Shown piece after piece: positions 1 through 64,000 of a stretch of 64,000 nt of DNA. The notes beneath the pieces are model-generated. The model made no database searches. It saw only the letters and a program-made list of their open reading frames with translations, and was not told where the DNA came from. A program made the position numbers and the translations under genes. Positions within the stretch are counted from its first letter, which is position 1; every line of letters starts with the position of its first letter. Source of the DNA: Kiloniellaceae bacterium (GTDB taxonomy: Bacteria; Pseudomonadota; Alphaproteobacteria; Kiloniellales; J153); contig JAJFGO010000055.1 of the NCBI GenBank assembly GCA_021776095.1, forward strand, positions 7,551 to 71,550, in the 5' to 3' direction.

Positions 1-443
1 GCGGTTGGGTTGGGAAACTGCACGAAAGTCAGGGCGGTCATGGCGGCCGCGCCGGACATGGCGACGATCCGGCCCCTGGGCAGCAAGAGAAAGAAAACCA
101 GGCAGGTTTGAATCAGAGTAAGGGCCACGAGAGGATAGCGCAGGGCCACCATCTTCATGCCGAACAGCCCCATCGCTCCCGCGTTGACGAGGTTGATATG
201 GCCAGCGTGAATATCCTGAACGTCTCGATGGAGCACTTCGCCGGCCAGAATGCGTTCGGCGACATGCGCGTAGGCACCGTCTGCCTGCGGCCACCAGAAC
301 CGATCATGGAAATGAAACAGAACCAAGGCTGCAAAGCACACCACGGCCGCACAGGCGATGACGTCGGCCCGGTCGGTCAGGGCCTGACCCGGCCGGGCAC
401 GGACGGTAATCCACCCGAAATACCGATGACTGGTTAGAGTCAC
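1..443 (-). CDS. 5' part of a polytopic membrane protein running off the left edge, possibly an ArnT/PMT-like glycosyltransferase
   Basis: Hand translation of the minus strand from GTG at 443 gives an uninterrupted frame to position 3: VTLTSHRYFGWITVRARPG...DGAYAHVAERILAGEVLHRDVQDIHAGHINLV...LTLIQTCLVFFLLLPRG. It has hydrophobic segments. It is absent from the ORF track because no stop lies in the window. The family call is a guess. Confidence 0.4.
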   Translation of the reverse strand, partial: MTLTSHRYFGWITVRARPGQALTDRADVIACAAVVCFAALVLFHFHDRFWWPQADGAYAHVAERILAGEVLHRDVQDIHAGHINLVNAGAMGLFGMKMVALRYPLVALTLIQTCLVFFLLLPRGRIVAMSGAAAMTALTFVQFPNPT

Positions 444-586
444 GTGACGATCCGATCGAATGGGCCGGGCCGGCGAGGCGCGGCGGCCTCGACCGTTCGC
501 AACCTGGGCGGAAAGGCCCAGATTGGGCGCCGCTCGGTAAAATTTCCCCTAAGCCAGGTCTGCCTAAAACAGACGCACCCAGTGTT

Positions 587-1357
587 TCAGCCGGTTTTCG
601 GCCGTTTCTTACCGATCAAGGCACTAACGATGCCGTGCAGGCTGCGCACTTCCTGTTCGCTGAGATCTGCCCGGCCGAACAAGCTGCGTAGGTTGCGTAC
701 CATGATCGGGCGCCGCTCTGGCGGGTGCATGAATCCGGTCTCGTCCAGGGTCGTCTCCAGCCGCTCGAAAAAATTGAGCAGCTCTGCCTTGGTCGCCGGG
801 CGGCTGTTGCCCATGGGCAGAACCCGCGCCGGGGTCTCGGCGCCGGCCTGAAACCATTCATAACCGACCAGCAGCACCGCCTGCGCCAGGTTCAGAGAGG
901 AAAACGCCGGATTGAGCGGCACCTGAATCACCGCGTCCGCCAGAGCGACATCGTCGCTGGTCAGGCCGGAGCGCTCCGGGCCCATCAGCAGGCCGGCCGC
1001 CCGGCCCACCGCCGCACCGGCGCGCAATTCGGCCGCGGCCTGGCGCGGCGTGACCACCGGCTTGGTCAGATCGCGCGCGCGTGCGCTCGCCGCATAGAGC
1101 CGGTCCAGATCCGCGATCGCATCGCCCAGGGTGTAGAACAGGCGCGCGCGATCCAGCACCGAGGTTGCCCCCGAGGCCGCCGCCTCGGCCGCCGGGTTGG
1201 GCCAGCCGTCGCGCGGGCGCACCAAGCGCAGATCGTCTAGGCCGCAGTTCAGCATGGCGCGCGCGACCATGCCGATGTTCTCGCCCAATTGAGGATCGAC
1301 TAGGATGACCGCGGGGCCGCCGCCCGTTGCCGCTTTCGAATTATCGGTGCCAGCCAT
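587..1357 (-). CDS. SpoU/TrmH-family RNA 2'-O-methyltransferase (TrmJ-like group)
   Basis: 256 aa. ILVDPQLGENIGMVARAMLNCG and the C-terminal IPLNPAFSSLNLAQAV knot-region motif are typical of SPOUT methyltransferases. Confidence 0.8.
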   Translation of the reverse strand: MAGTDNSKAATGGGPAVILVDPQLGENIGMVARAMLNCGLDDLRLVRPRDGWPNPAAEAAASGATSVLDRARLFYTLGDAIADLDRLYAASARARDLTKPVVTPRQAAAELRAGAAVGRAAGLLMGPERSGLTSDDVALADAVIQVPLNPAFSSLNLAQAVLLVGYEWFQAGAETPARVLPMGNSRPATKAELLNFFERLETTLDETGFMHPPERRPIMVRNLRSLFGRADLSEQEVRSLHGIVSALIGKKRPKTG

Positions 1358-1366
1358 AATCCGCGC

Positions 1367-2986
1367 TCAAGCGGGTTGCGTCAGATTGCCGCCTGCCTCA
1401 GCGCCGTCCTGCATAAGCTTCCAGGTAATACCGTCGTGCAAGGCATTGAAGGACGCGTCGATGATGTTGGGCGACACGCCGACCGTGGTCCAACGCCGGC
1501 CGTCTCTGTCCGCGCTGTCGATCATGACCCGCGTCACCGCGCCGGTGCCGGCCTGGGGCGTCAGGATGCGTACCTTGTAGTCGGCCAGGCGCATGTCCTC
1601 GAGGCTCGGATAAATCGGCAGGAGCGCCTTGCGGATCGCGGTGTCTAGGGCGTGCACCGGCCCGTTCCCCGCCGCGACCTCCATGCGCTGTTGACCGGCG
1701 ACATCGAGGGTCACCGTCGCCTCGGATTCCGTGACCAGTTCACCGCGCGCGTTCCAGCGCCGGTCGTCCATGATCCGAAAACGGGTCAGCGTGAAGTAAC
1801 CGGGCACGCCGCCGAAAGCGCGCCGCGCCAGAAGTTCGAAGCTCGCCTCCGCGCCGTCGTAGGCAAAGCCCTCGAACTCGCGCGCCTTGACCTGATCGAT
1901 CAAGGCATTCAGGCGCGTGTCCTTGAGGTCAACGTCGATATCCAGATCGCGAAACCGTGCCAGCACGTTGGAGCGCCCGGCCTGATCGGACATCACGAAA
2001 TGTCGGCGATTGCCAACCAGGGTCGGATCGACATGCTCGTAGGTGCGCGGATCTTTCTCGACCGCGGACACATGCAGCCCGCCTTTATGGGCAAAGGCAC
2101 TATCGCCGACATAAGCCGCGTTACGCGCGGGCGCCCGGTTCAAAAGTTCGTCCAGAAGATGCGACGTGCCGGTCAGTTTTTCCATCTGTGCATCCGACAC
2201 GCCTATCTCGTAGTTCGTCTTCAACTTGAGGGTCGGAATCAACGAGACCAGATTGGCGTTGCCGCAGCGCTCGCCCAGGCCGTTCAAGGTGCCCTGGACC
2301 TGGCATACTCCGGCATTGAGCGCGGCCAGGGAATTGGCGACCGCGTTCTCGGTGTCGTTGTGGCTGTGAATGCCCAGAAGATGTCCGGGAATTTCCTTCG
2401 CCACTTCGGCGACAATGGCCGCGACCTCGTCCGGCAAGGTGCCACCATTGGTATCGCACAGAACCATCCAGCGGGCGCCGCCATCCTGGGCGGCTTTCAG
2501 GCAAGCGAGGGCATAGGCCTTGTCGGACTTGTAGCCGTCGAAGAAATGCTCGGCGTCGTACATGGCCTCGGCCTTGCGCGCATTAGCCACGGCGATGCTA
2601 TCGCCGATCATGGCCAGGTTTTCCTCACGGCTGATGCCGAGGGCGATTTCGACATGAAAATCCCAGGCCTTGCCGACCATGCAGATTGCATCAACCTTGG
2701 CATTCAACAGGGCCGCCAGGCCGGGGTCGTTCTCGGCGCTGCGCCCCGGCCGCCGGGTCATACCAAAGGCGACGAGGCGGGCGTTGCTCATGGCCGGCGG
2801 CTCCGCGAAGAAGACATCGTCGGTCGGGTTGGCGCCGGGCCAGCCACCCTCGACGTAGTCCACGCCCAAGCTGTCCAGCGCCCGGGCGATAGCCGCCTTG
2901 TCGGTCGCGCTGAAATCGACGCCCTGGGTCTGCGCCCCGTCGCGCAGGGTCGAATCGAAGAGATGAATACGTTTGTCGACGGTCAT
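1367..2986 (-). CDS. cimA: Citramalate synthase / 2-isopropylmalate synthase family protein
   Basis: IHLFDSTLRDGAQTQGVDFS and HSHNDTENAVANSLAAL are HMGL-like motifs, with a LeuA-dimerisation-like C-terminus. Start moved to the internal MTVDKR (Met17 of the track ORF). Confidence 0.75.
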   Translation of the reverse strand: MTVDKRIHLFDSTLRDGAQTQGVDFSATDKAAIARALDSLGVDYVEGGWPGANPTDDVFFAEPPAMSNARLVAFGMTRRPGRSAENDPGLAALLNAKVDAICMVGKAWDFHVEIALGISREENLAMIGDSIAVANARKAEAMYDAEHFFDGYKSDKAYALACLKAAQDGGARWMVLCDTNGGTLPDEVAAIVAEVAKEIPGHLLGIHSHNDTENAVANSLAALNAGVCQVQGTLNGLGERCGNANLVSLIPTLKLKTNYEIGVSDAQMEKLTGTSHLLDELLNRAPARNAAYVGDSAFAHKGGLHVSAVEKDPRTYEHVDPTLVGNRRHFVMSDQAGRSNVLARFRDLDIDVDLKDTRLNALIDQVKAREFEGFAYDGAEASFELLARRAFGGVPGYFTLTRFRIMDDRRWNARGELVTESEATVTLDVAGQQRMEVAAGNGPVHALDTAIRKALLPIYPSLEDMRLADYKVRILTPQAGTGAVTRVMIDSADRDGRRWTTVGVSPNIIDASFNALHDGITWKLMQDGAEAGGNLTQPA

Positions 2987-3088
2987 GTCATGTGCCTCGG
3001 GGGGCCAATGAGCATAGCCGGGGCGTGCCGTCAACGCCCCCGCCCGGTTGAATCGCCCCGGCGATTGACCCCCAGTCGGCTCGGTGAC

Positions 3089-3150
3089 TAGAGCAATACC
3101 TGAACGAATAGAACCGATACGGTTCGATTCGTTCAGGTGAAATTGCTCTA
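3089..3150. repeat. 62-bp imperfect palindrome bounded by CTAGAGCA.../...TGCTCTA
   Basis: tagagcaatacctgaacgaatagaaccg / cggttcgattcgttcaggtgaaattgctcta. The arms pair over about 27 bp with one 3-nt bulge. It lies in the divergent cimA/LysE intergenic region. Confidence 0.75.
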
Positions 3151-3162
3151 CTCTTCAATGAG

Positions 3163-3229
3163 CTAGAGCAGCTTTATCCGGTCCCTTGGATCGCTGAAAG
3201 CGATTCCAATGGACCGGATGCTGCTCTAG
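3163..3229. repeat. 67-bp imperfect palindrome bounded by CTAGAGCAGC / GCTGCTCTAG
   Basis: ctagagcagctttatccggtcccttggatcgct-gaa-agcgattccaatggaccggatgctgctctag. It ends 10 nt before the LysE-family start codon. Confidence 0.75.
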
Positions 3230-3239
3230 GATCGCGGTT

Positions 3240-3899
3240 ATGCCGAGCGATCTTTCCTTCCTGCCCGACTGGGGCACCCTGCTGCCGTTCTTTGCCGCCA
3301 GCTTTGCGCTTTATCTGACTCCGGGCGTGGACATGGCCTTCATCGCCGTGACCAGCACGCGCCAGGGGGTAAGGGCGGGCGCCACAGCGGCGCTGGGTAT
3401 CGTGGGCGGCTGCATGGTGCACACCCTGGCCGCCGCGGTGGGCATCTCGGCCTTGATCATGGCCTCGCAGGAGTTGTTCACGGTCATCAAGATCGCCGGG
3501 GCGCTCTACTTGGTCTATCTGGCTTTGAAGATGCTGCGCGCCCCCGCCGCCCAACCCGGCGATGCGGGCACGCAGATCGCGCCGGCACGCAGTCATGTGA
3601 AGATCTTCGGCCAGGCCGCCTTGATCAACCTCCTGAACCCCAAGGTCGGCATCTTTATGCTGGCCTTCCTGCCCCAATTCGTGGATCCGGCACGTGGCCA
3701 TATTGCCTGGCAGATCCTGGCCCTCGGCCTGCTGTTCAACCTGGGCAGTATCCCGAGCAACACCGGGGTCGCGGTTCTAGCTGCTGGCCTAGGCCGCCGC
3801 CTTCGCGGCTCGGCCCTCGCCGGTCGTCTGGCCCGCTGGCTCGCCGCCGGCATACTGGGCGGTCTGGCGCTACGCCTGGCCCTGTCGGAACGGACCTAG
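3240..3899 (+). CDS. LysE/RhtB-family amino-acid efflux protein
   Basis: 219 aa with about 6 TM segments. The N-terminal [28 protein letters not shown] is typical of the LysE family. Confidence 0.8.
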
Positions 3900-5299
3900 G
3901 CTCGGCGCCAGGTGGTCCCTTGGGGCCCGTCCTCTAGAACGATGCCGCGTTCAACTAATTCATCGCGGATACGGTCGGCCTCGGCGAAGTCCTTGGCCTT
4001 GCGCGCGGCAAGGCGCGCCGCAATCAATTTTTCGATCTCCTCGGCCTCGGCATCGCCGCCGCCACCGCCTTGGAACCAATCCTCCGGGTCCTGGCCCAGG
4101 AGACCCATGAGCCGGCCAGCCGCTAGAAACACGCCCTTGAGCCGCGCCTGTTGCGATTTGTCCTTGGCCTTGTTGAGCGCCGTGCCGATCCTGTGCATCT
4201 CGGCCAGGGCCTCGGGCGTGTTGAGATCGTCGGACAGAGCCGCGACCACAGCGTCGGGCGGCGGCAGATCCAAAGGCGCGATGTCAGGCACCGCGCGCAG
4301 GGCGCCGTAAAAGCGGTCGAGCTGCGCCTTGGATTCCTTGATCTTCTCACGGGTGATGTCCAGAGGCTGCCGGTAGTGGCCGGACAGCAGCGCCAGGCGA
4401 ATCGCCTCGCCCGGCCAGCCTTCCTCGAGCAACTGGCGCACGGTGAAGAAGTTGCCGAGCGACTTAGACATCTTCTCACCCTCGACCACCACGTAGCCGT
4501 TATGCATCCAGACATTGACGAAGGGCCGGCCGTCATGGGCGCAGAGCGATTGCGCGATTTCGTTTTCATGGTGCGGAAAAATCAGGTCCTGGCCGCCGCC
4601 GTGAATATCGAAGTGCTCGCCCAGGTGTTCCTCCGCCATGGCCGAGCATTCGATGTGCCAGCCGGGCCGCCCACGGCCCCAGGGGCTGTCCCAGCCCGGC
4701 TGTTCCGACGTGCTTGGTTTCCACAGCACGAAATCCGCCGGGTCTTTTTTGTAAGGCGCGACCTCGACACGGGCACCGGCGATCAACTCGTCCCGGCTGT
4801 GCCCGGATAGCCGTCCATAGTCGGGCATGGATTGCACCGAAAACAAGACGTGCGAGCCTGTCCCGGCCTCCGAGCCGGGAGCGGCATAGGCGTGGCTGCG
4901 TTCGATCAGGCGCTCGATCATGACGATCATTTGCGCGATGTGATCGGTCGCGCGCGGCTCGACGCTCGGCGGCAGGGCGCCCAGCGCCGCCATGTCCTCG
5001 TGAAAGGCCTTGGTGGTGCGCGCTGTGACCGAATCGATCGGCTCGCCGCTTTCCTTGGCGGCAACGATGATCTTGTCCTCGACGTCGGTGATGTTGCGCG
5101 CGTAGGTCACATGCTCCGCGCCGTAAAGCCGGCGCAGCAGGCGGTACAGCACGTCGAAGACCACGACCGGACGGGCATTGCCGATATGCGCCAGGTCGTA
5201 GACCGTCGGCCCGCAGACATAGACCCGCACGTTCTTTGGATCGAGCGGCTCGAAGGCCTGCTTGGCGCGAGTCAGGGTATTGTGAAACTGAAGGGTCAC
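3896..5299 (-). CDS. cysS: Cysteine--tRNA ligase
   Basis: 467 aa. HIGN (HIGH) and KMSKS motifs, WHIECS zinc site. Confidence 0.95.
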
Positions 5300-5327
5300 G
5301 GCTTGTCCGTCATCGTCGTGCTTTTCC

Positions 5328-7013
5328 TCACACCGGCCCTCGAAACCGGTTCACCATGGGATAGCGCCGGTCGCGGCCGAAGGCGCGGCGGGTGATCTTG
5401 ACCCCGGGCGCGGCCTGGCGGCGTTTGTACTCGGCGCTTTCCAGCATGTGCCAGACGCGCCGCACCGTCGCGCGTTCGTGGCCGCGCGCGACGATCTGGT
5501 CGACGCCCATCTCCTCCTCGATCAGGCACTCCAGGATATCGTCCAGCTTGTCGTAAGGCGGCAGGCTATCCTGGTCGGTCTGGTTCGGCTTCAACTCGGC
5601 GGTCGGCACCTTGTCGATGATGCGTTCCGGGACGACCCGCCCGCCGGGTCCCAGCGCGCCGCGCGGCAGCGATTGATTGCGCCAGCGCGACAAGGCGTAG
5701 ACAGCCGTCTTGTAAACATCCTTCAGCACGTTATAGCCGCCCGCCATGTCGCCGTAGAGGGTGGCGTAGCCGACCGACATCTCCGATTTGTTGCCGGTCG
5801 AAAGCACCATGTGACCCAGTTTGTTGCTGATCGCCATAAGCGTGATCATGCGCGAGCGCGCCTGAATGTTTTCCTCCGTGGTGTCGGGCGCCAGCGCATC
5901 GAAAACCGGCGCCAGCATGCCGTCGAAGGCCTGCATGGCCGGCTCGATTCCCACGGTGTCCAGGTGGACTTGGAGCATTTCAGCGCAGTCCGCCGCGTCG
6001 TCCAGGCTCTCCCGGCTGGTATAGGGCGAGGGCATCATGACGCAATGAACCCGATCCGGACCCAGGGCATCGGTCGCGATCGCCGCAGAGAGGGCCGAAT
6101 CGATCCCGCCCGACAAACCCAGGATAACGCCCTTGAAGCCGTTCTTGTTGACGTAGTCCCGCAGGCCCAGCATGAGCGCGCTGTAGACCGGCTCCAGGCC
6201 GGTATCGGGCGCCTCACGTTGAGCGTCGGCACAGCTCCAAACGCCGTCCGCGCCGCGCCGCCATTCCGTCACCACCAGGGCCTCGCGAAAGGCCGGCAGT
6301 TGGGCGCGCAGGTTGCAAGCGGCATCGAGCACGAAGGAGCCGCCATCAAAGACCAGTTCGTCCTGGCCGCCAACCTGATTGATGTACACAAGCGGCAAGC
6401 CGGTTTCGGTCACGCGCTGGACCGCGAGCTGGATGCGCTGATCCGATTTGCCCATTTCATAGGGACTTCCGTTCGGCACGATCAGGATCTCGGCCCCGGA
6501 TTCCGCCAGGCACTCGCACACGTCGCCGGTCCAGATATCCTCGCAGATCGGCACGCCCAGGCGCACGCCCCGAAAGTTGATCGGCCCGGGCATGGGTCCG
6601 GGCTTGAAGACCCGCGCCTCATCGAACACGCCGTAATTCGGCAGGTCGTGTTTGTCGCGCCGGGCCGCGATCTCGCCGCCATCGAGTAGCAGGATCGAGT
6701 TGGTGACATGCTGGCGCAAGGGACCGGAGACCTCAGGACCGCACCAGGGCGTGCCGATGATCAGGCCCGGGCCGCCGTCCGCCGTCTCCGCCGCCAGCGC
6801 CTCGACCGCGCGGCGCACCTCCTCCAGGAAGGCCGGCTTGAGCACCAGATCCTCGGGCGGATAACCGCTGACCACCAGTTCGGTTGTGACCAGAAGCTCG
6901 GCGCTCAGGGCCGCCGCTTGGGCCCGGCGCTTGCGAATCAGCTCGACGTTGCCGGCGATGTCGCCGACTGTCGGATTGAGTTGGGCGAGCGCGATGGAGA
7001 GCCGATCGGTCAT
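5328..7013 (-). CDS. nadE: Glutamine-dependent NAD+ synthetase (CN-hydrolase + NAD synthetase domains)
   Basis: 561 aa. N-terminal nitrilase-like domain (ICEDIW) and SGGIDS PP-loop. Confidence 0.95.
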
Positions 7014-7022
7014 GGCGGTTTC

Positions 7023-7841
7023 TTACGCTCCCAAGGCCCCGGGTGGCAAGCCGCCCTCCTGGCTCAGGTAGGCGCGCGGGCTGGTGCCCAGGGCCTTGCG
7101 GAACATGGCGATAAAGGCGGAGGGGCTGTCATAGCCCACGGCGAAGGCGACGCTGGTCACCGCCTCCCCGGCACTCAGGCGGGCCAAGGCCGCGTGCAGG
7201 CGGACCTGCTGACGCCAGGCCCGAAAGCCCATGCCGGTTTCGGCCTCGAACAGACGTGCCAGAGTGCGCGCGCTGGCGCCCGCGACCCGGGCCCAATCGG
7301 TCAACCCCCGCGGATCGGCCGGGTCTGCCAGAATCGCGTCGGCAATGGGTCGTAGACGCGCCGCGCGGGGTATGGGTAGGTGAAGGGTGGCCAGCACCGG
7401 CGCGCGCAACTGGTCCAGGATGACCGCCGCCAAGCGCGCCTCCGGCCCATGGGGCCCGAAGTCCAGAGATGCCGTCGAGAAGGCCGCGATGAGTTCGCGC
7501 AGCAAGGCGGAGACCGAGATCACCTGACAGGCCCCTGGAAGCCCCTCAAGGCCCTCCAGGACATAAAGCGAACGCATCTGCACCTCGCCCACCATGGTCA
7601 CCTGATGGGCCATGCCGGCCGGGATCCAGACCGCGCGCTGGGGCGGTACCACCCAGACCCCCAGGGCCGTCTCGACCCGCATCAGGCCAGAGAGGGCGTA
7701 GAGCAATTGGGCATGGGCGTGATCGTGCCGCTCGGTGTCATGGCCATCGGGATAGCGCCGGGCATAGCCAACGACCGGATGCTCCGGGTTGGGCAAGGGC
7801 CTGTCTTGGGCATCCCTGGCGATTTGTCCATTGTCCGACAT
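7023..7841 (-). CDS. AraC-family transcriptional regulator with N-terminal cupin domain
   Basis: 272 aa. Cupin-like H-rich N-terminus and C-terminal AraC HTH (GYDSPSAFIAMFRKALGTSPRAY). Confidence 0.85.
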   Translation of the reverse strand: MSDNGQIARDAQDRPLPNPEHPVVGYARRYPDGHDTERHDHAHAQLLYALSGLMRVETALGVWVVPPQRAVWIPAGMAHQVTMVGEVQMRSLYVLEGLEGLPGACQVISVSALLRELIAAFSTASLDFGPHGPEARLAAVILDQLRAPVLATLHLPIPRAARLRPIADAILADPADPRGLTDWARVAGASARTLARLFEAETGMGFRAWRQQVRLHAALARLSAGEAVTSVAFAVGYDSPSAFIAMFRKALGTSPRAYLSQEGGLPPGALGA

Positions 7842-7938
7842 TGATTGGCATTATGCCGATAGAATGACATTCGAGCCAAGCTTATCTTGGCATCTTCGAG
7901 AAGGGACCGCCGCGAAGGGCAAGTTCATCGCGTCATCA

Positions 7939-8100
7939 TCCTTCGACAAGCTCAGGATGAGGCCGCTGGTGGTGCGACCCAAACGGATGGTTCCCATCCG
8001 TTTGGGTAAGTCGCCCCACTAGGGCCAGGAGCGGATCAAGGTTACGTCTTGGCTGGGGTGTTGAACGCGACCTTGTCCTCATCCTGAGCCTGTCGAAGGA
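7939..8100. repeat. 162-bp element with 24-bp terminal inverted repeats and a central hairpin core
   Basis: Left end tccttcgacaagctcaggatgagg (7939-7962). Right end cctcatcctgagcctgtcgaagga (8077-8100), 23/24 complementary. Core gcgacccaaacggatggttcccatccgtttgggtaagtcgcccc (7974-8017) recurs inverted at 55732-55775. Confidence 0.75.
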
Positions 8101-8147
8101 GAGGACAAGCCCGTCCCACAAGCGGCTCCAAGGGGAAAACAACTGCC

Positions 8148-9371
8148 GTGCTAAAACGCCTCGCCGAGATATGGAACAGCTTGCGACGCCACGGCTGGCG
8201 GTCGCCGGAGGCATTGCTTCTGCTGTTCGGCGCGGCTGGGTCGCTCTCCTTCGCGACCTGGATGTCCTTGCTCAACAACTTCGCGGTCGAGCGCGCGGCC
8301 TTCACCGGCGCCGAAATGGGTATCCTGCAAAGCCTGCGCGAGGTGCCGGGCTTCCTGGCCTTCACCGCCGTTTTCGTGCTGCTGGTCTTGCGCGAGCAGA
8401 CCTTCGCGATCCTGGCGCTCGCCCTGCTCGGCCTGGGCACGGCGCTGACCGGGTTCCTACCCAGCTTTTTCGGCCTGATCTGCACGACCATGATCATGTC
8501 GATCGGCTTTCATTACTACGAGGCTTTGCAGCAGAGCCTGGCCCTGCAGTGGGTCGGCAAGGACCGGGCGCCGATCGTGCTCGGCCGGGTGCTGGCAGCG
8601 GCGAGCGCGGCGGCGCTGCTTGGCTATGGCTTGATCTGGGCCGCCTTCGACGTGATCGGCATGGATTACCTGCCCGTGTACCTGATCGGCGGCGGCCTGA
8701 CCGTCGGTGCCGCGGTGTTTGCCTGGTTCGCCTATCCGCGCTTTCCCGGCAAGGTCGAACAGCACAAGAAGCTGATCTTTCGCAGGCGCTACTGGCTTTA
8801 CTACGCGCTGGTCTTTGTCTCGGGCGCCCGGCGGCAGATTTTTATGGTCTTCGCCGGCTTCATGATGGTCGAAAAATTCGGGTACTCGGTCGGCGACCTC
8901 ACGTTGCTGTTCCTGATCAACAACGCCGCCAACATTTGGTTCGCGCCGCTCGTCGGCAAGCTGATCGTACGCTGGGGCGAGCGCAAGGCACTTACTTTCG
9001 AGTACCTGGGATTGATCGTCGTATTCACAACATATGCCTTCGTCGAGAACGCGACCTTGGCGGCGGCGCTCTATGTGGTCGATCACCTGTTCTTCGCCAT
9101 GGCAATCGCGATCAAGACCTACTTCCAAAAGATCTCCGACCCGCGCGACATCGCGCCCACGGCCGCGGTCTCTTTCACCATCAGCCACATCGCCGCCGTG
9201 GTCCTGCCCGCTGTGCTGGGCCTCTTGTGGCTGGTCAACCCGGCGGCGGTGTTCCTGACCGGCACCGGGTTCGCGGTTTGCTCGCTGATCCTGAGCCAGA
9301 TGATTCCGCCGCGCCCGGAACCGGGCAACGAAACCCTACTCGCCCGTCCCGCCCCGCAACCGGCGGAGTGA
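8148..9371 (+). CDS. MFS-type transporter
   Basis: 407 aa with about 12 hydrophobic segments. No specific subfamily recognised. Confidence 0.65.
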   Translation: MLKRLAEIWNSLRRHGWRSPEALLLLFGAAGSLSFATWMSLLNNFAVERAAFTGAEMGILQSLREVPGFLAFTAVFVLLVLREQTFAILALALLGLGTALTGFLPSFFGLICTTMIMSIGFHYYEALQQSLALQWVGKDRAPIVLGRVLAAASAAALLGYGLIWAAFDVIGMDYLPVYLIGGGLTVGAAVFAWFAYPRFPGKVEQHKKLIFRRRYWLYYALVFVSGARRQIFMVFAGFMMVEKFGYSVGDLTLLFLINNAANIWFAPLVGKLIVRWGERKALTFEYLGLIVVFTTYAFVENATLAAALYVVDHLFFAMAIAIKTYFQKISDPRDIAPTAAVSFTISHIAAVVLPAVLGLLWLVNPAAVFLTGTGFAVCSLILSQMIPPRPEPGNETLLARPAPQPAE

Positions 9372-9379
9372 ATTCGTTT

Positions 9380-10549
9380 CTACCGCGTCATATCGCGCAG
9401 CAGGAATTCGCGGCCGACCTTGACCCGTGGCTCGCCGTCGTATTCGACGATGTCGGCGGTGGCATAGGTCTCCGACCAGATATCCGGCAGATAACTGCCC
9501 GTGCCGATCACGTCGATCGGCGCGTTGGCCTCGGCCATCAGCTTGCATTTGGCTGGACCGAAGCCGGATGAAGCAACGATTTTGACTCTGTCGAAGCCTT
9601 CGGCGTTGAGGGCCTCGCGCAAGGACCAGATGGCGGCGGCGGAAACGCCGGGCCCGACCAAATAACGCAACTCGGTCTCGGTGCGGTAACCGCGCACGGC
9701 GGCATGGCTGTTACCCTCCAGCACCGCGTAGGAGGCCGGGGGATCGAGACCTTCGATAAAGCGGCTGCCCGGGGTATCGAGGCGGATCGACAGGCGGCCC
9801 TCGGCGGCGCGCTGAGCGAAGCGCCGGCACACGGTTAGGGAATCGGTGACCTCGCGCGCGAAATAGTCGACCAGAACGGTCATCGACTCGTACGGGAAGC
9901 AGGTATCGAACATCTCGGCCGCGCGCAGAGTGGAACCGGCATAGCCGATCAAGGCATGGGGCATGGTGCCCAAGCCCTGGTCCTGGCCGAAGTAGTGGGC
10001 GGTCGCATCGGTCGCATTGCCGATAAAGCCGACGGCGCCGACCTTGCGTTTAGCGCGCGCAGAGCCGACGGCGGCGGCGTAGGCCATGATCTCGGCCATC
10101 TCGGTCCCCGCGCAATGACGGGCGTCCATGGCCAGAAAGGCGACCTGCGGCAGGTCGGCGCACATGGTATAGGCGTTGTAGGCGGCGACGCAGGCCGGCC
10201 CCAACTTTTGCAGCAACAGGGTTTCCAGGTCCGCCAGATGTTTGAGCGAACCGGTGATATACATGATCGGTTCGCCGGCCCCGACCCAGCGGCCCTCGGC
10301 ATGCCGCAAATCGATCTTGAACTCGGCCTTGCGCTTCAACCCGATCGCTTGCAGCCAATCAAGCGCCAGGCGCGGCGCGGAGACCACCGGACGGCGCATG
10401 AAGACCGCGTAGGTGACCTCGGCATCCCCGAAACGCTCGACCGCCTGCTTGGTGCGCTGAAAGTAGTGGTCGGTCCAGTCGGCAATGTCGGCGTCTTCGG
10501 CCGGCCAAACGGGCCGGGCGGGGTGCGCTCGGGCGGAGTCAGCGGACAT
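9380..10549 (-). CDS. Nicotinate phosphoribosyltransferase-like protein (type II PRTase fold)
   Basis: The composition and motif pattern (DWTDHYFQRTK..., GTMPHALIGYAG, RLDTPGS) resemble archaeal-type NAPRTases. Start set at MSADS, preceded by GGAGAC. Confidence 0.6.
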   Translation of the reverse strand: MSADSARAHPARPVWPAEDADIADWTDHYFQRTKQAVERFGDAEVTYAVFMRRPVVSAPRLALDWLQAIGLKRKAEFKIDLRHAEGRWVGAGEPIMYITGSLKHLADLETLLLQKLGPACVAAYNAYTMCADLPQVAFLAMDARHCAGTEMAEIMAYAAAVGSARAKRKVGAVGFIGNATDATAHYFGQDQGLGTMPHALIGYAGSTLRAAEMFDTCFPYESMTVLVDYFAREVTDSLTVCRRFAQRAAEGRLSIRLDTPGSRFIEGLDPPASYAVLEGNSHAAVRGYRTETELRYLVGPGVSAAAIWSLREALNAEGFDRVKIVASSGFGPAKCKLMAEANAPIDVIGTGSYLPDIWSETYATADIVEYDGEPRVKVGREFLLRDMTR

Positions 10550-10627
10550 ACCGGGTCTCCATATTCTTGCCCGTCCCCCGGGCCTTGTCCGGATCATAGG
10601 CTCCGGACACGCCCTCTGGATGAGCCG

Positions 10628-12013
10628 TCAGGACGCGGCCGCGACGCGGCCGTTGTTGCGGGCCACACGCTCGGTCTTGAGCTGCTCCGCGATCAGGAAC
10701 GCCAATTCGAGCGCTTGGTCAGCGTTGAGACGCGGATCGCAATGGGTGTGGTAACGGTCGCCCAAGCTGGCCTCGCTGATGGCCCGGGCACCGCCGATAC
10801 ACTCGGTCACGTTCTGACCGGTCATCTCGAAGTGCACGCCGCCGGCGTAGCTGCCCTCGGCCCGATGGACCGCGAAGAAGCCCCGCACCTCGGCCAGGAT
10901 ACGGTCGAAGGGCCGGGTCTTGAAGCCGGTGGTCGATTTGATCGTGTTGCCGTGCATCGGATCGCAGGCCCAGACCACCTTTCGTCCGGCGCGCTGCACC
11001 GCGCGCACCAACGGCGGCAGTGAGGCCTCGACCTTTTCGGCGCCCATACGCGCGATCAACGTCAGGCGGCCCGGCTCGTTCTCCGGGTTCAGCACCTCGA
11101 TCAACCGGACCAGTTCGTCGGGGTCCAGGCTGGGTCCGCACTTCATGCCGATCGGATTCTGCACACCGCGCAGGAACTCGATGTGCGCGCCGTCCAGTTG
11201 CCGGGTCCGATCGCCGATCCACAGGAAGTGGGCCGAACAATCGTACCACTGACCGCTCAGGCTATCGACCCGTGTCAGGGCTTGCTCGTAGTTGAGCAGC
11301 AGGGCCTCGTGGCTGGTGTAGAAATCGGTTTCGCGCAGCTTGCTGACGTCGTCCGGCGTGATGCCGCAGGCCTTCATGAAATCCAGGGTCTCGTCGATCC
11401 GGTCCGCCAGTTCCATGTAGCGCTTGCCCTGGGGGCTGTCGGCGACGAACTGCAGGTTCCACTGATGAACCTTGTGCAGATCGGCGAAGCCGCCCTGAGC
11501 GAAAGCCCGCAGCAGGTTGAGCGTCGCCGCCGCCTGGTTGTAGGCGCGCATCAGACGCTGCGGGTCGGGTCGCCGGGCGGCCGCATCGAACTCGATCCCG
11601 TTCACGATGTCGCCGCGATAGCTGGGCAGCTCGACACCGTCCTGCACTTCCGTGGGCGCCGAGCGCGGCTTGGCGAACTGCCCCGCCATGCGCCCCAGCT
11701 TGACCACGGGGCAGCCAGCGCCAAAGGTCAGTACGACCGCCATCTGCAACATGACCTTGAAGGTGTCGCGGATGTTGTCGGCCCGGAATTCGGCGAAGCT
11801 CTCGGCACAGTCGCCGCCCTGCAGCAGAAAGGCCTTGCCCTCAGCAACGCCGCCAAGCTGCTGCTTCAGGCGGCGGGCCTCGCCAGCGAAGACCAGGGGC
11901 GGGACCTCCGCCAAACTCCGTTCCACCGCTGCCAATTCGACTGGGTCCGAATAGGTCGGTACCTGTCGAACTTCCTTGCCGCGCCAGCTATCCGGCGCCC
12001 ATTTGTTAACCAT
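10628..12013 (-). CDS. Class II 3-deoxy-7-phosphoheptulonate (DAHP) synthase
   Basis: 461 aa. WAPDSWR...QVPTY...[12 protein letters not shown] is diagnostic of plant-like class II DAHPS. Confidence 0.9.
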
Positions 12014-12207
12014 CTTACCTCTCTCGCACCTCGCGCGCCGCGACCGTTGGCACGCGGCGGGGGCTTGTTTCTAGTCTGCTTGGGGATAGTTTTCCACAGT
12101 AAAGCTCGGGTGCCAAGCGGCGGGCCGGACTACCGGATGAGCGCCCGAGGGATTATGCTGGCGCCATTGCCCCACATAGGGCCCGACACAAGGACCGGAC
12201 CGCCGCC

Positions 12208-12603
12208 ATGACCTCTCCCCTGTTCCATATGATCGCCGGCGCTCCGGCCCCGGTCGCCCCCTTCAGCCACGCGGTGGAGGCCGACGGCTGGGTCTTCGTA
12301 ACCGGCCAGATGCCGACCGACCCGCACGACGACCCGGCGCCCTTGCCAGAGGGGATCGAGGCCCAGACCCGCCGGGTCATGGACAACCTGAAGATCGTGC
12401 TCGGCGGCCTCGATCTGGGCTTGGAGCATATTGTCTTCGCGCGGGTCTATGTGACCGAATTCAAGCGCGACTATGCGGCCATGAACGCGGTCTATAAGTC
12501 CTATTTCCCGGCCGACCGCCTGCCGGCGCGGACTTGCATCGGGGTGACCGGCCTGGCCCGCGACGCCCTGGTCGAGATCGACCTGATCGCCAAGCGGCCC
12601 TAA
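12208..12603 (+). CDS. RidA/YjgF-family reactive-intermediate deaminase
   Basis: 131 aa. PFSHAVEADGWVFVTGQ and ARTCIGV...ALVEIDLIA. Confidence 0.85.
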   Translation: MTSPLFHMIAGAPAPVAPFSHAVEADGWVFVTGQMPTDPHDDPAPLPEGIEAQTRRVMDNLKIVLGGLDLGLEHIVFARVYVTEFKRDYAAMNAVYKSYFPADRLPARTCIGVTGLARDALVEIDLIAKRP

Positions 12604-12627
12604 GAACCGGGCCGGGAGAGACAACCC

Positions 12628-13080
12628 ATGGTCAAACCCGCCGTGGAGATACGCCGCCCCGGGCAGGACGATTGGCCAAGGATCCTGGAAATCCTGGAAC
12701 AGGCCAATTTTCATCGCATCGGCAGCCGCGAAATGCCGTCGTTCCCCTTGAGCGATTGCTTCGTCGCGGTGGTTGCGGGCCGGGTGATCGGCGTCGCGGG
12801 GTATCGGGTGCTTGACCCCAAGACCGCCAAGACCACGCTGATGGCGGTCGATCCGGACTGCCGCGGCCAGGCGGTCGGTGCCGCCCTGCAGAACGTCCGC
12901 CAAGATTTTCTCCGCAAACAGGGTATCAAGACCCTTTACACCAACGTGGACGACCCAAGAGTCGCGGCCTGGTACCAGCGGCAGTTCGGCTATAAGCCGA
13001 CGGGAAAGAGGATTCCCAAGGTCGAGCCCTTCGGCCGGTCGGATATGCCCGAGTGGATCAACATCGTGGTCACGCTATGA
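12628..13080 (+). CDS. GNAT-family N-acetyltransferase
   Basis: 150 aa. The acetyl-CoA-binding segment RGQAVGAALQ is typical of the Q/RxxGxG/A motif. Confidence 0.8.
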   Translation: MVKPAVEIRRPGQDDWPRILEILEQANFHRIGSREMPSFPLSDCFVAVVAGRVIGVAGYRVLDPKTAKTTLMAVDPDCRGQAVGAALQNVRQDFLRKQGIKTLYTNVDDPRVAAWYQRQFGYKPTGKRIPKVEPFGRSDMPEWINIVVTL

Positions 13081-13165
13081 TCGTGCGGCCGCTTCGGCGT
13101 CTTGCCGCCGGTGGCGCCCTGCGCCACAGTGCGTACGCACCGGAACCGCGCGGAAGGACAAAACC

Positions 13166-13552
13166 CTGACCATTACCATCAAGGGCCTTGACCATGTGGT
13201 GCTGCGTGTCGCCGATACGCGGCGCGCCATTCAATTCTATTGCGATGTCCTGGGCTGCAGCGTGGAGCGTCGGGTCGAGTCCATCGGGCTGGTGCAGTTA
13301 CGCGCCGGCGCCTCGCTCATCGATCTGGTCCCGGCCACGGCACCGCCGGGAAGTGCCGACGGCAATATGGATCATTTCTGCCTGCGCATCGAAGATTTCG
13401 ACGAGGCCGCCTTGCGCGCGCACCTGCAATCCCATGGTATCGCGGTCGGTGAGGTCGCGCAGCGTTATGGCGCAGACGGCAGCGGGCCCTCCCTCTACAT
13501 CGAAGACCCCGACGGAAATAGCGTCGAGTTAAAGGGCCCGCCGAATGCCTGA
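13166..13552 (+). CDS. VOC-family (glyoxalase/bleomycin-resistance fold) protein
   Basis: GLDHVVLRVADTRRAIQFYCDVLG...HFCLRIEDF...LYIEDPDGNSVEL. There is no in-frame ATG near the domain start. CTG 13166 (or ATT 13172) lies 7 nt after GGAAGGA. The start is uncertain. Confidence 0.65.
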   Translation: MTITIKGLDHVVLRVADTRRAIQFYCDVLGCSVERRVESIGLVQLRAGASLIDLVPATAPPGSADGNMDHFCLRIEDFDEAALRAHLQSHGIAVGEVAQRYGADGSGPSLYIEDPDGNSVELKGPPNA

Positions 13553-13985
13553 GCTGCCGCAGGTGCCGGGCGCGTATGTCCTGATAGTCGATTTGGACCG
13601 GCCGCTACGATTGACGCTGCCCGGCAGGACTGGCGCGGTGCTTGAACCGGGGCGCTACGCTTATTGCGGCAGCGCCCGCGGGCCGGGTGGCATTCGCGCC
13701 CGGGTCCTGCGCCACCTGCGCCGGGACAAACGGCCGCACTGGCATATCGATCGCTTAACCGGTACCGGGCGCATCGTCACCGTCCACGCCGTGCCGAACG
13801 GGCGCGAGTGCGCCCTGCTCGATCGTATCCTGGCGGTCGAAGGCGTGACGACGCCAGTCCCCGGCTTCGGCAGCACGGACTGTCGCCGCTGCCCGGCGCA
13901 CCTGGTGCGTCTGCCGGGGCAAACAGATGAGGCTGATATGGCCCGATGGTTGGGCAAGATCCCGCAGAGGAGAGAACCATGCTAA
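13545..13985 (+). CDS. DUF123 / GIY-YIG-superfamily protein
   Basis: 146 aa. GAYVLIVDL...GRYAYCGSA...RHLRRDKRPHWHIDRL matches my recollection of the DUF123 pattern. It overlaps the upstream gene by 8 nt. Confidence 0.65.
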   Translation: MPELPQVPGAYVLIVDLDRPLRLTLPGRTGAVLEPGRYAYCGSARGPGGIRARVLRHLRRDKRPHWHIDRLTGTGRIVTVHAVPNGRECALLDRILAVEGVTTPVPGFGSTDCRRCPAHLVRLPGQTDEADMARWLGKIPQRREPC

Positions 13986-15355
13986 GCGACGTGCGCGGCT
14001 TGACACTTTCGACCGGCAAGGAGGCGGCCGTCCAGCACTTCAACGCCGCGATCGACGACTATTTCCAGTACCGCGTCAGCGCCGGCAAGCACGCCAAGGC
14101 GGCCGTGGAGGCCGACCCGGAGTTCGCCTTCGGCCATTGCCTGCGCGGCTATCTCTTCATGCTGTTCGGCTCGACCGCGTTTCACGATCACGCCCGCGCC
14201 GCTCTAGACCTGGCCCGGGCCCACGCCGAGGGCATCAGCGAACGCGAGGTGGCGCACATCGCGGCGCTGGAAACCTGGCTCGGCGGCGATACCACCAAGA
14301 CCTGCGCCATGTGGGAAGACATCATGGTCGCCTATCCGCGCGACCTGCTCGCGGTTAGGCTCCAGCATTTCGCTCTGTTTTGGCTGGGCCGAAGCGCCGA
14401 TCTGCTCGGCGGTCCGGCGCGGGTTCTGCACGCCTGGGACGACAAGGTGCCCGGTTACGGCAACATCCTGGGCATGATGGCCTTCGGCCATGAGGAATGC
14501 GGCGCTTACGCCGAGGCGGAGACGGCCGGAAAGCGCGCGGTCGAGATCGACCCGGAAGACCTTTGGGCGGTTCACGCCGTTGCCCATGTACTGGAGATGC
14601 AGGGCCGCCTGAAGGAGGGTCTGGCCTGGCTCGACTACCCCGCCGACGCCTGGGACGACCGCAATCCGTTTCGCGGGCATCTGTGGTGGCATCGCGCGCT
14701 GTTCCTTTACGAGCGCGGCGAGTACGACGCGGTCCTGGCGCTCTACGATCGCTCTATCCGGTCGGAAAAATCCGATTTTTACTTGGATATTCAAAATGCC
14801 GCGGCCTTGCTGGTCCGCTTGGAGTTCGCCGGCGCCGATGTCGGCGACCGCTGGGGCCAATTGGCGGACCACGTGGAGACCCGCCTGGACGATCATGTCC
14901 TGGCCTTCACCGACGCCCACGCCATGATGGCGCTGACAGCGACCGGGCGGGACGAAACCGCCGGGCGCCTGTTGACCTCCTTGGAAGCCTTCGCCGGCAC
15001 GCCGGGCAATTCCTGCGCCCGCACCCTCAAGCCCGTCGCGATTCCTGTGTGCGAGGCGATCCGGTGTTTCGCCCAGGGCGACTACACCCGAACGGTCGAG
15101 CTCTTGATGCCACTTCGCCCCGATTTCATCCGGGTCGGGGCCAGTCACGCCCAGCGGGATATCTTCCACCAGTACCTGATCGAGGCGGCGATGCGCGCCG
15201 GACACCTGCCCTTGGCCCGCGCCCTCCTGTCCGAACGCGCCCTGCTGAAACCCAACAGCCTGCCGAGCTGGCGCAAATATGCCGAAGTCCTGAGCGGACT
15301 GGGCGACGCGGCAGGCGCGGCAAAAGCCAGCCGGAAAGCGGCCAACGCCGCCTAG
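13979..15355 (+). CDS. TPR protein of the TTC38-like family
   Basis: Start at MLSDVRG after GGAGAG. All-helical TPR-like sequence. It overlaps the DUF123 gene by 7 nt. Confidence 0.65.
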   Translation: MLSDVRGLTLSTGKEAAVQHFNAAIDDYFQYRVSAGKHAKAAVEADPEFAFGHCLRGYLFMLFGSTAFHDHARAALDLARAHAEGISEREVAHIAALETWLGGDTTKTCAMWEDIMVAYPRDLLAVRLQHFALFWLGRSADLLGGPARVLHAWDDKVPGYGNILGMMAFGHEECGAYAEAETAGKRAVEIDPEDLWAVHAVAHVLEMQGRLKEGLAWLDYPADAWDDRNPFRGHLWWHRALFLYERGEYDAVLALYDRSIRSEKSDFYLDIQNAAALLVRLEFAGADVGDRWGQLADHVETRLDDHVLAFTDAHAMMALTATGRDETAGRLLTSLEAFAGTPGNSCARTLKPVAIPVCEAIRCFAQGDYTRTVELLMPLRPDFIRVGASHAQRDIFHQYLIEAAMRAGHLPLARALLSERALLKPNSLPSWRKYAEVLSGLGDAAGAAKASRKAANAA

Positions 15356-15489
15356 GTTCGATGGCTATCGGCGACCGGACACCATTGATCCGCCGACTCT
15401 ATTCGTATGCGAGCGGCTTGCACTCCGCGCCGAAGGGTGAAAACATTGCTTCGGTAAAGAACGCATGACCCACGCGGACTCGCTAGACC

Positions 15490-17235
15490 ATGGCAGAGAT
15501 AAGCGTAAACGGGGTACTGCAACTCGCCCTTGGAGTTGGCGCCAAGGTCGCCTACACGGTGATCCTGGCCGGCATCGTTGTCTTGTGCGTCTCCGAGGGT
15601 CACAAGATCTGGTTCGATCGATCTCCGGTTCTCGCGGTTTTCGATTACAGCAAGGACGGCGCCGCCGCCCCGGCCAGTGGCGAGGGGTTTACCCGCGGCA
15701 TCCAGCAACAACAAAGCCTGCTGCGCGGCATATACGAAGGGCGCGGCCAAATAAGAACCAACCGAATCCTGCCTCAGGCGGCCGGCCAACAGTTTGCCGG
15801 CCTTAGCGTCACGCCGGAGCTCAGGACCTCCGACCTCTCCGAACTCAAAATCGAAGCGCAGGGCATCAACCTGACAGCCATCTTGGGCCGCTTGCGCAAT
15901 TGGATCCGACAGCCGAACGAAATCCGCGGCCGGGTCGACGAGGTGGGTGGCCGATACCACGTTTACGCGGAGTGGCGTCAAGCGAAGGCCGCAGGCGGGC
16001 AAGGAAAGCGCCACTACAGCGAAATCCATACCGAAACCGGCCGCGCCATCTTCGAAGTCGCGGCCCGTCTTTTGTGGCAGGACATCGGTGCGCTCAGCGA
16101 CGCGCCGCCCCTGGCCCAGCGCCTGATCGATAAGGTGACCGAGGACAATTTCGTTAAATTCATGCGCGCCTGGGTCACCTATCAAACCCACGCGGCGGCC
16201 CGCGGCCGGCAAGAAAACCTCGACCCCTATAAGGCCCAATTGGAAACCGCGATCAACGACGCGGACAACCTGGTCAGTCAGAACGTCGACTTTCCGCTGG
16301 TCTACAACTTGGCCGCGCGCCTCCACTTGGAAGCCACAGCCTTCACGGACATGGATGCGGAGGAACAGGCCGAGGTTCGCGGCCTGGCGGCCAGGTACGT
16401 CAGGTCGATGGCCGCCCTCGGCCTGCCCGACCCGGAGACCGAGCAGTACTTCGCCGCCCTGGACAAGAACGATCAGGCAGCTCAGCGGGTCGCGACGGCT
16501 CAAACCACGATCGCGCCAAGCGTGACTGTTTCAACCGCCACTGTGGCGCCGTCCCCGGCGCCGGCCGCGACCACGCCCGGAGCGCCCCCGGCCACGCCGG
16601 CCCAGCCCGCCCCTGCCGTACCGGCGCGCGCGGTCGCCCTGGCGGGCGCCAGCATCGGCCCGGAGGGCGTCTCGACCGCCGCGTCCGCCTGCTGTATCGC
16701 GCAGGATGCCGCGGGCAAGAGGTTTCTCCTGACCGCCGACTACCTGTTCTCCCCAGAGCTCCAGGGGCGGAAAGCCAAGCCGGTCGTCATCTCTCCGGCG
16801 GCGCTCGACGGCGGCACGGAGCCGATCGGGGCGCTGAGCCGGGTGCGAGACCTGGACCCGGCGGCGGGCGTCGCCCTGATCGCCCTCGATCCGGATGTCG
16901 AGGCCCGCAACGAGATTCCCGGAGTTGGCCTGGTAACCGAGACCGCGCCCTTCCCGGGAATTGGCGAGACGGTGCGCTTGTTTGGACGCTCGTCCGAGTT
17001 GCGATCGGGCAAGGTTCTGCTCGAAATGGACGTGCCCATGCAAAAGCAGTCCGCGATCACCTCGGCCATGGTCCCGGTCGAGCGGATCAGCGGCCCCGGC
17101 GACGGCGGGGCGCCGGTTGTGGATTCCCTGGGGCGGCTGGTCGGCATGGCCTATGCCGGCAGCGAGCTGACCAGTCTTATCCTGCCCATCGAGAAAGTCT
17201 TGGCCGACCTGGGCCTAACCTTGGTAACGCCCTAG
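15490..17235 (+). CDS. Membrane-anchored protein with helical middle region, Pro/Ala/Thr linker and C-terminal trypsin-fold domain lacking recognisable catalytic residues
   Basis: N-terminal TM segment (VAYTVILAGIVVLCV), PAPAATTPGAPPATPAQPAPAVP linker. C-terminal ...KRFLLTADYLF (Tyr where TxxH is expected), GVALIAL, GPGDGGAPVVD..LGRLVGM (Gly where the GDSGG serine is expected). Confidence 0.6.
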   Translation: MAEISVNGVLQLALGVGAKVAYTVILAGIVVLCVSEGHKIWFDRSPVLAVFDYSKDGAAAPASGEGFTRGIQQQQSLLRGIYEGRGQIRTNRILPQAAGQQFAGLSVTPELRTSDLSELKIEAQGINLTAILGRLRNWIRQPNEIRGRVDEVGGRYHVYAEWRQAKAAGGQGKRHYSEIHTETGRAIFEVAARLLWQDIGALSDAPPLAQRLIDKVTEDNFVKFMRAWVTYQTHAAARGRQENLDPYKAQLETAINDADNLVSQNVDFPLVYNLAARLHLEATAFTDMDAEEQAEVRGLAARYVRSMAALGLPDPETEQYFAALDKNDQAAQRVATAQTTIAPSVTVSTATVAPSPAPAATTPGAPPATPAQPAPAVPARAVALAGASIGPEGVSTAASACCIAQDAAGKRFLLTADYLFSPELQGRKAKPVVISPAALDGGTEPIGALSRVRDLDPAAGVALIALDPDVEARNEIPGVGLVTETAPFPGIGETVRLFGRSSELRSGKVLLEMDVPMQKQSAITSAMVPVERISGPGDGGAPVVDSLGRLVGMAYAGSELTSLILPIEKVLADLGLTLVTP

Positions 17236-17353
17236 TCCTTAGCCCTTTTGCGCCCCAAGGATTGCGGCTTTCTTAACTGTTCCTTGAAGCGGCCGGTCTA
17301 GCCTTCCCCGGCACGGTGCCCAGTCCAGGCCCGCGGCGGCAGGGAGGCAAAGT

Positions 17354-19081
17354 ATGACCGACTCGATCCGTTCCAACACACCCCCGAGGGCCCCCGGCGG
17401 CAACGGCCAGGTTCGGCCGACGGCCCCTGTGTCCGCGCCGGCGCAAGCACCGGCCCGCAGAAAGAGCGGCGGCGCGGTCACGACGTCGGCCCAGGCCAAC
17501 GGCCGTTTGGGCCGCATCGTTTCGGTGTCCGGCGCCAATGTCGTGGTGCAATTAGCGGCCAGTGCGAACGGCACCCAGGCGAGCCCCGCGCGCGCGCCTC
17601 AGATCGGTGCCTTGGTCCGTATGCCGACCCCGCAGTCCACCGTGTTCGGCATGGTCAGTGGCCAAAACATCCCGGCCCCGACCCAGGACGGCACCAGCCA
17701 CGAGGTACGCCTCATGGCGCTGGACCTGATCGGCGAATCCTTTGCCGTCGACGGCAAGCCGAAATTCCAGCGCGGCGTTTCCTTTTACCCGACCCTGGGC
17801 GACGAGGCCTTCGCCGCGACCCCGGATGACCTCAAGGCGATCTACGCACAACCCGATGTCCCCAACGCGCGAATCGGCACGGTCCGTCAGGATCAATCCT
17901 TGCCAGCTTATGTCACCATCGACGAATTGTTGGGCAAGCACTTCGCGATCTTGGGCACCACCGGTTCGGGCAAGTCCTGCACGGTCGCCTTGATCCTGCG
18001 GGCGATCCTTAGTGGAAACCCGGGCGGCCACATCGTTTTGCTGGACCCGCACAACGAGTACTCCCAGTCGTTTCCAGATTGCGCCGAGGTTCTGAATTCC
18101 GACAGCCTTGAGCTGCCCTACTGGCTGCTGAACTTCGAGGAAATGCAGGAGATCGTGGTCGGCAGCAACTTGGGCAATCGGGAAGCCGACATCGCGATCC
18201 TGAAGGACGCGATCTTGCAGGCCAAGCTCAAGGGCCAGACCGGCGCCGACAGGGACAGCAACCTGACCGCCGACACACCGATTCCGTACCGTCTTTCCGA
18301 TGTCGCGCGGCAGATCGACGATGCCTTGGGCAAGCTGGATAAGGCAACCGACTCCGCGCCCTATCTGCGCTTGATGGAGCGCCTGACCGCGCTACAGAAC
18401 GACCGGCGTTACGGCTTTATGTTTCCCGGTGTCAGCGTGCGGGATTCCATGGCGGCCATTCTATCGCGCATCTTTCGCGTGCCGGTCGGCGGCAAGCCGA
18501 TCACCATTCTCGACCTTTCCGGGGTGCCTTCGGAGATCATGAACGTGGTGATCTCATTGTTGTGCCGTCTGACCTTCGACTTCGCCCTATGGAGCGAGCG
18601 CGCGGTGCCGATCCTGCTGGTGTGCGAAGAGGCCCAGCGTTACATGCGCCAGGAAACCACCCAGGGCTTCGAACCGACCAAGCGTGCCTTGGCCCGGATC
18701 GCCAAGGAAGGCCGAAAGTACGGCGTGTCCCTGGGCCTGATCAGCCAGAGGCCGGCCGATTTGGCAATCGAGATCCTGTCCCAATGCAACACGGTCTTCG
18801 CCATGCGCATGAGCAACCAAAAGGATCAGGATTTCGTCCGCGCGACCTTGTCGGAATCGACCATCGGACTGATCGACGCGCTGCCGACCCTACGCACGGG
18901 CGAAGCGATCGCCGTCGGCGAGGGAATCCCGGTTCCGGTCCGCTTGATGTTCGACCTTCTGCCCGAAAACCTGCGGCCGCACAGCGGCACGGCCTCGTTC
19001 TCGAGCGCCTGGCAAGGCGATGGCAAGGATCAGAACTTCGTCGCCGCGGTGGTCGAACGCTGGCGCCAGAAAGGGCGTTAG
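17354..19081 (+). CDS. HerA-like / DUF87 FtsK-HerA-superfamily ATPase
   Basis: 575 aa. HAS-barrel-like N-terminus (GRIVSVSGANVVVQL), Walker A ILGTTGSGKS, Walker B ILLVCEEAQRY, GLISQRPADL...TVFAMRMSNQKD. Confidence 0.85.
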   Translation: MTDSIRSNTPPRAPGGNGQVRPTAPVSAPAQAPARRKSGGAVTTSAQANGRLGRIVSVSGANVVVQLAASANGTQASPARAPQIGALVRMPTPQSTVFGMVSGQNIPAPTQDGTSHEVRLMALDLIGESFAVDGKPKFQRGVSFYPTLGDEAFAATPDDLKAIYAQPDVPNARIGTVRQDQSLPAYVTIDELLGKHFAILGTTGSGKSCTVALILRAILSGNPGGHIVLLDPHNEYSQSFPDCAEVLNSDSLELPYWLLNFEEMQEIVVGSNLGNREADIAILKDAILQAKLKGQTGADRDSNLTADTPIPYRLSDVARQIDDALGKLDKATDSAPYLRLMERLTALQNDRRYGFMFPGVSVRDSMAAILSRIFRVPVGGKPITILDLSGVPSEIMNVVISLLCRLTFDFALWSERAVPILLVCEEAQRYMRQETTQGFEPTKRALARIAKEGRKYGVSLGLISQRPADLAIEILSQCNTVFAMRMSNQKDQDFVRATLSESTIGLIDALPTLRTGEAIAVGEGIPVPVRLMFDLLPENLRPHSGTASFSSAWQGDGKDQNFVAAVVERWRQKGR

Positions 19082-19087
19082 CGGCGG

Positions 19088-20467
19088 TTATTCGGCGGCT
19101 TTCTCTTCCGGTTCGGGAACCGCCTCGCGCATCGTGACGAACTCCTCGGCGGCGGTCGGATGAATGCCCACGGTGGCATCGAAAATTTGCTTGGTCGCAC
19201 CCGCTTTGATGGCAATCGCGATGCCCTGAATGATTTCCGGTGCGTCGGCACCCACCATGTGCGCCCCGATCACCTTTTGACTGGCCCGGTCCACGATCAG
19301 CTTCATCATGCTGCGCTCGTCGCGACCGGACAGGGTGTGCTTCAGGGCCCGAAAGGTACTGCGATAAATATCGAGCGTACCGTATTTCCCCCGCGCCTGA
19401 AGTTCGGTCAGGCCGACGGTCGCGACATTCGGATGAGCGAACACCGCGCTCGGCACGTCGCTGTGGTTCATGGCCCTGGGCGTGCCGCGGTAAACCGTAT
19501 CGACGAACGCCATGGCCTCCTGAATTGCCACGGGGGTGAGCGCGATCCGGTCGGTCACATCGCCGATGGCGTAGATGTTGGGCTGGTTGGTGCGCGAATA
19601 GGCATCGACCTTGACCGCGCCCTCGTCGGTCAGCTCGACCTGGGCCACGTCGAGACCCAGGTTCTGAACGTTCGGCCGGCGGCCGGTCGCCGCCATGACC
19701 AAGCCGGTTACCAGTTTCTCCCCATCGGAGAGATGAACGATCAGCCCGTCATCGGTTTTGTCGATGCGGTCGATAGTCGATTCCACGCGCAGGTCGATAC
19801 CCTTCTTGACCATCTCTGCGGCCAGGGTATCGCGTACGTCGTCGTCGAAGCCGCGCAAGATCTGCGGGCCCCGGTATACCTGGGTGACCTGGACGCCCAG
19901 CCCATTAAAGATGCTGGCGAACTCGCAGGCGATAAAGCCGCCGCCGTAGACCGCCGCGCGGTCCGGCAAGGTCTCGAGGTGAAACGCCTCGTTGGAGCTT
20001 ATGGCGTGGTCCCAGCCGTGGCCGGGCGGAAAAACCGGATGGCCGCCGGTCGCGATCAGGATGGTTTCGGCGCGCACCACGGTGTCGGCAACCTGCACCC
20101 GGTGGGTATCGAGCAGCCGGGCGTGACCGCGGTGGATCGCGACATCGGCGCCCTGCAGTAAGTTTTCGTAAACCTTTTCCAGGCGATCGATCTCAACGTC
20201 CTTGTTGGCGATCAGCTTGGCCCAATCGAACCGCCCGGCCCCGGCCTCCCAGCCGAATCCTGCGGCATCCTCAAACTCCTCGTGGAAATGCGCGGCATAG
20301 CTGAACAGCTTCTTCGGCACGCAACCCCGGATGACGCAGGTGCCGCCATAGCGGTACGACTCGGCGATGCCGACCCGCGCGCCGGTGCCCGCCGCCATGC
20401 GCGCGGCGCGCACCCCGCCCGAGCCGCCGCCGATGACAAAAAGATCGTAGTCGATTTCACAGATCAT
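19088..20467 (-). CDS. gor: Glutathione-disulfide reductase
   Basis: DYDLFVIGGGSGG, redox-active GGTCVIRGCVPKK, C-terminal HPTAAEE. Start at MICEIDYD (Met34 of the track ORF). Confidence 0.9.
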   Translation of the reverse strand: MICEIDYDLFVIGGGSGGVRAARMAAGTGARVGIAESYRYGGTCVIRGCVPKKLFSYAAHFHEEFEDAAGFGWEAGAGRFDWAKLIANKDVEIDRLEKVYENLLQGADVAIHRGHARLLDTHRVQVADTVVRAETILIATGGHPVFPPGHGWDHAISSNEAFHLETLPDRAAVYGGGFIACEFASIFNGLGVQVTQVYRGPQILRGFDDDVRDTLAAEMVKKGIDLRVESTIDRIDKTDDGLIVHLSDGEKLVTGLVMAATGRRPNVQNLGLDVAQVELTDEGAVKVDAYSRTNQPNIYAIGDVTDRIALTPVAIQEAMAFVDTVYRGTPRAMNHSDVPSAVFAHPNVATVGLTELQARGKYGTLDIYRSTFRALKHTLSGRDERSMMKLIVDRASQKVIGAHMVGADAPEIIQGIAIAIKAGATKQIFDATVGIHPTAAEEFVTMREAVPEPEEKAAE

Positions 20468-20673
20468 AAATGTCGTTCCTTTATACCGGCCCTTATGCCG
20501 CCGCTTAGACTTACCCCGCGCCGGGGCCCTTGTGAAGCATACCACGCCACCTCGCGCCGGAGGCACCGCGCCCGGCGGTCCCCGGGCATATATAGGCAGA
20601 ACCGGGCGGTAAGCCCATCACGCTGGCGCGAGCAGGCCGGGCCGGCACGGAGGCCCCGTGAGGCGATGATCCC

Positions 20674-21909
20674 ATGAACGCCGCGCTCCAAAAGTTTCGC
20701 GAAGATCCGCCGCGCGCTATTTGTATTCTGCTGGTGCTGAGCCTCGTGGTATATGCCGTAATCAATGTCGGCATGCTCTATGCCAAGCTGGACTTCACGA
20801 CCGGCGATTTGGGCGGATCGGATGAGACCGATTTCTTCGTGTACTATTCCAGTGCCCGGTTCCTGGAAGAGGTCGGCATGCTGACCGCGCTGTACGACCC
20901 TGAGGCCCTGAAGGTATTCCAGATATCGATCGGTTCCGCGCCGGGCGGGCTGCATCCCTTCAACTACCCGCCGACCTACGCGCTATTGATTCAGCCGCTG
21001 GCGGCCCTGCCCTATCCGGTCGCGCTGATTTGCTGGCAATGGGGTACGATGGCGCTCTTCGCGTTGAGCCTGCGGATCGCCGGCCTGCATTGGTTCGCGA
21101 TCCTGGCGGCCGTCGCCGCACCGGCTTCGATCATGAACTTCGCCGGCGGGCAGACCGGTTTTCTCACCTCCGCACTGTTCCTCGCCGGCGCTACATTGGC
21201 GGCCCGCAAACCCTTGGCGGCCGGCGCCCTTTTCGGGCTGCTCACGATCAAGCCACACCTTGGCTTGCTGATCCCCTTCGCCCTGCTAGCCAAGCGTCAA
21301 TGGCGGATCATCCTCGCGGCGACTGTCGTCACAGCCGCGCTGACCGGGCTTGCAATATGGGCCTTCGACATTGTGACTTGGGCAGATTACCTAGACTATC
21401 TGGCGTGGTTTACCGCGAAAGCAGCGAAGGAAAAGATCGGCGATTTCCTCCGCTATTCCATCAGCGTGACCCTCGCGGCACAGGTTCTTCAGCTTTCCGG
21501 GCCGATAGCACTCACGCTGCAAGCCGCCGTGACCATGCCGGTCTGCGTTTGTATCTACTGGGCCTTTCGTCAGCGGGCGGAACCGGACTTGCAACTGGCC
21601 CTGCTCTTTGCCGGTACCGGCCTAGCGGTGCCCTATGGCTATGTCTACGACATGCCGATTTTGGCGGTGGCGGCGATTTTGATGGCGCTCCGGGGCTTGC
21701 GCCACGGGTTCCGGCCCTATGAGGGTCTTTTTACCCTGTGGGCCTATCTTCTGCCCTTCGTCGGGCCGCCTATGAACCAGGTCGGGATTCCCGTGGCGCC
21801 CCTGATCCACCTAGTCTTTTTCGTATTTATCCTGACCCGACTGCGGTCCGGCCTGGCGGCCGCACCGCAAGTTGGCGAACGGCGCGTTGCCGAAGCCTTG
21901 CGCCTGTGA
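20674..21909 (+). CDS. Polytopic membrane glycosyltransferase, GT87/DUF2029-like
   Basis: 411 aa with more than 9 TM segments. DFFVYYSSARF near the N-terminus resembles the DUF2029 signature. Family call is moderate. Confidence 0.55.
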   Translation: MNAALQKFREDPPRAICILLVLSLVVYAVINVGMLYAKLDFTTGDLGGSDETDFFVYYSSARFLEEVGMLTALYDPEALKVFQISIGSAPGGLHPFNYPPTYALLIQPLAALPYPVALICWQWGTMALFALSLRIAGLHWFAILAAVAAPASIMNFAGGQTGFLTSALFLAGATLAARKPLAAGALFGLLTIKPHLGLLIPFALLAKRQWRIILAATVVTAALTGLAIWAFDIVTWADYLDYLAWFTAKAAKEKIGDFLRYSISVTLAAQVLQLSGPIALTLQAAVTMPVCVCIYWAFRQRAEPDLQLALLFAGTGLAVPYGYVYDMPILAVAAILMALRGLRHGFRPYEGLFTLWAYLLPFVGPPMNQVGIPVAPLIHLVFFVFILTRLRSGLAAAPQVGERRVAEALRL

Positions 21910-21943
21910 GCCAATCCATGGTTCGGCGGGCAGCTGGACGGAG

Positions 21944-23434
21944 TTAGATCCCGCCCATGCAGAGATACTTGATCTCCAAGAAATCATCCATGCCGTAGCG
22001 CGAGCCTTCGCGCCCGACGCCGGATTCCTTGACGCCGCCGAAGGGCGCCACCTCGGTTGAGATAATCCCGGTGTTGATGCCGACGATGCCGGTTTCCAAG
22101 CCTTCACCGACCCGCCAGACGCGGCCCAGATCGCGGGCGTAGAAGTAGGCGGCTAGGCCGAATTCGGTATCGTTGGCCATGGCAATGCCTTGTTCCTCGG
22201 TCGTGAAGCGGAACAATGGCGCCACCGGCCCAAAGGTTTCCTCGCGCGTGACCTTCATGTCGGTGGTCACCTCGGTCAGCACGGTCGGCTGGTAGAAGGT
22301 GCCGCCCCTTTCGTGACGCGCGCCGCCGACCGCGATCTTGGCGCCCTTCTCGGTGGCGTCGGCGACATGCTGTTCGACCTTTTCCAAACCCGCAACGTCG
22401 ATGAGCGGCCCCTGACTGACGCCGGCTTCCAACCCGAAGCCGACCTTCAGGCCCTTGACCGCTTCGGCCAGCTTGGCCGCGAAGGCGTCGTAGACCCCGT
22501 CCTGGACCAGGATTCTGTTCGCGCAGACGCAGGTTTGCCCGGTATTGCGGAACTTGCTCATCATGGCGCCTTCGACCGCGGCGTCGAGGTCGGCGTCGTC
22601 GAAGACCAGGAAGGGCGCATTGCCGCCCAGCTCCATGCTAACCTTCTTGACCGTGCCGGCGCACTGCTCCAGCAGAACCTTGCCGACCTCGGTCGAACCG
22701 GTGAATGACAGTTTGCGCACGATCGGGTTGGCGGTTAGCTCGCCCCCAATATCGCGGGCCGAACCGGTGACGACGTTGAGGACACCCGCCGGGATACCGG
22801 CCCGCGCCGCCAACTCGGCCAGCGCCAGGGCGGAATAGGGGGTTGCCGTGGCCGGCTTGATCACGACGGTGCAGCCGGCCGCCAGGGCCGGGCCTGCCTT
22901 GCGGGTGATCATGGCGTTGGGGAAGTTCCAGGGCGTGATTGCGGCAACCACGCCGATCGGCTGCTTGATGACGATGATACGCTTGTCGGCCTGATGCTGC
23001 GGGATGGTGTCGCCGTAAATGCGCTTACCCTCCTCGGCGAACCATTCGATGAAACTGGCGCCATAGGCGACCTCACCCATGGATTCGGCTAGGGGCTTGC
23101 CTTGCTCCAGGGTCATGAGGACCGCCAAGTCCTCTTGATTTTCCATCATGAGATTGAACCAGACGCGCAGGATGTTGGCCCGTTCCTTGGCGGTCTTGGC
23201 GCGCCAGGCCGGCCAGGCGCGGTTCGCGGCCTCGATCGCCCGGGCGGTCTCGTCCCGGCCCATTTTGGGGATCGTGCCCAGAACCTCGTCGGTCGCCGGA
23301 TTGGTGACCTCGATCGAGGCGCCGCTATCGGCGTCGGCCCATTGGCCGTCGATGTAGCATTGCCGCCGGAACAGCGCGCCGTCTTTCAGTTGCGGCGTGC
23401 CATCGCCGGATATGGTCTGCGCTTGCGCGGACAT
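21944..23434 (-). CDS. gabD: NAD(P)+-dependent succinate-semialdehyde dehydrogenase
   Basis: 496 aa ALDH. SMELGGNAPF, FRNTGQTCVCANR, EETFGPVAP. Confidence 0.9.
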   Translation of the reverse strand: MSAQAQTISGDGTPQLKDGALFRRQCYIDGQWADADSGASIEVTNPATDEVLGTIPKMGRDETARAIEAANRAWPAWRAKTAKERANILRVWFNLMMENQEDLAVLMTLEQGKPLAESMGEVAYGASFIEWFAEEGKRIYGDTIPQHQADKRIIVIKQPIGVVAAITPWNFPNAMITRKAGPALAAGCTVVIKPATATPYSALALAELAARAGIPAGVLNVVTGSARDIGGELTANPIVRKLSFTGSTEVGKVLLEQCAGTVKKVSMELGGNAPFLVFDDADLDAAVEGAMMSKFRNTGQTCVCANRILVQDGVYDAFAAKLAEAVKGLKVGFGLEAGVSQGPLIDVAGLEKVEQHVADATEKGAKIAVGGARHERGGTFYQPTVLTEVTTDMKVTREETFGPVAPLFRFTTEEQGIAMANDTEFGLAAYFYARDLGRVWRVGEGLETGIVGINTGIISTEVAPFGGVKESGVGREGSRYGMDDFLEIKYLCMGGI

Positions 23435-23831
23435 GATTTGCCTCCGATTGGTGTGATGACGAGCTTTGGGTTCCCTGGCTCGATGAGCCTTGGAGCCAAT
23501 ATAGGCCCGCCCCGGAAGCAGCGAAAGGGGCGCCCAATTCGGGGGGCGCCTTAGTTTGGGCTCTTATGCGCTCGTTGCGCGGGATGGGCGGCAAGAAGAG
23601 TCGGAGGTGTGCCGGCAACGGGCCCGATCGACGGCCATAATCATGGGATTGGAATGGCGGCGTCTCGTTACCTATATCCGAGCCAAAAAAGGGGTTATGT
23701 TGTTGATATTATTTATATGGTGCGATGCAATATTTCCTTGCTGCACTGCACAATAACCTTTATATGGAAAGGGATAACGAATAAGCGTCTCGACAACGCG
23801 AGGCACAGGCAGCCAGGATTGGAGATTAGTC

Positions 23832-24650
23832 ATGAGAATCAATGGGAAAGTCGCAGTCGTCACCGGTGCATCCGGCGGTATCGGGTACGCGGTGTGCGAG
23901 GAACTCGTCGGGCGCGGCGCCGAGCATGTGGCTCTGGTCGATCTCGACGACGGCGTCATCGATTCAGCTGACCGACTCAATCGTGGATCCAACCGAAACG
24001 TCGCCACAGCCTATCAAGGCAACACGACCGACACGGATTTCCGCAAAGGCGTTTTTGACGATATCTGCGCCAAATATGGGCAGGTCAATATCTGTGTGCC
24101 GGCGGCGGGAATCGTTCGCGACGCCTTGGCGGTGAAAATAAACAAGGCCACGGGGCGGGCTGAAATCTATGACGAGAAAAATTTCCGCCTGGTCGCCGAG
24201 GTGAACTACATCGCGCCGATTTACTGGGCCATGGAAACGGTCGGCCGCATTGTCGAAAGTCGGTTCAAACGCGGCCTGGGCAAGTGGGGCCCCACCGAAG
24301 AGATGGAAGGGGCGATCATCTTCATTGGCTCCGTCGCCTCACAGGGCAACAAGGGTCAAATCTCCTATGCCTCCACCAAGGCTGCGCTGGAAGGCGCGGC
24401 ATCGACCCTGATGAAGGAAGCCATTTTCCATGGCGTTCGGTGCTCAATCATTCATCCCGGTTTCACCGACACACCGATCTTGCGGGCGATGGGCGAGGAA
24501 TACTTGGCCAAGTACGTCCTTCCCGACACGCAATTGGGTCGTTTGATCAAGCCCGAAGAAATCGCCGACGCGATTTGCTTCATGATTACGAACCAAGCCG
24601 TAAGCGGCGAAATCTGGGCGGATGCCGGCTGGCATCCGGCGGCGGCCTGA
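23832..24650 (+). CDS. SDR-family oxidoreductase
   Basis: TGASGGIG cofactor motif and YASTKAA catalytic motif. Confidence 0.85.
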   Translation: MRINGKVAVVTGASGGIGYAVCEELVGRGAEHVALVDLDDGVIDSADRLNRGSNRNVATAYQGNTTDTDFRKGVFDDICAKYGQVNICVPAAGIVRDALAVKINKATGRAEIYDEKNFRLVAEVNYIAPIYWAMETVGRIVESRFKRGLGKWGPTEEMEGAIIFIGSVASQGNKGQISYASTKAALEGAASTLMKEAIFHGVRCSIIHPGFTDTPILRAMGEEYLAKYVLPDTQLGRLIKPEEIADAICFMITNQAVSGEIWADAGWHPAAA

Positions 24651-24688
24651 ATTCCGAAGCGCCCGCGCGGTTCCCCCTTGCGGGCCGC

Positions 24689-25252
24689 TCAGTAGGCCCA
24701 GGACGCGGCGCAGGGCTCCGGCTCTAGGCTGAGGGCCGGTGTCCGTGCCTGGGCCGGGCGAACCGCCTTGCGGCTCAAGCGCCCGGCGGTTGAGCGATGA
24801 TCGGCGGCGCTCTGGTAGCGGACCTTGATCTTGGCCAAGGCGGCGCGCCAGGCGTCCGGCGAGGTATCCGGCGCAACCTCGAAGGCATCGAAGCCGCAGC
24901 GTAGCAGGAACAGGGCCTGATCGCGCAGCACATGGCCCACGGCGCGAAGCTCCCCGGTGAAGCCGTAACGCTCGCGCAGGAGGCGGGCGCTGGAATACGG
25001 TCGGCCGTCGGTGAACTTGGGAAACGCCAACGCAATGACGCCGAAATGCTCCAGCTCCTCGGCGATGGCCCGGGGCGATTGATCGCTACGCAAGCGCAGC
25101 CCGATCGGCACACCCGCCTCCATCAGCGTTTCGCGCTCTGCTTGCCAGCGCTCCAGGCTGACGATCGGCCAGACGCCGGGCGCCAGCGGCGCGCCGTCAT
25201 CGAGCGAGGTCCAGACATCTTCGACGATCTGCGAATCCTTAATGAGGGGCAT
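24689..25252 (-). CDS. DUF934 protein (sulfite-reductase-associated)
   Basis: Start at MPLIKDSQ. FPKFTDGRPYSSARLLRERYGF is the DUF934 hallmark. It overlaps cysI by 14 nt. Confidence 0.8.
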   Translation of the reverse strand: MPLIKDSQIVEDVWTSLDDGAPLAPGVWPIVSLERWQAERETLMEAGVPIGLRLRSDQSPRAIAEELEHFGVIALAFPKFTDGRPYSSARLLRERYGFTGELRAVGHVLRDQALFLLRCGFDAFEVAPDTSPDAWRAALAKIKVRYQSAADHRSTAGRLSRKAVRPAQARTPALSLEPEPCAASWAY

Positions 25253-26894
25253 AGAGCTTCTCCTTGAAGGGATCGAATCCGACCCGGGCGAGGGTTTGGT
25301 TGAAGGCTTCACCGTTCCGGCGCTGGCCAAGATAGGTATCGACGATGGTCTCGACCGCGTCGACCACGGTGTCGTAGGAAAATGCCGGTCCAACGATCCG
25401 CCCGAGTACCGCGTTCTCGTCGGCGTTGCCGCCCAGCGTGATTTGATAGAATTCTTGGCCTTTCTTATCGACACCCAGAATGCCGATATGGCCGACGTGA
25501 TGATGCCCACAAGCATTGATACAGCCGGAAATCTTGAGCTTCAGGCCGCCGATGTCGTGTTGGCGTTCGATGTCCGCGAATCGCCGGCTGATCCGTTGCG
25601 CCACGGGGATCGAGCGCGCGGTGGCCAGATTGCAGTAATCCAGCCCCGGGCAGGAGATGATGTCGGAGATCAGGCCCGCATTGGCGCTCGCCAGCTCGGC
25701 CGCGATTAAACCCTGCCAGACGGCATAAAGATCCGCTTGGCGGACATGGGCCAGGACCAAGTTCTGTTCGTGGCTAACGCGAATTTCGTCGAAGCTGTAA
25801 CGCGCCGCCAAGTCGGCCACGGCCTCCATCTGCGCCGCCGTGGCGTCGCCCGGCACGCCGCCTTCCGGCTTCAACGAGACCGTGACGATGGCATAGCCCG
25901 GTGCCTTGTGAGCGTCGACGTTGTTGCGCACCCAGCGGGCGAAATCCCGGTTCTCGAAACGCTGCGCCTCGAAGCTCGCGGTGACCGCCGGCAGGTCGTC
26001 GAAGGGCGGCGGCGCGAAATAGGCCTGAATGCGCGCAAACTCTTCGTCCGGCAGGTCGACGTCCCAATCCTTGAGGAATTGCCATTCTTTCTCGACCATC
26101 TCGGCGAAGGCCTTGGCGCCGATCTCCTTGACCAGGATCTTGATGCGCGCCTTGTAGATATTGTCGCGCCGGCCGAGCTCGTTATAGACCCGCAGGATGG
26201 CTTCCAAATAGGACAAGAGATAGCGCTTGGGCAGGAACTCGCGGATCGTCTCGCCGATCAGCGGCGTGCGGCCCAGGCCGCCGCCCACGATAACCTTGAA
26301 CCCGGCCCGCCCGCGCGCGTCGCGCACCATCTGCAGGCCGATGTCGTGAACCTTGATCGCCGCGCGATCGTTCGAGGCACCCGTCACCGCCACCTTGAAC
26401 TTGCGCGGCAAGAACGAGAACTCGGGATGCAGGCTCGACCATTGCCGGATCACCTCGGCGGTGACGCGGGGGTCCTCGATTTCGTCCGCCGCGGCACCCG
26501 CGAAATGATCGGCGGTCACATTGCGGATGCAATTGCCGCTGGTCTGAATCGCGTGCATCTCGACCTCGGCCAACTCAGCCAGGATGTCGGCTGCTTCTTC
26601 CAATTTCGGCCAGTTGAACTGGATGTTCTGGCGCGTCGTGAAATGGCCGTATCCCTTGTCGTAACGCCGCGCGATGTGCGCCAGCTTGCGCATTTGCTGC
26701 GACGACAATGTGCCGTAGGGCACAGCGACCCGCAGCATGTAAGCGTGAAGCTGAAGATAGAGGCCATTCATCAGGCGCAGGGGCTTGAACTCATCCTCGG
26801 TCAGTTCGCCGCTCAAACGGCGGGCGACCTGTTCGCGGAACTGCGCGACCCTTTCTTCCACAAATGTATGGTCGAACTCGTCGTAACGGTACAT
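25239..26894 (-). CDS. cysI: Sulfite reductase hemoprotein (nitrite/sulfite reductase family)
   Basis: Start at MYRYDEFD. TTRQNIQFNW, and siroheme/4Fe-4S cysteines SCPGLDYCNLA...SGCINACGHHH. Confidence 0.9.
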   Translation of the reverse strand: MYRYDEFDHTFVEERVAQFREQVARRLSGELTEDEFKPLRLMNGLYLQLHAYMLRVAVPYGTLSSQQMRKLAHIARRYDKGYGHFTTRQNIQFNWPKLEEAADILAELAEVEMHAIQTSGNCIRNVTADHFAGAAADEIEDPRVTAEVIRQWSSLHPEFSFLPRKFKVAVTGASNDRAAIKVHDIGLQMVRDARGRAGFKVIVGGGLGRTPLIGETIREFLPKRYLLSYLEAILRVYNELGRRDNIYKARIKILVKEIGAKAFAEMVEKEWQFLKDWDVDLPDEEFARIQAYFAPPPFDDLPAVTASFEAQRFENRDFARWVRNNVDAHKAPGYAIVTVSLKPEGGVPGDATAAQMEAVADLAARYSFDEIRVSHEQNLVLAHVRQADLYAVWQGLIAAELASANAGLISDIISCPGLDYCNLATARSIPVAQRISRRFADIERQHDIGGLKLKISGCINACGHHHVGHIGILGVDKKGQEFYQITLGGNADENAVLGRIVGPAFSYDTVVDAVETIVDTYLGQRRNGEAFNQTLARVGFDPFKEKLYAPH

Positions 26895-26910
26895 GGCGGC
26901 TGGTCCTCGC

Positions 26911-27219
26911 TTACCTACGCCCAGGTATCTCGGCCTGACGGCCAAGATCGCTGCGCACCGTCGGGCCAAGGGCGCGGATATTTTCGCGGTTGCTGGCCGG
27001 GCGCGGGGCCGTCGCCTCGTCAATCACGTCCATCAGGTAAGGGCCGACCACATTGGTCCTGTGCGCCGGCGCCTCGGCGCGGGCCAAAAGGGCCGCGGCC
27101 TCGTCCTGGCTTCGGGCGACGGCGGCACCGCCCAAACGTTCGCCCCAGATGTCGTCTCGCCCCAGGTAAATCACGGCACCGTCGCCCAGGCGGTTCGCGG
27201 TCACGATCTGCGCGGTCAT
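26911..27219 (-). CDS. DUF2849 protein
   Basis: 102 aa. VTANRLGDGAVIYL... in the position between cysG and cysI that is typical for alphaproteobacteria. Confidence 0.7.
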   Translation of the reverse strand: MTAQIVTANRLGDGAVIYLGRDDIWGERLGGAAVARSQDEAAALLARAEAPAHRTNVVGPYLMDVIDEATAPRPASNRENIRALGPTVRSDLGRQAEIPGRR

Positions 27220-27236
27220 TCCCTAGATCTCCTTAC

Positions 27237-28640
27237 TCAGACGGCCAGCGCGTGCGGCGCGGCGATGTGCGTGGCGGCGTCCGCGTGACGGGCGACCTCG
27301 CCGATCACGATGATCGCGGGACCGCGCACACCGTGGTTACGAAGCAGCGCCGGAAGCCCCTGCAACGCGCCCAGGATCACGCGCTCGTCGCTTCGGGTGC
27401 CATTCTCGATCACCGCAAGCGGTGTGTCCCCGGACAGGCCATGAGCGATCAGGCGTTGCGTGGTACGCTCGGCCGTGGCGACACCCATGTAGATCACTAG
27501 GGTGTGGCGCGAGCCCGCCAGCGCCGCCCAGTCGGGCTCGGGGGCGCCGTCCTTGCCCTGGCCGGTGACCAAGGTTACCGCCGCCGCATGGTCGCGGTGC
27601 GTGAGCGGGATACCCGCCACAGCGCCGCAGGCCGTGGCCGCGGTGATGCCGGGCACCACTTGGACCGCGACTCCATGGCGGCGCAGGTAATCCCGCTCCT
27701 CCCCGCCTCGGCCGAAGACGAAGGGGTCGCCGCCTTTGAGGCGCACAACCCGCTTGCCAGCACGCGCGTAGGCGCGCAGCAAGGCATTGATCTCATCTTG
27801 GCTCTTGGCTTGGTGACCGCGCGATTTGCCGACATAAACACGCACCGCGTCGCGTCGCGCGTGCTCCAGAACGCCAGGCCCAACCAGGCGGTCGTAAACG
27901 ATGACCTCGGCATCCTGCAGCAGCGCAGCGGCCCGCAGGGTCAAGAGGTCCGGATCGCCCGGACCCGCCCCAACGATGGCGACCGAACCGGCCGGAACCA
28001 GTTTCTTGGGCCGACGGTTGACCAAATCCAGGATCTTCTCCCGGGCCTGGCTCTCGCGCCCAGCCAGCGCGTCTGCGGCCGCTGGCCCATCGAAGAAATT
28101 CTCCCAGAACCGGCGGCGGGCGGATTCGCTGGGATAGGTCGCCTTGACCGAGTCCCGAAAGCTGTCCGCGAGCTCGGCAAGGCGGCCAAGGCGGGCCGGC
28201 AGCAAGGCCTCGATCCGGGCCCGCAGGCGGCGTGCCAGGACCGGCGCGGTGCCGCCGCTCGAGACCGCAACCACGATCGGATCGCGGTCGACGATGGCCG
28301 GCACCGTGAAGGACGAGAGCGCGGGCCGATCGACAATATTGACCGGCACGCCCCGTGCCGCCGCGGCCTCGGCCAGACGGGTATCGATCTCGTCCTGCCC
28401 ACTCGCACCGATGGCAAGGACCCGGCCTTGCAGGTCGCCATCGACAAAACCGCGCCGGACGAGGTCGACCTCGCCCGCCGCCGCCAGGTCCGCGATCTCC
28501 TCGATAGGATCGCGCGCCACCACCGTGACCCGTGCGCGGGCGCGGCGCAGCAGGCGGAGCTTTCGCGCCGCCGCTTCACCGCCGCCCACGACGAGGCAGG
28601 GTTTGTCGACCAAATCGAAAAAGGTGGGAAAAAAACGCAT
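27237..28640 (-). CDS. cysG: Siroheme synthase (precorrin-2 dehydrogenase/ferrochelatase + uroporphyrinogen-III methyltransferase)
   Basis: Start at MRFFPTFFDL. VVGGGEAAARK Rossmann motif. VGAGPGDPDLLT and GDPFVFGRGGEE methyltransferase motifs. Confidence 0.9.
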   Translation of the reverse strand: MRFFPTFFDLVDKPCLVVGGGEAAARKLRLLRRARARVTVVARDPIEEIADLAAAGEVDLVRRGFVDGDLQGRVLAIGASGQDEIDTRLAEAAAARGVPVNIVDRPALSSFTVPAIVDRDPIVVAVSSGGTAPVLARRLRARIEALLPARLGRLAELADSFRDSVKATYPSESARRRFWENFFDGPAAADALAGRESQAREKILDLVNRRPKKLVPAGSVAIVGAGPGDPDLLTLRAAALLQDAEVIVYDRLVGPGVLEHARRDAVRVYVGKSRGHQAKSQDEINALLRAYARAGKRVVRLKGGDPFVFGRGGEERDYLRRHGVAVQVVPGITAATACGAVAGIPLTHRDHAAAVTLVTGQGKDGAPEPDWAALAGSRHTLVIYMGVATAERTTQRLIAHGLSGDTPLAVIENGTRSDERVILGALQGLPALLRNHGVRGPAIIVIGEVARHADAATHIAAPHALAV

Positions 28641-28871
28641 AAGACTCGCTCCAGGTTCCAAACAAGGGCCCACGGAGCAAATCCGTGGCGCTTTAGCACT
28701 TGTTAACGCGGTTGCAAGCTGCCCACTCAAATTCCGCGGGTCCGTTTAAGGCCGGACCAAACCCAACAAAAAAACCGCCCCTCAGCGTTTGCCGGGCGGT
28801 TTATCCGTAAAACCGCCGCTTAGCTGTCTCTAGCCGGGCACCCGCAAGCAGACGGATCGAAATCGGTGCCT
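28641..28871 (-). promoter_or_regulatory. Conserved 5' leader, copy A (upstream of cysG operon), with attenuator architecture
   Basis: Near-identical to 29741-29968. Reading on the minus strand: AGGCACC...GGTGCC hairpin, GGCGGTT / AACCGCC / GGCGGTT alternative pairings, U-tract, CCACGGA-TTTGC-TCCGTGG hairpin, GGAGCG Shine-Dalgarno 8 nt before ATG. A TTGACT -35-like hexamer (28902-28907) lies 30 nt upstream of the first conserved base. Confidence 0.6.
28768..28802 (-). terminator. Intrinsic terminator hairpin + U7 inside leader A (also positioned to terminate cysH)
   Basis: Minus strand: AAACCGCCCGGCAAACGCTGAGGGGCGGTTTTTTT. Confidence 0.7.
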
Positions 28872-29002
28872 GGGGTTAGAGTTGTCCCTCCTTGTTGTGT
28901 AAGTCAAGTGGTAATTACGTATTTTAATAGCACAATGATGTAATTTTACGATAAAATTATGTGTTTTTTCTGATTTACGATGTCGAACCAGTAGGTTACC
29001 CA

Positions 29003-29740
29003 TCACGCGCTAGGCCCGACCGGCCAGTGAATGCCGCATTCGCTCTTGCCTAATCCGGCCCAGCGACCCGCCCGGGCTGCTTCCCCCGGTGCCGTGCATC
29101 GGGTGCAGGTTGCGCAACCGATCGAACGGTACCCTTCTTCGACCATGGGGTGACGCGGCAGATCCGAGGCCGCGAAGGCGGCCTCGACCCGATCCGAACT
29201 CCAGCGTGCCAAAGGGTTGACCCTGATCCGGCCATCGGCCGCCTCGACCGTCTCCAATCCGGTCCGGGCATCGCCCTGATAGCGTTTGCGTCCTGTGATC
29301 CAGGCGTCGAAGCCGGACAATGCCCGTTTGAGGGGCAGCACCTTGCGCAGATGACAGCAGTGATCGGGCCCGTCGCGCCAGAGTATGCCGAGGGGATCCA
29401 GATGAGCGGCCGCTAGAGGATCGGGCGTAACGATGCGAAGGTCGCGCAACCCCAGGCGCGCGGTCACTTCCTCGCGATAGGCCAGGGTTTCTGGAAAATG
29501 CTTGCCAGTATCCAAAAAGACTACCGGAGTCGCCGGTTCGATCTCGGCAACCAGGTGCAAGAGCACGGCCGCCTCGGCCCCGAACGAGGACACAACGGCA
29601 ATGCGCCCGGGAAACTCGCGATGGATCAGGGGGGCCAGGAGGGCGCCACCGTCCAGGCCCGCGTAGTTGGCCTTCAGGCGGTCAACACGGCGCCACGCCC
29701 GGTCGTCCAAGTCATCGCGATCGACAGTGGATGGGGTCAT
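29003..29740 (-). CDS. cysH: Phosphoadenosine/adenosine 5'-phosphosulfate reductase, Fe-S type
   Basis: Start at MTPSTVDR. VSSFGAEAAV, CCHLRKV, C-terminal CATCT...KSECGIH cluster motif suggests the APS-reductase type. Confidence 0.9.
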   Translation of the reverse strand: MTPSTVDRDDLDDRAWRRVDRLKANYAGLDGGALLAPLIHREFPGRIAVVSSFGAEAAVLLHLVAEIEPATPVVFLDTGKHFPETLAYREEVTARLGLRDLRIVTPDPLAAAHLDPLGILWRDGPDHCCHLRKVLPLKRALSGFDAWITGRKRYQGDARTGLETVEAADGRIRVNPLARWSSDRVEAAFAASDLPRHPMVEEGYRSIGCATCTRCTAPGEAARAGRWAGLGKSECGIHWPVGPSA

Positions 29741-29968
29741 CGGGATCGCTCCAGGTTCCAAACAAGGGCCCACGGAGCAAATCCGTGGCGCTTTAGCGCT
29801 TTTTAGCGTGGTCGCAAGCTGCCCGCTCAAATCCCACGGGTCCGTTTAAGGCCGGACCGGGCCCAACAAAAAACCGCCTCGGCGTTCGCCAGGCGGTTTG
29901 TTCCTCGAACCGCCGCTTAGCTGAACCTAGCTAGGCACCCGCAAGCAGACGGATCGAAATCGGTGCCT
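29741..29968 (-). promoter_or_regulatory. Conserved 5' leader, copy B (upstream of cysH), with attenuator architecture
   Basis: Same element as 28641-28871. TTGACA (29999-30004) lies exactly 30 nt upstream of AGGCACC, as in copy A. No minus-strand gene lies immediately upstream that its terminator could serve. Confidence 0.6.
29868..29898 (-). terminator. Intrinsic terminator hairpin + U6 inside leader B
   Basis: Minus strand: AAACCGCCTGGCGAACGCCGAGGCGGTTTTTT. The stem base pair T-A here is C-G in copy A, a compensatory change. Confidence 0.7.
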
Positions 29969-30150
29969 ATCGCTACAATTGGCCAACTTGGGTGCGGGTG
30001 TCAACTATTTTGCACGCGACGGCGAAAATTCACCCGACGTCTCCACATATGTTTCGCAGCGGGAACGCGCGAGCACCCAGCCGCGTATCACGGGTTGAAA
30101 GCCGCGCGAGGGCTACAAAGCTCCGCGCGCGCCAACCCGAGGAGACTTCC

Positions 30151-30390
30151 ATGACCCGACCCTGGAGACGGCTCTTACAGCTCGGCGCCGCGCTTGGCTT
30201 GGCCGGCCTGTTGTCCGCCTGCCACTACTACGCCCCGGGACCCCACGTCGCCTACCGCGGCCACTACGGGTATAGTCATGGCTACGGCCATGGGTACGGC
30301 GGGCACGGTTACCGGCATTACCGTCCCTATCGCTACCGGAACCATGGCGGATATCATCGCCGGCACTACGGCTACCGGCACGGCTATTGA
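30151..30390 (+). CDS. Small lipoprotein with Gly/Tyr/His/Arg-rich mature region
   Basis: MTRPWRRLLQLGAALGLAGLLSAC lipobox, then HYYAPGPHVAYRGHYGYSHGYGHGYGGHGYRHYRPYRYRNHGGYHRRHYGYRHGY. GAGGAG lies 7 nt before the ATG. Confidence 0.6.
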   Translation: MTRPWRRLLQLGAALGLAGLLSACHYYAPGPHVAYRGHYGYSHGYGHGYGGHGYRHYRPYRYRNHGGYHRRHYGYRHGY

Positions 30391-30403
30391 CGCCGCTCGG
30401 CGT

Positions 30404-31003
30404 TCAGCCGGTTACTTGATCGAGGCTGTTGGCGATCATGGCGAAGCGGTCCGAAAGGGCGGCCAATTCGACGCGGTGCAATTCCGCCGCCGACACCACG
30501 CCGCCCTGGCCGTCCGGCAGGTCGCGGGTCGCGCAGGCCGGCGCCAAGACCGTGCAGCCATAGCCCAGATCCAAGGCCGCGCGCACGGTGGTGCTGACAC
30601 ACATATGAGTCATGAAGCCAGCGACGATCAGCGTCTTTGCGCCCGAGTCCTTCAGCAGCGCGTCCAAATTGGTGTTGGCGAAGGCGTTGGGCACGACCTT
30701 CTCGACCACGGCTTCGCCGGTTTCGGGCGCGACCGGCGCGGCGATGGCAAAATATTCGCTGTCGCCATCGAACAGGCCGCCTGCCTTGCCTTTGTGCTGC
30801 ACGTGAATGATCGGCCGGCCCGCTTTGCGCGCCGCATCCAATAGTCCGGCCCCCTGCGCCAAGGCCGCATCGACGCCAGGCAAGGCCAAGCGTCCGGTGA
30901 CGTATTCCATCTGCGCGTCGATCATGACAACAGCGGACTCCGCCAGGCGGTGCGGCGCCAGCGTGGCGCCGGAAAGCTCGAAAAGCGTCTTAGGTGTTGT
31001 CAT
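30404..31003 (-). CDS. Isochorismatase-family cysteine hydrolase
   Basis: Start at MTTPKT. VVMIDAQMEY, LIVAGFMTHMCVSTT (catalytic Cys). Confidence 0.8.
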   Translation of the reverse strand: MTTPKTLFELSGATLAPHRLAESAVVMIDAQMEYVTGRLALPGVDAALAQGAGLLDAARKAGRPIIHVQHKGKAGGLFDGDSEYFAIAAPVAPETGEAVVEKVVPNAFANTNLDALLKDSGAKTLIVAGFMTHMCVSTTVRAALDLGYGCTVLAPACATRDLPDGQGGVVSAAELHRVELAALSDRFAMIANSLDQVTG

Positions 31004-31100
31004 GTCCCGGTCCCTATTTGAGCGCGGACCGTACACCGGCCGCATCTGGAATCAGGAGCCTACAAGGGCATGGCAAGAGAGGAAAGACTAGCCTGCGCCG

Positions 31101-32924
31101 TTACTCCACCGTCACGCTTTTCGCCAGGTTGCGCGGCTGATCGACGTCGGTGCCTTTGATCACGGCTGTATGATAGGCCAGCAACTGCACCGGCAAGGAA
31201 TAGAGGATCGGCGCGACGAAGGGATGAATCTTGGGTAGCTCGATCGCGGAGACAGCGTGGCCCCCGACCTTGGCGATGCCCTCCTTGTCGGAAAAAAGGA
31301 TGACCTGCCCGCCGCGCGCCACAACTTCCTGAAGGTTCGAAGCGGTCTTTTCGAACAAGGGGCCGGAGGGCGCGCAGATGATCACCGGCACGTTCTCGTC
31401 GATCAAGGCAATGGGCCCGTGCTTCATCTCGCCGGCGGCGTAGCCTTCGGCGTGGATGTAGCTGATTTCCTTTAGCTTGAGCGCGCCTTCGAGGGCGATG
31501 GGGTACATATTGCCACGGCCCAGATAGAGCACGTCGCGTGCTTCGGCCACGAATTGCGCGATCTTGTGAATCGCCTCGTCGTGATTGAGGATCTCGGCGG
31601 CGCGCGCCGGCACCTCGGTCAGGGCGGTCGAAAGTTCGGCCTCCATCTCGCGGCTAATGGTGCCGCGCGCGCGCCCGGTGGCGAGCGCCAGGCAAGCCAG
31701 GACCGTCAACTGCGTGGTGAAGGCCTTGGTCGAGGCCACACCGATTTCCGGCCCCGCGAAGGTTTGCAAAACTATGTCGGATTCGCGGGATATGGCGCTG
31801 TCCGGCACATTGACCACGGACAGGATCTTATGCCCCTGTTCCTTGGCGTACCGCAGGGCGGCCAGGGTATCGATGGTTTCGCCCGATTGGGAAATGAAAA
31901 CCCCGATGCCGCCGTCCGGCATGGGCGCCTCGCGATAGCGGAACTCCGAGGCGATATCGAGCTCGACCGGCTGACGCGCGAGTTGCTCGAACCAGTACTT
32001 CGCGACCCAACCCGCGAGATAGGCGGTACCGCAGGCGCTGATGGTCATGCGCGAGATCTTGCCCAGGTCGAACGGCAGATCGGGCACCTCGATCGTGCGC
32101 CGCAGCGGATTGAGGTAGCTATGCAGGGTGTCGCCGATCACCGCCGGTTGCTCGAAGATCTCCTTCTGCATGAAGTGGCGGTACTGGCCCTTGCCGATCA
32201 TGGCACCGGAGACGGCGGTCTGCTTAATCTCGCGTGCAACGGTTGCGCCGCTGGCATCGTGCACGGTCGCCGCATCCTTGGTCAGCTCAACCCAGTCGCC
32301 TTCTTCCAAATAGGTGATCCGATCGGTCAGCGGCGCCAGGGCCAAGGCGTCGGAGCCCAAATACATCTCGCCGTCGCCATAGCCGACCGCCAGCGGGCTG
32401 CCGGCACGCGCGCCGATCATCAGGTCCTGCCGCCCGGCAAACACGATGGCCAGGGCGAAGGCGCCATGCAGACGCACCAGAGCCTTGGATACGGCCTCCT
32501 GCGGCATCATTTGCTGGTTCAGGTGTTCGGCCACAAGATGGACAATGACCTCGGTATCGGTTTCCGTTTCGAAGACGTGCCCCTTGTCCGTAAGCTCCGC
32601 ACGCAGCTCCTGAAAATTCTCGATGATGCCGTTGTGGACCAGCGCCACTCTCTCGTTGGCATGGGGATGGGCGTTAGCCTCCGTCGGCCGGCCATGGGTG
32701 GCCCAGCGGGTGTGTCCGATGCCGATAGTGCCCTCGACCGGATCGGTTTCGAGCAAGCTGGCCAAGTTGTTGAGTTTCCCCTCTGCGCGGCGGCGCGCGA
32801 TGCTGCCGTTTACCAGGGTCGCGATGCCCGCGGAATCGTAGCCGCGGTATTCAAGCCGGCGCAGCCCGTCGACCAGCAGAGGCGCGACCGGGGCCTTCCC
32901 GATAATTCCGATTATGCCGCACAT
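31101..32924 (-). CDS. glmS: Glutamine--fructose-6-phosphate aminotransferase
   Basis: Start at MCGIIGIIG (N-terminal nucleophile Cys). Two SIS domains. C-terminal LAKSVTVE. Confidence 0.95.
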   Translation of the reverse strand: MCGIIGIIGKAPVAPLLVDGLRRLEYRGYDSAGIATLVNGSIARRRAEGKLNNLASLLETDPVEGTIGIGHTRWATHGRPTEANAHPHANERVALVHNGIIENFQELRAELTDKGHVFETETDTEVIVHLVAEHLNQQMMPQEAVSKALVRLHGAFALAIVFAGRQDLMIGARAGSPLAVGYGDGEMYLGSDALALAPLTDRITYLEEGDWVELTKDAATVHDASGATVAREIKQTAVSGAMIGKGQYRHFMQKEIFEQPAVIGDTLHSYLNPLRRTIEVPDLPFDLGKISRMTISACGTAYLAGWVAKYWFEQLARQPVELDIASEFRYREAPMPDGGIGVFISQSGETIDTLAALRYAKEQGHKILSVVNVPDSAISRESDIVLQTFAGPEIGVASTKAFTTQLTVLACLALATGRARGTISREMEAELSTALTEVPARAAEILNHDEAIHKIAQFVAEARDVLYLGRGNMYPIALEGALKLKEISYIHAEGYAAGEMKHGPIALIDENVPVIICAPSGPLFEKTASNLQEVVARGGQVILFSDKEGIAKVGGHAVSAIELPKIHPFVAPILYSLPVQLLAYHTAVIKGTDVDQPRNLAKSVTVE

Positions 32925-32928
32925 GGTG

Positions 32929-34338
32929 TCAGGACCCTTTCTTGTCTGAAGTTTGTGCCGCGCGCTCTTGCTTCTCGGCGCGCCGGCGCTCTCGGAACCG
33001 CTCCGCGCCGCCCGGGTGGCTTTTCTTCTGGCCGCGAACCACGACCAGTTCGTCCGGTGCGACCTCGCCGCCAATCGTACTGCCCGCCCCGACGATGGCA
33101 CCGGCACCCACATTGGCCGGCGCGAGCAGTGCGGTGTTCGAGCCGATGAAGGCACCGGGCCCAACCGTGGTGCGATACTTGGCGATGCCGTCGTAGTTGC
33201 ACACGATGGTGCCGGCGCCGATATTCGCGCCCGCGCCGATTTCGGAATCGCCGAGATAGCTAAGGTGGTTCGCCTTGGCGCCGGCTCCGAGAACGGAATT
33301 CTTGATCTCGACAAAGTTGCCGATCCGCACGTTCTCGCCGATCACGGTGCCCGGACGCGTGCGGGCGTAGGGCCCAACGATGGCACCGCGCCCAATATGC
33401 GTCTCTTCAAAATAACAAAAGGCGCGGATATGAACCTCGTCGTCGACGGTCACCCCGGGGCCGAAGACCACGTTCGGCTCGACGGTCACGTCGCGGCCAA
33501 TTTTCGTATCCCAGGAGAACCAAACCGTACCGGGATCGACCAGGCTAGCCCCGCCTTCGAGCGCATGGGCCCGCAGGCGGGCCTGGATCGCCGCCTCGGC
33601 GCGCGCCAGCCCGGCCCGCGAATCCGCACCCATGACCTCGTCCGGGTCGGCTTCGGCGCTGCGCGCCACTAAGCCGGCCTGGTGGGCCAAGGCGAAGACG
33701 TCCGTCAGGTAGTATTCGCCCTTGGCGTTGGCGTTGCTCAAGCCGTCGACCAGGCCCATGAGACTGGGCCCGTCGCCGAGCAAGATACCGGCGTTGCACA
33801 GGCCGATGCGCCGCTCGTCCTCGCCGGCGTCGGCGAATTCGACGATGCGCCGCACCTGCCCGCCGGCGTCGGTGACCACCCGGCCGTAGCGCGCCGGATC
33901 GGCCGGCCGGAAGGCCATACCCAACAGGGCTGGGGAGTCCGGCCCGCGCCGCTCGGCGCACAGGGCGCTTAGAGTCTCGGGGCGCAGCAGTGGCGTGTCG
34001 CCGAACACGATCAGCACGTCGCCGGACCCATCCGCGCCGTGATAGCCGCCTAGCGCAGGCTTGGCGCAGGCCACGGCGTGGCCGGTACCCAGGCGCTCTT
34101 CCTGCACCACGACCCGGTACGGCACATCGGCCTCTGTGGCGACCGCCTCGACCGCCGGCTCCATCCCCGGCCCGGCCACGATCACGACCCGCTCCGGCGC
34201 CAGATGCCCGACCGCGCCCAGCACGTGGCCCAGCATGCTGCGCCCGGCAACCGGGTGCAGGACCTTGGGGCGGCTCGATTTCATTCGAGTCCCAAGTCCG
34301 GCTGCTAGCACGACAACGGCAAGTTTACGATCTGACAT
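32929..34338 (-). CDS. glmU: Bifunctional UDP-N-acetylglucosamine pyrophosphorylase / GlcN-1-P acetyltransferase
   Basis: Start at MSDRKLAVVVLAAGLGTRM. C-terminal hexapeptide-repeat LbH domain. Confidence 0.95.
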   Translation of the reverse strand: MSDRKLAVVVLAAGLGTRMKSSRPKVLHPVAGRSMLGHVLGAVGHLAPERVVIVAGPGMEPAVEAVATEADVPYRVVVQEERLGTGHAVACAKPALGGYHGADGSGDVLIVFGDTPLLRPETLSALCAERRGPDSPALLGMAFRPADPARYGRVVTDAGGQVRRIVEFADAGEDERRIGLCNAGILLGDGPSLMGLVDGLSNANAKGEYYLTDVFALAHQAGLVARSAEADPDEVMGADSRAGLARAEAAIQARLRAHALEGGASLVDPGTVWFSWDTKIGRDVTVEPNVVFGPGVTVDDEVHIRAFCYFEETHIGRGAIVGPYARTRPGTVIGENVRIGNFVEIKNSVLGAGAKANHLSYLGDSEIGAGANIGAGTIVCNYDGIAKYRTTVGPGAFIGSNTALLAPANVGAGAIVGAGSTIGGEVAPDELVVVRGQKKSHPGGAERFRERRRAEKQERAAQTSDKKGS

Positions 34339-34506
34339 GGATGCTCGAGCGGAGGCTCTTGTGGTCGCTGATCGGGACTGGCAATAAGGCCCGGGAAAAC
34401 CGGCTGGAACTTGCCATACGCGCCGGTGAGCCCGCAAATCACCATTTATTAACTCAGATTACATCATGCCCGTTATTTTTAGCTTAACCCTGTGCCCCGG
34501 CCTCCC

Positions 34507-35196
34507 ATGGCCCTGAGCCCCGTGGCGCAGGCCCCGGTCCTGCTCTGCGACCTGGACGGCACCTTGGTGGACAGCTTGCCGGACCTGGCCGATGCCCTGT
34601 CCGACTTGCTGACCCGGAATGGCCGGCGTGCCGTCTCCGAGGCCGAGGTCCGGGTGATGGTCGGGGACGGCGTCGCGGTTTTGGTCCAGCGCGGTTTCGC
34701 CGCCACGGGCGAGGTGCCGGCGCCGGAGGACTTGGCGGCCCGGATCGCCGACTATATCGCCGTCTACGAAACCCGCATGACGGCACGGACCCAGCCCTAT
34801 CCGGGCGTGCTGGAGGCCTTGGGCGCCGTGCGCGCCGCTGGGTGGCGCTTGGGGGTGTGCACCAACAAGCCGGAGCACGCCAGCCAGGCCATCGTCAACG
34901 CCCTGGGCATGGGCGATCTGATCGAGGCCGTCGCCGGCGGTGATACCTTCGCGGTGAAAAAGCCCGATCCGGGGCACATCCTGCGGCTGCTTGAAGCCAT
35001 GGGCGCGCGCCCGTCGCGGGCGGTCATGTTGGGCGACAGCGGCAACGATGTCCGCGCGGCGCGCGCCGCCGGCCTGCCGTCGATCGCGGTCAGCCACGGT
35101 TACGGCGCGATCCCGGCCCAGGACCTGGGCGCCGACCGGGTGATCGACCACTTCGACGAGCTGCCGGATGCCCTGGCGGCCCTGGTCGGGGTTTAG
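34507..35196 (+). CDS. gph: Phosphoglycolate phosphatase (HAD superfamily)
   Basis: Start at MALSP. LLCDLDGTLVDS, CTNKP, GDSGNDVRAARAAG. Confidence 0.8.
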   Translation: MALSPVAQAPVLLCDLDGTLVDSLPDLADALSDLLTRNGRRAVSEAEVRVMVGDGVAVLVQRGFAATGEVPAPEDLAARIADYIAVYETRMTARTQPYPGVLEALGAVRAAGWRLGVCTNKPEHASQAIVNALGMGDLIEAVAGGDTFAVKKPDPGHILRLLEAMGARPSRAVMLGDSGNDVRAARAAGLPSIAVSHGYGAIPAQDLGADRVIDHFDELPDALAALVGV

Positions 35197-35294
35197 GAGG
35201 CAATAGGTCGGGCCCCGCTCCACCGCCGGTCCTTGACACCGCTTGGCGCCCTGCCCTACATCAAGGCGCTTCGATATCAGCCCCTCAACGGGCC

Positions 35295-35369
35295 GGGCGC
35301 GTAGCTCAGCGGGAGAGCACTGTCTTCACACGGCAGGGGTCGCTGGTTCAATCCCAGCCGCGCCCACCA
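35295..35369 (+). tRNA. tRNA-Val (anticodon CAC), CCA encoded
   Basis: Hand-folded cloverleaf: GGGCGCG-TA-GCTC-AGCGGGA-GAGC-A-CTGTC-TTCACAC-GGCAG-GGGTC-GCTGG-TTCAATC-CCAGC-CGCGCCC-A-CCA. Confidence 0.9.
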
Positions 35370-35378
35370 TCGCCTGTT

Positions 35379-36656
35379 TTAGCCAGCTTCGCCGCCGTCC
35401 GGCATTGGGTGACGCAGGTAGGCCGCCTCGCGGTCGCCGTCGTCGTGGTCGCGGATGAAGCGCTTGATGCGCGGCGCGATCTGTTCGCGCCACTTGCGGC
35501 CGTTGAAGACGCCGTAGTGACCGGCGCCCGATTGCAGGTAATACAGCTTTTTGTCGTCCGGCAGGTTGGGCGTGATTTCCAGGGCCGCCTTGGTCTGGCC
35601 GATTCCGGAGATGTCGTCGAGTTCGCCCTCCACGCACATGAGCGCGGTTTGCGCGATCCTGTCGGGCAGCACCGGATGCCAGCGCGCGATCATCTTGCCG
35701 TCGGGCAACTCGTGTTCCTGGAACACGGTCTTGACGGTCTGCAGGTAGAACTCCGCCGGCAAGTCCATGACCGAACGGTATTCCTCATAGAAGTCCCGCT
35801 TCTTTTCGGCGGCTTCGTCATCGCCTTGCACGAGGTGATCGAACAACTCGCCATAGGACTGAATATGCTGGTCCAGGTTCATGGAGATGAAATTGGTGAG
35901 CTGAATAAAGCCCGGATAGACCTTGCGGAACATGCCCGGATAGGGCGGCGGCACGTCGACGACGACGTTGCGCTCGAACCACTCCAGCGGTTGCTCCTTG
36001 GCCAGCTGGTTGACCTGGGTCGGCGATTTGCGCGTGTCGATCGGGCCACCGATCATGGTCAGCGAGGCCGGCACGCAGTTATCGCCCCAGCCCGACATGA
36101 CCGAGACGGCGGCGAGCGCGGGCACCGACGGCTGGCACACCGCCAGCACATGGGTGTTCGGCCCCAGCATGTGCAGAAAGTCGATCAGGTAGTCGATGTA
36201 GTCGTTGAGGTTGAAGCGGTCCTGGTTGACTGGAATCATCCGGCAATCCTGCCAGTCGGTCACATAGACCTCGTGATCGGGCAACATGGTCTCGACCGTG
36301 CCGCGTAGCAGGGTCGCGAAATGGCCCGACAAGGGCGCGACCACCAGCAGCTTGGGGTCCTTGGTTTCGGCCGCCCGCTTGAAGTGCAACAGGTGGCAGT
36401 AGGTCCGTCTGATGAGGACCTCCTCTTCGACCGCGACCGGCCGGCCATCGATCTGAGTTTCGTCCAGGCCCCAATTCGGCTTGCCGTAGGCGCGCGTCAA
36501 GTGTTCGAAAATCTCCGCCGCGGAGGCCATGGAGCGGCCCATGGGCGTCATGGACATGGGGTTCATGGGGTTGTCGAGCAGGACGCGCAGGCCCTCGGAC
36601 ATGGCCCGCGCCGGGGTCATGGAAAGCCGCGCGAATTCGTGCATGTAATAGAGCAT
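35379..36656 (-). CDS. phaZ: Intracellular polyhydroxyalkanoate depolymerase
   Basis: 425 aa. MLYYMHEF...MTP...NWGL N-terminus and overall pattern typical of the PhaZ (PHB_depoly_PhaZ) family. Confidence 0.85.
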   Translation of the reverse strand: MLYYMHEFARLSMTPARAMSEGLRVLLDNPMNPMSMTPMGRSMASAAEIFEHLTRAYGKPNWGLDETQIDGRPVAVEEEVLIRRTYCHLLHFKRAAETKDPKLLVVAPLSGHFATLLRGTVETMLPDHEVYVTDWQDCRMIPVNQDRFNLNDYIDYLIDFLHMLGPNTHVLAVCQPSVPALAAVSVMSGWGDNCVPASLTMIGGPIDTRKSPTQVNQLAKEQPLEWFERNVVVDVPPPYPGMFRKVYPGFIQLTNFISMNLDQHIQSYGELFDHLVQGDDEAAEKKRDFYEEYRSVMDLPAEFYLQTVKTVFQEHELPDGKMIARWHPVLPDRIAQTALMCVEGELDDISGIGQTKAALEITPNLPDDKKLYYLQSGAGHYGVFNGRKWREQIAPRIKRFIRDHDDGDREAAYLRHPMPDGGEAG

Positions 36657-36816
36657 CTTGGCACCTGTGCGACCGGCGGTTCTCGCCGGCCCAAAGGCGC
36701 GGGGGCAAGGCGGACGGCCGGATAGGGCAGCTTAGCCGCGCAACTCTTTAAGCAAGCATAAGCTCAACCGGCACCCGGGAAGCGGCTTTGATTGGCGGCA
36801 CCGAAGGGCGCGCCGC

Positions 36817-37980
36817 TTAGCCTAGGGGCTCCAAACGCAGAAGCGCGCCGTCCGGCGAATCCGTCAGCAGGTAGATAAGGCCGTCGGGGCCTTGGCGAAC
36901 GTCGCGAATGCGCTCGTCGAGGCTGTGCAGCAGCCGTTCCTCGTACACCACCCGCGTGCCCTCGACCTCCAAACGCACCAGCGCCTGTCCGGACAAGGCC
37001 CCGATAAAGAGATTATTGCGCCAGCGCGGAAACGCATCGCCGTCGTAAAACGCCATGCCCGAGGGCGAGATGGAGGGGACCCAAAAGGCGACCGGTTGCG
37101 CCATGCCCGGCTTGGCCTTGCCCTCGCCGATGGAGAAGCCGGAATAGGCCCGGCCATGGGTGATGATCGGCCAACCGTAGTTGACGCCCGGCTCTATCCG
37201 GTTGAGCTCGTCGCCGCCGCGCGGGCCATGCTCGACCGCCCAAATTTCGCCGGTCGCGGGATGCCGGGTCAGGCCCTGCGGATTGCGATGGCCATAACTG
37301 TAGATCCACGGATTCACGCCGGCTTGGCCAACAAAGGGATTATCCGGCGGCACGCTTCCGTCGGGCGCGATGCGCAGGATGGAACCGGCCATGTCGGTGA
37401 GATCTTGGGCGCGGTCCGGGCTGCCGCGCTCGCCCGCCGTGACGTAAAGCATGCCGTCCGCGCCGAAGGCCAGGCGCGAGCCGAAATGGCGCCCGCCCCC
37501 GGATTTCCGCGCGACCGCCAGAATTCGGCTCAATCCCTCCAGGCCCCCGTCGCCCAAGCGGGCGCGGGCCACCTCGGTTCCACTGCCGCCGTCACCGGGG
37601 CCGGCGTAGGAGAGATAGATCAGGCGATTGCGGGCGAAATCGGGGTCCGGAAGCACGTCCAGCAGACCACCCTGGCCGCGCGCGGCGACCCTGGGCGTGC
37701 CCGCGACCGGCGCCGGGTCCAGAACGCCGTCGCGCACCACGCGCAAGCGGCCGGGGCGCTCGGTCACCAATATCGCACCGTCCGGCAGGAAGGCCATGGA
37801 CCAGGGATGCTCCAAGCCTTCGGCCAAGGTGACCAGGCGAAAGCCATGGCGTTCGCTTTCCATAACCTGGGCACCCGCGGTGCCGCCATGGAGCGCAAAT
37901 GCGGCCCACAGGCCGGCAGCCAGGCCGAGCACTCGAACACGGGACGACAGGCCGGGTCTCCGCATCCAGTTACCTCCCAA
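36817..37980 (-). CDS. PQQ-dependent soluble sugar (aldose/sorbosone) dehydrogenase
   Basis: Signal peptide, then HPWSMAFLPDG, HFGSRLAFG..LYVT, GHRNPQGL, EHGPRGGDELN beta-propeller motifs. Confidence 0.85.
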   Translation of the reverse strand: MGGNWMRRPGLSSRVRVLGLAAGLWAAFALHGGTAGAQVMESERHGFRLVTLAEGLEHPWSMAFLPDGAILVTERPGRLRVVRDGVLDPAPVAGTPRVAARGQGGLLDVLPDPDFARNRLIYLSYAGPGDGGSGTEVARARLGDGGLEGLSRILAVARKSGGGRHFGSRLAFGADGMLYVTAGERGSPDRAQDLTDMAGSILRIAPDGSVPPDNPFVGQAGVNPWIYSYGHRNPQGLTRHPATGEIWAVEHGPRGGDELNRIEPGVNYGWPIITHGRAYSGFSIGEGKAKPGMAQPVAFWVPSISPSGMAFYDGDAFPRWRNNLFIGALSGQALVRLEVEGTRVVYEERLLHSLDERIRDVRQGPDGLIYLLTDSPDGALLRLEPLG

Positions 37981-38070
37981 ACGGTCGCTGCAATCTCATA
38001 ACATGGGGTGCGCGCGCGGCGTTTTCCAAGGCCGGGCGGCGCCGGATCCCCGGTAAGGGCGGCGAGACCC

Positions 38071-38823
38071 CTATTTCGTGGTCAGGATGATCCTTTGGGC
38101 GCCGTCGTCAATGGTCAGGCGAAAGTGGTCGAGAAAGCTCATGCCCAGTAGGGCCCTCCGGCCCAGATGCTCGTCGGCGATAAAGGTCACCGGCACATCC
38201 TTAACTTCGGCATGACCGACCCGGACGGCGGCGAGCCGCCCCATGCGGGCCGGAACCTTACCGCCCGCAGTCTCGACCGTGCCCAGGGTCAAGTCGCTGT
38301 CGCGCAAGCCCAAGGACGAGATCGCCGAAACCGGCAGGACCACCGTGCTGGCCCCGGTATCGACGATCAGGCGGCGGCTGGCCCACAGCCCGGTGGGCCC
38401 GACGAGCACTGCATCGACCAGGTGATGGCCCCCCTGGCGGACGGTTGAAACGCTGGCCTCATTGAGCTCGGGCGGGCCGGCACGGCTGCGGCCCATGACC
38501 CGCAGTCCCGAGACCCGGCCCGCCGCATCGTGGAACAGGACGAAATTGTAGCCGAGCAAGAGAGCCTGCAGCCGCTGCTCGATGGGGCCGCTTTCGGCGC
38601 TGGATCGGGGCGCGCCAGGGCCGATCAGATCCAGGCCGGTCACCTTGATGCCCTCCGCTTGGGTCAGGGCCCGGAGCCGGTCGCGCAGCCCGTCGGCACC
38701 GCCCTGGGGCGTGTTCTGGGCGACGCCGGACGCCGCCGGGCCCACGGCTAAGATCAAAGCCAGGGCTAGTGCCAAGACGAGCCGAGTCGCTAGGTCCGGG
38801 GCCTGAGAATGCCGCTTTTCCAT
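38071..38823 (-). CDS. Retropepsin-like (clan AA) aspartic protease with signal/anchor
   Basis: Start at MEKRHS. LIVDTGASTVVL active-site motif, C-terminal LLGMSFL. Confidence 0.75.
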   Translation of the reverse strand: MEKRHSQAPDLATRLVLALALALILAVGPAASGVAQNTPQGGADGLRDRLRALTQAEGIKVTGLDLIGPGAPRSSAESGPIEQRLQALLLGYNFVLFHDAAGRVSGLRVMGRSRAGPPELNEASVSTVRQGGHHLVDAVLVGPTGLWASRRLIVDTGASTVVLPVSAISSLGLRDSDLTLGTVETAGGKVPARMGRLAAVRVGHAEVKDVPVTFIADEHLGRRALLGMSFLDHFRLTIDDGAQRIILTTK

Positions 38824-38858
38824 GGCACCCAGCCTACTGCGGAACGATGTAGGAAACA

Positions 38859-39126
38859 CTAGAGCATGTTCCGATCATATCGCACCATTTGATGGCGCCA
38901 AATCAGGTCACTCGGCTAGGCACGGAACGCCGCGCGATGTGGGGCATCGGGCAAGTTTCGTAACGACGCCGATGGGCTGATTTGGCCCACCGGAGGCCGG
39001 TTTTTCGCGCCCGCTGGACGTCGTTGCGGCCCACTTGCGGTCACCCGGACCGCAGCGTGGCCCGCGCCTAGCCAGCAGACGCGAAAAACCGGTCAAATGA
39101 CGCAATATGGTCGGAATATGCTCTAG
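38859..39126. mobile_element. 268-bp MITE-like element with ~25-bp terminal inverted repeats and nested internal inverted repeats
   Basis: Left ctagagcatgttccgatcatatcgc. The right end reverse-complements to ctagagcatattccgaccatattgc (22/25). Internal pairs: gccaaatcag/ctgatttggc and ccggtttttcgcgc/gcgcgaaaaaccgg. No credible coding capacity. Confidence 0.55.
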
Positions 39127-39343
39127 CCCGGCTGGGGCACGGCCCGGTGTGCCTGGGCGCGGAGCGCGCCCGCTGGCTGCCCTCCTAAGGGACCAGCGGC
39201 GGGCGAAAAAAAGGCGCCCCGCCGAGGCGGGGCGCACTAGGGTCGGGCGGGGAGTATCAGGGACGCGTAAAACGCGATCCCCTAATCGACCGAACGCGAG
39301 CTGGGGTTGAATGCCACGCCGGCCAATCCTTCTAGAAATCGGT

Positions 39344-39451
39344 TCAAAAGAACTGGTTCAAGGTTAGTCCCGAAGTCTGGATCAAGATGACCCAGATTAA
39401 AAATACAACCAATACCAACGCCAAGCTGGCGGTCAGGAGCTGATCTATCAT
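39344..39451 (-). CDS. Possible 35-aa hydrophobic peptide
   Basis: Hand-translated: MIDQLLTASLALVLVVFLIWVILIQTSGLTLNQFF*, with GAGAG 9 nt upstream. Below the ORF-track size cutoff. Speculative. Confidence 0.3.
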   Translation of the reverse strand: MIDQLLTASLALVLVVFLIWVILIQTSGLTLNQFF

Positions 39452-39507
39452 GGTGACGCGCTCTCAATGTTCCCCCGGGCCCTCTATCCAAAGTCGATCT
39501 GAGGGCC

Positions 39508-39666
39508 TCATACACCTTCGGTTCGCCTCTCTTCGTCGCGTGCGATAACCCTGACCTGCCGTTCCCGCCATTCCCGCAATGCCTGTTTCAAGGCGATGGC
39601 GCTTGGATAAGCGATCAAGATAATCATCGATACGACGATGGTGGCCTCCAGCGTTTGTCCTATCAT
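39508..39666 (-). CDS. Possible 52-aa single-TM peptide
   Basis: Hand-translated: MIGQTLEATIVVSMIILIAYPSAIALKQALREWRERQVRVIARDEERRTEGV*, with AAGAGGTGA 6 nt upstream. It competes with a 77-aa track ORF in another frame. Confidence 0.35.
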   Translation of the reverse strand: MIGQTLEATIVVSMIILIAYPSAIALKQALREWRERQVRVIARDEERRTEGV

Positions 39667-39811
39667 TGGGGGTCACCTCTTGCTCTCTCAACAGCATTCA
39701 AGCTGACTGATTCTGCGAGGCATGAGCGTGTCAAGGATGTGACAAAGATGAGTTAAGGCTAACGAAAATTAACCACGTTTTGGGCCGTTCTAGGCCCTCG
39801 GCGCCGCAGGA

Positions 39812-40333
39812 TTATTGCGATCCTCGGGCGCGCCGCCAATCCCAGGGCGCCTCGAAGACACCACGCCACATGCCGCGCCGAGCGGCCTGCGCGGCCGCCT
39901 CTTCCGCCACATAGGTATCGCCCACTTGGCGATCCGCCAGGGCCCAACCCTGGGCAACCAGCCAGGCCCCGACATCGTGCTGGCCGACCCCGGCCAGATA
40001 GCACGTGGCCCGCAGCCCCGCGGCATCGGCGGGGCCCTCCGGCACGCAGGTCACCCAGTGCCGCCCGATCCGGTTGAGCAAGGCCCAACGGGCCTCCATG
40101 CCGCAATTCCAGACGGCCACCCCCGTGCCGCAGGTCTGCCCATCCTCCAACGCGTCGATATGCGAAAGCTCGACCCGGTTTCCGGCGAAATCCAGGGTAT
40201 CGCCATCGACGACCTTGGGCTGGCCGACCAGGTGATCGTCGCGCGCCTGGGCCGCCAAGCCGTCGAAGAATGCCATAGCGAGCAGGACAAGGGCCGTTAA
40301 TCCGGCCCGGGTGGGGATGTTAAGTTGACTCAT
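39812..40333 (-). CDS. Secreted thermonuclease (SNase)-family protein
   Basis: Start at MSQLN. Signal peptide, VVDGDTLDF..., ARRGMWRG. Confidence 0.8.
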   Translation of the reverse strand: MSQLNIPTRAGLTALVLLAMAFFDGLAAQARDDHLVGQPKVVDGDTLDFAGNRVELSHIDALEDGQTCGTGVAVWNCGMEARWALLNRIGRHWVTCVPEGPADAAGLRATCYLAGVGQHDVGAWLVAQGWALADRQVGDTYVAEEAAAQAARRGMWRGVFEAPWDWRRARGSQ

Positions 40334-40432
40334 GGCCGTATCAGTATACGACGACCCTGGCACGCGGTACGAAAATTAGGTAAATCTGCAAGATCGTTGC
40401 ATTGCAAGACTGTCTCGAGGAAGGAGCCATCG

Positions 40433-40816
40433 ATGAATCGCAAAGTCGTAAACCTGGGCCTGGCCCTATTCGCCGCCACCGTTCTGGCGAGTGGGCCAGC
40501 TTTCGCCGATGGCGACGCGGCCAAGGGCAAGAAGGTCTTCAACAAGTGTAAGGCCTGCCATGCCCTAGAAGCGGGTAAGAACAAGATCGGCCCATCGCTG
40601 CACGGCGTCATGGGCCGCGCCGCCGGTGCCGTCGAAGGCTTCAAGTATTCGAAGGCCATGATGGAATCCGGCCTCACTTGGGACGAAGAAACCTTGGCGA
40701 ATTACCTGGAAAAGCCCAAGAAGGTAGTCCCGGGCACGAAGATGGCCTTTGCCGGCCTAAAGAAGGAAAAGCAGCGGGACGACGTCATCGCCTATATCAA
40801 GGAAAATGCCATGTAG
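40433..40816 (+). CDS. Class I c-type cytochrome (c2/c550-like)
   Basis: Start at MNRKV after AAGGAG. Signal peptide, CKACH heme site, GTKMAF Met ligand. Confidence 0.9.
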   Translation: MNRKVVNLGLALFAATVLASGPAFADGDAAKGKKVFNKCKACHALEAGKNKIGPSLHGVMGRAAGAVEGFKYSKAMMESGLTWDEETLANYLEKPKKVVPGTKMAFAGLKKEKQRDDVIAYIKENAM

Positions 40817-40943
40817 GGCTCAAGGCCCTTCGTCAAGCCTTGGCCGCATCGGACCGATGCCGCGGCCACGCGCCGGCGACCAATTCTTACCCTCTCTTAA
40901 CTGCGGCGAGGTTAGGCTCCACCCTTGGTAAGGAGCCTGGTCA

Positions 40944-41285
40944 ATGCCGTTTGTCGTCCGCGACCAATCCGGACAAATCGCCGAGGTCCACCACGCCCGC
41001 AGCCAGCGCGCGCAGGAGGAGCTAACGCCGCAGGATCCGGACCTGCAGCAGTTTCTGGTGACGGCGGGCGGCAGCCGCGTCCGGGACGCGCTGAGCGACT
41101 CCGATCACGGACTAATCCGCGTCCTCGAGGACGTGATCTCGGTGCTGATCGACAAGCGCATCATAGCCCTGACCGACCTACCTGCCGCGGCCCAAGAAAA
41201 ACTGGCGCTCCGCTATAGCCTGCGTAGTCGGCTCGCAGACCTTCGCGGCATTGTTGGCGATTCGGACGAATTGCAATTGCCCTGA
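40944..41285 (+). CDS. Hypothetical protein
   Basis: 113-aa ORF with plausible composition. No motif recognised. Confidence 0.45.
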   Translation: MPFVVRDQSGQIAEVHHARSQRAQEELTPQDPDLQQFLVTAGGSRVRDALSDSDHGLIRVLEDVISVLIDKRIIALTDLPAAAQEKLALRYSLRSRLADLRGIVGDSDELQLP

Positions 41286-41392
41286 GCCTGCCAGGCGGTC
41301 TTTTCAAACGACGAAAGCTACAATTGCACGACCTGATACTGCACAATCTTGCCGGCAAGCACATAATATTGTATGAGCCTTGACCTCGTACC

Positions 41393-42085
41393 GTGCCATA
41401 CGCATCGCCAAGGAATGCCCAGTTGCCCGATGCCCCGAAGCCCGGCCCGCGCCTGCAGGAGCCAAAGCCGCGGGTCGTGCAGTACGACAATCGGCGGTTT
41501 TCGATCCGGCTGGAGCCAATTTTCTGGCAACAGCTGGAGCGTCAGGCCGCGCGCAAGAACCTGCGCCTGGGCAAATACGTCGGCGAGCTGGCGGGGGCAT
41601 TCACGGGCAAGAATTTCTCGTCCTACCTGCGCGTCCTGTGCATGCTGGACAGCGAGCATGACCTGGCGCGGGCAAGCCTAACGTCTGGCCGCACAAGCAT
41701 CCTCGATCTGGTGCTGACCGCCTTCACGCCGGGGCTTCTGATCTCGCGCTACCGCACGATCATCGCCTACAACGCGGCCTTTCTGGCTTGGCTGGGCCGC
41801 GACCGCCGGCCAGCCGCGGGGAGCGAACTGACTTCGGTGGTTCAGTTGCGGACACGACGGCCCTTGAACGACATCTGGCTTGACCTGATCGCGGGGACGA
41901 TCGTATCGGCCGAGGTCAACATCCTGCACGTCGTGCCGGGGCGCGTGCTGGCGGCCCCAGCCCGCTTTGTCGCCGCGCCGGCCCGTGGCGAAGGCGAGTT
42001 CTATGCGGTTCTATGGATTTCGACCAATCCTCGCCCGACCGGCGAGTTGGCGGCGCGGCAGCCACCGCGAATTCAAGCTTCGTAA
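41393..42085 (+). CDS. Ribbon-helix-helix (RHH_4-like) domain protein with uncharacterised C-terminal domain
   Basis: RRFSIRLEPIFWQQLERQAARKNLRLGKYV resembles the aryl-sulfate-associated RHH domain. GTG start uncertain. Confidence 0.5.
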   Translation: MPYASPRNAQLPDAPKPGPRLQEPKPRVVQYDNRRFSIRLEPIFWQQLERQAARKNLRLGKYVGELAGAFTGKNFSSYLRVLCMLDSEHDLARASLTSGRTSILDLVLTAFTPGLLISRYRTIIAYNAAFLAWLGRDRRPAAGSELTSVVQLRTRRPLNDIWLDLIAGTIVSAEVNILHVVPGRVLAAPARFVAAPARGEGEFYAVLWISTNPRPTGELAARQPPRIQAS

Positions 42086-42095
42086 GAGCTAAGGT

Positions 42096-42551
42096 TCAGC
42101 CGCCGTTCGGGTCGTCAAGGATCAAGAGATCGACTGGGCTATAAACGGTCAGGCCGCTTTCGAAGTTGTAATAGTGCAGGCCAGCCACTTCCATACCGCC
42201 AGCGGTCACGTGCGCCGGCGCGATCCCGGCCTCGGTCACCAATTCGCTGGATAGCAGATTGATCGGCAGGTTATCGGCGGCAACCAGCACAACCTCGCCC
42301 GCGTCGTCGGGCAGCAAATCGTCTAGGGTCAAGGAAACGAGTTGATCGGCGATCTCCGACGGCCCGGAAGTCCCGCCGAAAAGAGCCTCGTCCAAGGCCG
42401 CCTGGTCGATCAGCATAGCCTGAGGCCCGTCCTGAAACACCTGAGCGTCCAAGAGGGCAGACTCGCTCTCAGCGCCGATCCGGGACGCAGGACCGGGACT
42501 TGGGAGGCCGGTTTTGTCTAGCGATTTCGCCATTATGTCGCACTGTTTCAA
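42096..42551 (-). CDS. Acidic hypothetical protein
   Basis: 151-aa ORF (or 145 aa from MAKSLD at 42533), Asp/Glu/Leu-rich, with no signal peptide seen. Confidence 0.4.
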   Translation of the reverse strand: MKQCDIMAKSLDKTGLPSPGPASRIGAESESALLDAQVFQDGPQAMLIDQAALDEALFGGTSGPSEIADQLVSLTLDDLLPDDAGEVVLVAADNLPINLLSSELVTEAGIAPAHVTAGGMEVAGLHYYNFESGLTVYSPVDLLILDDPNGG

Positions 42552-42723
42552 TTCGCCCTTGAAGGCGTATTCTTACTCGCTCGATAGTAGTATATCGAAT
42601 CACACCCAGCCAATTCGCGCAAGTTAAATTAGTTTCAATACGTTAACCATGAAATGGCCGCATGGTCGGCACGGACTGGGCACCACCCGGGCGGGCCGAG
42701 GTGCGGCTGAAGGGCCCGCAAGC

Positions 42724-42754
42724 CAAAAAGCCCAGCCTATTTCTAGGCTGGGCT
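42724..42754 (-). terminator. Intrinsic terminator downstream of the TolC-family gene
   Basis: Minus strand: AGCCCAGCC-TAGAAATA-GGCTGGGCT followed by TTTTT. Confidence 0.7.
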
Positions 42755-42789
42755 TCGCTTGGTGGGTTTCGACTGTCGCCAGACGCGGT

Positions 42790-44181
42790 TTACTGACCGG
42801 CCGGGCTGAGGCCCCCTAGCCAGGACTGGTGATTGACCGCTGCCTGCTCTGGGGCTCGGACGTTGAGGGTGTCCAGCAACAAGCCGCCGACTGCGAGAAT
42901 TCGGTAGGAGGCCAGAAGCTCATTGGTCTGCGCGGTTACCAGCAGGCCACTGGAAACGAATAGTTCGTTCTCCGAGTCGAGCACATCGAGCAGTGTACGC
43001 TGCGCGACCTCGAACTGTTGGCGATAGGCATCGCGCGTTTCCATGTTGAACTGCACCGCGTCGGACAGGTCTTCGACCCGCTGCCTATTCGCCTCGAAGG
43101 CAAACCAAGACTGGCGCATCTCGCGCTGCGCCTCAAGGTAGGAGCGCATGCGTCGGTTCTTGTTCTCGGCCACACGCGACAAGGCCTCCTGACGCGCCGC
43201 CCGATCAATGCCGCCACGGAACAGGTTCCACCGCAAACGCAGCATCACCTGATTGTTGAACTCATAGGTTTGGATGCCATCGCGGCCGTCGTTGTATTCG
43301 GATTCGGCCTCCAAGCTAACGGCGGGATAGAACGGCGCCTCGGCCAGGGTGACCTCCGCCTTCGAGGTGCGCACGTCGGCTTCGAAGATCTTGATGGTCG
43401 GATTGTTGGTGCCGGCCAAGGCGACCGCCGTTTCCAGATCCGGCGGCAGGACGCCTTGCGGGAACTCGACCGGCTCTAGACCGTCCGGGAACTGTCCAAC
43501 AATGCGCGTGAAGGTAGCTTCGCTGTCGCGCAGGTCATTCAAGCTCTGGGTCAAGGTCGAGCGGGCCCGCGCCGTGCGGGCCTCGGTCTGCACCACGTCG
43601 GCGCGGCTGCCGCCGCCGCCGGACTGGCGCTGGCGCACCGCGTCGAGAATCGTCAGATGAACGTCGAGATTGATTTCCGCCAATCGAACGAGTTCACGCT
43701 GGCGAACGACTTCCAGATAGGTGCCGACCGCGTCGAGGGCCAGGAACTCTGAATTCTCCTCAACCCGGCGGGCCGCCGATTCGACCCGTGATTTTTCTCG
43801 CTCGATCGTGCTGTTGGCTTCGAAGCCATCGAAAATCCGCTGCTGCAAAGTTACCGAGGCCTCTTGCCGGGTTAATGTCAGCGGATCCCGGTTGTTGACA
43901 TCGGCCCGGGTTGTCCGGTCGTTGGTCCGCTCCTTGCCGATCCCCGCGGCGGCATCGATCTGAGGCAGCCACAAGCCACGGGCCTGTCTCAGCTCTTCGT
44001 CGACCGCTTCACGGTTGCTGGCGACGATACCGATGTCGGGATTAGTCGACACCGCATGGTCGACCGCTTCCGTCAGCGACAGGGCCTGGGCCGCGTAGGC
44101 CCCAGGAAACGCAAATACCGTTGCAAGTAATACTGCCCTAAAGCAGCGCGTCGCCTGAACCTTGGCTAAGCGTGATCGCAT
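42790..44181 (-). CDS. TolC-family type I secretion outer-membrane protein
   Basis: 463 aa. Signal peptide, LSLTEAVDHAVSTNPDI start and duplicated OEP repeats. Confidence 0.9.
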   Translation of the reverse strand: MRSRLAKVQATRCFRAVLLATVFAFPGAYAAQALSLTEAVDHAVSTNPDIGIVASNREAVDEELRQARGLWLPQIDAAAGIGKERTNDRTTRADVNNRDPLTLTRQEASVTLQQRIFDGFEANSTIEREKSRVESAARRVEENSEFLALDAVGTYLEVVRQRELVRLAEINLDVHLTILDAVRQRQSGGGGSRADVVQTEARTARARSTLTQSLNDLRDSEATFTRIVGQFPDGLEPVEFPQGVLPPDLETAVALAGTNNPTIKIFEADVRTSKAEVTLAEAPFYPAVSLEAESEYNDGRDGIQTYEFNNQVMLRLRWNLFRGGIDRAARQEALSRVAENKNRRMRSYLEAQREMRQSWFAFEANRQRVEDLSDAVQFNMETRDAYRQQFEVAQRTLLDVLDSENELFVSSGLLVTAQTNELLASYRILAVGGLLLDTLNVRAPEQAAVNHQSWLGGLSPAGQ

Positions 44182-44642
44182 TCCCCCACCCCTCCGTTCG
44201 GATATCGCCCCACTCTAAGGGCATGTGTTTAAGGCGAATCAACAGATTAACAAAGGTTATTACGCCGCCGGGGCGTACTTTGTCAACGCGTTCCATAACG
44301 TGTGGCTTACGCGTAGATAGCGAATATCAGGTTAACCGGACCCGGGAATCTATCAATCGACGGACAGGCCAAAGCATCGACTAGACAAGCGCTGTCCTGG
44401 GCAACTATCAATGCTAAACGGTGAAATTAACTTTTTCCGAAGGCTACTCGTATAATCGTTATTCTTGATGGTACTGTGATAATTCACGATATTCGGGCGG
44501 GTCACCATCTACGGAAGGGCCGGAACGTGTCCGGTGCCGGGCCGAGGCACTAGCCGCGGCCCGCAATGCAATGCCAGCCATCCTAAAATTTTAGGGGCGG
44601 GAGCGAGGCGGGCGGATAAACAAGAATGACAGTTCACGTGGC

Positions 44643-47405
44643 ATGACGGCCGGAAACAGCAAATCCGACATGATCGCAGCGCTTGCCCGCCGCGAAACGG
44701 AGCGCCGGGGCGAAGCGCCGTCTGGCGCCGCCCCGAGCGAACCAAACGCGCGCCCTGACCAGGATTCCGAGACCCAATCCGGCGCCGACGCCCCCGGCGC
44801 GGCGCGGCGCAGCCATCCGACGCACCGGCTGATCCAAGCCCTGGCCGCCGCATCGCGCCCGGCCGAGGCGCCCGAAGGGGCCGAGGAAACGACCGAGTCA
44901 ACGAACCAGACCCCAGCCAAAACGGCATCACAGGTTCCCACCCTTACCCCCGCCCAAGGTGCAGCCGGTACCGCCGGTGCGAAAGCGCCCGCCCCGCGGG
45001 ATCCTGCCCCCAAGGCCCCGGTGCCCCGCCCCAAGGACCCGAGCGCGGGTCCAGGGACCGAATCGGGAACCGCCAGCCGGCCGACCTCCACCGACCGCCC
45101 CCAGCCCGCCGCGCAGGCAAGTGCCGCCGCCCGGCCAGGGCCGACGGGCCCGGCGCCTGCCGCGGCCCGGAATGCGCCCCCCGCCCCGGCTGCCCCGGCC
45201 GCAAACGCTGGCGCAGGCGGCGCAATCGCCCCGGAAGACGTGCTCGAAGAAAAGGCAGACTGGCGCGTCGCGCCTTCGGCAATCGATTTCATAGACCCCT
45301 TGTTGTCGTCGCTGACCACGCTGGCGGCAATTTTGGAGCGGCCAATCTCAGCCGAAGCACTGAAGGCGGGGCTGCCTCACGGCGCCGAGCACTTCACGCC
45401 GGAGCTGGCGGTACGCGCGGCCGAGCGCGCGGGCCTGAGCGCGCGGGTGACGCGCCGGCCCCACCTATCCCAAATTCTGCCGGTCACCCTGCCTTGTATT
45501 CTGATCCTGAAGGGCCAGAACGCCTGCGTCCTGCTGAAATATCCGAAAGCCGGCATGGCGGAGGTGCTGATTCCCGAAGGGGGAACGGCTGAGAAGACGG
45601 TGCCGATCAAGGACCTGGAAGAGCAGTACACCGGCTACGCCATCTTTGTCAGGCCTGAGTACAAGTTCGATCAGCGCGCCTCGGACATTCGCCTGAGCCA
45701 GCCGCGGGCCTGGTTTTGGGGCACACTGGCCAAGTTCTGGCCGATTTACAGCCATGTCTTGATGGCCTCGATTCTGATCAACCTCTTCGCGATCGCCAGT
45801 CCGCTGTTCATCATGAACGTCTACGACCGTGTGGTGCCCAACAACGCCTTGGAGACCCTGTGGGTCCTCGCCTTGGGCGTGGTCACTGTCTTCGTGTTCG
45901 AATTCATCATGCGCAATCTGCGCACCTATTTCGTCGATGTCGCAGGCAAGAACGCCGACGTCATCATCGCCAGCCGGCTGCTGCAGCAACTCATGTCCAT
46001 GAAGCTGGCGAGCAAGGGCCCTTCGACCGGCGCCATGGCGAACAACCTGCGCGAGTTCGAATCCCTGCGCGAGTTCTTCACCTCCGGCACGCTGGTCGCC
46101 TTGGTGGACCTGCCATTTATTTTCCTTTTCGTGGCCGTGATCTACCTGGTCGCAGGCCCGGTCGCCTTCATACCCTTGGCGGCAGTCCCGATCGTCATTT
46201 TCGTCGGCGTGATCATGCAGTTTCCGCTGCGCAATGTGATCGAGAAGACACACCGCGAGCAGAGTCAGAAGCATGCGCTTCTGGTCGAAACCATTGACGG
46301 GCTGGAGACCATCAAGGCTGCCGCGGCCGAGGGCCGTGTGCAACGAAGCTGGGAACGTTTCGTCGGCCTGACCGCCGAGTCCTCCGGCAAGGCGCGCTTT
46401 CTTTCCGGTCTGGCGACCACCTTCGCGCAAGTCTCTATCCAGCTCTGCACCGTGGTGGTCGTCGTCTACGGCGTGCACCTGATTGCCGCCGGCGATATCA
46501 CCATGGGCGCCTTGGTGGCGGCGACCATACTGGCCGGCCGATCACTGGCTCCGCTCGGCTCGGTCGCGACCATGCTAACCCGCCTGCAGCAATCGCGGGT
46601 CGCACTGCGGTCTCTCGATGCGATCATGAAATCTCCGGTGGAGCGGCCTGAGGGCAAGACCTTCCTGCACCGGCCCCGTCTGAGCGGCGAGATCGACGTC
46701 AACGATGTCGGCTTCAGCTACCCCGCTCAGGAAGCCAAGGCCCTGGACGGCGTGTCGTTCCAGATCAAGCCGGGCGAGCGGGTTGGCGTCTTAGGCCGCA
46801 TCGGCTCCGGCAAGAGCACCATCGCCCGTTTGCTGATCGGCCTCTACGAGCCGGCCGAAGGTGCCATCCTGGCGGACGGAACCGACATCCGGCAGATCGA
46901 CCCCGCCGATCTGCGACGCAATGTCGGCTATGTCTCGCAAGATAACTATCTCTTCTTCGGCACGGTGCGCGACAATATCGCCTTTGGCGCCCCCCATCTG
47001 GACGACCAGACGATCATGCGCGCGGCGGAGGTCGCCGGAGTCACGGAGTTCGTTCGCACCCACCCGCTGGGCCTCGATCTGCAGGTCGGGGAACGGGGTA
47101 TGAGCCTGTCGGGCGGACAGCGCCAATCGATCGTGATCGCGCGCGCCTTGCTGCTCGACCCGCCGATCATCGTGCTCGACGAGCCGACCAGCAACATGGA
47201 CAACTCTTCCGAGGCCGCCTTCAAGCGGCGCATGGGCGCAATCCTGGAAGACAAGACCCTGGTGCTGATCACCCATCGAAGCTCGCTCCTGACCCTGGTC
47301 GACCGCCTGATCATCATCGATGGCGGCAAGGTGGTCGCGGACGGCCCGAAAGAGCAGGTGTTGGCCGCCCTGAAACAAGGCCAGATCCGGTCGAACCGGA
47401 ACTGA
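44643..47405 (+). CDS. Type I secretion ABC transporter (C39-like domain + TMD + NBD) with ~200-aa Pro/Ala-rich N-terminal extension
   Basis: C39-like IDFIDPLLSSLTTLAAILERPISAEAL (no Cys). Six TM segments. Walker A GRIGSGKST, LSGGQRQ, Walker B IIVLDEPTS. An alternative in-frame GTG at 45240 would remove the extension. Confidence 0.85.
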   Translation: MTAGNSKSDMIAALARRETERRGEAPSGAAPSEPNARPDQDSETQSGADAPGAARRSHPTHRLIQALAAASRPAEAPEGAEETTESTNQTPAKTASQVPTLTPAQGAAGTAGAKAPAPRDPAPKAPVPRPKDPSAGPGTESGTASRPTSTDRPQPAAQASAAARPGPTGPAPAAARNAPPAPAAPAANAGAGGAIAPEDVLEEKADWRVAPSAIDFIDPLLSSLTTLAAILERPISAEALKAGLPHGAEHFTPELAVRAAERAGLSARVTRRPHLSQILPVTLPCILILKGQNACVLLKYPKAGMAEVLIPEGGTAEKTVPIKDLEEQYTGYAIFVRPEYKFDQRASDIRLSQPRAWFWGTLAKFWPIYSHVLMASILINLFAIASPLFIMNVYDRVVPNNALETLWVLALGVVTVFVFEFIMRNLRTYFVDVAGKNADVIIASRLLQQLMSMKLASKGPSTGAMANNLREFESLREFFTSGTLVALVDLPFIFLFVAVIYLVAGPVAFIPLAAVPIVIFVGVIMQFPLRNVIEKTHREQSQKHALLVETIDGLETIKAAAAEGRVQRSWERFVGLTAESSGKARFLSGLATTFAQVSIQLCTVVVVVYGVHLIAAGDITMGALVAATILAGRSLAPLGSVATMLTRLQQSRVALRSLDAIMKSPVERPEGKTFLHRPRLSGEIDVNDVGFSYPAQEAKALDGVSFQIKPGERVGVLGRIGSGKSTIARLLIGLYEPAEGAILADGTDIRQIDPADLRRNVGYVSQDNYLFFGTVRDNIAFGAPHLDDQTIMRAAEVAGVTEFVRTHPLGLDLQVGERGMSLSGGQRQSIVIARALLLDPPIIVLDEPTSNMDNSSEAAFKRRMGAILEDKTLVLITHRSSLLTLVDRLIIIDGGKVVADGPKEQVLAALKQGQIRSNRN

Positions 47406-47418
47406 CCGGGAAAGCGCC

Positions 47419-48738
47419 ATGGTCAGCAACCAGGAAGACCTGCACTTCATGCCCGACGTTCACGCGGCGGCGCGGCGCCGTGGGCACCGCTTCGCCAGTA
47501 TTCTGACGTTCCTGACCTTCCTCTTCATAGGGATCATGGGCGTTTGGGCCCACTACGCGGTCCTGGACGAAGTGACGCGTGGGGAAGGCCGGGTCATTCC
47601 CTCAAGCAAAATCCAAGTCATCCAGAACCTGGAAGGCGGCATCCTGGCCGAAACCCTGGTCCGCGAAGGCGACATCGTTCAGGCGGGCGATATCCTGGTA
47701 CGGATCGACAACACCGCGGCGCAGGCGAGCTTCCGCGACCTGCAGGCCCAACACTACACCCTGCTCGCCACGATCGAACGCCTGGACGCCCAGCAGTCCG
47801 GCCGCGACATGAAGATCGACCAGGACTTGCGCGACAAGGCACCCGCCGCCGTGGCCGACCAGGAATCCTTATTCGATTTTCTCCGGCGCCAATTGACGGC
47901 GCAGATCTCGGTGCTCGAGTCCCAAGCCTTGCAGCGCACACAAGAAATCGCGGAGATGAATAGTAGGACCAAGCAGCTGCGGCGCAGCCTGGCGCTGACG
48001 CGTGAAGAGCGCGCGATCACCGAACCCTTGGTGCGTAACGGCGTCATGCCGCGCGTGGAATTGATTCGAATCGACCGCCAGGTGTCCGACCTGGAGGGCG
48101 AGATCGGAACCATCCGCCTATCGATCCCACGGTTGCAATCCGCGGTCAAAGAGGCCGAGCAGCGGATCGAGGAAGTCCGCCTGAGCGCCAAGAGCGAGAT
48201 CACCAACGAATTGAACCGGGCCCGCGCGGAGCTGCAATCGATTCGCCAAACCATGTTTGCCGGCGCGGATCGGGTCACCCGGACCGAAGTCCGCTCGCCG
48301 GTGCACGGCACCATCAAAGAACTCATGCACACCACGGTCGGCGGCGTGATCCGGCCGGGCGAGGATATTCTGGAAATCGTGCCCTTGGACGACCGGCTTT
48401 TGATCGAGGCCCAGATCCGGCCGACCGATATCGCCTTTCTGCGGCCCCTGCAGAACGCGGTCATCAAGGTCGCGGCCTATGATTTCTCGATCTACGGCGG
48501 GCTCAAGGCCACGGTGGAGCAGATCAGCGCCGATACCATCAAGGACGAACAGGGCGACAGCTTCTACCGGGTCTACCTGCGGACCGATCAGAACACCATT
48601 GTCCACCAGGGCAACGAACTGCCGATCATCCCGGGCATGACCACGACGGTGGAGATCCTGACCGGCAAGAAGTCGGTCCTGGACTATCTCCTCAAGCCGA
48701 TCCTCAAGGCCCGCGATCGCGCCCTAAGGGAACGCTAA
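47419..48738 (+). CDS. HlyD-family type I secretion membrane-fusion protein
   Basis: 439 aa. N-terminal TM segment, long coiled-coil, C-terminal GMTTTVEILTGKKSVLDYLLKP. Confidence 0.9.
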   Translation: MVSNQEDLHFMPDVHAAARRRGHRFASILTFLTFLFIGIMGVWAHYAVLDEVTRGEGRVIPSSKIQVIQNLEGGILAETLVREGDIVQAGDILVRIDNTAAQASFRDLQAQHYTLLATIERLDAQQSGRDMKIDQDLRDKAPAAVADQESLFDFLRRQLTAQISVLESQALQRTQEIAEMNSRTKQLRRSLALTREERAITEPLVRNGVMPRVELIRIDRQVSDLEGEIGTIRLSIPRLQSAVKEAEQRIEEVRLSAKSEITNELNRARAELQSIRQTMFAGADRVTRTEVRSPVHGTIKELMHTTVGGVIRPGEDILEIVPLDDRLLIEAQIRPTDIAFLRPLQNAVIKVAAYDFSIYGGLKATVEQISADTIKDEQGDSFYRVYLRTDQNTIVHQGNELPIIPGMTTTVEILTGKKSVLDYLLKPILKARDRALRER

Positions 48739-48986
48739 GCCCCCCCGGGGCCATCCCACACACCGATCCAAGCGTCGGGGAACCGGCCGGCACGCGGTCG
48801 CCGCCGGTCCAAGGCTCGCGCCGCCGTCGCGCCAGGACCCGGCGACCCTCATGTTATAATGAAGGTCTATTAACCATTGATTTGTTTATATGTTCTATCT
48901 GTGACTAACCATAAGCCGAAATCCTTCCTTCACCAAAACCAGCCACTCTAAGGGGCCCTATCCCGTGCCGGTCAAGCGATCGAATT

Positions 48987-49796
48987 GTGAGCGAATTTCT
49001 GGTGTTGTTTTGGCGCAGCGCATCTGTCGTCTGCACCGCCTTCTTACTGACTTTGGCGGTCGCAGGTGGGCGGGCGGCTCAAGCGCAAACCCTGGGCGAT
49101 CTCGCCCGCGCCAGCCAGAGCGCAACCGGCGCCACGATAAGACCCCAGGCCCTGAACGGCTCCAGTCCAATAACCGGCAACGGCCTATTTGGCACCGCCG
49201 AGTTCGTGTCCGACTCACTCAAGGGTCTGCCGCAGTGGACTCGCGTTCTGGCGGAGATGGGCCGTGAGCGCCCCAAGTTCGACGCCTGCGCACGCGACGT
49301 CTCGCGCTGTACCTCCCCGACCTTGCGTAACTGGCACCATATCATCAACTCGGCGGCCAAGCTCAACCGCGCCGGCAAGATCCGCGCGGTCAATGAGTTC
49401 TTCAATCGCTGGCCCTACAAGGAAGACCGTGAGATTTACGGACGCAGCGAGTATTGGGCGGCGCCGAGCGAGTTCATGGCCCGCTCCGGCGACTGCGAAG
49501 ATTACTCCATCGCGAAGTACTTCGCGCTGCGCCAACTCGGCTTCGGCGAAGACGAATTGCGGGTGGTGATACTGATGGATGAGATTCGCGGTATCGGGCA
49601 CGCCGTTTTGGCGATATACGAAGAGGACAAGATTATTGTTCTCGACAGTTTATCCAATTTGATCCTGCCCCATGATCGCTATAAGCATTACCGGCCGCAG
49701 TACTCGATGAACGAATCGAGGCGCTGGGCCCATGTCGGCGGTTTCCGGAACCAGCCGACGGCACCCTATCGAGGGCTGGCCGCCCGTCAAAATTGA
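48987..49796 (+). CDS. Periplasmic transglutaminase-like cysteine protease (BTLCP, LapG-type)
   Basis: Signal peptide. YWAAPSEFMARSGDCEDYSIAKYFALRQLGF (Cys), GHAVLAIY (His), VLDSL (Asp). Confidence 0.85.
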   Translation: MSEFLVLFWRSASVVCTAFLLTLAVAGGRAAQAQTLGDLARASQSATGATIRPQALNGSSPITGNGLFGTAEFVSDSLKGLPQWTRVLAEMGRERPKFDACARDVSRCTSPTLRNWHHIINSAAKLNRAGKIRAVNEFFNRWPYKEDREIYGRSEYWAAPSEFMARSGDCEDYSIAKYFALRQLGFGEDELRVVILMDEIRGIGHAVLAIYEEDKIIVLDSLSNLILPHDRYKHYRPQYSMNESRRWAHVGGFRNQPTAPYRGLAARQN

Positions 49797-49810
49797 GTCG
49801 GAGAGCGAAG

Positions 49811-51931
49811 ATGGACTCGGCGGCGGGCGTTGAGAGCCCTGGAGCCATTAATTTGTTATCGTCGGACCTGCCGGCCACCGAGGCGAAGCCGGGCGGCCCG
49901 CGGGCGCTCATGGCCCGCGCCATCTGGGTCCTGGCGATCATTGCCACCCTGGCCGTGATCGTGCCCGCGATTCAGATTTACAATGAGCGTGCCAGCTTGC
50001 TGACCGATCTGGAGCGGCGCCTGGGAATCTTGGCCAGGGGCCGGGCCGAGGTCATCGATACTTGGCTGGAGGGCTTGGCGCACCCGGTCGACAAGGTGGT
50101 CAACAGCGAGATGTTCCGCCTGTTCGCCACCGAGGTCGATCTGTCGCTGACCGACATGGCCGATCTGGCGGCTGGCAACCGGCGCCCCAAGGCAGAATCG
50201 TCCGGCAGCGATATCAGCGTGCCCCTGAGCGCGCAGATCCCCTTCATGTCGCAGGTCATGACCGATTTCGCGAAAAGCGAGGGCTTTGCCTCCGGTCACT
50301 TGATCAACCGCCGCGGCGTGGCCTACGTCGGTAGTGCCGGGGCGCCTGAACTCGGCCCGGCCCAGGCCGAACTGGCCGCGCAGGTCGTCAAGAGTGGCGT
50401 GTTGCGCTACGGTCCGCTGCGCGACACGGCCGGCGGCTTGATCCTCGATATTTTCGCCCCTGTACGCAGCGCGCAAAGCGGCAGCGACCGCGCCAGCCCG
50501 GTCGGCGTGGCGCTTTTGAGCGTGCCGGTCAGCCCGCGCCTGCAACAATTCCTGGCGCCGCCCCCGCTCACCGAGCCAGGCGAGCGGCTAAGGCTGCTTC
50601 AGTTCACCGACGGCAAAGCCTACGAGATCGCGCCGGGCGAGACGCCCGCGCTGCGTCCGGTCAGCGGCCTGGCCGCGGAACGGACCGGGCCGGTCATCGG
50701 CTTTGCCCGGCGCGCCGGGCTCGCCGGCGGATCGGTCTATTCAGTCGGCGCACCCTTGAGCGGCCCCGGCTGGTGGGCTGTCCAGGAGATCAAAGCCGAG
50801 GCCATGAGCCAGCGCCTGGGCGGATTCATTGCGACCGTGGTCACCCTGGCGGTTTTGGTGATCCTGGCGATCGGCGCCGTCTTCGGGGCCTTTTGGTGGC
50901 GCCTGGCCAACGAGCACAGTTCGGCCCTGGCCCAGCAATACCGCCGCCTGGCGGCACGCATCGAGACTCAGAAACACCTTCTCGACAGCATCAACAACAC
51001 AATTACAGACCACATCGGATTGAAAGGCCCGGACGGCGCCTATCGCTACCTGAACCCGGCCTTCGCCCGCACCATCGGCAAGGATGTCGATCAAGCGATC
51101 GGCCTGGACGACGCCGCCATCTATGGCCAGGGCACGGCCGCGCGCCTAAAGCATTCGGACCAGCGCGCCCTAGCCTCTGGCGCGGCAGTGACGGTCAACG
51201 AGGAGGTCTACCTGGGCGGCAAACCGCGCCACCTACAGATCACCAAGATTCCCCACCGCGACGATTCGGGGGTCTTCTCGGGCATCGTGGCGGTGACCCG
51301 CGACGTGACCGAACTGGTCGAGGAACAGAAAAAGCGCGAGCAAGCTGTCCGCCAGACGGTTTCCGCCCTGGTTCGCGCGGTCGAGCTGCGCGATCCCTAC
51401 CTGGCCGGGCATTCCCAACGGGTGGCCGGATTCGCGGCCGCGGTCGCCCAACGCCTGGGCGCGTGTCCCGAAGACATCGCGACCGTGGAAATTGCGGCCG
51501 ATTTATCGCAAATCGGCAAGCTGGGCGTACCGCGCGAAATCTTGAACAAGCCGGGCCGCCTAACCCCGGACGAGATCGTGCAGATGCAAAGCCATCTCGA
51601 TCACGCCGCCGCCGTCCTGCGCGGCATCGAATTCGGGCTTCCCGTCTTGGAAACTGTCATGGCCATGCACGAGCGCCTGGACGGCCAGGGCTATCCGGCC
51701 GGGTTATCGGGCGAGCACATCTCCCTGGCGGCTAGGATCCTTGGCGCCTGCGACGTTTTCTGCGCCCGGCTGGAGCCCAGGTCGTACCGCCGGGGCATAA
51801 CCGCCGCGGCAGCCTTGGATATCCTGGAAAGCAACGCGGAGCGCTATGACCCACGGGTCATCACTGCCCTGCGCGAGGTGGCGCAATCGGTCGCGGGCGA
51901 AAAACTCCTGGCCGACCTAGGCTCCGCCTGA
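49811..51931 (+). CDS. Transmembrane sensor: TM - ~290-aa periplasmic domain - TM - PAS - degenerate HD-GYP
   Basis: ATG 49811 after GGAGAG (the track start 49793 is a TTG overlapping the upstream stop). HSQRVAG..., ADLSQIGKLGVP (canonical LHDIGK), MHERLDGQGYPAGL (canonical HHExxDGxGYP). Confidence 0.8.
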   Translation: MDSAAGVESPGAINLLSSDLPATEAKPGGPRALMARAIWVLAIIATLAVIVPAIQIYNERASLLTDLERRLGILARGRAEVIDTWLEGLAHPVDKVVNSEMFRLFATEVDLSLTDMADLAAGNRRPKAESSGSDISVPLSAQIPFMSQVMTDFAKSEGFASGHLINRRGVAYVGSAGAPELGPAQAELAAQVVKSGVLRYGPLRDTAGGLILDIFAPVRSAQSGSDRASPVGVALLSVPVSPRLQQFLAPPPLTEPGERLRLLQFTDGKAYEIAPGETPALRPVSGLAAERTGPVIGFARRAGLAGGSVYSVGAPLSGPGWWAVQEIKAEAMSQRLGGFIATVVTLAVLVILAIGAVFGAFWWRLANEHSSALAQQYRRLAARIETQKHLLDSINNTITDHIGLKGPDGAYRYLNPAFARTIGKDVDQAIGLDDAAIYGQGTAARLKHSDQRALASGAAVTVNEEVYLGGKPRHLQITKIPHRDDSGVFSGIVAVTRDVTELVEEQKKREQAVRQTVSALVRAVELRDPYLAGHSQRVAGFAAAVAQRLGACPEDIATVEIAADLSQIGKLGVPREILNKPGRLTPDEIVQMQSHLDHAAAVLRGIEFGLPVLETVMAMHERLDGQGYPAGLSGEHISLAARILGACDVFCARLEPRSYRRGITAAAALDILESNAERYDPRVITALREVAQSVAGEKLLADLGSA

Positions 51932-51981
51932 TCGCCGCGGCGGTTTCGCGGCGCGGGCCCGCTCTGCTATATCAAAGCTGC

Positions 51982-53070
51982 ATGCCAAACTGTCCTTCCC
52001 CTCATCGATCTCCGCGCCGCGGCGGTTCCGCCGTGCAGTATCTTGGGCCCTTTGTCCTTTGCCTTGGCCTCGTACTCGATTTGGTGCCGCTCGCTCCGAC
52101 CGAGGGCGCCCTGGCGGCCAGCCGGAATTTGGCCGAGGAAACCGGGCGAATCGAAGTCAACGCCATGGAGTATCCCTGGAGCGCGATCGGCCGGGTGAAT
52201 GCCGGGGGCCGGGGCCACTGCACCGGGTTCCTAGTCGGCGAGCGCGCCGTTCTGACCGCCGCGCACTGCCTCTACGATATGCGTGAGCAGCGCTGGCGCG
52301 GCGCCACGGAACTGCACTTCGTGGCCGGCTATCAGCGCGATACCTATACCCTCCATTCGCCGGTCGCCAGCTATGCCCGGGGTGCCGGTTTCAAGCCCGG
52401 CCCGGCAAGCGGCACGGCGAGCGCGTTGCACGATTGGGCGGTCCTGACCTTGGCACGGCCGATCGGGCGGCACGCCGGCTGGATCGGCCTGGGCCAGGCA
52501 AGTAAAGACCTGATCTCGAAAGTCGGGCGCGGCCAGGCCCGGATCCTGCAGGCCGGATACCGGCAGGGCTGGACCCATATCATGTCGGTCAGTTTCAACT
52601 GCAAGATCCTGGGACAATTTGGCAAGGGTCGGGGACTAGCCCATGCCTGCGACGTGGCCAAGGGCGATTCCGGCTCGCCCCTCCTGGCGCTGGCCGGCGG
52701 CAAGTTGCGGGTGATCGGCCTGCATGTCCTGGATATGCAGACCAAGCAGGGCCACGTGGCGGGCGCCCTCTCGGCCGCACTGTTCCGGCCCGGCACCGGG
52801 CGTGAGGAAGCAGTCAGCGCCTTGCGCCGCGCCGGCAGCGACTGGGGCGGCGGTCGGCCGCCCAAAAGCGGCAGCCCAGCGGCGTCAGCGCCGGTCAAGA
52901 CCATCGAGGACCTGCTGAGTGAGCTCGGCCTCTTGGACCCGCGCCGGGGAGGCCCCGATACGACGCGCCGCCGGGCCGCGATTGAGGCCTTCCAGGCAGA
53001 TGCCGGCCTACCGGTAACCGGGGAGCCCTCCCTGACCCTTCTGGGCCACCTGATCTCGGCAAGGGAATGA
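51982..53070 (+). CDS. Secreted S1-family (Glu-specific-like) serine protease with C-terminal peptidoglycan-binding domain
   Basis: Intact triad context: LTAAHCL, DWAVLTL, KGDSGSPLL. The C-terminal RRRAAIEAFQADAGLPVTGEPS is PG_binding_1-like. Confidence 0.8.
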   Translation: MPNCPSPHRSPRRGGSAVQYLGPFVLCLGLVLDLVPLAPTEGALAASRNLAEETGRIEVNAMEYPWSAIGRVNAGGRGHCTGFLVGERAVLTAAHCLYDMREQRWRGATELHFVAGYQRDTYTLHSPVASYARGAGFKPGPASGTASALHDWAVLTLARPIGRHAGWIGLGQASKDLISKVGRGQARILQAGYRQGWTHIMSVSFNCKILGQFGKGRGLAHACDVAKGDSGSPLLALAGGKLRVIGLHVLDMQTKQGHVAGALSAALFRPGTGREEAVSALRRAGSDWGGGRPPKSGSPAASAPVKTIEDLLSELGLLDPRRGGPDTTRRRAAIEAFQADAGLPVTGEPSLTLLGHLISARE

Positions 53071-53190
53071 TAACGACCCCCGGTCTATACCCATACGCCG
53101 GGCCCCGAACGCTAAGCCCCACGCGCGAGGCCAAGGCATGGGCTTACGAGTTCGCAAGCGCCCGGACACAGACTCGACAGGATAACGGAC

Positions 53191-53460
53191 ATGAATGACA
53201 TTTTTGTCGATGGCGTGCGCGCCGTTGCGGTCGCGAACGGCGTGGCGCGTATCGAGCTCCTGCAGCTCAAGCGGAGCACGGAGGCCGCCAAATTGGAGCC
53301 GCAGGTGGTCGCCACCTTGTTGATACCGGTCGGCGGATTGCGCGAGCTGGCGGCTCACCTTTCGACCAGCATTGAGCGAATCGAGGCGAGCCAAAAATCC
53401 AATTCGGCGGACCCGGCCAGCAAGGCCGGAGAGGTCGAATCCGCGCTGCAAAACCTCTAG
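53191..53460 (+). CDS. Hypothetical small protein
   Basis: 89-aa ORF. No motif recognised. Confidence 0.4.
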   Translation: MNDIFVDGVRAVAVANGVARIELLQLKRSTEAAKLEPQVVATLLIPVGGLRELAAHLSTSIERIEASQKSNSADPASKAGEVESALQNL

Positions 53461-53479
53461 GAGAGGCCGCCCCGGGGGT

Positions 53480-55405
53480 CTAACCGAACGGCGCGCTGAG
53501 GTCGATGGCGCCATCCTCCAACAACTGATCCGCGTCAAGGCCACTCGCCCGGCTCAGGATCGCGGCGGCGGCAAAGTTCTCACCGCTTCCGGTCGCATCG
53601 ACTTCAATCACCGTGTTTCGGCCATCGACGTTGAGACGCAAATAATCGTCCAGGTTATCGGCGTCCACCGCCGGCACGGCCCCGCCATTCCCGGAAAGGA
53701 TGTCGTAAAGGTTCAAGACGTCGCCCCTCGAGGCATTGAAATCGAAGATAAGGTCCGGCGCGCCGCCTAAATCCAGCACAAAGACATCGGCACCGCGTCC
53801 ACCGACCATGCGGTCGGCGCCGTCACCGCCGAAGAGAATGTCGTCTCCCGTGCCACCGTTGAGATAGTCGTTTCCCTCGCCTCCCAGCAAGAGGTCGTCG
53901 CCGGTACCGCCGATCAACCGGTCGTTGCCGGTCCCGCCATCCAGGGCATCGGCGCCGGAGCCGCCATTGAGATAGTCGCCGTGTTCGCCACCGCGCAGCA
54001 AATCGTCGCCGCTATCGCCAATAAGACTATCGCAGCCGGCACCGCCTTCCAAAGTATCGTCGCCGGAACCGCCGCGTAGTCGGTCATTCCCCTCGCCGCC
54101 TCGCAACACATCGGCGCCGCTATCGCCACGCAGGTTGTCGTCGCCGGTGCCACCATCCAAGTTGTCCGCGCCGGGGCCGCCTCGCAGGGAATCCCGCCCG
54201 GCCCCGCCCAACAGGGTGTCGTCGCCTTGGTCGCCGCGCAAATCGTCGTTGCCGTCGCCGCCCATAAGGGTGTCGTTGCCGCTATCGCCGCGGAGACTAT
54301 CGTTCCCCAAACCACCTTTCAGGACATCGTCACCAGCGCCACCACGAAGGCTATCGTCGCCACAACCCCCATCCAGCGTATCGGCCCCGTCGTCGCCGCG
54401 CAGCTTGTCATTGCCGGAGCCACCTAACAGGACGTCATCGCCAGCGCCGCCACGCAGATCATCCCGTCCGCCCCGGCCCACAAGCAAATCTGCCCCAACT
54501 CCGCCGCGCAGCGTGTCGTTTCCCCGATCGCCAATCAGCGTTACGCCGGGAGCTTCACTCGGTCCTTCAGGATCGCAGGGATCTTCAGGTTCGGGTTCAG
54601 GTTCGGGCTCTGGTTCCGGCTCGGGATCCGGCTCTGGCTCTGGTTCCGGGTCCGGCTCGGGGTCCGGCTCGGGTTCGGGTTCCGGCTCGGGCTCGGGCTC
54701 GGGCTCGGGCTCCGGCTCCGGCTCTGGTTCCGGTTCGGGCTCGGGTTCCGGCTCGGGCTCGGGCTCTGGTTCCGGCTCTGGCTCTGGATCGGGCTCAAGG
54801 CTGGCGGCCGGAACAGATTGCGGGTCCGCCCTCCCGCCGGGCCCCAACTCAAGGTTGCCGGCCGGACCGGCTTCACCGGGTTGAAAGGAAGAGTTTCGAT
54901 CAAAGTCCTGGATTCCGGTCTCGACCAGTCCCAAAGGTTCAGTATCTATCGGATCGATCGAACCCGAACGGTTCAACCCCACGCCGATCAATTCGCCGGT
55001 GTCGTCCTCGTAGGCGCCAGCCCCGGATGTCAAGGGCTGCGCATCGCCGGCGGCCGTCTCCGGCACCGCGTCGGCCTCCAGGCTCGTTATGGCCGCGATA
55101 AGTAGGGGAGCGGTCATGACCGAACCATCGCTCATCACAATGCTCGGCGGCTGGCTGGATTCGGCCGCTGCGACAAAACGGTCGAGACGAACCACACCGC
55201 CATTGCTGAACTGTAGATTTAACGACTCGCCGTCCAGGTGCGCCTGAATTTCAGCCGCCGGAAAGCCAAATGCCAAGGTATCGCCCGGTTCCACCGGGAT
55301 ACGCAGGGTCGCCCCTTCGTCCGGCGGGACGACCGCGATCTGTTGACCAGACGGCGTCTCAATAACGGCCCTGGAACCTTGCGCATCTAGGATCGTGTCT
55401 GCCAA
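53480..55405 (-). CDS. RTX calcium-binding type I secretion substrate with N-terminal TAAG-containing module and (PE)n stalk
   Basis: More than 20 GGxGxDxL nonapeptide repeats. The C-terminal [20 protein letters not shown]...[16 protein letters not shown] resembles the VCA0849-type T1SS signal domain. Likely TTG start at 55405, 6 nt after GGAGGAGG. Confidence 0.9.
54587..54797. repeat. Imperfect hexanucleotide tandem repeat (GGYTCN)n encoding about 35 Pro-Glu/Pro-Asp dipeptides
   Basis: ggttcgggttcaggttcgggctctggttccggctcgg... Read on the minus strand it gives PEPEPE...PDPE. Confidence 0.9.
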
Positions 55406-55675
55406 GAAACCTCCTCCAACTCCAGAGCAGTTGAGCAAACATCAAGCATACAATCAGATAGTACATCAGAATCGATAAATATTCGACTATTTAATTAAGT
55501 TAAAATATGATTATTATTTAGACATATTCTAAATAATTTTATTATTATTTTTCATTATATTGTCGTAGACTCTCAATTATACTTTGTGTATGAACCCTAG
55601 ACGGCTGTCACGGCTAGTTCGGAGCCGAATGTGGCAAGAGAACGGCGCCATCCCTCGGGGTCTAGTGGTCCGATC

Positions 55676-55702
55676 CTAACGCTTGGTTCCCAAGCGTTAG
55701 GT
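55676..55702. repeat. Perfect 12-bp-stem palindrome
   Basis: cctaacgcttgg-ttc-ccaagcgttagg. Confidence 0.7.
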
Positions 55703-55731
55703 GAATCGGCCCACCAAGCCGTTGATCTTGT

Positions 55732-55775
55732 GGGGCGACTTATCCAAACGGATGGGAACCATCCGTTTGGGTCGC
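55732..55775. repeat. Second, inverted copy of the hairpin core of the 7939-8100 element
   Basis: ggggcgacttatccaaacggatgggaaccatccgtttgggtcgc is the reverse complement of 7974-8017 with one mismatch. Confidence 0.75.
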
Positions 55776-56041
55776 GCCACTAGCGCACGATCGGACCCAA
55801 TTCGATGGGCTCATACGCTCTAACTTATTGATTAGGCTTATTTTCTTATACCGAACGACTTCACACCTTGTCCAAAACCGTCCCAGAAAGCTTGAATTAG
55901 AATTCGCGGCCGATTAGAAAAATCACCTCTTTCGTGACACTGTATTCCGTATTTGACATTGAAAATCCACAGAAGTTCTGCCAAGATACGGGTGCGGATG
56001 GGGTTCTTTTGATTAATCAATGAAGCCAGGACGGCTAGAAA

Positions 56042-56329
56042 ATGACCAAGACTTCGGAACCCGAAGGGACTAAAGTGGGGAGCGGTGTTCCGATGGAACA
56101 CGATTCGGCGGAGGCCAAGCGATTGGCCGCGCGCCGGCGTTTTCTTTTGGGCGGCGCGGCCGCCCTGCCATTGATCGTCACGCTCGGCCAAAAGGAGGCC
56201 TGGGCGGCGAGTGTGGCCGTTTGCCAGTCACTGGACATGAGCTACGACAAAAAGTATGTCAAGAATGAGCTCAAAGATGGCGGATGGAAAACGTCGTTGT
56301 ATTGTGATCCGGGCCGGCGCTGGAGCTAA
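56042..56329 (+). CDS. Small Tat-signal protein (about 40-aa mature part, two Cys, C-terminal Ser); candidate peptide substrate
   Basis: AARRRFLLGGAAALPLIVTLGQKEAWA|ASVAVCQSLDMSYDKKYVKNELKDGGWKTSLYCDPGRRWS*. AGGACGG lies 7 nt before the ATG. Confidence 0.55.
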   Translation: MTKTSEPEGTKVGSGVPMEHDSAEAKRLAARRRFLLGGAAALPLIVTLGQKEAWAASVAVCQSLDMSYDKKYVKNELKDGGWKTSLYCDPGRRWS

Positions 56330-56412
56330 GTCGGCTAAGAGGCGCGCCAGGCTGGGCTGCGTGACGGCTTCGGGATAATGCCATTACGGACGGAGATTCC
56401 TGGCGGCTCTGT

Positions 56413-56676
56413 GTGACCGGTCGCGAATTGGCTTGGCGCCAGTGGCAGGGCGAGTTGGTTGTCTTCAACCCGATATCAGGCGCGACTCATCTTTTAGATA
56501 TCGCCAGCGCCGAGATTTTTCATGCCTTAATGGCCGGGTCGACACGGCGCGGCGATTTGGCGGGTCGCCTGGCTGATCTGCTCGAAGTCGATTGCGACGA
56601 CGGGGTGCGGGCCGCGACCGACCGTATATTGGCGCGCCTGGACGACCTCGGCCTGGCGGAGCCGGCCGCCGCATGA
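56413..56676 (+). CDS. PqqD-family peptide-binding protein (HPr-rel-A system type)
   Basis: 87 aa. GELVVFNPISGATHLLDIASAEIFHAL is the PqqD/RRE pattern. GTG start. Confidence 0.8.
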   Translation: MTGRELAWRQWQGELVVFNPISGATHLLDIASAEIFHALMAGSTRRGDLAGRLADLLEVDCDDGVRAATDRILARLDDLGLAEPAAA

Positions 56677-57602
56677 TTCTGAGAGATCTATCCGTCGACG
56701 AGATCTTCCGGCACTTAAGCAGTACCGGCCTGGTGCTAGACACCGGCGCATTTCATGTTCACCTGCGCACCGATCTGAAAAGCCTGGCCCAAATGCTGGC
56801 ACGCAGTTATGGCGGCCACAAGGTCGAAGCCGAACCGGCGATCCATCACATGCAGGTGCGGATCGAACGGGGCAAATGGCGCGGCCCATGGCGCGACCGG
56901 GGTGTGCAAGCCTTCGTGAACGACCGGCAGATCTTGGGTCCCTTCCCAACTTACCTGGCCTATCCCATGCTGGAATCGATCCTTAACTGGTCGATCGCCA
57001 AGTTGATTCTGCGCTATGTCATTTTTCATGCCGGCGCGATCGAGCGCGACGGCCGAGCGCTCATCCTCACCGGGCCTTCGGGCTCGGGCAAAAGTACGCT
57101 CTGCGCCGCACTTTCCCAGACCGGGTGGCGCCTGTTATCCGACGAAATGGTGTTGCTAAACCCCACCGGGCCGGCAATCGCCGGCAACCCCCGGCCAATT
57201 TCGCTCAAGAACGATGCCATAACCCGGATCCGCGCCGTGGCCCCCGCAGCGACCTTTACCGACTCGTACGAAGGCACCGTTCGGGGCACGATCTCTTTCG
57301 TCTGTCCGACCCCCGATTCGGTCGTGCGGGCCGCAGAATCTGCACCGCCAAGCCGGGTCGTCTTTCCGCGCTTCCAGAGCGGGGCCGAGACCGAAATTAA
57401 GAAACTGGAAAAGGCCCAAGGCTTCATCCGCCTGATCGAGAATTCGGTCAATTACGTGGCAACCTTGCGCACCGGTTTCGAGGCGGTGGCGAACTTGACC
57501 GAGCAATGTCGGTTTTACGAAATCACTTTCGGCGATCTCGGTGCGGCGATGACGGCCATCGAAACCGTCGCCGCGCCGGAACCCGGCGACGGGGCGGCCT
57601 AG
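56673..57602 (+). CDS. HprK-related kinase A
   Basis: Start MILRDL in an ATGA overlap with the PqqD stop. HAGAIERDGRALILTGPSGSGKST...LLSDE resembles the HPr kinase C-terminal domain. Confidence 0.8.
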   Translation: MILRDLSVDEIFRHLSSTGLVLDTGAFHVHLRTDLKSLAQMLARSYGGHKVEAEPAIHHMQVRIERGKWRGPWRDRGVQAFVNDRQILGPFPTYLAYPMLESILNWSIAKLILRYVIFHAGAIERDGRALILTGPSGSGKSTLCAALSQTGWRLLSDEMVLLNPTGPAIAGNPRPISLKNDAITRIRAVAPAATFTDSYEGTVRGTISFVCPTPDSVVRAAESAPPSRVVFPRFQSGAETEIKKLEKAQGFIRLIENSVNYVATLRTGFEAVANLTEQCRFYEITFGDLGAAMTAIETVAAPEPGDGAA

Positions 57603-57604
57603 AG

Positions 57605-58705
57605 GTGACCCGAGGCGGTGAAATTCTGCTCGGGGTCCTGCGCGACCCGCGGCACGTCCTAGACCTTGGCCCGGCCGACTGGAACGCCTTAATGGCTTGC
57701 GCCGGGCGCCATACCTTGCTCGGGCGCCTAGCTGTCGTTCTCGAGGATGCCGGCTTGCTGGCGGAACTCCCCCAGATCGCTCAAGATTTGCTGGCCGACT
57801 CCGCCGCCATGGCGAAGGCCAATCAGACCATGCAACGTTACGAGGCAAACCGGGTGCAGCATGCCCTGCGGGGGATGGATATCCCGGTGGTGCTGCTCAA
57901 GGGCGGTGCCTATCTGCTGGCCGGCTTGCCGCCATCGCGCGGCCGGCTGTCCGGCGATCTGGACATACTGGTGCCGCGCGAGCGCATCGAACAGGTTGAG
58001 CACGCTTTGCTGGAGCAGGGCTGGCAGAGCCCGGCCATGAACGCCTACGACCAACGCTATTACCGGGAATGGAGCCATCAGATCCCGCCTTTGCGCCACC
58101 TCGAGCGGAAGAGCGAACTGGACGTTCATCACACCATCGCCCCGCCGACCGGCCGCGCCGGCCCGGATACCCAGGCAATTCTGCGCGATGCCCAGCCATT
58201 GAAGGACGGCGGCCTGCGCGTGCTCTGCCCCCCCGACATGGTGCTGCACAGCGCCGTGCATTTGTTCAACGAGCAGATGATCATGGCCCTGCGCGACCTG
58301 ATCGATATGCACGATCTGCTCAGCCACTTTGGCGGCGACGAGGCTTTTTGGCCGGAATTGGTAAGCCACGCCGCCACGCATAATTTGCAGGGCCCGTTGT
58401 ATTATTGCACCCGCTATTGCCGCCGCTTCTTGGGGACATCCATACCGGCCGGGGCCCTGAGCGAAATCGAGGCCTTTGCGCCCAATCCGCTCGCACGCCG
58501 GGTCATGGATTGGCTGGTCGCCGCGACCTTGGTGCACGAGCCCCCGGACCGCCAATCGCCGGGGGCAGCGTTTGCGCGTTGGCTCTTATTTGTGCGATCG
58601 CATTGGCTGCGCATGCCGCCGGGCATGCTGATCCGTCACATCCTGGTCAAGACCTTCCGCCGCGCGCGGCCCGATCCCGAGTCCGAGCCCTTGCCGCAAC
58701 CTTGA
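57605..58705 (+). CDS. Uncharacterised nucleotidyltransferase-family protein (NTP_transf_5-like)
   Basis: LKGGAYLL...SGDLDILVP...ELDVHHTI pattern. Probable GTG start 3 nt after the kinase stop. Confidence 0.7.
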   Translation: MTRGGEILLGVLRDPRHVLDLGPADWNALMACAGRHTLLGRLAVVLEDAGLLAELPQIAQDLLADSAAMAKANQTMQRYEANRVQHALRGMDIPVVLLKGGAYLLAGLPPSRGRLSGDLDILVPRERIEQVEHALLEQGWQSPAMNAYDQRYYREWSHQIPPLRHLERKSELDVHHTIAPPTGRAGPDTQAILRDAQPLKDGGLRVLCPPDMVLHSAVHLFNEQMIMALRDLIDMHDLLSHFGGDEAFWPELVSHAATHNLQGPLYYCTRYCRRFLGTSIPAGALSEIEAFAPNPLARRVMDWLVAATLVHEPPDRQSPGAAFARWLLFVRSHWLRMPPGMLIRHILVKTFRRARPDPESEPLPQP

Positions 58706-60014
58706 TGCCGGAAAGCACTGCAACGACCGAGGCCGCTAACGCGAGTCCGATCAGATCCGCCACCAGATCCGGAACCGCGCTGTTGCGGCTGACGACAAAC
58801 CATTGCAGGCTTTCGGTAGCCAGGGCGAAGCTTGACAGACAGACCAAGCGGCCAGCCCAGGGCGCCTGGGGAAACGCGGCAAAGCCAGCAAGGCCGAGCA
58901 GGAAGAACGCGGCGAAATGGCCAATCTGCTTTGGATTGAAGGGATAATCGATCTGCGGCGGTGCCCGTGCGGCAGAAGTTTCCGCGGTCGCGTTGGCGGT
59001 TTCGGATTCGGATTCGACTTCGGCGCGCCCTTCGGACCGGTCCTTCGGCGGAGTCTGTCCTGAGCCGTTTGCGGCGCTGGTTTTCGGCGCGGCATTTGAC
59101 GGCGCGGTCCCGAGATCCTTAGCAAGGTCGCGCGGCTCCGCTGTGCCGGGCGGAGTTCGGATCCAGCTCCGCAGCCGGTCGACAGTGTAGTCGGCCACCG
59201 CCAAGGCCAGCCCCTCAAGTGGCGCCGTGACGCTGCGAAAATAGGGCTGTGGGGTTAGGGTTCCAACCAGCGCAAAGACCATCAGACCGAGCAATAGGCC
59301 AGCGCGCAGGCGACTTGTCACCCGGCGAAGCAGCGCGCGTGCGAGGAACAAGCCGCCGACCACCCAGGCCAGAACCAAGGCTCCCCTCATGAACACGAAG
59401 GCCGGCCGCTCGCTTAGGGCAGCAACTTCCGGCGCCCCGGCCCGCAGCACACCCGATTCGGCCCCATTGTAAATGCGCAGGACCGCGTGCTTGGGGCCAG
59501 CTTCGATCGGCAAAACCGCCGTGACCGGACTGAACGGCTGGTCGCTCGACAGGACCGCGACCTCTCTCGGCCAATACCATAGAAAATCACCGGACTGACC
59601 GAACCCCAGGAGCTCAACCTTCGCGGTCTGCCAAGACCGTCGGCCGGGCCTAAGCTTCTCGGCGCCAAGCTTGAGGGTAATGCGAAGGGCATCGACATTG
59701 GGCGGCAACGCAACGGGCGCCTGCAGCACGGCGGATTGGCCAGCGCCTCTGGGCATGAGACGCGCGATGACCATATCGGCCTCCTCATCGAACGTGATTC
59801 CGGCCGTCGTCTGCTGCCAGAGTCGCAGGTCCAGCGGCGGCGCGACTCCGGCAGTGACCTCGGCAGGTGCATCGACATAGCGGGCAGCGGTATTGAGGAC
59901 GCCATAGCTCGCTGCACAAAGTACCGCCAAGGCTAAGATAAACCCCAGGGGCCAGGGCCGGTCAGCAATCCATTGGCAACGCAAAGCGTTTAGCACCCTA
60001 TCCATAGCCACCAA
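58647..60014 (-). CDS. Large membrane protein with C-terminal VanZ-like domain
   Basis: GHFAAFFLLGLAG...ATESLQWFVVSRNSAVPDLVADLIGLALA is VanZ-like. The N-terminal ~300 aa are unrecognised. The 3' end overlaps the convergent nucleotidyltransferase gene by 59 nt. Confidence 0.6.
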   Translation of the reverse strand: MVAMDRVLNALRCQWIADRPWPLGFILALAVLCAASYGVLNTAARYVDAPAEVTAGVAPPLDLRLWQQTTAGITFDEEADMVIARLMPRGAGQSAVLQAPVALPPNVDALRITLKLGAEKLRPGRRSWQTAKVELLGFGQSGDFLWYWPREVAVLSSDQPFSPVTAVLPIEAGPKHAVLRIYNGAESGVLRAGAPEVAALSERPAFVFMRGALVLAWVVGGLFLARALLRRVTSRLRAGLLLGLMVFALVGTLTPQPYFRSVTAPLEGLALAVADYTVDRLRSWIRTPPGTAEPRDLAKDLGTAPSNAAPKTSAANGSGQTPPKDRSEGRAEVESESETANATAETSAARAPPQIDYPFNPKQIGHFAAFFLLGLAGFAAFPQAPWAGRLVCLSSFALATESLQWFVVSRNSAVPDLVADLIGLALAASVVAVLSGIKVAARARTRDRAARGGRS

Positions 60015-60470
60015 TATAAGAACTAAGAAAATTAAGTATAGTAAATAAAACGTGTTGAGACATTAAGCTTAACAACTAACTACTTTTCCATTTATTTTTC
60101 CGCATATCTATGTTATATAGTTTGTCGAATTTAAAGGCTCTTAGGGCAATGTTACCTGTAGGGGAGCCTTCACGGTTGAAGGCGATGAGGGAACAATGGG
60201 AGGGCGCACGCCATCGGGCGTGGTGGGAGTACAAGAAAATCCCAAGGCCGAATACTTGGAGTGCACTTGGCGCCAATTCATGTTTGGTTAGTCGAGTCCT
60301 TTCGAAACGGACATGGGGGTCCCCAAGTTAAGTCCATTATCAGTCAACGGTCTTGCGTTTAGCCTCATTTGAAGTGCATGGTTCATTTGTTATCTTTGTT
60401 TTGTGTGGCCGATTCCCTCTTTGGAGCACGTCGGCTTAGGAATGTTAAGCGATCATCCGGAGACCACCCG

Positions 60471-61103
60471 ATGTCATTTGGCCTGACCGACTTTGGAAAA
60501 TCCCTGCGGCGACTGGCTGTCGTCGCTGTGTTTGCGCTTGGCGCCTGCTCCGGGCACCAGGAACTACCCGGGGTCGGCGAAGCCGAAGCGGGTAGCGAGC
60601 CCCTTTACAAGATCGGCCCGGGCGACAGTCTACAGATATTCGTGTGGCGCAATCCGGATCTTGGTATTTCGGTTCCAGTCCGCCCGGACGGTCGCATTTC
60701 CGTGCCGCTCTTGGAAGACATCGTCGCCGCCGGAAAAACGGCGACCGATTTATCCCGCGAGATCGAAGGAAAGTTGGGCGAATATATCCAGGATCCCCTG
60801 GTGACCGTGATTATCACGGGCTTCATCGGGAACTACACCGAGCAGGTCCGGATTGTCGGCCAGGCGACAAATCCACAGGCGATCCCGTATCGCGCTAAGA
60901 TGACCTTGCTGGACGCCATGATCTCGGTCGGCGGGCTGGCGGAATTCGCGGCCGGTAATCGGGCCACCTTGGTGCGCCGGGTGGGCGGCGAACAAAAGCA
61001 ATACCGCCTGCGCATCGCCGATCTGATCAAGGACGGCGATATTTCGGCGAACGCCGACCTTTTACCGGGCGACGTCATCATTATCCCGGAGAGCGTTTTC
61101 TAG
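60471..61103 (+). CDS. Polysaccharide export outer-membrane lipoprotein (Wza/EpsA-like, PEP-CTERM-locus type)
   Basis: Start MSFGL. Lipobox FALGAC. YKIGPGDSLQIFVW Poly_export motif. SLBB-like C-terminus GDVIIIPES. Confidence 0.85.
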   Translation: MSFGLTDFGKSLRRLAVVAVFALGACSGHQELPGVGEAEAGSEPLYKIGPGDSLQIFVWRNPDLGISVPVRPDGRISVPLLEDIVAAGKTATDLSREIEGKLGEYIQDPLVTVIITGFIGNYTEQVRIVGQATNPQAIPYRAKMTLLDAMISVGGLAEFAAGNRATLVRRVGGEQKQYRLRIADLIKDGDISANADLLPGDVIIIPESVF

Positions 61104-61341
61104 CGGAAACGTAGTAAGAGGAGCGAGTTCGCACAGGGGAAAACGGGAGCATGATCGCGAGGCAAGGTTCTCGCGCGTGATCGCGCCTCGATTGGGATAG
61201 CCCGATGCTGGCCTCATAGCCTGATTGTCAGGCCCCGGATAGAATACGGCACCGTATCTCTGGCAACGAAACGCAAGACGACTTGAATTTGGTGAAGACG
61301 TCCTTCGTTGATTTGAGCTTGAACATAGTCAGGTAGGCTAT

Positions 61342-62988
61342 ATGGCGGAAATCATCACACAACTCCTGACCCACGCCTTTGCGGCGTGGCGGAACCGGGG
61401 TTACGCGATTGCGGTTGCTTGGGTCGTGGCCCTGGGATCTTGGACTGCGGTATCCCTCTTGCCCGACAGCTTTCGCTCGGAAGCGGTCGTTCATGTCGAC
61501 ACGGCGAGCATTTTGGAGCCCTTGCTCCGCGGCTTGACCGTCGATCTCGATCGCGTGTCGGAAATCGGGCTCATGCAGAAGACCCTGTTGAGCAGACCCA
61601 ACATCGAAAGGGTGATACGCGACACAGATCTGGATCTTAAAGCACGCAGTGTGTCGGACAGCGAAAGGCTGATTGAGGACCTCGCAGGCCGGATCAAGGT
61701 GGAGCGGCAAGGTCAGCGACAGGGCTTGGATCTCTTTGCCATCTCCTTCAAAGACAAGAACCCGCAATTGGCGCACGACGTGGTTCAGTCCCTGCTGACC
61801 ATCTTCGTCGAAAGCAATCTGGGGCAAAGCCGGGGCGATATGGATACGGCGCGTCGCTTCATCGAAGACCAGATCATCCTCTACGAGACGAGGCTCGCGG
61901 AGGCCGAGCGCCGCATCTCCGAATTCCGCCAGGCAAACATCGGCCTCTTGCCACGCGACGGGGCTCAGACACGAACCCTCGAAGCCACACAAGACCGTTT
62001 GGCGGACGTGGAGGCGGATTTGCGCGACGCGCAATTGCGGCGCACGACACTGCTACGCGAGCTCAAGAGTATCCCACGCTTCTTTGCCGCCGAATCCGGC
62101 TCTGGGTTTGGCGCCGGACCGCCCACGGATACCGCCGTGCAGATCCTCGAAGCCCAATCGGTGCTCGACAACCTCTTGGCCAGCTATACTGAGAAACACC
62201 CCGATGTCGTCGTCGCGAAACGGCGCCTGGAGACCCTGTTCGAACAACAGAAGAAAGAGCTTCAGGCAGCAGCCGCCGCCCTCGATGCGGGGCCGCAGAC
62301 CAGCGAAGAGCCGGTGGAAGCAACCGGCATTTCGAATCCGATCTACGAACAGATAAAGATCCAGGTGGTCGAGGCAGAAGCCAAGGTGACGTCGCTCAAA
62401 GACAAGGTGGCCAATGTCACCAAGGACGTGGAGCGGGCCAGGAAAACGGCATCGCGCGGACCTGAGTTGGAAGTCGAATTGGCCCGGTTGAACCGCGACC
62501 ACGAGGTTTTGATGGTCAGCTACAATCGGCTCGTGGCCAGCCGCGAGACCGAGCAAATTTCGCGGGCGCGTGAAAACCAGGCCGAATCGATCCAGTTCCG
62601 CGTGGTGGAACCGCCGACAGTCCCCACTCTCCCTGCCGGTCTTAATCGGCTCTTGTTGCTTGTGATCTCACTCGTTGTAAGTCTTGCTTCCGGCATCGGC
62701 GTCGCCGTGCTACTTGCGTTGTCGAGCGAGACCTTCACCAGCACGGCCGAGCTGAAGGCCGTTTTAGGCGTCCCTGTTCTGGGCAGTGTCTCGATCACCG
62801 AAAATACTGGCGGCGGCATTCTATCCCATGGCAAATCGGTGTTGTTTTGGGCCATGACCTTTGCCCTTTTCGCAACCTTTGCCGCCTTATGGTTCATTGA
62901 AGTCCGGCTTGGATTGAACGATTTCGCAATGGGTGGATTGCTGGACCGCTTGCCCGCCAGTATCTTGCAGCGCCTGCCGGTATTTTGA
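61342..62988 (+). CDS. Polysaccharide chain-length determinant (Wzz/GumC-like)
   Basis: N-terminal TM + Wzz motif (FRSEAVVHVD), long coiled-coil, C-terminal TM segments. Confidence 0.8.
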   Translation: MAEIITQLLTHAFAAWRNRGYAIAVAWVVALGSWTAVSLLPDSFRSEAVVHVDTASILEPLLRGLTVDLDRVSEIGLMQKTLLSRPNIERVIRDTDLDLKARSVSDSERLIEDLAGRIKVERQGQRQGLDLFAISFKDKNPQLAHDVVQSLLTIFVESNLGQSRGDMDTARRFIEDQIILYETRLAEAERRISEFRQANIGLLPRDGAQTRTLEATQDRLADVEADLRDAQLRRTTLLRELKSIPRFFAAESGSGFGAGPPTDTAVQILEAQSVLDNLLASYTEKHPDVVVAKRRLETLFEQQKKELQAAAAALDAGPQTSEEPVEATGISNPIYEQIKIQVVEAEAKVTSLKDKVANVTKDVERARKTASRGPELEVELARLNRDHEVLMVSYNRLVASRETEQISRARENQAESIQFRVVEPPTVPTLPAGLNRLLLLVISLVVSLASGIGVAVLLALSSETFTSTAELKAVLGVPVLGSVSITENTGGGILSHGKSVLFWAMTFALFATFAALWFIEVRLGLNDFAMGGLLDRLPASILQRLPVF

Positions 62989-63066
62989 GATGGCGGCGAC
63001 AAACAGCCCCATCCAAAGAGGGGGCCAAGAGCTGTTCATTGGTGTAACAACCCGTTCGGGGTCAGG

Positions 63067-64000
63067 ATGAACGAAACGCGAGAAAAAGTTGGTCAACCGG
63101 GATGGCGCGAGCGCCTGCCGTTGATTGAGCGCGCCGTCGGTTCGATTCGGCCAGGCGACGCTCCGAAGCCGGCTCGGCCTCAGGGCACGCCCACACCCGC
63201 CAGGCCTCCGGTCGGACCGGCCCAGCCCCCCCACGCAGCCTCGGCCCCCGCGGCAAGCCACGAAGGCCCTGCCGCCGCGCGGACCAGCCGCTACGCCGAG
63301 ATCGACCTAGAAAGGCTCAAGGAATTGGGGATCCTTACGCCCAACTCCGCGCGAAGCCGAATCCAGGAAGAATTCAGAGTCATCAAACGGGGCATCTTGC
63401 AACACGCCTTCGATCGAAGCGCGCGGAATCCGGGGATGCCTAACAATCTGGTCATGGTCACCAGCGCCAAACAGAACGAAGGCAAGACCTTCACGGCCGT
63501 AAATTTGGCCATAAGCGTCGCCCTGGAACGCGACTATACGGTCCTTCTGGTCGACGGGGATTTTGCCCGTCCCAGCGTCTTAAACACGCTCGGTCTGGAA
63601 TCGACAAAGGGCATGATCGATATTCTGGAAGATCCCTCGATAGACATGGCGGATGTTATGATTCGCACCAATATCGACAAGCTTTCGGTTCTCCCGGCAG
63701 GCTCCCTGCACAACTTGAGCACGGAACTTCTGGCCAGTCACCAAATGAGTAAGTTGGTGACGGACATCGCCCAGCGTTATCACGACCGGATTGTGATATT
63801 CGACGCGCCGCCGATTCTGGCGACCAGTGAACCTTGTGCCCTGGCCATGCATGTCGGTCAGGTCATCATGGTGGTGGAAGCGGAGAAGACGCCTAAATCG
63901 GCGGTCAAGGAAGCCTTGAGCATGATCGACACCGGCGCGCGTATTGGCGTGGTCTTGAACCGCTGTTCGTCGCGCGCGCGGCAAGCCCAGTTCGGCAGCT
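63067..64000 (+). CDS. Exopolysaccharide tyrosine autokinase (BY-kinase, EpsG-like), 3'-truncated by window edge
   Basis: Hand-translated from ATG 63067: MNETREKVGQPGW...VMVTSAKQNEGKTFTAVNLA (Walker A), VLLVDGDFARP (A'), IVIFDAPP (Walker B). Absent from the ORF track because no stop lies in the window. Confidence 0.8.
   Translation, partial: MNETREKVGQPGWRERLPLIERAVGSIRPGDAPKPARPQGTPTPARPPVGPAQPPHAASAPAASHEGPAAARTSRYAEIDLERLKELGILTPNSARSRIQEEFRVIKRGILQHAFDRSARNPGMPNNLVMVTSAKQNEGKTFTAVNLAISVALERDYTVLLVDGDFARPSVLNTLGLESTKGMIDILEDPSIDMADVMIRTNIDKLSVLPAGSLHNLSTELLASHQMSKLVTDIAQRYHDRIVIFDAPPILATSEPCALAMHVGQVIMVVEAEKTPKSAVKEALSMIDTGARIGVVLNRCSSRARQAQFGS

Follow-up and report, generated by a model that had tools for sequence, protein, structure and literature searches.

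The closest described relatives of the leaders reported here are the SAM-II riboswitches, whose 2005 gene list includes cysI (sulfite reductase) and among which terminators are common in alpha- and beta-proteobacteria. The completely conserved pocket of the SAM-II aptamer comprises U10-12, U20, U21, G22, C23, G42, C43, U44 and A45-A47 in 2QWY numbering (PMC3764141). A collection of 44 tandem SAM-II doublets was reported by Sherlock et al. in 2022 (RNA Biol 19:1059; PMC9481103), in some of which a terminator precedes RBS control, and the overall architecture of a terminator-first/RBS-second SAM-II doublet is already published there. For S. meliloti metZ/metA, a terminator-coupled SAM-II riboswitch that gives a short RNA, and SAM-II control of translation at a distance, are reported (PMC9373788).

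The leaders studied here lie in a 64 kb window, the whole stretch of DNA that was analysed, from an uncultured Kiloniellaceae-like alphaproteobacterium. All positions are those of the window and all features are on its minus strand. Copy A is the cysG leader (28641-28871) and copy B the cysH leader (29741-29968), each about 230 nt long. Each leader is very probably a tandem SAM riboswitch with two mechanisms, a terminator first and a translation block second. A leader of about 225 nt in two copies had been claimed in an earlier reading made from the letters of the DNA (the sequence-only reading), and was recovered by global alignment with 200 of 231 columns identical (86.6%). The flanks, claimed to be unrelated, aligned at only 47-52% identity over 100 nt on each side, which is background level. 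The 5' hairpin GGCACC...GGTGCC is identical between the copies over all 34 nt; it occurs exactly twice in the window and in none of 100 shuffles. Taking the leader as one element proved wrong: it consists of two tandem aptamers, each with its own expression platform. Analyses of the undivided leader contributed little: BLAST of the whole leader against plasmids in distant mode gave no match, the MFE z-scores (-3.2 and -1.3) are uninformative on a switch, and the whole-leader MFE fold mispairs the 5' hairpin with the terminator flank. The whole doublet is duplicated before two adjacent transcription units.

In both copies a TTGAC(A/T) hexamer stands exactly 30 nt before the first conserved base, as had been claimed. 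The putative -35 hexamer is TTGACA in copy B (29999-30004), followed after a 17-nt spacer by the -10-like CAATTG (29976-29981); in copy A it is TTGACT (28902-28907), with CAACTC (28879-28884) at the same spacing. The arrangement TTGAC(A/T)-17 nt-(C/T)AAT(T/C)N recurs in related leaders, and the SAM-II promoter was placed likewise, a few nucleotides before P1, by Corbino et al. (2005). Because a consensus scan of the leaders gave no match to a strict sigma-70 promoter, the promoter can only be called putative; transcription would start a few nucleotides before P1 of the first aptamer. Both leaders are located before sulfur/SAM genes. Copy B precedes cysH (phosphoadenylyl-sulfate reductase, 245 aa, 29003-29740; NCBIfam NF002537, 256.9 bits). 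Copy A precedes an operon (24689-28640) assigned with NCBIfam and Pfam as cysG (siroheme synthase, 27237-28640), a DUF2849 gene (26911-27219), a sulfite reductase hemoprotein ORF (25239-27023, true start probably near 26,895) and a DUF934 ORF (24689-25516, true start probably further downstream); the same gene order was found in L001 and L004. Copy B has no minus-strand gene ending just before it; the isochorismatase-family gene stops at 30404, some 400 nt ahead of the promoter. The claim that copy B holds an attenuator and not a gene-end terminator is upheld, and the element is a cis-acting leader.

The 3' half of each leader is, by its RF00521 match, a SAM-II aptamer (aptamer 2). The sequence-only reading had recognised no known riboswitch family, had named a confident match to a described RNA family as grounds for abandoning its proposal, and had overlooked the stretch that separates the terminator from the CCACGGA hairpin; when the Rfam search was run, that stretch gave a confident match to SAM-II, a canonical aptamer of a described family. 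Copy B aptamer 2 (29773-29847; P1 CGUGG/CCACG, L1 GAUUUGAGCGGGCAGCUUGCGA, tail GCUAAAGCGCC at 29787-29797) scored 42.5 bits over the full model 1-79 (gathering score 36; E = 3.3e-6 in a search of the whole window). Copy A aptamer 2 (28673-28747; P1 CGCGG/CCGCG, L1 AAUUUGAGUGGGCAGCUUGCAA, tail GCUAAAGCGCC at 28687-28697) also covered the full model 1-79 but reached 33.2 bits (E = 2.7e-5), 2.8 bits under the gathering score; with RF01726 it scored 35 bits. The main differences between the two copies are G8A and a compensatory P1 pair, and all pocket nucleotides are kept in copy A; mapped onto 2QWY, the pocket nucleotides of PMC3764141 are present in both copies. The RF00521 match recurs in every related cysH/cysG leader fetched, and all 15 related second aptamers have AUUU, GCUUGC and GCUAAA unchanged. 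In these 15 leaders P1 was 100% paired, with one covarying pair (C-G in 11, U-A in 4), and P2 (GC:GC, UU:AA, GGC:GCC) was likewise 100% paired, which is uninformative because P2 is invariant.

The 5' half of each leader is, judged by its sequence features, a further aptamer of SAM-II type (aptamer 1) that is undetected by Rfam. In copy B it spans 29908-29968, with P1 formed by 29962-29968 and 29933-29939, L1 GAUUUCGAUCCGUCUGCUUGCG at 29940-29961, a linker at 29922-29932 and the tail GCUAAGCGGCGGUU at 29908-29921. Copy A aptamer 1 (28811-28870) has P1 at 28865-28870 with 28837-28842, L1 at 28843-28864, a linker at 28825-28836 and the same tail GCUAAGCGGCGGUU at 28811-28824. L1 carries the motifs GAUUU and GCUUGC and the tail carries GCUAAG; the pseudoknot would pair GC:GC, GCUU:AAGC and CCGUC:GGCGG. 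On 2QWY numbering, G8, U10-12, C19-C23 and G42-A46 are all present. A model built from aptamer 1 only (R1) gave 80.5 bits for copy B and 75.2 bits for copy A; with scores of 9-13 bits, its full length also matched 11 canonical SAM-II aptamers. RF00521 itself gave no match at E <= 10 on aptamer 1 of either window copy in searches of about 100 nt. Three homologues did give full-length, sub-threshold RF00521 matches (gathering score 36): L010 with 23.7 bits, L018 with 22.0 bits and L014 with 22.4 bits (E = 0.0017 in a 121-nt search).

Twenty homologues of aptamer 1 were aligned. For seven of them the locus had been retrieved through the identity of its CysH protein and not by a DNA pattern; all seven have the same architecture. 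P1 was 95.7% paired, and five of its seven pairs showed compensatory changes. The pseudoknot was 95% paired, compared with 32-48% when the partners were slid by 1-3 columns, part of this invariance being imposed by the search pattern; its changes were one-sided only (U.G to U-A, C-G to U.G), with no compensatory pair. GAUUU and GCUUGC were invariant in all 20 sequences, the motifs lying within the search pattern for 13 of them. SAM would be the ligand bound by aptamer 1.

Aptamer 1 carries G at position 47, where SAM-II has a near-invariant A47, a base that contacts SAM. G47 was found in 20 of 20 aptamer-1 sequences, including all seven that are independent of the pattern, whereas the second aptamers keep A47 (9 of 9). 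At this position the 2005 SAM-II alignment has A in 75 of about 77 sequences and G in one, M. magnetotacticum metK. A reading of the tail as GCUAAAG minus one A was discarded, since the 2005 Stockholm alignment gives an A-to-G substitution at 47 with equal length. With G at 47, G18-C48 and C19-G47 can pair, and P2 would then have about 11 bp, compared with about 7 bp in aptamer 2. In SAM-V, inosine at the equivalent of A47 severely reduced binding.

Such a change could mean that aptamer 1 has the SAM-II fold but an altered specificity, for a ligand other than SAM, and that the tandem leader is a two-input NOR gate; candidate ligands would be SAM relatives that lack the amino-acid end or differ in it. 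The distribution of G47 (7 of 7 pattern-independent first aptamers, with A in 9 of 9 second aptamers) speaks for this, as do the Watson-Crick pairing possible between G47 and the opposite C19, which would bury the edge used by A47, and the under-threshold Rfam scores of aptamer-1 RNAs. However, the rest of the pocket is unchanged, with the U11/U21 carbonyl site (sulfonium) and U44 (adenine) both retained, and solitary aptamers of the G47 type precede classic SAM-regulated genes, namely metXW and, in the 2005 seed, metK. A C19-G47 pair would, moreover, still offer O6/N7 acceptors and the C N4 donor in the major groove. On balance a ligand other than SAM appears decidedly improbable, and SAM remains the likeliest ligand of both aptamers. 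A related proposal, which we regard as unlikely, is that aptamer 1 represents a subclass of the SAM-II fold with a conserved G47 (C19-G47 paired), in which the contact at the amino-acid end of SAM is rewired. If true, such a subclass might have altered specificity for a SAM-related compound, making the leader a two-input gate; alternatively the ligand would be the same, and the contact would have been traded for a much stabler pseudoknot that wins the kinetic race against the antiterminator. It would also be a subclass missed by current Rfam models, regulating sulfate assimilation in Kiloniellaceae-like alphaproteobacteria and metXW in a Rhodocyclaceae MAG. The natural, conserved A47G, always in the terminator-coupled aptamer of the doublet, offers a test of how far SAM-II tolerates the loss of the amino-acid contact.

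Directly after aptamer 1 follows an intrinsic terminator with about 10-11 pairs in two segments and a U6-7 tract. Platform 1 of copy B (29867-29914) comprises segment 1 GGCGGUU (29908-29914), segment 2 AACCGCC (29892-29898) and the terminator AACCGCCUGGCGAACGCCGAGGCGGUUUUUUG (29867-29898); that of copy A (28767-28817) has segment 1 at 28811-28817, segment 2 at 28795-28801 and the terminator AACCGCCCGGCAAACGCUGAGGGGCGGUUUUUUUG at 28767-28801. The segments GGCGGTT, AACCGCC and GGCGGTT followed by U6-7 were thus found in both copies as described in the sequence-only reading, and the pairing potential for its mutually exclusive antiterminator and terminator is conserved in 17 leaders (terminator 96.8%, antiterminator 89.8% paired). 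The terminator is predicted at -19.5 kcal/mol and the nascent antiterminator at -10.0 kcal/mol. Covariation in both is slight; the compensatory change proposed at the base of the terminator (U-A versus C-G) is a possible reading drawn from two sequences only. The consensus terminator scan missed the real terminator because its stem has a 12-nt interior, and flagged only the CCACGGA hairpin as terminator-like. Segment 1 doubles as the 3' strand of the aptamer 1 pseudoknot; a ligand-stabilised pseudoknot would therefore free segment 2 for the terminator, so that the switch should be of the OFF type. The terminator/antiterminator module is accordingly present as claimed, but belongs to a SAM-II-type aptamer invisible to Rfam and not to an unknown family.

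Terminator/antiterminator logic alone names no effector, and with so little covariation in these two helices the choice could in principle be set by a protein, a tRNA or the translation of a leader peptide instead of by direct binding of a metabolite. To this we attach hardly any credence: no T-box or other Rfam match was found, the first 130 nt or so contain neither an AUG nor an SD-preceded small ORF as a leader-peptide attenuator would, and the covarying hairpin upstream of the switch has a loop and a 3' tail that reproduce the SAM-II core. The 5' module might also be mainly a gene for a trans-acting sRNA, the downstream genes being expressed by read-through only. The unit of about 100 nt from promoter to terminator does resemble one, a weak match to the sRNA RcsR1 was obtained (17.5 bits), and the terminated metZ SAM-II leader of S. 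meliloti is reported to accumulate as the sRNA RZ (PMC9373788). Yet the RcsR1 match, far under its gathering score of 60, rests on the terminator stem, as do the mir-3389 and RNAI matches, also far under their gathering scores; the conserved "loop" is the SAM-II L1 motif and leaves no free seed. The window holds only two aptamer-1 copies, both in leaders, and the element is always co-oriented with sulfur or methionine genes that follow it directly. An sRNA gene is therefore very improbable, although a terminated by-product RNA with a secondary role is possible. The reading as a SAM-responsive cis-acting leader is retained.

Between the two riboswitches lies the hairpin P0, which may insulate them from each other. 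In copy B (29839-29858, GGUCCG-gccuuaaa-CGGACC) it directly abuts P1 of aptamer 2, and in copy A it occupies 28739-28758. Across 15 leaders P0 was 98.9% paired, with one compensatory change (G-C to A-U) and two one-sided changes, and its loop tolerates a 17-nt insertion in L004. Downstream of aptamer 2 a second expression platform follows (copy B, 29741-29788; copy A, 28641-28688). The hairpin CCACGGA-UUUGC-UCCGUGG noted in the sequence-only reading is present (29770-29788 in copy B, 28670-28688 in copy A), but belongs to the platform by which the second riboswitch would control translation. It competes in copy B with a helix in which GGAUUUGCUCCGUGG (29770-29784) pairs with CCUGGAGCGAUCC (29743-29755) and sequesters the SD GGAGCG (29747-29752; ATG at 29738-29740); the corresponding SD region of copy A is CCUGGAGCGAGUC (28643-28655; ATG at 28638-28640). 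The spacing of 8 nt to the ATG, given earlier for GGAGCG, holds when counted from GGAG, whereas the end of GGAGCG is 6 nt away. The SD-sequestering helix was the MFE in 15 of 15 related leaders and three of its pairs are compensatory, so that it is this helix, and not the CCACGGA...TCCGTGG hairpin, which is backed by covariation. By prediction, the fold with the SD sequestered is favoured over the hairpin state by about 6 kcal/mol whether the tail is free or not, and the ON state would therefore have to be kinetic. This counts against a relay from pseudoknot to hairpin in platform 2, which can be proposed only tentatively.

We propose the following course of events. Aptamer 1 would form an H-type pseudoknot, its 3' tail GCUAAG-C-GGCGG pairing back onto L1, and the end of this tail, GGCGGUU, would also serve as the 5' strand of the antiterminator. 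With the ligand absent, GGCGGUU and AACCGCC would pair and RNA polymerase would read through. With SAM bound to aptamer 1, the pseudoknot would keep GGCGGUU; AACCGCC would then pair with the downstream GGCGGUU-U6-7, forming the intrinsic terminator, and transcription would stop. RNA that is read through would form the P0 hairpin and then aptamer 2, whose tail GCUAAAGCGCC overlaps the base of the CCACGGA/UCCGUGG hairpin. Binding of SAM there would weaken the hairpin and release GGAUUUGCUCCGUGG, which would pair with CCUGGAGCGAUCC and bury the Shine-Dalgarno sequence. By both steps high SAM would therefore shut off cysH and cysG-DUF2849-sulfite reductase-DUF934, at transcription and then at translation. 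The earlier suggestion that the leaders sense a sulfur metabolite agrees with this proposal, as SAM was on its list of candidates and would fit the SAM-II-type aptamers.

Both P1 helices, P0 and the SD-sequestering helix covary. For the pseudoknot, the antiterminator and the terminator the conserved feature is pairing potential, and each aptamer occurs alone elsewhere. Aptamer 1 occurs singly upstream of metXW, of DUF2849 with sulfite reductase and of an NMT1-type binding protein, where a terminator or an SD platform accompanies it; aptamer 2 was found alone before cysH in L001 and L003. The pattern scans had returned 42 loci, 23 of which were chance matches without a P1 helix and were discarded. 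In the L003 cysG leader an element of about 200 nt replaces aptamer 1; by eye it was suspected to be a cobalamin riboswitch, which found no support in Rfam.

In this uncultured alphaproteobacterium both sulfate-assimilation units would stand under double SAM control, half of which is invisible to Rfam because the first aptamers give no score in the window. The value of this is mainly one of annotation, and the overall picture of SAM-II biology is unchanged.

A SAM-responsive leader before sulfate-assimilation genes is reportedly also found in B. subtilis, where the cysH operon is said to carry the S-box (SAM-I) described by Grundy and Henkin in 1998. That leader has an unrelated fold and a single aptamer and belongs to Firmicutes. 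The spermidine-sensing SAM variants (PMC10853860) were considered as relatives and set aside, being variants of SAM-I and not of SAM-II. Aptamer 2 is a member of SAM-II (RF00521; Corbino et al. 2005; 2QWY, Gilbert et al. 2008). Aptamer 1 has in common with this family P1, the L1 motif GAUUU...GCUUGC, a linker of 11-13 nt, the tail GCUAA- and a terminator platform. It also has a putative P2 pseudoknot and, a few nucleotides upstream of P1, a putative promoter, but differs from the family in G47 for A47, a potentially longer P2 and a less A-rich linker. The doublets of Sherlock et al. likewise place two SAM-II-type aptamers in one 5' UTR before genes of sulfur/SAM metabolism; here, the first aptamer has G47 and is under the Rfam threshold, and the doublet is duplicated before adjacent units. 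The S. meliloti metZ/metA riboswitches are reported to be single SAM-II aptamers before methionine genes (PMC9373788), whereas the present ones are tandem and precede genes of sulfate assimilation. The Pelagibacter ubique tandem (Poiata et al. 2009) likewise has a terminator-coupled aptamer followed by an RBS-coupled one with the same ligand-binding fold. Its second aptamer is SAM-V, with the SD inside P2a; here the second aptamer is SAM-II and the SD, about 45 nt downstream, would be reached via a relay helix. Control of translation would thus depend on long-range sequestration of the SD by a covarying helix and not on an SD inside P2a.

The leaders upstream of cysH (copy B, 29741-29968, minus strand, 228 nt) and cysG (copy A, 28641-28871, minus strand, 231 nt) were identical in 200 of 231 alignment columns (86.6%), against background identity (47-52%) in the 100 nt on each side of both, which bears out the duplication described in the sequence-only reading. 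Only two sites in the window carry the 34-nt 5' hairpin, which was absent from all shuffled sequences. The other parts named in that reading were recovered as well: TTGAC(A/T) hexamers 30 nt upstream of both copies and, at or near the positions claimed, the GGCGGUU, AACCGCC and GGCGGUU segments with a U6-7 tract, the CCACGGA...UCCGUGG hairpin and the GGAGCG Shine-Dalgarno (SD) sequence; a SAM-II block that follows the terminator and precedes the CCACGGA hairpin had been overlooked. The gene calls were correct, namely phosphoadenylyl-sulfate reductase (cysH, 29003-29740, minus) and siroheme synthase (cysG, 27237-28640, minus), the latter followed on the minus strand by DUF2849, sulfite-reductase hemoprotein and DUF934 genes, in that order. 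As had been noted, no minus-strand gene lies immediately upstream of copy B; the nearest is an isochorismatase-family gene whose end, at 30404, is well upstream of the cysH promoter.

Between that gene and the cysH promoter, and divergent from the latter, a small plus-strand ORF (30153-30390) encodes a lipoprotein-like signal (…LLSAC) and then a repetitive tail rich in Gly, Tyr, His and Arg (HGYGHGYGGHGYRHYRPYRYRNHGGYHRRHYGYRHGY); the homologous locus L003 has a similar gene of 64 aa at this position (3294-3488, minus). The spacer from the cysH stop to the cysG-leader promoter (28908-29002, minus) is strongly AT-rich within a GC-rich genome and contains two copies of ATCGTAAA (28974-28981 and 28945-28952) with a spacing of 29 nt, and the palindrome GTAATTAC. 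L001, L003 and L004 also have comparable AT-rich sequence 5' of their cysG promoters; the spacer may serve as an UP element or bind a regulator.

When the whole window was scanned against Rfam with gathering thresholds, copy B (29773-29847) matched RF00521 (SAM_alpha, that is SAM-II) with 42.5 bits (gathering score 36), and a local scan matched the paralogous site in copy A (28673-28747) with 33.2 bits (E = 2.7e-5). Stem P1 carries a compensatory change between the copies (CGUGG/CCACG versus CGCGG/CCGCG). The 3' half of each leader (aptamer 2) is a canonical SAM-II riboswitch. Because RF00521 is a confident match to a described family, the earlier view that the leader belonged to no known RNA family is not upheld; the proposed sensor of a sulfur-pathway metabolite is supported, with SAM-II-type aptamers present in both leaders. 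The sole other match at gathering threshold was a tRNA gene (35295-35366, plus; RF00005, 63.8 bits).

The 5' module (aptamer 1) resembles aptamer 2. Its loop (GAUUU-CGAU-CCGUC-U-GCUUGCG) equals loop L1 of aptamer 2 (GAUUU-GAGC-GGGC-A-GCUUGCGA) in length and shares its conserved blocks, and its 3' tail (GCUAAG-C-GGCGG) matches GCUAAA-GC-GCC. All elements of the original SAM-II alignment layout (P1, GAUUU, P2 5' strand, GCUUGC, P1', linker, GCUAAA, P2 3' strand, terminator) are in place. Among 20 homologues, P1 was 95.7% paired with compensatory changes in five of seven pairs, and the pseudoknot (GC:GC, GCUU:AAGC, CCGUC:GGCGG) was 95% paired, compared with 32-48% when the partners were slid; pseudoknot positions were invariant or changed on one side only, an invariance partly imposed by the search pattern. 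The Rfam SAM-II model gave full-length, sub-threshold matches that fell exactly on aptamer-1 homologues (22.0-23.7 bits; L014 reached E = 0.0017 against a small search space). A covariance model built from the 5' module only (R1) matched just the two copies in the window and cross-matched 11 canonical SAM-II aptamers over its full length (9-13 bits). Since Rfam found nothing on the window's own aptamer-1 copies, the assignment rests on architecture and transitive similarity; these point to a second aptamer of SAM-II type, which is not filed as a proven member.

By the numbering of the SAM-II structure 2QWY, conservation falls in three blocks, G8-A9-U10-U11-U12, C19-U20-U21-G22-C23 and G42-C43-U44-A45-A46-A47; the adenine of SAM is paired to U44, and its sulfonium lies opposite the O4 atoms of U11 and U21. 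In aptamer 1 only A47 departs from this set, being replaced by G (GCUAAG), so that a defining SAM-II feature is formally lacking. All seven first aptamers recovered without use of the pattern have G47, and all nine second aptamers found likewise have A47; the 2005 SAM-II alignment contains GCUAAA in 75 sequences and GCUAAG in one, a Magnetospirillum metK leader. In the near-identical SAM-V pocket, replacement of A50, the equivalent of A47, by inosine causes severe loss of binding, and G47 is the feature that would speak for a specificity variant, a reading we consider unlikely. With C19 opposite G47 and G18 opposite C48, P2b can become a continuous Watson-Crick helix, and about 11 bp of P2 are reachable, compared with about 7 bp in aptamer 2. 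SAM is still favoured, and is very probably the ligand of aptamer 1, because G47 aptamers precede metK and metXW, classic SAM-regulated genes. The conserved A47G change, in a terminator-coupled aptamer missed by current Rfam models, merits a bench test.

Downstream of aptamer 1, segment 2 (AACCGCC) could pair alternatively with segment 1 (GGCGGUU), also the 3' strand of the pseudoknot, or with segment 3 (a second GGCGGUU, which leads into U6-7); a ligand-stabilised pseudoknot would sequester segment 1 and let the terminator form. Both helices are conserved across 17 leaders (antiterminator 89.8% paired, terminator 96.8%), in agreement with the attenuator logic proposed earlier; the little covariation seen is expected where four strands are complementary to one another and limit each other's changes. 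With predicted energies of -19.5 kcal/mol for the terminator and -10.0 for the nascent antiterminator, the layout is typical of an OFF switch under kinetic control. Attenuation by a protein, a tRNA or a leader peptide is scarcely credible for a leader with neither an ORF nor a T-box.

In 15 of 15 related leaders the minimum free energy structure 3' of aptamer 2 was a long helix, in which the loop and 3' arm of the CCACGGA hairpin (GGA-NNN-GCUCC-G-UGG) pair with the SD region (CC-N-GGAGC-NNN-UCC); three pairs, between variable hairpin-loop bases and bases just 3' of the SD, showed compensatory changes. The CCACGGA/UCCGUGG hairpin, untestable by covariation because it is invariant, shares bases with the P2a strand (GCC) of aptamer 2 and would act as an anti-sequestor, weakened once SAM closes the pseudoknot. 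Predicted stability favours the sequestered fold by about 6 kcal/mol in both states, and the putative hairpin-to-SD relay is the least secure step. The two units are separated by a conserved hairpin, P0 (GGUCCG...CGGACC), with one compensatory change. Both leaders of L004 (2778-2794 and 3826-3842, plus) carry a 17-nt insertion in the P0 loop with its own small hairpin (CCCUCUCAAGAGGG); the loop therefore tolerates insertions.

The best CysH relatives (66-78% identical) came from metagenomes and MAGs, and the source organism is a poorly sampled alphaproteobacterium; the DNA-pattern matches include named Kiloniellaceae MAGs. In the loci fetched through CysH identity (L001-L005), both modules were present in the cysH and cysG leaders of L002 and L004, the cysH leader of L005 and the cysG leader of L001; the cysH leaders of L001 and L003 contained the SAM-II module only, and in the cysG leader of L003 another element of about 200 nt replaced the 5' module. 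This unrelated GC-rich element (L003:4860-5060, plus; MAG GCA_003693905.1), between the cysG promoter and the SAM-II aptamer, had no Rfam match even at E <= 10 and could be a further leader element that forms a tandem with SAM-II. In L001 (836-865, plus), CAGCCTAGCTGCCGCGGTT 5' of the cysH-leader SAM-II aptamer resembles the aptamer-1 tail (CAGCTAAGCGGCGGTT) and may be what is left of a decayed first aptamer.

Filtered matches of the pattern in genomes and metagenomes gave standalone 5' modules in three contexts: with their own terminator before metX-metW (L014, Rhodocyclaceae MAG), before DUF2849 and sulfite reductase (L018, L024, L037, L049), and, coupled to an SD platform, upstream of an NMT1-type binding protein (L015, L046, Stellaceae MAG). 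The module is therefore a self-contained regulatory unit of sulfur/methionine genes. Its strict cis association argues against a primarily trans-acting sRNA, which is highly improbable, even if, as with S. meliloti RZ, termination could plausibly leave a by-product RNA. In L014, a group II intron domain was matched (31-104, plus; RF00029, 56.6 bits) about 200 nt 5' of the G47 aptamer.

Within the window, the aptamer-1 hairpins (28837-28870 and 29934-29967) are identical at 34 of 34 positions, and aptamer-1 identity (88%) is the highest of any pair. The second aptamers carry distinct cysH-type (P1 U-A, L1 GAGC) and cysG-type (P1 C-G, L1 GAGU) signatures, common to L001 and L004. This pattern fits an old leader duplication after which gene conversion acted on the 5' part. 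A single Kiloniellaceae MAG contig (JBHHZJ010000057.1) carries a pair of almost identical tandem leaders (L010:538-764 and L016:5027-5250) about 4.5 kb apart, each followed by an identical cysG 5' end; the pair either is a genuine duplication or results from misassembly.

SAM-II was defined in alphaproteobacteria in 2005, with frequent terminators, a promoter-P1 spacing exactly as in the window leaders, and the sulfite reductase gene cysI already in its gene list. A 2022 survey described 44 tandem SAM-II doublets, in some of which the first aptamer is followed by a terminator and the second controls the RBS (PMC9481103); the same bi-mechanism logic has been described for the Pelagibacter SAM-II/SAM-V pair. 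The window contains two copies of this known architecture, a tandem SAM-II-type two-mechanism riboswitch, before cysH and cysG.

Follow-up and report, generated by a model that had tools for sequence, protein, structure and literature searches.

The window, i.e. the entire 64-kb stretch of DNA analysed here, contains a cluster in which genes of a type I secretion system (T1SS) are followed by those of a BTLCP cysteine protease and of a membrane protein with a degenerate HD-GYP domain. The outer-membrane channel, a TolC-family protein analogous to LapE/DvhE, is encoded on the reverse strand (42790..44181; Pfam OEP, E=2.2e-48; NCBIfam type_I_sec_TolC, 288 bits, cutoff 225). On the forward strand lie an ABC transporter of the LssB/LapB type with a C39-like domain (44643..47405), matching NCBIfam TIGR03375 (type_I_sec_LssB) over residues 218-914 with 985 bits (cutoff 693), and a HlyD-family periplasmic adaptor (47419..48738; NCBIfam type_I_hlyD, 406 bits, cutoff 209). 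The true start of the ABC transporter is uncertain, since its first ~200 residues are Pro/Ala-rich and of low complexity. The protease (48987..49796, forward, 269 amino acids) and the HD-GYP protein come next, and downstream of them a trypsin-like serine protease (51982..53070, forward; Trypsin, E=1.1e-15) bears AAHC and GDSGSP motifs and a C-terminal peptidoglycan-binding domain (PG_binding_1, E=1.3e-6). Beyond the TolC gene, a ribbon-helix-helix protein with a weakly PAS-like C-terminal half is encoded (41393..42085, forward; Pfam RHH_4, E=8.1e-11). In many loci of Kiloniellaceae and Pelagibius its homologues adjoin TolC, and in locus L001 one adjoins the homologue of the HD-GYP gene; we infer that it is possibly a regulator of the cluster.

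The protease matches Pfam Peptidase_C93 (E=1.8e-16), and scores 97.6 bits with the NCBIfam LapG model, far under the equivalog cutoff of 320. Its motifs GDCED (49488-49502), GHAVL (49596-49610) and VLDSL (49638-49652), which include C170, H205 and D220, respectively, are in register with the LapG structures 4U65_E (E=4.8e-20) and 4FGO_A. Judged by this alignment, the Cys/His/Asp triad is intact, as claimed in the preliminary description of this DNA, and so is the D-C-E calcium motif. D169, E171, H205 and D220 are kept in 77-78 of 78 neighbouring BTLCPs, and C170 in 73 of them. Residues 31-35 (AQA|QT) mark the end of a hydrophobic N-terminal export signal.

The partner gene probably starts at ATG 49811 (49811..51931, forward, 706 amino acids), which we prefer because it is preceded by a GGAGAG Shine-Dalgarno sequence, homologues start with MD... 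and a 93%-identical homologue likewise has 706 residues. The longest ORF begins at a TTG (49793..51931, forward, 712 amino acids), from which all residue numbers of this protein are counted here. The TTG does overlap the stop codon of the protease gene, as first described, but is probably unused as a start. The protein has the proposed layout of two transmembrane helices around a periplasmic domain, followed by cytoplasmic PAS and HD-GYP domains. TM1 (residues 43-63, AIWVLAIIATLAVIVPAIQIY, 49919..49981, forward) and TM2 (residues 345-369, 50825..50899, forward) are hydrophobic and lie within the model helices 36-103 and 335-374, respectively, with ~270 residues in between (about residues 64-334, 49982..50794, forward). 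The PAS domain (residues 405-509, 51005..51319, forward; PAS_4, E=4.6e-19) aligns to that of DvhD in 9RC0, and the HD-GYP domain (residues 526-689, 51368..51859, forward) matches Pfam HD_5 (E=1.4e-41) and aligns to DvhD in 9RBZ. In agreement with the original remark that the cluster lacks GGDEF and EAL genes, profile scans of the cluster genes and of the ten largest other ORFs, as well as a six-frame motif scan across all 64 kb, returned neither domain; no diguanylate cyclase was seen within the window.

In alignment with the active HD-GYP enzymes 5Z7C and 4MCW, LSQIGK is placed opposite LHDIGK/MHDIGK, and MHERLDGQGYP opposite HHEKLDGTGYP/HHERWDGTGYP. As they persist in this alignment, the noted replacements of HD by SQ (51506-51511) and of HHE by MHE (from 51665) are genuine. 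The GYP motif is intact, and the nucleotide-contact motif PRSYR is located at 51776-51790. Across lineages as distant as Kiloniellaceae and Desulfobacterales, S572 and Q573 show no variation in 18 family members and almost none in 80 genome loci, and the GYP motif and the PAS domain are strictly conserved in the family. Fold and GYP motif are common to the phosphodiesterases V-cGAP3 (5Z7C, E=3.7e-32), PmGH (4MCW, E=3.4e-23) and PA4781 (4R8Z, E=5.3e-16). In these enzymes, however, the metal ligands HD and HHE occupy the positions of SQ and MHE in the window protein. PA2572 of P. aeruginosa, a YN-GYP protein, and similar degenerate HD-GYPs lack the catalytic dyad and are regulatory rather than enzymatic. 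The comparison to PA2572 made at the outset is apt as a parallel in degeneracy, but it is looser than that to DvhD, the substitution being YN rather than SQ. PA2572 also differs in architecture, having neither a TM-dCache-TM module nor a BTLCP partner, and is no subfamily relative.

Over its full length, the window protein is homologous to DvhD, every domain of which it matches. The DvhD structures are found by phmmer (9RC0, E=1.7e-75; 9RBZ, E=2.6e-51; 9RC2, E=7e-32) and are the top three Foldseek matches of the AF2 model (TM 0.79-0.86); by BLASTP, the PAS/HD-GYP part is 41% identical to DvhD, and the periplasmic domain 31% (9RC2, E=8e-35). DvhD and DvhG (DVU1020 and DVU1019, also BfsD and BfsG) of Desulfovibrio (Nitratidesulfovibrio) vulgaris Hildenborough operate with a T1SS and the adhesins DvhA and DVU1545 (PMC10990149, PMC13090378). 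As published in PNAS in 2024 (PMC10990149) and in Nat Commun in 2026 (PMC13090378), DvhD is a receptor for c-di-GMP, has a dCache domain in the periplasm as well as the SQ substitution, is devoid of phosphodiesterase activity and controls the LapG-like DvhG. With SQ and MN at the two motifs, it binds c-di-GMP with a Kd of ~0.1-0.3 µM and hydrolyses none with any metal tested (PMC13090378, PMC10990149), and in a reconstituted system DvhG is under its c-di-GMP-dependent control (PMC10990149). The supplementary lists of the family already hold accessions from Pelagibius, Kiloniella, Denitrobaculum, Fodinicurvata and Sneathiella (PMC13090378), including WP_167230622.1 of Pelagibius litoralis (P0080 in our set), 48% identical to the window protein. 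The receptor class is therefore not new to Lap-type release, contrary to what the preliminary description had supposed. Its central idea, i.e. a dead HD-GYP protein serving as inside-out nucleotide receptor in place of LapD, matches the D. vulgaris experiments, to which the window protein is tied by homology.

The two systems share the gene order T1SS, BTLCP, receptor, the C-H-D triad and D-C-E calcium motif of the protease, and a receptor with TM, dCache, TM, PAS and HD-GYP in which SQ replaces HD and HH lacks its first His. Among related genome loci the pairing is near-universal, the BTLCP gene immediately preceding that of the DvhD homologue in 74 of 75 informative ones. The ABC and HlyD genes lie upstream in 52 of 56, and three metagenome/genome contexts agree with this order. 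The differences are that identity to DvhD amounts to only 31-41%, that DvhG of D. vulgaris is anchored by a TM segment and has a disordered linker of ~180 residues, while the N-terminal signal of the window protease is short and its linker measures ~60, and that alphaproteobacterial clusters have conserved additional genes for the trypsin-like/peptidoglycan-binding and RHH_4 proteins. Most DvhG orthologues carry signal peptides (PMC13090378). In 42 of 61 alpha-type loci, but in none of 12 delta-type loci, a homologue of the trypsin-like gene directly follows that of the DvhD homologue; its product may be an accessory component that only the alphaproteobacterial clusters possess.

The nucleotide contacts are only in part those of DvhD. 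Five of eight canonical c-di-GMP contacts of DvhD are identical (Y523, L577, Y621, R650 and Y652, corresponding to Y536, L590, Y634, R663 and Y665), whereas three are replaced throughout the alphaproteobacterial clade, namely K582 (I595 in the window protein; I/V/M in the clade), M646 (R659) and E668 (N681). In addition, the bridging-site residue R569 is E582, and the clade has two metal-ligand positions more than DvhD, as MH and D654 stand against MN and N641. Affinity or ligand preference may consequently differ, and a DvhD-type receptor with a remodelled pocket, whose preferred ligand in this clade is 3'3'-cGAMP or linear pGpG rather than c-di-GMP is conceivable, although we regard it as unlikely. 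Besides the substitutions and the retained H626 and D654, such a shift would fit with E668 having been proposed to confer guanine specificity, with the binding of 3'3'-cGAMP by DvhD itself (Kd ~0.5 µM) (PMC13090378), and with the cGAMP phosphodiesterase V-cGAP3 being the nearest active enzyme by sequence. However, R650, Y652/R653 (R653 being R666 here) and the bridging P567, where mutations most affect the stabilisation of DvhD by c-di-GMP, are all conserved, no cGAMP synthase is evident within the window, and E668 is not conserved among delta-type homologues either, hence it does not define the family.

The periplasmic domain was left between LapD_MoxY_N and Cache in the preliminary description, and proves to be a dCache domain, as 9RC2 is its first Foldseek match (TM 0.86), followed by the dCache sensors PctC, KinD and rpHK1S-Z16. 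In the model, helix 36-103 breaks before a second helix at residues 106-117, so that α1 is split into α1 and α1' as in DvhD. Helix α1' (EMFRLFATEVDL, 50108..50143, forward) is the most conserved periplasmic motif, with F111 invariant and L110, A112 and D116 kept in 90% or more of the sequences, and as an AF3 model of DvhD-DvhG implicates α1' (published), we consider this helix a candidate protease-docking surface. The segment GWWAVQ (residues 326-331, 50768..50785, forward), previously likened to the GWxQ loop by which LapD binds LapG, aligns with GWWVFD at the C-terminus of the 9RC2 construct. In the model it forms the last β-strand ahead of TM2 (327-334), which continues straight into helix 335-374, and is thus rejected as a LapD-like, membrane-distal Trp loop.

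Since LapD signals in both directions and dCache domains are typically ligand sensors, as the matches to PctC and KinD illustrate, we also considered that the receptor works mainly outside-in, with the dCache domain sensing a periplasmic ligand or the protease, the strictly conserved PAS and GYP surfaces passing the signal on to GGDEF proteins or other cytoplasmic partners in an RpfG-like manner, and nucleotide gating being secondary or absent. This appears quite improbable, as the near-universal BTLCP adjacency suggests that the output is the protease, and as the DvhD dCache structure shows no ligand density (PMC13090378) and DvhD confers the c-di-GMP-dependent control of DvhG described above (PMC10990149). 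That the HD-GYP domain has remained an active phosphodiesterase which lowers c-di-GMP locally, its pairing with the protease being co-regulation only, is highly improbable, for although H540, H601/H604, H626, E627, D654 and the full DGxGYP motif are kept, i.e. more metal-ligand positions than in DvhD, the dyad that is crucial for metal coordination in the published PmGH comparison is SQ, with which DvhD is inactive (PMC13090378).

A candidate substrate is a small, divergent RTX protein (53480..55438, reverse, 652 amino acids; HemolysinCabind, E=2.6e-67, 13 stretches), the true start of which is likely TTG 55405, after GGAGGAGG. The protein comprises an N-terminal β-rich module, a helix (residues 110-124), PETAAGD (residues 126-132, 55043-55063, reverse), a (PE)n spacer encoded by a tandem repeat (54581-54796, reverse), 13 RTX repeats and a T1SS C-terminal signal (target domain TIGR03661). 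PETAAG reads as a LapG/DvhG cleavage motif, and the arrangement of putative retention module, helix and [T/A/P]AAG is that of the D. vulgaris substrates. Homologous N-termini with [T/P]AAG share loci with DvhD/BTLCP pairs at L006, L007, L069, L070, L072, L073, L076 and L083. The fold of the retention module is only weakly modelled from the single sequence (pLDDT 51). We note that the substrate in the window is unusually small, as the D. vulgaris substrate is a giant adhesin and this one has ~650 residues with a (PE)n spacer and an RTX β-roll. At ~640-650 residues and lacking Ig-like adhesive repeats, 'adhesin' may be the wrong word for it.

Taken together, the cluster probably encodes a variant Lap adhesin-release system of the DvhDG type, in an alphaproteobacterium that is Kiloniellaceae-like. 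Its logic is that of LapD/LapG/LapA in Pseudomonas fluorescens, with homologues in Legionella, Vibrio, Bordetella and Shewanella, i.e. a protein that is anchored via its T1SS and bears a di-alanine site, a BTLCP protease in the periplasm and, in the inner membrane, a c-di-GMP receptor whose catalytic domain is dead. LapG and the window protease are homologous, whereas the receptor is unrelated to LapD, with neither LapD_MoxY_N, HAMP, GGDEF and EAL domains (Pfam) nor the distal Trp loop.

By analogy with the D. vulgaris work, from which we infer that the window protein binds a nucleotide without hydrolysing it, signals inside-out and controls the protease, the system would operate as follows. 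TolC, the LssB/LapB-type transporter and HlyD would export the RTX protein, which is probably held at the cell surface through its N-terminal periplasmic retention module until the calcium-dependent protease cuts at PETA|AG after this module and releases it. The HD-GYP domain, having lost the dyad and the first His of HHE, would bind a cyclic dinucleotide, most likely c-di-GMP, without hydrolysing it. Binding is predicted to splay the PAS/HD-GYP stalk helices, a change that would pass via the membrane helices to the dCache domain, which would then restrain the protease, probably by α1'; how DvhD restrains DvhG is 'hitherto unknown' even in D. vulgaris, and rests on the AF3 model (PMC13090378). 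The RTX protein would accordingly stay on the surface at high c-di-GMP and be released at low c-di-GMP. The protease and its dead HD-GYP partner would thus represent an alphaproteobacterial copy of the known DvhG/DvhD system.

The genes of interest form a compact cluster spanning 42.8-55.4 kb of the window. It comprises a TolC-family channel (42790-44181, −), an LssB/LapB-type ABC exporter with a C39-like domain (44643-47405, +), an HlyD adaptor (47419-48738, +), a BTLCP (Peptidase_C93) protease of 269 residues (48987-49796, +), a membrane protein of 712 residues (49793-51931, +), hereafter the receptor, a trypsin-like protease with a peptidoglycan-binding domain (51982-53070, +) and an RTX protein of 652 residues (53480-55438, −). 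The start of the ABC transporter ORF (44643-45290, +) encodes approximately 200 residues of Pro/Ala-rich low complexity ahead of the C39-like domain, a stretch that is a disordered extension unless the ORF has been called too long. As stated in the preliminary description, the cluster contains no GGDEF or EAL gene detectable by Pfam. The same applies to the ten largest other ORFs, which are of housekeeping type (e.g. LeuA-like, NadE, GlmS and GlmU), and to a six-frame motif scan of the window, i.e. these searches revealed no hidden lapD. A promoter and terminator scan yielded nothing usable above shuffle expectation. Elsewhere in the window, the gene of an HPr-kinase-like P-loop protein overlaps that of an NTP_transf_5 'uncharacterised nucleotidyltransferase' (56592-58705, +), a pairing reminiscent of peptide-modification clusters, and upstream of a HerA/DUF87 ATPase gene (17354-19081) is a 581-residue ORF that matches no Pfam family (together 15490-19081, +).

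The receptor is a full-length homologue of DvhD, the c-di-GMP receptor paired with the protease DvhG in Desulfovibrio vulgaris Hildenborough, and its periplasmic domain is a dCache domain; both assignments follow from sequence and structural matches in the PDB. The best sequence matches are the three D. vulgaris DvhD structures (9RC0, 9RBZ and 9RC2). The cytoplasmic part aligns to 9RC0 with E=1.7e-75 and 41% identity, and the periplasmic domain to 9RC2, the DvhD periplasmic domain, with E=7e-32, 31% identity and a Foldseek TM of 0.86. An AlphaFold2 model of the receptor computed from the family alignment (mean pLDDT 78) returns the same three entries as its top Foldseek matches (TM 0.79-0.86), followed by the classical dCache sensors PctC, KinD and rpHK1S-Z16, and LapD is absent among the 50 matches listed. 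Hydrophobic helices at residues 43-63 and 345-369 (numbered from the TTG at 49793) give a TM-dCache-TM topology. In the cytoplasmic part, Pfam places PAS_4 at 405-509 and HD_5/HD-GYP at 526-689, in agreement with the domains originally read from the sequence, and the helical stalk between them corresponds to helix 506-533 of the predicted structure. The periplasmic domain, for which LapD_MoxY_N and Cache had both been considered, thus classifies as dCache by the 9RC2 and Foldseek matches.

A LapD-type receptor can be dismissed, as Pfam detects no LapD_MoxY_N, HAMP, GGDEF or EAL domain, the folds are those of DvhD and dCache sensors, and the GWWAVQ segment is part of a membrane-proximal strand. 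This segment (residues 326-331), loosely likened at first to the LapD GWxQ loop, is the final beta-strand entering TM2 in the model and not a distal loop. No Trp pocket is reported for DvhG (PMC13090378). The start of the receptor gene is probably the ATG at 49811, which is preceded by GGAGAG; homologues begin with MD, and a 93%-identical homologue comprises 706 residues. Hence the TTG overlapping the BTLCP stop, initially noted as a possible start, is probably unused.

DvhD has been proposed and tested as a functional LapD analogue: the Kd of its PAS/HD-GYP fragment for c-di-GMP is ~0.3 uM, and when the system is reconstituted in P. fluorescens, DvhD places the LapG-like protease DvhG under c-di-GMP-dependent control (PMC10990149, PNAS 2024). 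DvhD structures display a periplasmic dCache domain and an HD-GYP domain with SQ in place of HD and MN in place of the double His; no hydrolysis occurs with any metal tested, and c-di-GMP splays the stalk helices (PMC13090378, Nat Commun 2026). Inside-out control of DvhG is proposed in the same work, with an AF3 model placing DvhG on helix alpha1', and accessions from Pelagibius, Kiloniella, Denitrobaculum, Fodinicurvata and Sneathiella appear in the supplementary files (PMC13090378). Among these is WP_167230622.1 of Pelagibius litoralis, which is 48% identical to the receptor. The claim that this receptor class was undescribed for Lap-type systems is therefore incorrect, since DvhD is published (PMC10990149, PMC13090378) and alphaproteobacterial accessions are already listed. 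The mechanistic reading, by contrast with the novelty claim, draws support from homology to the experimentally characterised DvhD/DvhG pair. By analogy with D. vulgaris, the receptor would bind nucleotide with no hydrolysis, signal across the membrane and control the protease. The system in the window is an uncharacterised member of the DvhDG kind with clade-specific features. What goes beyond published work is limited to the pocket substitutions of the clade and the conserved additional serine protease, the remainder being rediscovery; the original sequence-only inference was mechanistically sound, not new.

The gene arrangement is shared with relatives. One genome per species was scanned, yielding 420 loci that encode relatives, of which the best 80 were analysed. 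This species-representative collection lacks the window's own species, and the best match in it is a Kiloniellaceae MAG with 75% identity. Within the best 80 loci, 74 of the 75 with enough upstream DNA have the BTLCP gene immediately upstream (60/61 alpha-type and 14/14 delta-type), and ABC and HlyD genes are located further upstream in 52 of 56. Three independently fetched gene contexts agree with this BTLCP/T1SS synteny, and in the window the receptor gene likewise adjoins BTLCP inside a T1SS/adhesin cluster, as described for DvhD. Gene content, homologies, motifs and synteny are what is seen directly in these comparisons. A sole well-flanked locus, L071, encodes a DvhD homologue (10001-12097) but lacks BTLCP, ABC and HlyD genes in the 10 kb on either side. 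Pelagibius marinus carries two DvhD/BTLCP pairs (L019 and L021), one with a full T1SS upstream and the other with neither ABC nor HlyD recognisable in its vicinity.

Alignment to the active phosphodiesterases V-cGAP3 (5Z7C) and PmGH (4MCW) places LSQIGK of the receptor opposite LHDIGK/MHDIGK, and MHERLDGQGYP opposite HHEKLDGTGYP/HHERWDGTGYP. With 4R8Z included, the HD dyad and HHE ligands of active phosphodiesterases thus correspond to SQ and MHE. S572-Q573 align to S559-Q560 of DvhD, and the receptor has MH where DvhD has MN. Across 18 full-length homologues of 39-76% identity, no variation occurs at S572, Q573 or the DGxGYP residues, and among the best 80 of 420 loci SQ is found in 62-63 of the 66 alpha-type and all 14 delta-type ones. 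Because of the alignments to active enzymes and the SQ conservation, the degenerate HD-GYP, noted earlier as HD to SQ and HHE to MHE, is confirmed and is not an alignment artefact. An active phosphodiesterase is rejected on the same grounds, SQ being invariant and the HD/HHE ligands missing after alignment.

In the nucleotide pocket, where window numbers equal DvhD numbers plus 13, Y523, L577, Y621, R650, Y652 and R653 of DvhD are conserved as Y536, L590, Y634, R663, Y665 and R666, as is P567 of the bridging site (P580). Replaced are K582 (I595), M646 (R659) and E668 (N681), along with K520 (R533) and R569 (E582) of the bridging site. Five of the eight canonical c-di-GMP contacts (Y523, L577, K582, Y621, M646, R650, Y652 and E668) are identical in the receptor, and the bridging-site Pro occurs in only 43 of 66 alpha-type and 5 of 14 delta-type loci. 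Furthermore, at the positions of N613 and N641 of DvhD, the receptor retains H626 and D654. According to the family alignment, the pocket differences are not window-specific; they define the whole alphaproteobacterial clade versus the deltaproteobacterial one. This signature (51578-51835, +) consists of I/V/M versus K/R at 595, R versus M/L at 659, H versus N at 626, D versus N at 654, and N versus variable residues at 681. The DvhD mutations that most affect c-di-GMP stabilisation concern R650, Y652/R653 and P567, and since the equivalents of all of them are retained, c-di-GMP binding by the receptor is likely, as judged from the sequence. With H626 and D654 kept alongside the clade-wide I595, R659 and N681, the pocket could favour a different ligand or still hold part of a metal site.

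The protease matches Pfam Peptidase_C93 with E=1.8e-16. Its GDCED, GHAVL and VLDSL motifs align in register with LapG crystal structures, placing the triad at C170, H205 and D220 and bearing out the intact Cys/His/Asp context originally reported. Across 78 neighbouring BTLCPs, C170 is conserved in 73, and H205 and D220 in all. The acidic calcium-binding residues of the D-C-E arrangement reside in GDCED (168-172), with D169 present in 77/78 and E171 in 78/78 of these BTLCPs, and the DvhG D316A/E318A mutant is inactive. At five loci (L064, L065, L067, L073 and L077), Ser replaces the catalytic Cys of the upstream BTLCP (GDSED or GGSEN), whereas His and Asp are kept; Ser may serve as the nucleophile in these proteins, or they may be inactive. 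The window protein scores 97.6 bits against the NCBIfam LapG equivalog, below the cutoff of 320, and is a divergent BTLCP, not a gammaproteobacterial LapG equivalog. A hydrophobic N-terminal stretch ending in AQA, followed by QT, is a putative export signal, and orthologues carry Tat-like RRxFL motifs. This short signal-like N-terminus differs from DvhG of D. vulgaris, in which a TM anchor is joined by a long disordered linker, the anchor being probably specific to that D. vulgaris strain (PMC13090378).

The N-terminus of the RTX protein consists of a strand-rich region of approximately 100 residues, a helix at 110-124 and PETAAGD at 126-132, i.e. a helix followed by [T/A/P]AAG at ~100-130 residues from the N-terminus. 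The RTX protein is the likely substrate, and this layout matches the published one, in which a retention domain precedes a targeting helix and [T/A/P]AAG. Single-sequence AF2 predicts strands across residues 11-109 (pLDDT 51, used for secondary structure alone). N-termini of proteins from the loci of other DvhD/BTLCP pairs are homologous (27-58% identity), and 8 of 10 have TAAG or PAAG at the equivalent position, then a conserved GGxGxYEDD. Residues 1-160 gave no match at E<=1e-5 in a large protein database, and neither this N-terminus nor the RHH_4 protein discussed below matched an NCBIfam family at E<=1. The true start is likely the TTG at 55405, which follows GGAGGAGG and gives MADTILD, similar to the MA[DE]T with which homologues begin. 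TAAG is separated from the RTX repeats by ~72 residues of (PE)n spacer (54581-54796, −; a 6-bp tandem repeat in 34 copies), and the C-terminal part contains 13 HemolysinCabind stretches (Pfam) and the T1SS C-terminal signal TIGR03661. With 652 residues and only (PE)n between cleavage site and RTX block, the protein has neither the size nor the Ig-like repeats of a giant adhesin; compared to the DvhDG system, the substrate is small and without adhesive repeats.

Alpha-type clusters further differ from the DvhDG system by the addition of a trypsin-like protease gene and an RHH_4 gene, neither of which is mentioned in the main text of PMC13090378. The trypsin-like protease (51982-53070) has intact AAHC and GDSGSP motifs and a C-terminal peptidoglycan-binding domain, and a homologue is found directly downstream of the DvhD homologue in 42/61 alpha-type and 0/12 delta-type loci (best 80 of 420). 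It may participate in release or clearance, e.g. by removing the cleaved retention plug or processing BTLCP. The RHH_4 protein (41393-42085, +) has a weakly PAS-like C-terminal half, and its gene lies beside TolC in many Kiloniellaceae/Pelagibius loci; at locus L001, its homologue adjoins the DvhD homologue. It may be a cluster regulator. We offer as a tentative and rather unlikely proposal that the alphaproteobacterial clusters constitute a distinct three-protein DvhDG variant, with a remodelled receptor pocket and a second, peptidoglycan-tethered serine protease, two features on which the main text of the published DvhDG work is silent.

In conclusion, with the copy described here, a recently characterised non-LapD mode of linking c-di-GMP to the release of surface proteins extends beyond sulfate reducers to marine alphaproteobacteria of the Kiloniellaceae and Pelagibius type. 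Within approximately 11 kb it assembles a secretion system, protease, receptor and 650-residue substrate as a natural test case, and this compact set could lend itself to reconstitution more readily than the giant Desulfovibrio adhesins.

What the first reader, a model, noticed from the sequence alone, without database searches (positions are those of the whole stretch)
53480..55405. Minimal LapA-like substrate: N-terminal module with a TAAG di-alanine site, a (PE)n stalk, RTX repeats and a T1SS C-terminal signal
LapG-type proteases cleave their giant adhesin substrates at a (T/P/A)AA(G/V) site about 100 residues from the N-terminus, which releases the retention plug. This 641-aa RTX protein has PETAAGD with TAAG encoded at 55046-55057. 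That is residues 117-120 from the probable TTG start, after a beta-rich ~110-aa N-terminal segment. It therefore looks like the cognate LapG substrate of the adjacent T1SS.

Unlike known LapA/BapA-type adhesins of thousands of residues, it has no large adhesive repeat region. It has only an acidic linker, about 70 residues of Pro-Glu/Pro-Asp, RTX nonapeptides, and a VCA0849-like secretion domain. It may be a very small surface-tethered, c-di-GMP-releasable RTX protein of unknown function.
Basis: partly seen in the sequence, partly recalled or inferred. Interest (0 to 1): 0.6.

Follow-up and report, generated by a model that had tools for sequence, protein, structure and literature searches.

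The report
Miniature releasable RTX surface protein
This is a 641-residue secreted calcium-binding protein with the same N-terminal plug and protease cut site that giant biofilm adhesins use to stay on the cell surface, but its only cargo is an acidic Pro-Glu rod, so it looks like a natural miniature of a known, signal-controlled tether-and-release system.

Summary
ORF 53480-55405 (-) encodes a 641-aa protein with five parts:
- a confidently folded beta domain (res 21-98) followed by a helix (99-112)
- a single TAAG at res 117-120
- a disordered linker
- a 79-residue (PE)n stalk
- an RTX beta-roll with a TIGR03661 type I secretion (T1SS) C-terminal domain.

- The N-terminal module has 156 relatives. 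The di-alanine is at least 90% conserved in the same column.
- Larger relatives carry cadherin/Big_9 adhesin repeats. Half of the aligned relatives weakly match Pfam BapA_N.
- The neighbouring genes are a LssB/LapB-type T1SS, a LapG-like protease (BTLCP) with an intact D-C-E/H/D site, and a true DvhD orthologue. That orthologue matches all three DvhD crystal structures and has HD replaced by SQ.
- The system is therefore Dvh-type. The HD-GYP protein is a c-di-GMP receptor, not a phosphodiesterase.
- Orthologous mini-substrates lie near dvhD in four other loci.

Two corrections apply. Small members are common: 17 of 41 complete-looking relatives are under 700 aa, and the published census considered only proteins over 1000 aa. 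The acidic stalk varies greatly between orthologues and may itself be the functional cargo.

Cleavage and tethering are inferred, not shown.

The parts
53480..55405 (-). Gene for the 641-aa mini RTX substrate (TTG start at 55405, stop codon 53480-53482)
   Evidence: ORF list and translation. P0001, the 79%-identical homologue, starts at the same residue.
55410..55417 (-). Shine-Dalgarno-like GGAGGAGG, 4 nt upstream of the TTG start
   Evidence: Read from the sequence.
55526..55576 (-). AT-rich upstream region with two sigma-70-like promoter matches on the gene's strand
   Evidence: Consensus scan found 5 sites against 1.5 expected. GC is 0.45 here. No Rfam family or riboswitch was found. This is a consensus match only.
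55112..55345 (-). Retention-domain candidate: eight-stranded beta domain, residues 21-98
   Evidence: AlphaFold2 pLDDT is about 95 with the 32-sequence alignment and about 90 in the full-length model. There are 156 HMMER relatives, nearly all with the module at the N-terminus. Pfam BapA_N matches 16 of 32 aligned relatives.
55070..55111 (-). Helix at residues 99-112 ([14 protein letters not shown]), candidate 'targeting helix' just before the cut site
   Evidence: DSSP on both models gives H99-112 and H99-111. The position matches the targeting helix described in PMC13090378.
55046..55057 (-). TAAG, residues 117-120; predicted scissile bond Ala118-Ala119
   Evidence: Translation. It is the only such motif in the protein, with P about 0.01-0.03 for that position by chance. 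A118 and A119 are at least 90% conserved in the family.
54950..55030 (-). Conserved post-site motif, residues 126-152 ([27 protein letters not shown]; family consensus SGGxGxYxDDxGxLxxGxxRLG)
   Evidence: G128, Y132, G137 and G143 are at least 90% conserved. The model shows no fold here (pLDDT below 50). Its role is inferred: the segment that occupies the TolC-like channel.
54800..55045 (-). Disordered linker, residues 121-202
   Evidence: pLDDT 28-40 in the full-length model. Composition is G/D/A/P-rich.
54563..54799 (-). Acidic (Pro-Glu)n stalk, residues 203-281, ending in EDPCDPEG
   Evidence: Composition is P 47%, E 42%, D 8%. It is a 6-bp tandem repeat of 34 copies and gives a weak Trypan_PARP hit. 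Length and repeat unit differ in every orthologue.
53771..54541 (-). RTX beta-roll, residues 289-545, with about 26 nonapeptide motifs
   Evidence: Pfam HemolysinCabind E = 1.6e-67. pLDDT is about 90 with regular short strands. Foldseek hits CyaA RTX blocks, lipases, serralysins and MpIBP RIV.
53483..53755 (-). C-terminal type I secretion target domain, residues 551-641, ending ...DLSAPFG
   Evidence: TIGR03661 scores 38.5 bits against a cut-off of 17.6. The C-terminus is conserved in P0001, P0004 and the L003 and L004 orthologues.
42790..44181 (-). TolC-family outer-membrane channel (LapE/TolC role)
   Evidence: TIGR01844 scores 288 bits against a cut-off of 225.
44643..47405 (+). LssB/LapB-type T1SS ABC permease/ATPase with a C39-like domain and a low-complexity N-terminal extension
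   Evidence: TIGR03375 type_I_sec_LssB scores 985 bits against a cut-off of 693. Peptidase_C39 is only sub-threshold.
47419..48738 (+). HlyD-family T1SS periplasmic adaptor
   Evidence: TIGR01843 scores 406 bits against a cut-off of 209.
48987..49796 (+). Periplasmic BTLCP cysteine protease (DvhG/LapG-like) with a signal peptide, a GDCEDY Ca/Cys motif, and His and Asp
   Evidence: Pfam Peptidase_C93 E = 1.8e-16. The NCBIfam LapG equivalog scores only 97.6 bits against a cut-off of 320. It matches the LapG structures 4u65 and 4fgo at about 1e-20 with GDCEDY aligned. Sequence.
49793..51931 (+). DvhD orthologue: TM, periplasmic domain, TM, PAS, and a degenerate HD(SQ)-GYP c-di-GMP receptor domain
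   Evidence: It matches PDB 9rc0 (1.7e-75), 9rbz (2.6e-51) and 9rc2 (7e-32, query residues 72-337). 'LSQIGK' replaces the HD motif exactly as reported for DvhD.
51982..53070 (+). Trypsin-like S1 serine protease with a C-terminal peptidoglycan-binding domain, convergent with the substrate gene. A possible accessory; its membership in the system is uncertain.
   Evidence: Pfam Trypsin 1.1e-15 and PG_binding_1 1.3e-6. The same gene pairing occurs in L003 and L004. It is listed as a recurrent neighbour in the supplement of PMC13090378.

Best explanation
The gene encodes a natural miniature of a LapA/DvhA-type, two-step type I secretion substrate.

Proposed sequence of events:
1. The protein is exported C-terminus first by the adjacent LssB-type ABC transporter, HlyD adaptor and TolC-like channel.
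2. The RTX beta-roll folds outside the cell with Ca2+.
3. The disordered linker (residues about 121-202) stays threaded through the outer-membrane channel.
4. The folded N-terminal beta domain (residues 21-98) is too large to pass. It plugs the channel from the periplasmic side, so the protein stays tethered.
5. The tether displays a rod of about 79 Pro-Glu residues plus the beta-roll at the cell surface.
6. When cytoplasmic c-di-GMP is high, the DvhD orthologue (catalytically dead HD-GYP, used as a receptor) restrains the periplasmic BTLCP protease.
7. When c-di-GMP falls, the protease docks on helix 99-112 and the retention domain and cuts between Ala118 and Ala119. The plug is lost and the roughly 520-residue acidic passenger leaves the cell.

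Shown here: the domain anatomy, homology of the N-module to adhesin N-termini, conservation of the di-alanine, the identity of the neighbours, and conserved linkage in other genomes.

Inferred: tethering, cleavage, c-di-GMP dependence, and what the passenger does. My best guess for the passenger is a polyanionic, Ca2+/cation- or mineral- or exopolysaccharide-binding surface layer of tunable length, rather than a classical repeat adhesin.
For: Anatomy. AlphaFold2 gives two folded parts: residues 21-111 and residues 289-635. Residues 112-282 are mostly below pLDDT 50 and show no secondary structure. The order beta domain, helix, [T/A/P]AAG, unstructured segment is the one described for LapA, MapA, CraA, FrhA, DvhA and DVU1545 (PMC13090378).

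Family.
- HMMER against 1.84 billion representatives finds 156 relatives of residues 1-204.
- A118 and A119 are at least 90% conserved, with consensus ETAAG.
- Larger relatives carry Big_9, Cadherin_4/5, VWA and DUF5801 repeats plus RTX.
- Pfam BapA_N matches 16 of 32 aligned relatives (best 2.5e-6). NCBIfam BapA-prefix matches 11 of 32.

Context.
- The LssB-type ABC transporter scores 985 bits, and HlyD and TolC score above their cut-offs.
- The BTLCP has a signal peptide and an intact GDCEDY...H...D, and matches LapG crystal structures.
- The DvhD orthologue matches all three DvhD structures and has SQ in place of HD.

Linkage. Orthologous mini-substrates (retention module, xAAG, acidic stalk, RTX...LDLSAPFG) lie about 3.6-7 kb from dvhD in Kiloniellaceae MAGs L004 and L003. 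In metagenome contigs L006/L007 the mini-substrate lies about 0.3 kb from dvhD-dvhG. Only one ORF in the 64-kb window carries the module.

Feasibility. An engineered LapA of about 510 aa (N272 fused to C235, about 10% of LapA) is surface-displayed and needs LapG for release (10.1101/358705).
Against: - No experiment supports it, and no protease-substrate co-model could be run.
- The window protein itself does not reach any curated retention-module or BapA_N threshold (Pfam E = 0.27, 11.4 bits against a gathering score of 27).
- Foldseek against the PDB finds no significant match for the N-domain. Fold identity with a solved retention domain is therefore not shown.
- The 'DP' turn motif of the optimal gammaproteobacterial LapG site is absent (the sequence is ...[11 protein letters not shown]).
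- A second periplasmic protease gene (trypsin-like) is tightly linked to the substrate gene and could be the real or an additional processing enzyme.
- The passenger's function is a guess.
Confidence: 0.72

Rival explanations
1. It is an ordinary one-step secreted RTX calcium-binding exoprotein. The N-terminal domain has another role, such as a folding or interaction domain, and the TAAG is not a functional cut site. The protein is released into the medium regardless of the protease.
For: RTX plus a TIGR03661 signal alone suffice for one-step secretion. The N-domain does not reach the BapA_N threshold and has no significant PDB fold match. A [TAP]AA[GV] somewhere in a protein of this composition is expected in about 19% of shuffles.
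Against: The site is at the conserved column in at least 90% of aligned relatives, directly after a helix that follows the domain. The same module heads adhesins with cadherin/Big_9 repeats. The transporter is LssB/LapB-type, and a BTLCP and DvhD are encoded alongside in five loci.
Confidence: 0.1
2. The tightly linked trypsin-like, peptidoglycan-binding serine protease is the enzyme that processes or releases this protein, or that clears the leftover plug. It would act instead of, or together with, the BTLCP.
For: The S1 protease gene is convergent with and directly beside the substrate gene in the window, L003 and L004. In L003 and L004 other genes separate the pair from dvhD. 'Trypsin-like serine peptidase' recurs in alphaproteobacterial DvhDG neighbourhoods in the supplement of PMC13090378. 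The His (TAAHC) and Ser (GDSGSP) motifs look intact, and a hydrophobic N-terminus suggests export.
Against: The gene is absent from L006/L007, where the substrate sits directly beside dvhD-dvhG. The conserved site is a di-alanine typical of BTLCP proteases, not a trypsin-type basic site. No experiment links S1 proteases to Lap or Dvh systems in the papers read.
Confidence: 0.12
3. It is a decayed remnant of a once-large adhesin that lost its repeat region. It would be non-functional, or merely occupy the secretion channel.
For: The module family includes proteins up to 3528 aa. The stalk is a slippage-prone 6-bp repeat.
Against: The ORF is intact with a good ribosome-binding site. The same compact architecture is kept in at least five independent loci at 42-79% N-terminal identity, and the C-terminus is conserved. 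In addition, 17 of 41 complete-looking relatives are under 700 aa.
Confidence: 0.04

Closest known systems
DvhA (DVU1012) and DVU1545 with DvhG/DvhD of Desulfovibrio (Nitratidesulfovibrio) vulgaris Hildenborough (PMC10990149, PMC13090378)
   Same: It has the same regulatory pair. The BTLCP protease carries the D-C-E Ca/Cys site. The receptor is a dCache-PAS-HD(SQ)-GYP protein that matches all three DvhD crystal structures. The T1SS is LssB-type. The substrate has an N-terminal beta retention domain with the helix close to it, then [T/A/P]AAG, a disordered segment, and a C-terminal RTX/T1SS signal.
   Different: DvhA and DVU1545 are large, with more than a dozen beta-rich repeat domains, a vWF-A domain and a serralysin-like domain. 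This protein has 641 aa and no folded passenger other than the RTX roll. The host is an alphaproteobacterium (Kiloniellaceae-like). The protease has a signal peptide rather than a TM anchor. A trypsin-like protease gene is linked.
LapA/MapA with LapG/LapD of Pseudomonas fluorescens, and other LapA-like adhesins (BrtA, RtxA, FrhA, CraA, MpIBP)
   Same: It shares the two-step T1SS logic: an N-terminal retention module, a di-alanine site about 100 residues in, an RTX C-terminus, a LapB/LssB-type transporter and a BTLCP protease.
   Different: The receptor is DvhD-type, not LapD (LapD_MoxY_N-HAMP-GGDEF-EAL). The protease is below the LapG equivalog cut-off (97.6 against 320 bits). There is no 'DP' motif. 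The size is about one eighth of LapA, and there are no adhesive repeats. The census criterion of >1000 aa is not met.
Engineered mini-LapA 'N272' (LapA residues 1-272 fused to the last 235 residues; 10.1101/358705)
   Same: It is a retention module plus linker plus C-terminal secretion region, about 510 aa in total. It is surface-displayed and released only by LapG. The window protein has the same minimal composition.
   Different: N272 is man-made. The window protein is natural, and it carries a long (PE)n stalk and a much longer RTX roll.
Pfam PF22783 BapA_N / NCBIfam NF033677 BapA prefix-like domain
   Same: It is an N-terminal domain of T1SS biofilm adhesins. Half of the aligned relatives of the window's N-module hit it.
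   Different: The window protein itself scores only 11.4 bits (E = 0.27), and most relatives are below the gathering score. This is a divergent, mostly unannotated branch.
(Glu-Pro)n rods: trypanosome procyclin/PARP EP repeats and the TonB Glu-Pro/Lys-Pro spacer (comparison from general knowledge, not tested)
   Same: It has a long alternating Pro-Glu sequence expected to be extended and polyanionic. There is a weak Pfam Trypan_PARP hit (E = 2.7e-7, below the cut-off).
   Different: The resemblance is compositional only, with no homology implied. Here the rod sits between a T1SS plug and an RTX roll.

Membership tests
LapA-like / Dvh-type two-step T1SS substrate (BTLCP-released RTX surface protein) | Folded beta-rich retention domain at the extreme N-terminus | tested here: met
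   AlphaFold2 gives eight strands in residues 22-98 with pLDDT about 90-95 in two independent runs. The module is N-terminal in nearly all 150 listed relatives.
LapA-like / Dvh-type two-step T1SS substrate (BTLCP-released RTX surface protein) | Helix ('targeting helix') between the retention domain and the cut site | tested here: met
   Helix 99-112 ends 4 residues before T117. This short spacing is the one reported for DvhA and DVU1545.
LapA-like / Dvh-type two-step T1SS substrate (BTLCP-released RTX surface protein) | [T/A/P]AA[G/V] di-alanine site about 100 residues from the N-terminus | tested here: met
   TAAG at residues 117-120. It is the only such site, the Ala-Ala column is at least 90% conserved, and P is about 0.01-0.03 by position in shuffles.
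LapA-like / Dvh-type two-step T1SS substrate (BTLCP-released RTX surface protein) | Conserved 'DP' turn motif before the site (optimal P. fluorescens LapG substrate) | tested here: not met
   The sequence is [11 protein letters not shown], and the family consensus has no DP. The motif was defined for gammaproteobacterial substrates.
LapA-like / Dvh-type two-step T1SS substrate (BTLCP-released RTX surface protein) | C-terminal RTX repeats and a T1SS secretion signal | tested here: met
   HemolysinCabind E = 1.6e-67. TIGR03661 is above its cut-off.
LapA-like / Dvh-type two-step T1SS substrate (BTLCP-released RTX surface protein) | Encoded with a LapB/LssB-type ABC transporter, an adaptor and a TolC-like channel | tested here: met
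   TIGR03375, TIGR01843 and TIGR01844 are all above their cut-offs, 6-12 kb from the gene.
LapA-like / Dvh-type two-step T1SS substrate (BTLCP-released RTX surface protein) | Large size (>1000 aa in the published census; 'giant', >200 kDa) with adhesive repeat domains | tested here: not met
   The protein has 641 aa (about 65 kDa). There is no folded domain between residues 112 and 288. The census filter is quoted.
LapA-like / Dvh-type two-step T1SS substrate (BTLCP-released RTX surface protein) | Cleavage by the cognate BTLCP, surface retention, and c-di-GMP-dependent release | not testable with these tools
   This needs biochemistry or genetics.
DvhD (c-di-GMP receptor of the Dvh system) - neighbour 49793-51931 | Periplasmic dCache, PAS and HD-GYP domains, with the HD motif replaced by SQ | tested here: met
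   PDB 9rc2 matches query residues 72-337 (7e-32), and 9rc0 and 9rbz match residues 390-709 (1.7e-75, 2.6e-51). 'LSQIGK' corresponds to DvhD 'LSQVGK'. Pfam itself finds no dCache.
LapG/DvhG BTLCP protease - neighbour 48987-49796 | Periplasmic location, a C-H-D triad and an adjacent D-x-E calcium site | tested here: met
   Signal-peptide-like N-terminus; GDCEDY, GHAVL and LDS motifs. It aligns to the LapG structures 4u65 and 4fgo at 5e-20 and 3e-19. It is not a LapG equivalog by NCBIfam (97.6 against 320 bits).
Pfam PF22783 BapA_N | Score at or above the gathering threshold (27 bits) | tested here: not met
   The window protein scores 11.4 bits, E = 0.27. Of 32 relatives, 16 hit at E < 1, best 2.5e-6.
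Classical one-step RTX exoproteins (toxins, serralysins, lipases) | A catalytic or pore-forming domain N-terminal to the RTX block | tested here: not met
   No Pfam or NCBIfam domain other than RTX/T1SS was found. The NCBIfam RTX_toxin, serralysin and lipase hits cover only the repeats and are far below their cut-offs.

The most novel reading that the evidence does not exclude
Kiloniellaceae-type marine alphaproteobacteria may use the Dvh tether-and-release machinery for something other than a classical adhesin. The cargo would be a length-tunable polyanionic brush: (PE)n in this window, and (DPDPEG)n or (EEDPEP)n followed by poly-Asp/Glu runs in relatives. It is capped by a Ca2+ beta-roll. 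It would act as a c-di-GMP-switchable cation-, mineral- or exopolysaccharide-binding coat. The conserved trypsin-like, peptidoglycan-bound protease would be a third, so far undescribed component of the system, for example clearing spent plugs.
Probability: 0.25. Interest if true: 0.65.

Novelty: new variant of a known kind. Interest (0 to 1): 0.5.

Why it matters
Work on LapG and DvhG substrates has focused on giant adhesins, and the published genome census considered only proteins over 1000 aa. This locus, its four orthologous loci and the 17 small complete-looking relatives show that nature repeatedly builds substrates of about 400-700 aa. These contain little beyond the plug, the cut site, a channel-spanning linker and the secretion module.

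Such a protein is a ready-made minimal model for studying retention in the TolC-like channel, recognition by the protease and c-di-GMP-controlled release. It avoids the handling problems of 300-900 kDa proteins, and it is a natural scaffold for surface display.

It also extends the recently described Dvh architecture to a concrete substrate in Alphaproteobacteria. It raises two open questions:
- what a surface-tethered, hypervariable polyacidic rod does
- why a trypsin-like, peptidoglycan-binding protease gene travels with it.

Tried and rejected
- A word-indexed homologue search with residues 1-204 found nothing. With the family profile it found one fragment. The exhaustive HMMER search was needed.
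- The plasmid collection has no DNA match.
- An exact-sequence look-up of the window's BTLCP and of its 100%-identical cluster representative gave no contig. The source organism is therefore only inferred as Kiloniellaceae-like, from 71-75% DvhD identity to MAGs.
- A scan of GTDB representative genomes with the N-terminal 204 aa found no relative. The family alignment was too divergent to seed a scan.
- A profile search of PDB sequences with the N-module alignment gave only chance-level hits.
- Foldseek of the N-domain model against the PDB gave nothing at E <= 1e-3. The best matches, at E about 1e-2 and TM 0.36-0.42, were to the cap of CyaA RTX block V and the TcdA/B delivery domain. I do not read these as homology.
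- A protease-linker-substrate pseudo-complex alignment was built. The first attempt misaligned. The second was correct, but the structure tool refuses chimeric sequences.
- There is no Rfam family, and so no c-di-GMP riboswitch, upstream of the gene.
- Pfam finds no dCache in the DvhD-like periplasmic domain. The match to PDB 9rc2 settled that point.
- I considered and rejected a 652-aa form starting at TTG 55438. It has no ribosome-binding site, and the homologue starts at the 641-aa position.
Full report
**1. What is in the sequence**

The ORF on the minus strand from 55405 to 53480 is real. Of the two possible TTG starts, the one at 55405 is preceded by GGAGGAGG at 55417-55410. It also coincides with the annotated start of the closest homologue, P0001. 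The product therefore has 641 aa, about 64.6 kDa, pI 4.05, with 143 Asp+Glu against 32 Lys+Arg.

It is the only [TAP]AA[GV] in the protein.

A run of 79 residues (203-281) is 47% Pro, 42% Glu and 8% Asp. In the DNA it is a 6-bp repeat of 34 copies.

The RTX repeats are unambiguous: Pfam E = 1.6e-67, with 26 GGxGxD-like motifs. The C-terminus passes the curated threshold of TIGR03661, the VCA0849-type type I secretion target domain.

**2. Anatomy from structure prediction**

I ran AlphaFold2 twice. The first run used residues 1-165 with a 32-sequence family alignment. The second used the full length with 14 small relatives. The two runs agree.

| Residues | Prediction |
|---|---|
| 22-98 | Eight beta strands and one short helix, pLDDT about 90-95 |
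| 99-112 | Helix |
| 112-282 | Mostly pLDDT below 50 (several blocks near 50), no secondary structure (linker and PE stalk) |
| 289-545 | Regular beta-roll, pLDDT about 90 |
| 551-635 | Small C-terminal domain, pLDDT about 70-80 |

The protein thus has only two folded parts, one at each end. The full-length model matches solved RTX rolls such as CyaA blocks IV-V, lipases, serralysins and the MpIBP ice-binding roll.

The N-domain alone has no significant match in the PDB. The larger structure libraries were not available.

**3. Is the N-terminal module a retention module?**

The published description of LapG and DvhG substrates is a beta-strand retention domain, a 'targeting' helix, the [T/A/P]AAG site and then an unstructured segment. 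In the Desulfovibrio substrates the helix lies close to both the domain and the site (PMC13090378). The window protein has exactly this order and this tight spacing.

Homology supports the same reading.
- An exhaustive HMMER search of 1.84 billion representative proteins with residues 1-204 found 156 relatives at E <= 1e-3.
- In nearly all of them the match is at the N-terminus.
- In the alignment the two alanines are at least 90% conserved, and the consensus reads ETAAG.
- 117 of 150 relatives carry the strict motif in their first 400 residues.
- By composition alone, a site in the 100-135 interval is expected in 1-3% of shuffles.
- Larger relatives are typical RTX adhesins with Big_9, Cadherin_4/5, VWA, CshA-repeat and DUF5801 domains.
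- Pfam BapA_N (PF22783) matches 16 of 32 aligned relatives, and the NCBIfam BapA-prefix model matches 11 of 32.

The window protein itself scores only 11.4 bits on BapA_N. It therefore belongs to a divergent, largely unannotated branch and cannot be filed as a BapA_N member by the curated threshold.

A segment after the site is even better conserved than the domain. Its consensus is SGGxGxYxDDxGxLxxGxxRLG. I infer that it is the part that sits in the channel. Published models show no protease contacts beyond the scissile bond.

**4. The neighbours**

Upstream on the plus strand lie five genes.

| Coordinates | Gene | Key evidence |
|---|---|---|
| 42790-44181 (minus strand) | TolC-family channel | TIGR01844, 288 bits against a cut-off of 225 |
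| 44643-47405 | LssB/LapB-type ABC transporter | 985 bits against a cut-off of 693 |
| 47419-48738 | HlyD adaptor | TIGR01843, 406 bits against a cut-off of 209 |
| 48987-49796 | BTLCP protease | see below |
| 49793-51931 | 712-aa membrane protein with PAS and HD-GYP domains | see below |

The protease has a signal-peptide-like N-terminus and the GDCEDY, His and Asp motifs. It aligns to the LapG crystal structures 4u65 and 4fgo at about 1e-20. It is far below the LapG equivalog cut-off.

The 712-aa protein matches all three crystal structures deposited for DvhD:
- 9rc2, over query residues 72-337, at 7e-32
- 9rc0, the PAS/HD-GYP fragment, at 1.7e-75
- 9rbz, the HD-GYP domain, at 2.6e-51.

It carries LSQIGK where active enzymes have HD. 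This is the same SQ substitution that makes DvhD a c-di-GMP receptor without phosphodiesterase activity.

The system is therefore Dvh-type. The supplement of PMC13090378 already lists DvhDG neighbourhoods in marine Alphaproteobacteria such as Kiloniella, Pelagibius, Sneathiella and Fodinicurvata.

The nearest genomic relatives of the window's DvhD are Kiloniellaceae MAGs, at 71-75% identity.

**5. Is the small protein really the cognate substrate?**

Only one ORF in the 64-kb window carries the module. Orthologues occur in four other loci.

| Locus | Position | Features | Distance from dvhD |
|---|---|---|---|
| MAG L004 | 14620-17094 | ATAAG, a (DPDPEG)n stalk of about 40 units, a long (over 100 aa) Asp/Glu run, RTX...LDLSAPFG | about 3.6 kb |
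| MAG L003 | 19065-20843 | ETAAG, (EEDPEP)n, poly-Asp, a short RTX block, the same C-terminus | about 7 kb |
| Metagenome contigs L006/L007 | P0004 (574 aa, QPAAG) | convergent with dvhD-dvhG | about 0.3 kb from dvhD |

P0001 (536 aa, 79% identical in the N-terminus) has the same plan with a short stalk.

The compact architecture and its linkage to the regulatory pair are therefore conserved. The stalk changes in length and repeat unit in every orthologue.

**6. Feasibility and mechanism**

Smith and colleagues fused LapA residues 1-272 to its last 235 residues. This protein of about 510 aa was displayed on the surface and released only when LapG was present (10.1101/358705). A natural 641-aa protein with the same elements should behave likewise.

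I therefore propose the following.
- Export is C-terminus first.
- The beta-roll folds outside the cell.
- The 82-residue linker is threaded through the TolC-like channel.
- The N-domain acts as a periplasmic plug.
- The BTLCP cuts at Ala118-Ala119 once DvhD stops restraining it at low c-di-GMP.

All of these steps are inferred from homology and context. None was tested.

**7.

- The HD-GYP protein is a receptor, not an enzyme, so the system is Dvh-type, not LapD/LapG.
- Small members are common. Among 41 complete-looking relatives (RTX near the C-terminus), 27 are under 1000 aa and 17 are under 700 aa. The smallest has 399 aa. They are uncharacterised, and the published census required more than 1000 aa.
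- The acidic stalk may be the cargo rather than a mere spacer. This follows from its extreme variability and from the Asp/Glu runs, over 100 residues in L004, in relatives. Cation, mineral or exopolysaccharide binding are plausible functions but are speculative. The gene lies next to polysaccharide export genes here and next to glycosyltransferases in L006.

**8. Rivals**

- A freely secreted RTX protein is unlikely, given the conservation of the site and the context.
- A role for the linked trypsin-like, peptidoglycan-binding protease cannot be excluded. The gene sits directly beside the substrate gene in three loci, and it recurs in alphaproteobacterial DvhDG neighbourhoods. It is absent from L006/L007.
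- A decayed adhesin remnant is unlikely, because the compact form is conserved.

**9. Verdict**

This is a new variant of a known kind: a natural minimal substrate of a Dvh-type tether-and-release system. Interest is moderate. It is useful as a minimal model and scaffold, and it raises open questions about the polyacidic passenger and the linked serine protease.

Noticed in passing
window 51982-53070 (+); L003 17503-18696; L004 13174-14283: A trypsin-like S1 protease gene sits convergent with, and directly beside, the mini-substrate gene in three genomes. In the window it carries a C-terminal peptidoglycan-binding domain (PG_binding_1 was not detected in the L003 copy and not checked in L004). 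The window and L004 copies are 65% identical. In L003 and L004 unrelated genes separate the pair from dvhD. 'Trypsin-like serine peptidase' is also a recurrent neighbour in the DvhDG gene-neighbourhood list of PMC13090378 for Sneathiella, Pelagibius, Denitrobaculum and Kiloniella. It is absent from L006/L007. Its role is unknown.
   Followed up: partly
window 54950-55030 (-), residues 126-152: The segment just after the cut site (consensus SGGxGxYxDDxGxLxxGxxRLG) is better conserved across the family than the retention domain itself, yet it is predicted to be unstructured. It may be the part held inside the outer-membrane channel. I did not find it described in the papers read.
   Followed up: partly
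window 44643-45290 (+): The LssB-type ABC transporter ORF begins with about 215 residues of Ala/Pro/Gly-rich low-complexity sequence before the family profile starts at residue 218. GC is 0.69-0.73 and AT skew +0.4. Relatives have ORFs of 835-875 aa, so an extension of variable length seems to be kept. A mis-called start was not excluded.
   Followed up: no
L004 14620-17094 (-); L003 19065-20843 (-): The orthologues of the mini-substrate contain long acidic runs. L004 has about 40 DPDPEG units followed by more than 100 residues of almost pure Asp/Glu. L003 has (EEDPEP)n followed by poly-Asp interrupted by RDR. These are among the most acidic stretches one is likely to meet in a bacterial secreted protein.
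   Followed up: partly
L003 13261-13824 (+): A 187-aa ORF nearly identical to the C-terminal HD-GYP part of the dvhD gene lies 1.1 kb downstream of that gene. This is either a partial duplication or a MAG assembly artefact.
   Followed up: no
window 56592-63000: On the far side of the substrate gene lies a polysaccharide-type cluster. It contains HprK-related kinase A (TIGR04352, 264 bits), an NTP_transf_5 nucleotidyltransferase, a VanZ-like protein, a Poly_export/SLBB (Wza-like) exporter and a 548-aa ORF with no Pfam hit. In L006/L007 glycosyltransferases, an asparagine synthase and a UDP-glucose dehydrogenase flank the substrate gene instead.
   Followed up: partly
window 55480-55620 and 60000-60499: Two sharply AT-rich intergenic islands (GC about 0.44 against about 0.63 for the window) lie upstream of the substrate gene and of the Poly_export gene. 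The first holds promoter-like hexamers on both strands. Two GC-rich hairpins lie just beyond it, at about 55690-55790.
   Followed up: no
window 55112-55345 (-), model m9411f5b977df: The best, non-significant structural matches of the N-domain model are to the C-terminal capping fold of CyaA RTX block V and to the TcdA/TcdB delivery domain (Foldseek E about 1e-2, TM 0.36-0.42). This could be chance or a distant beta-sandwich resemblance.
   Followed up: no
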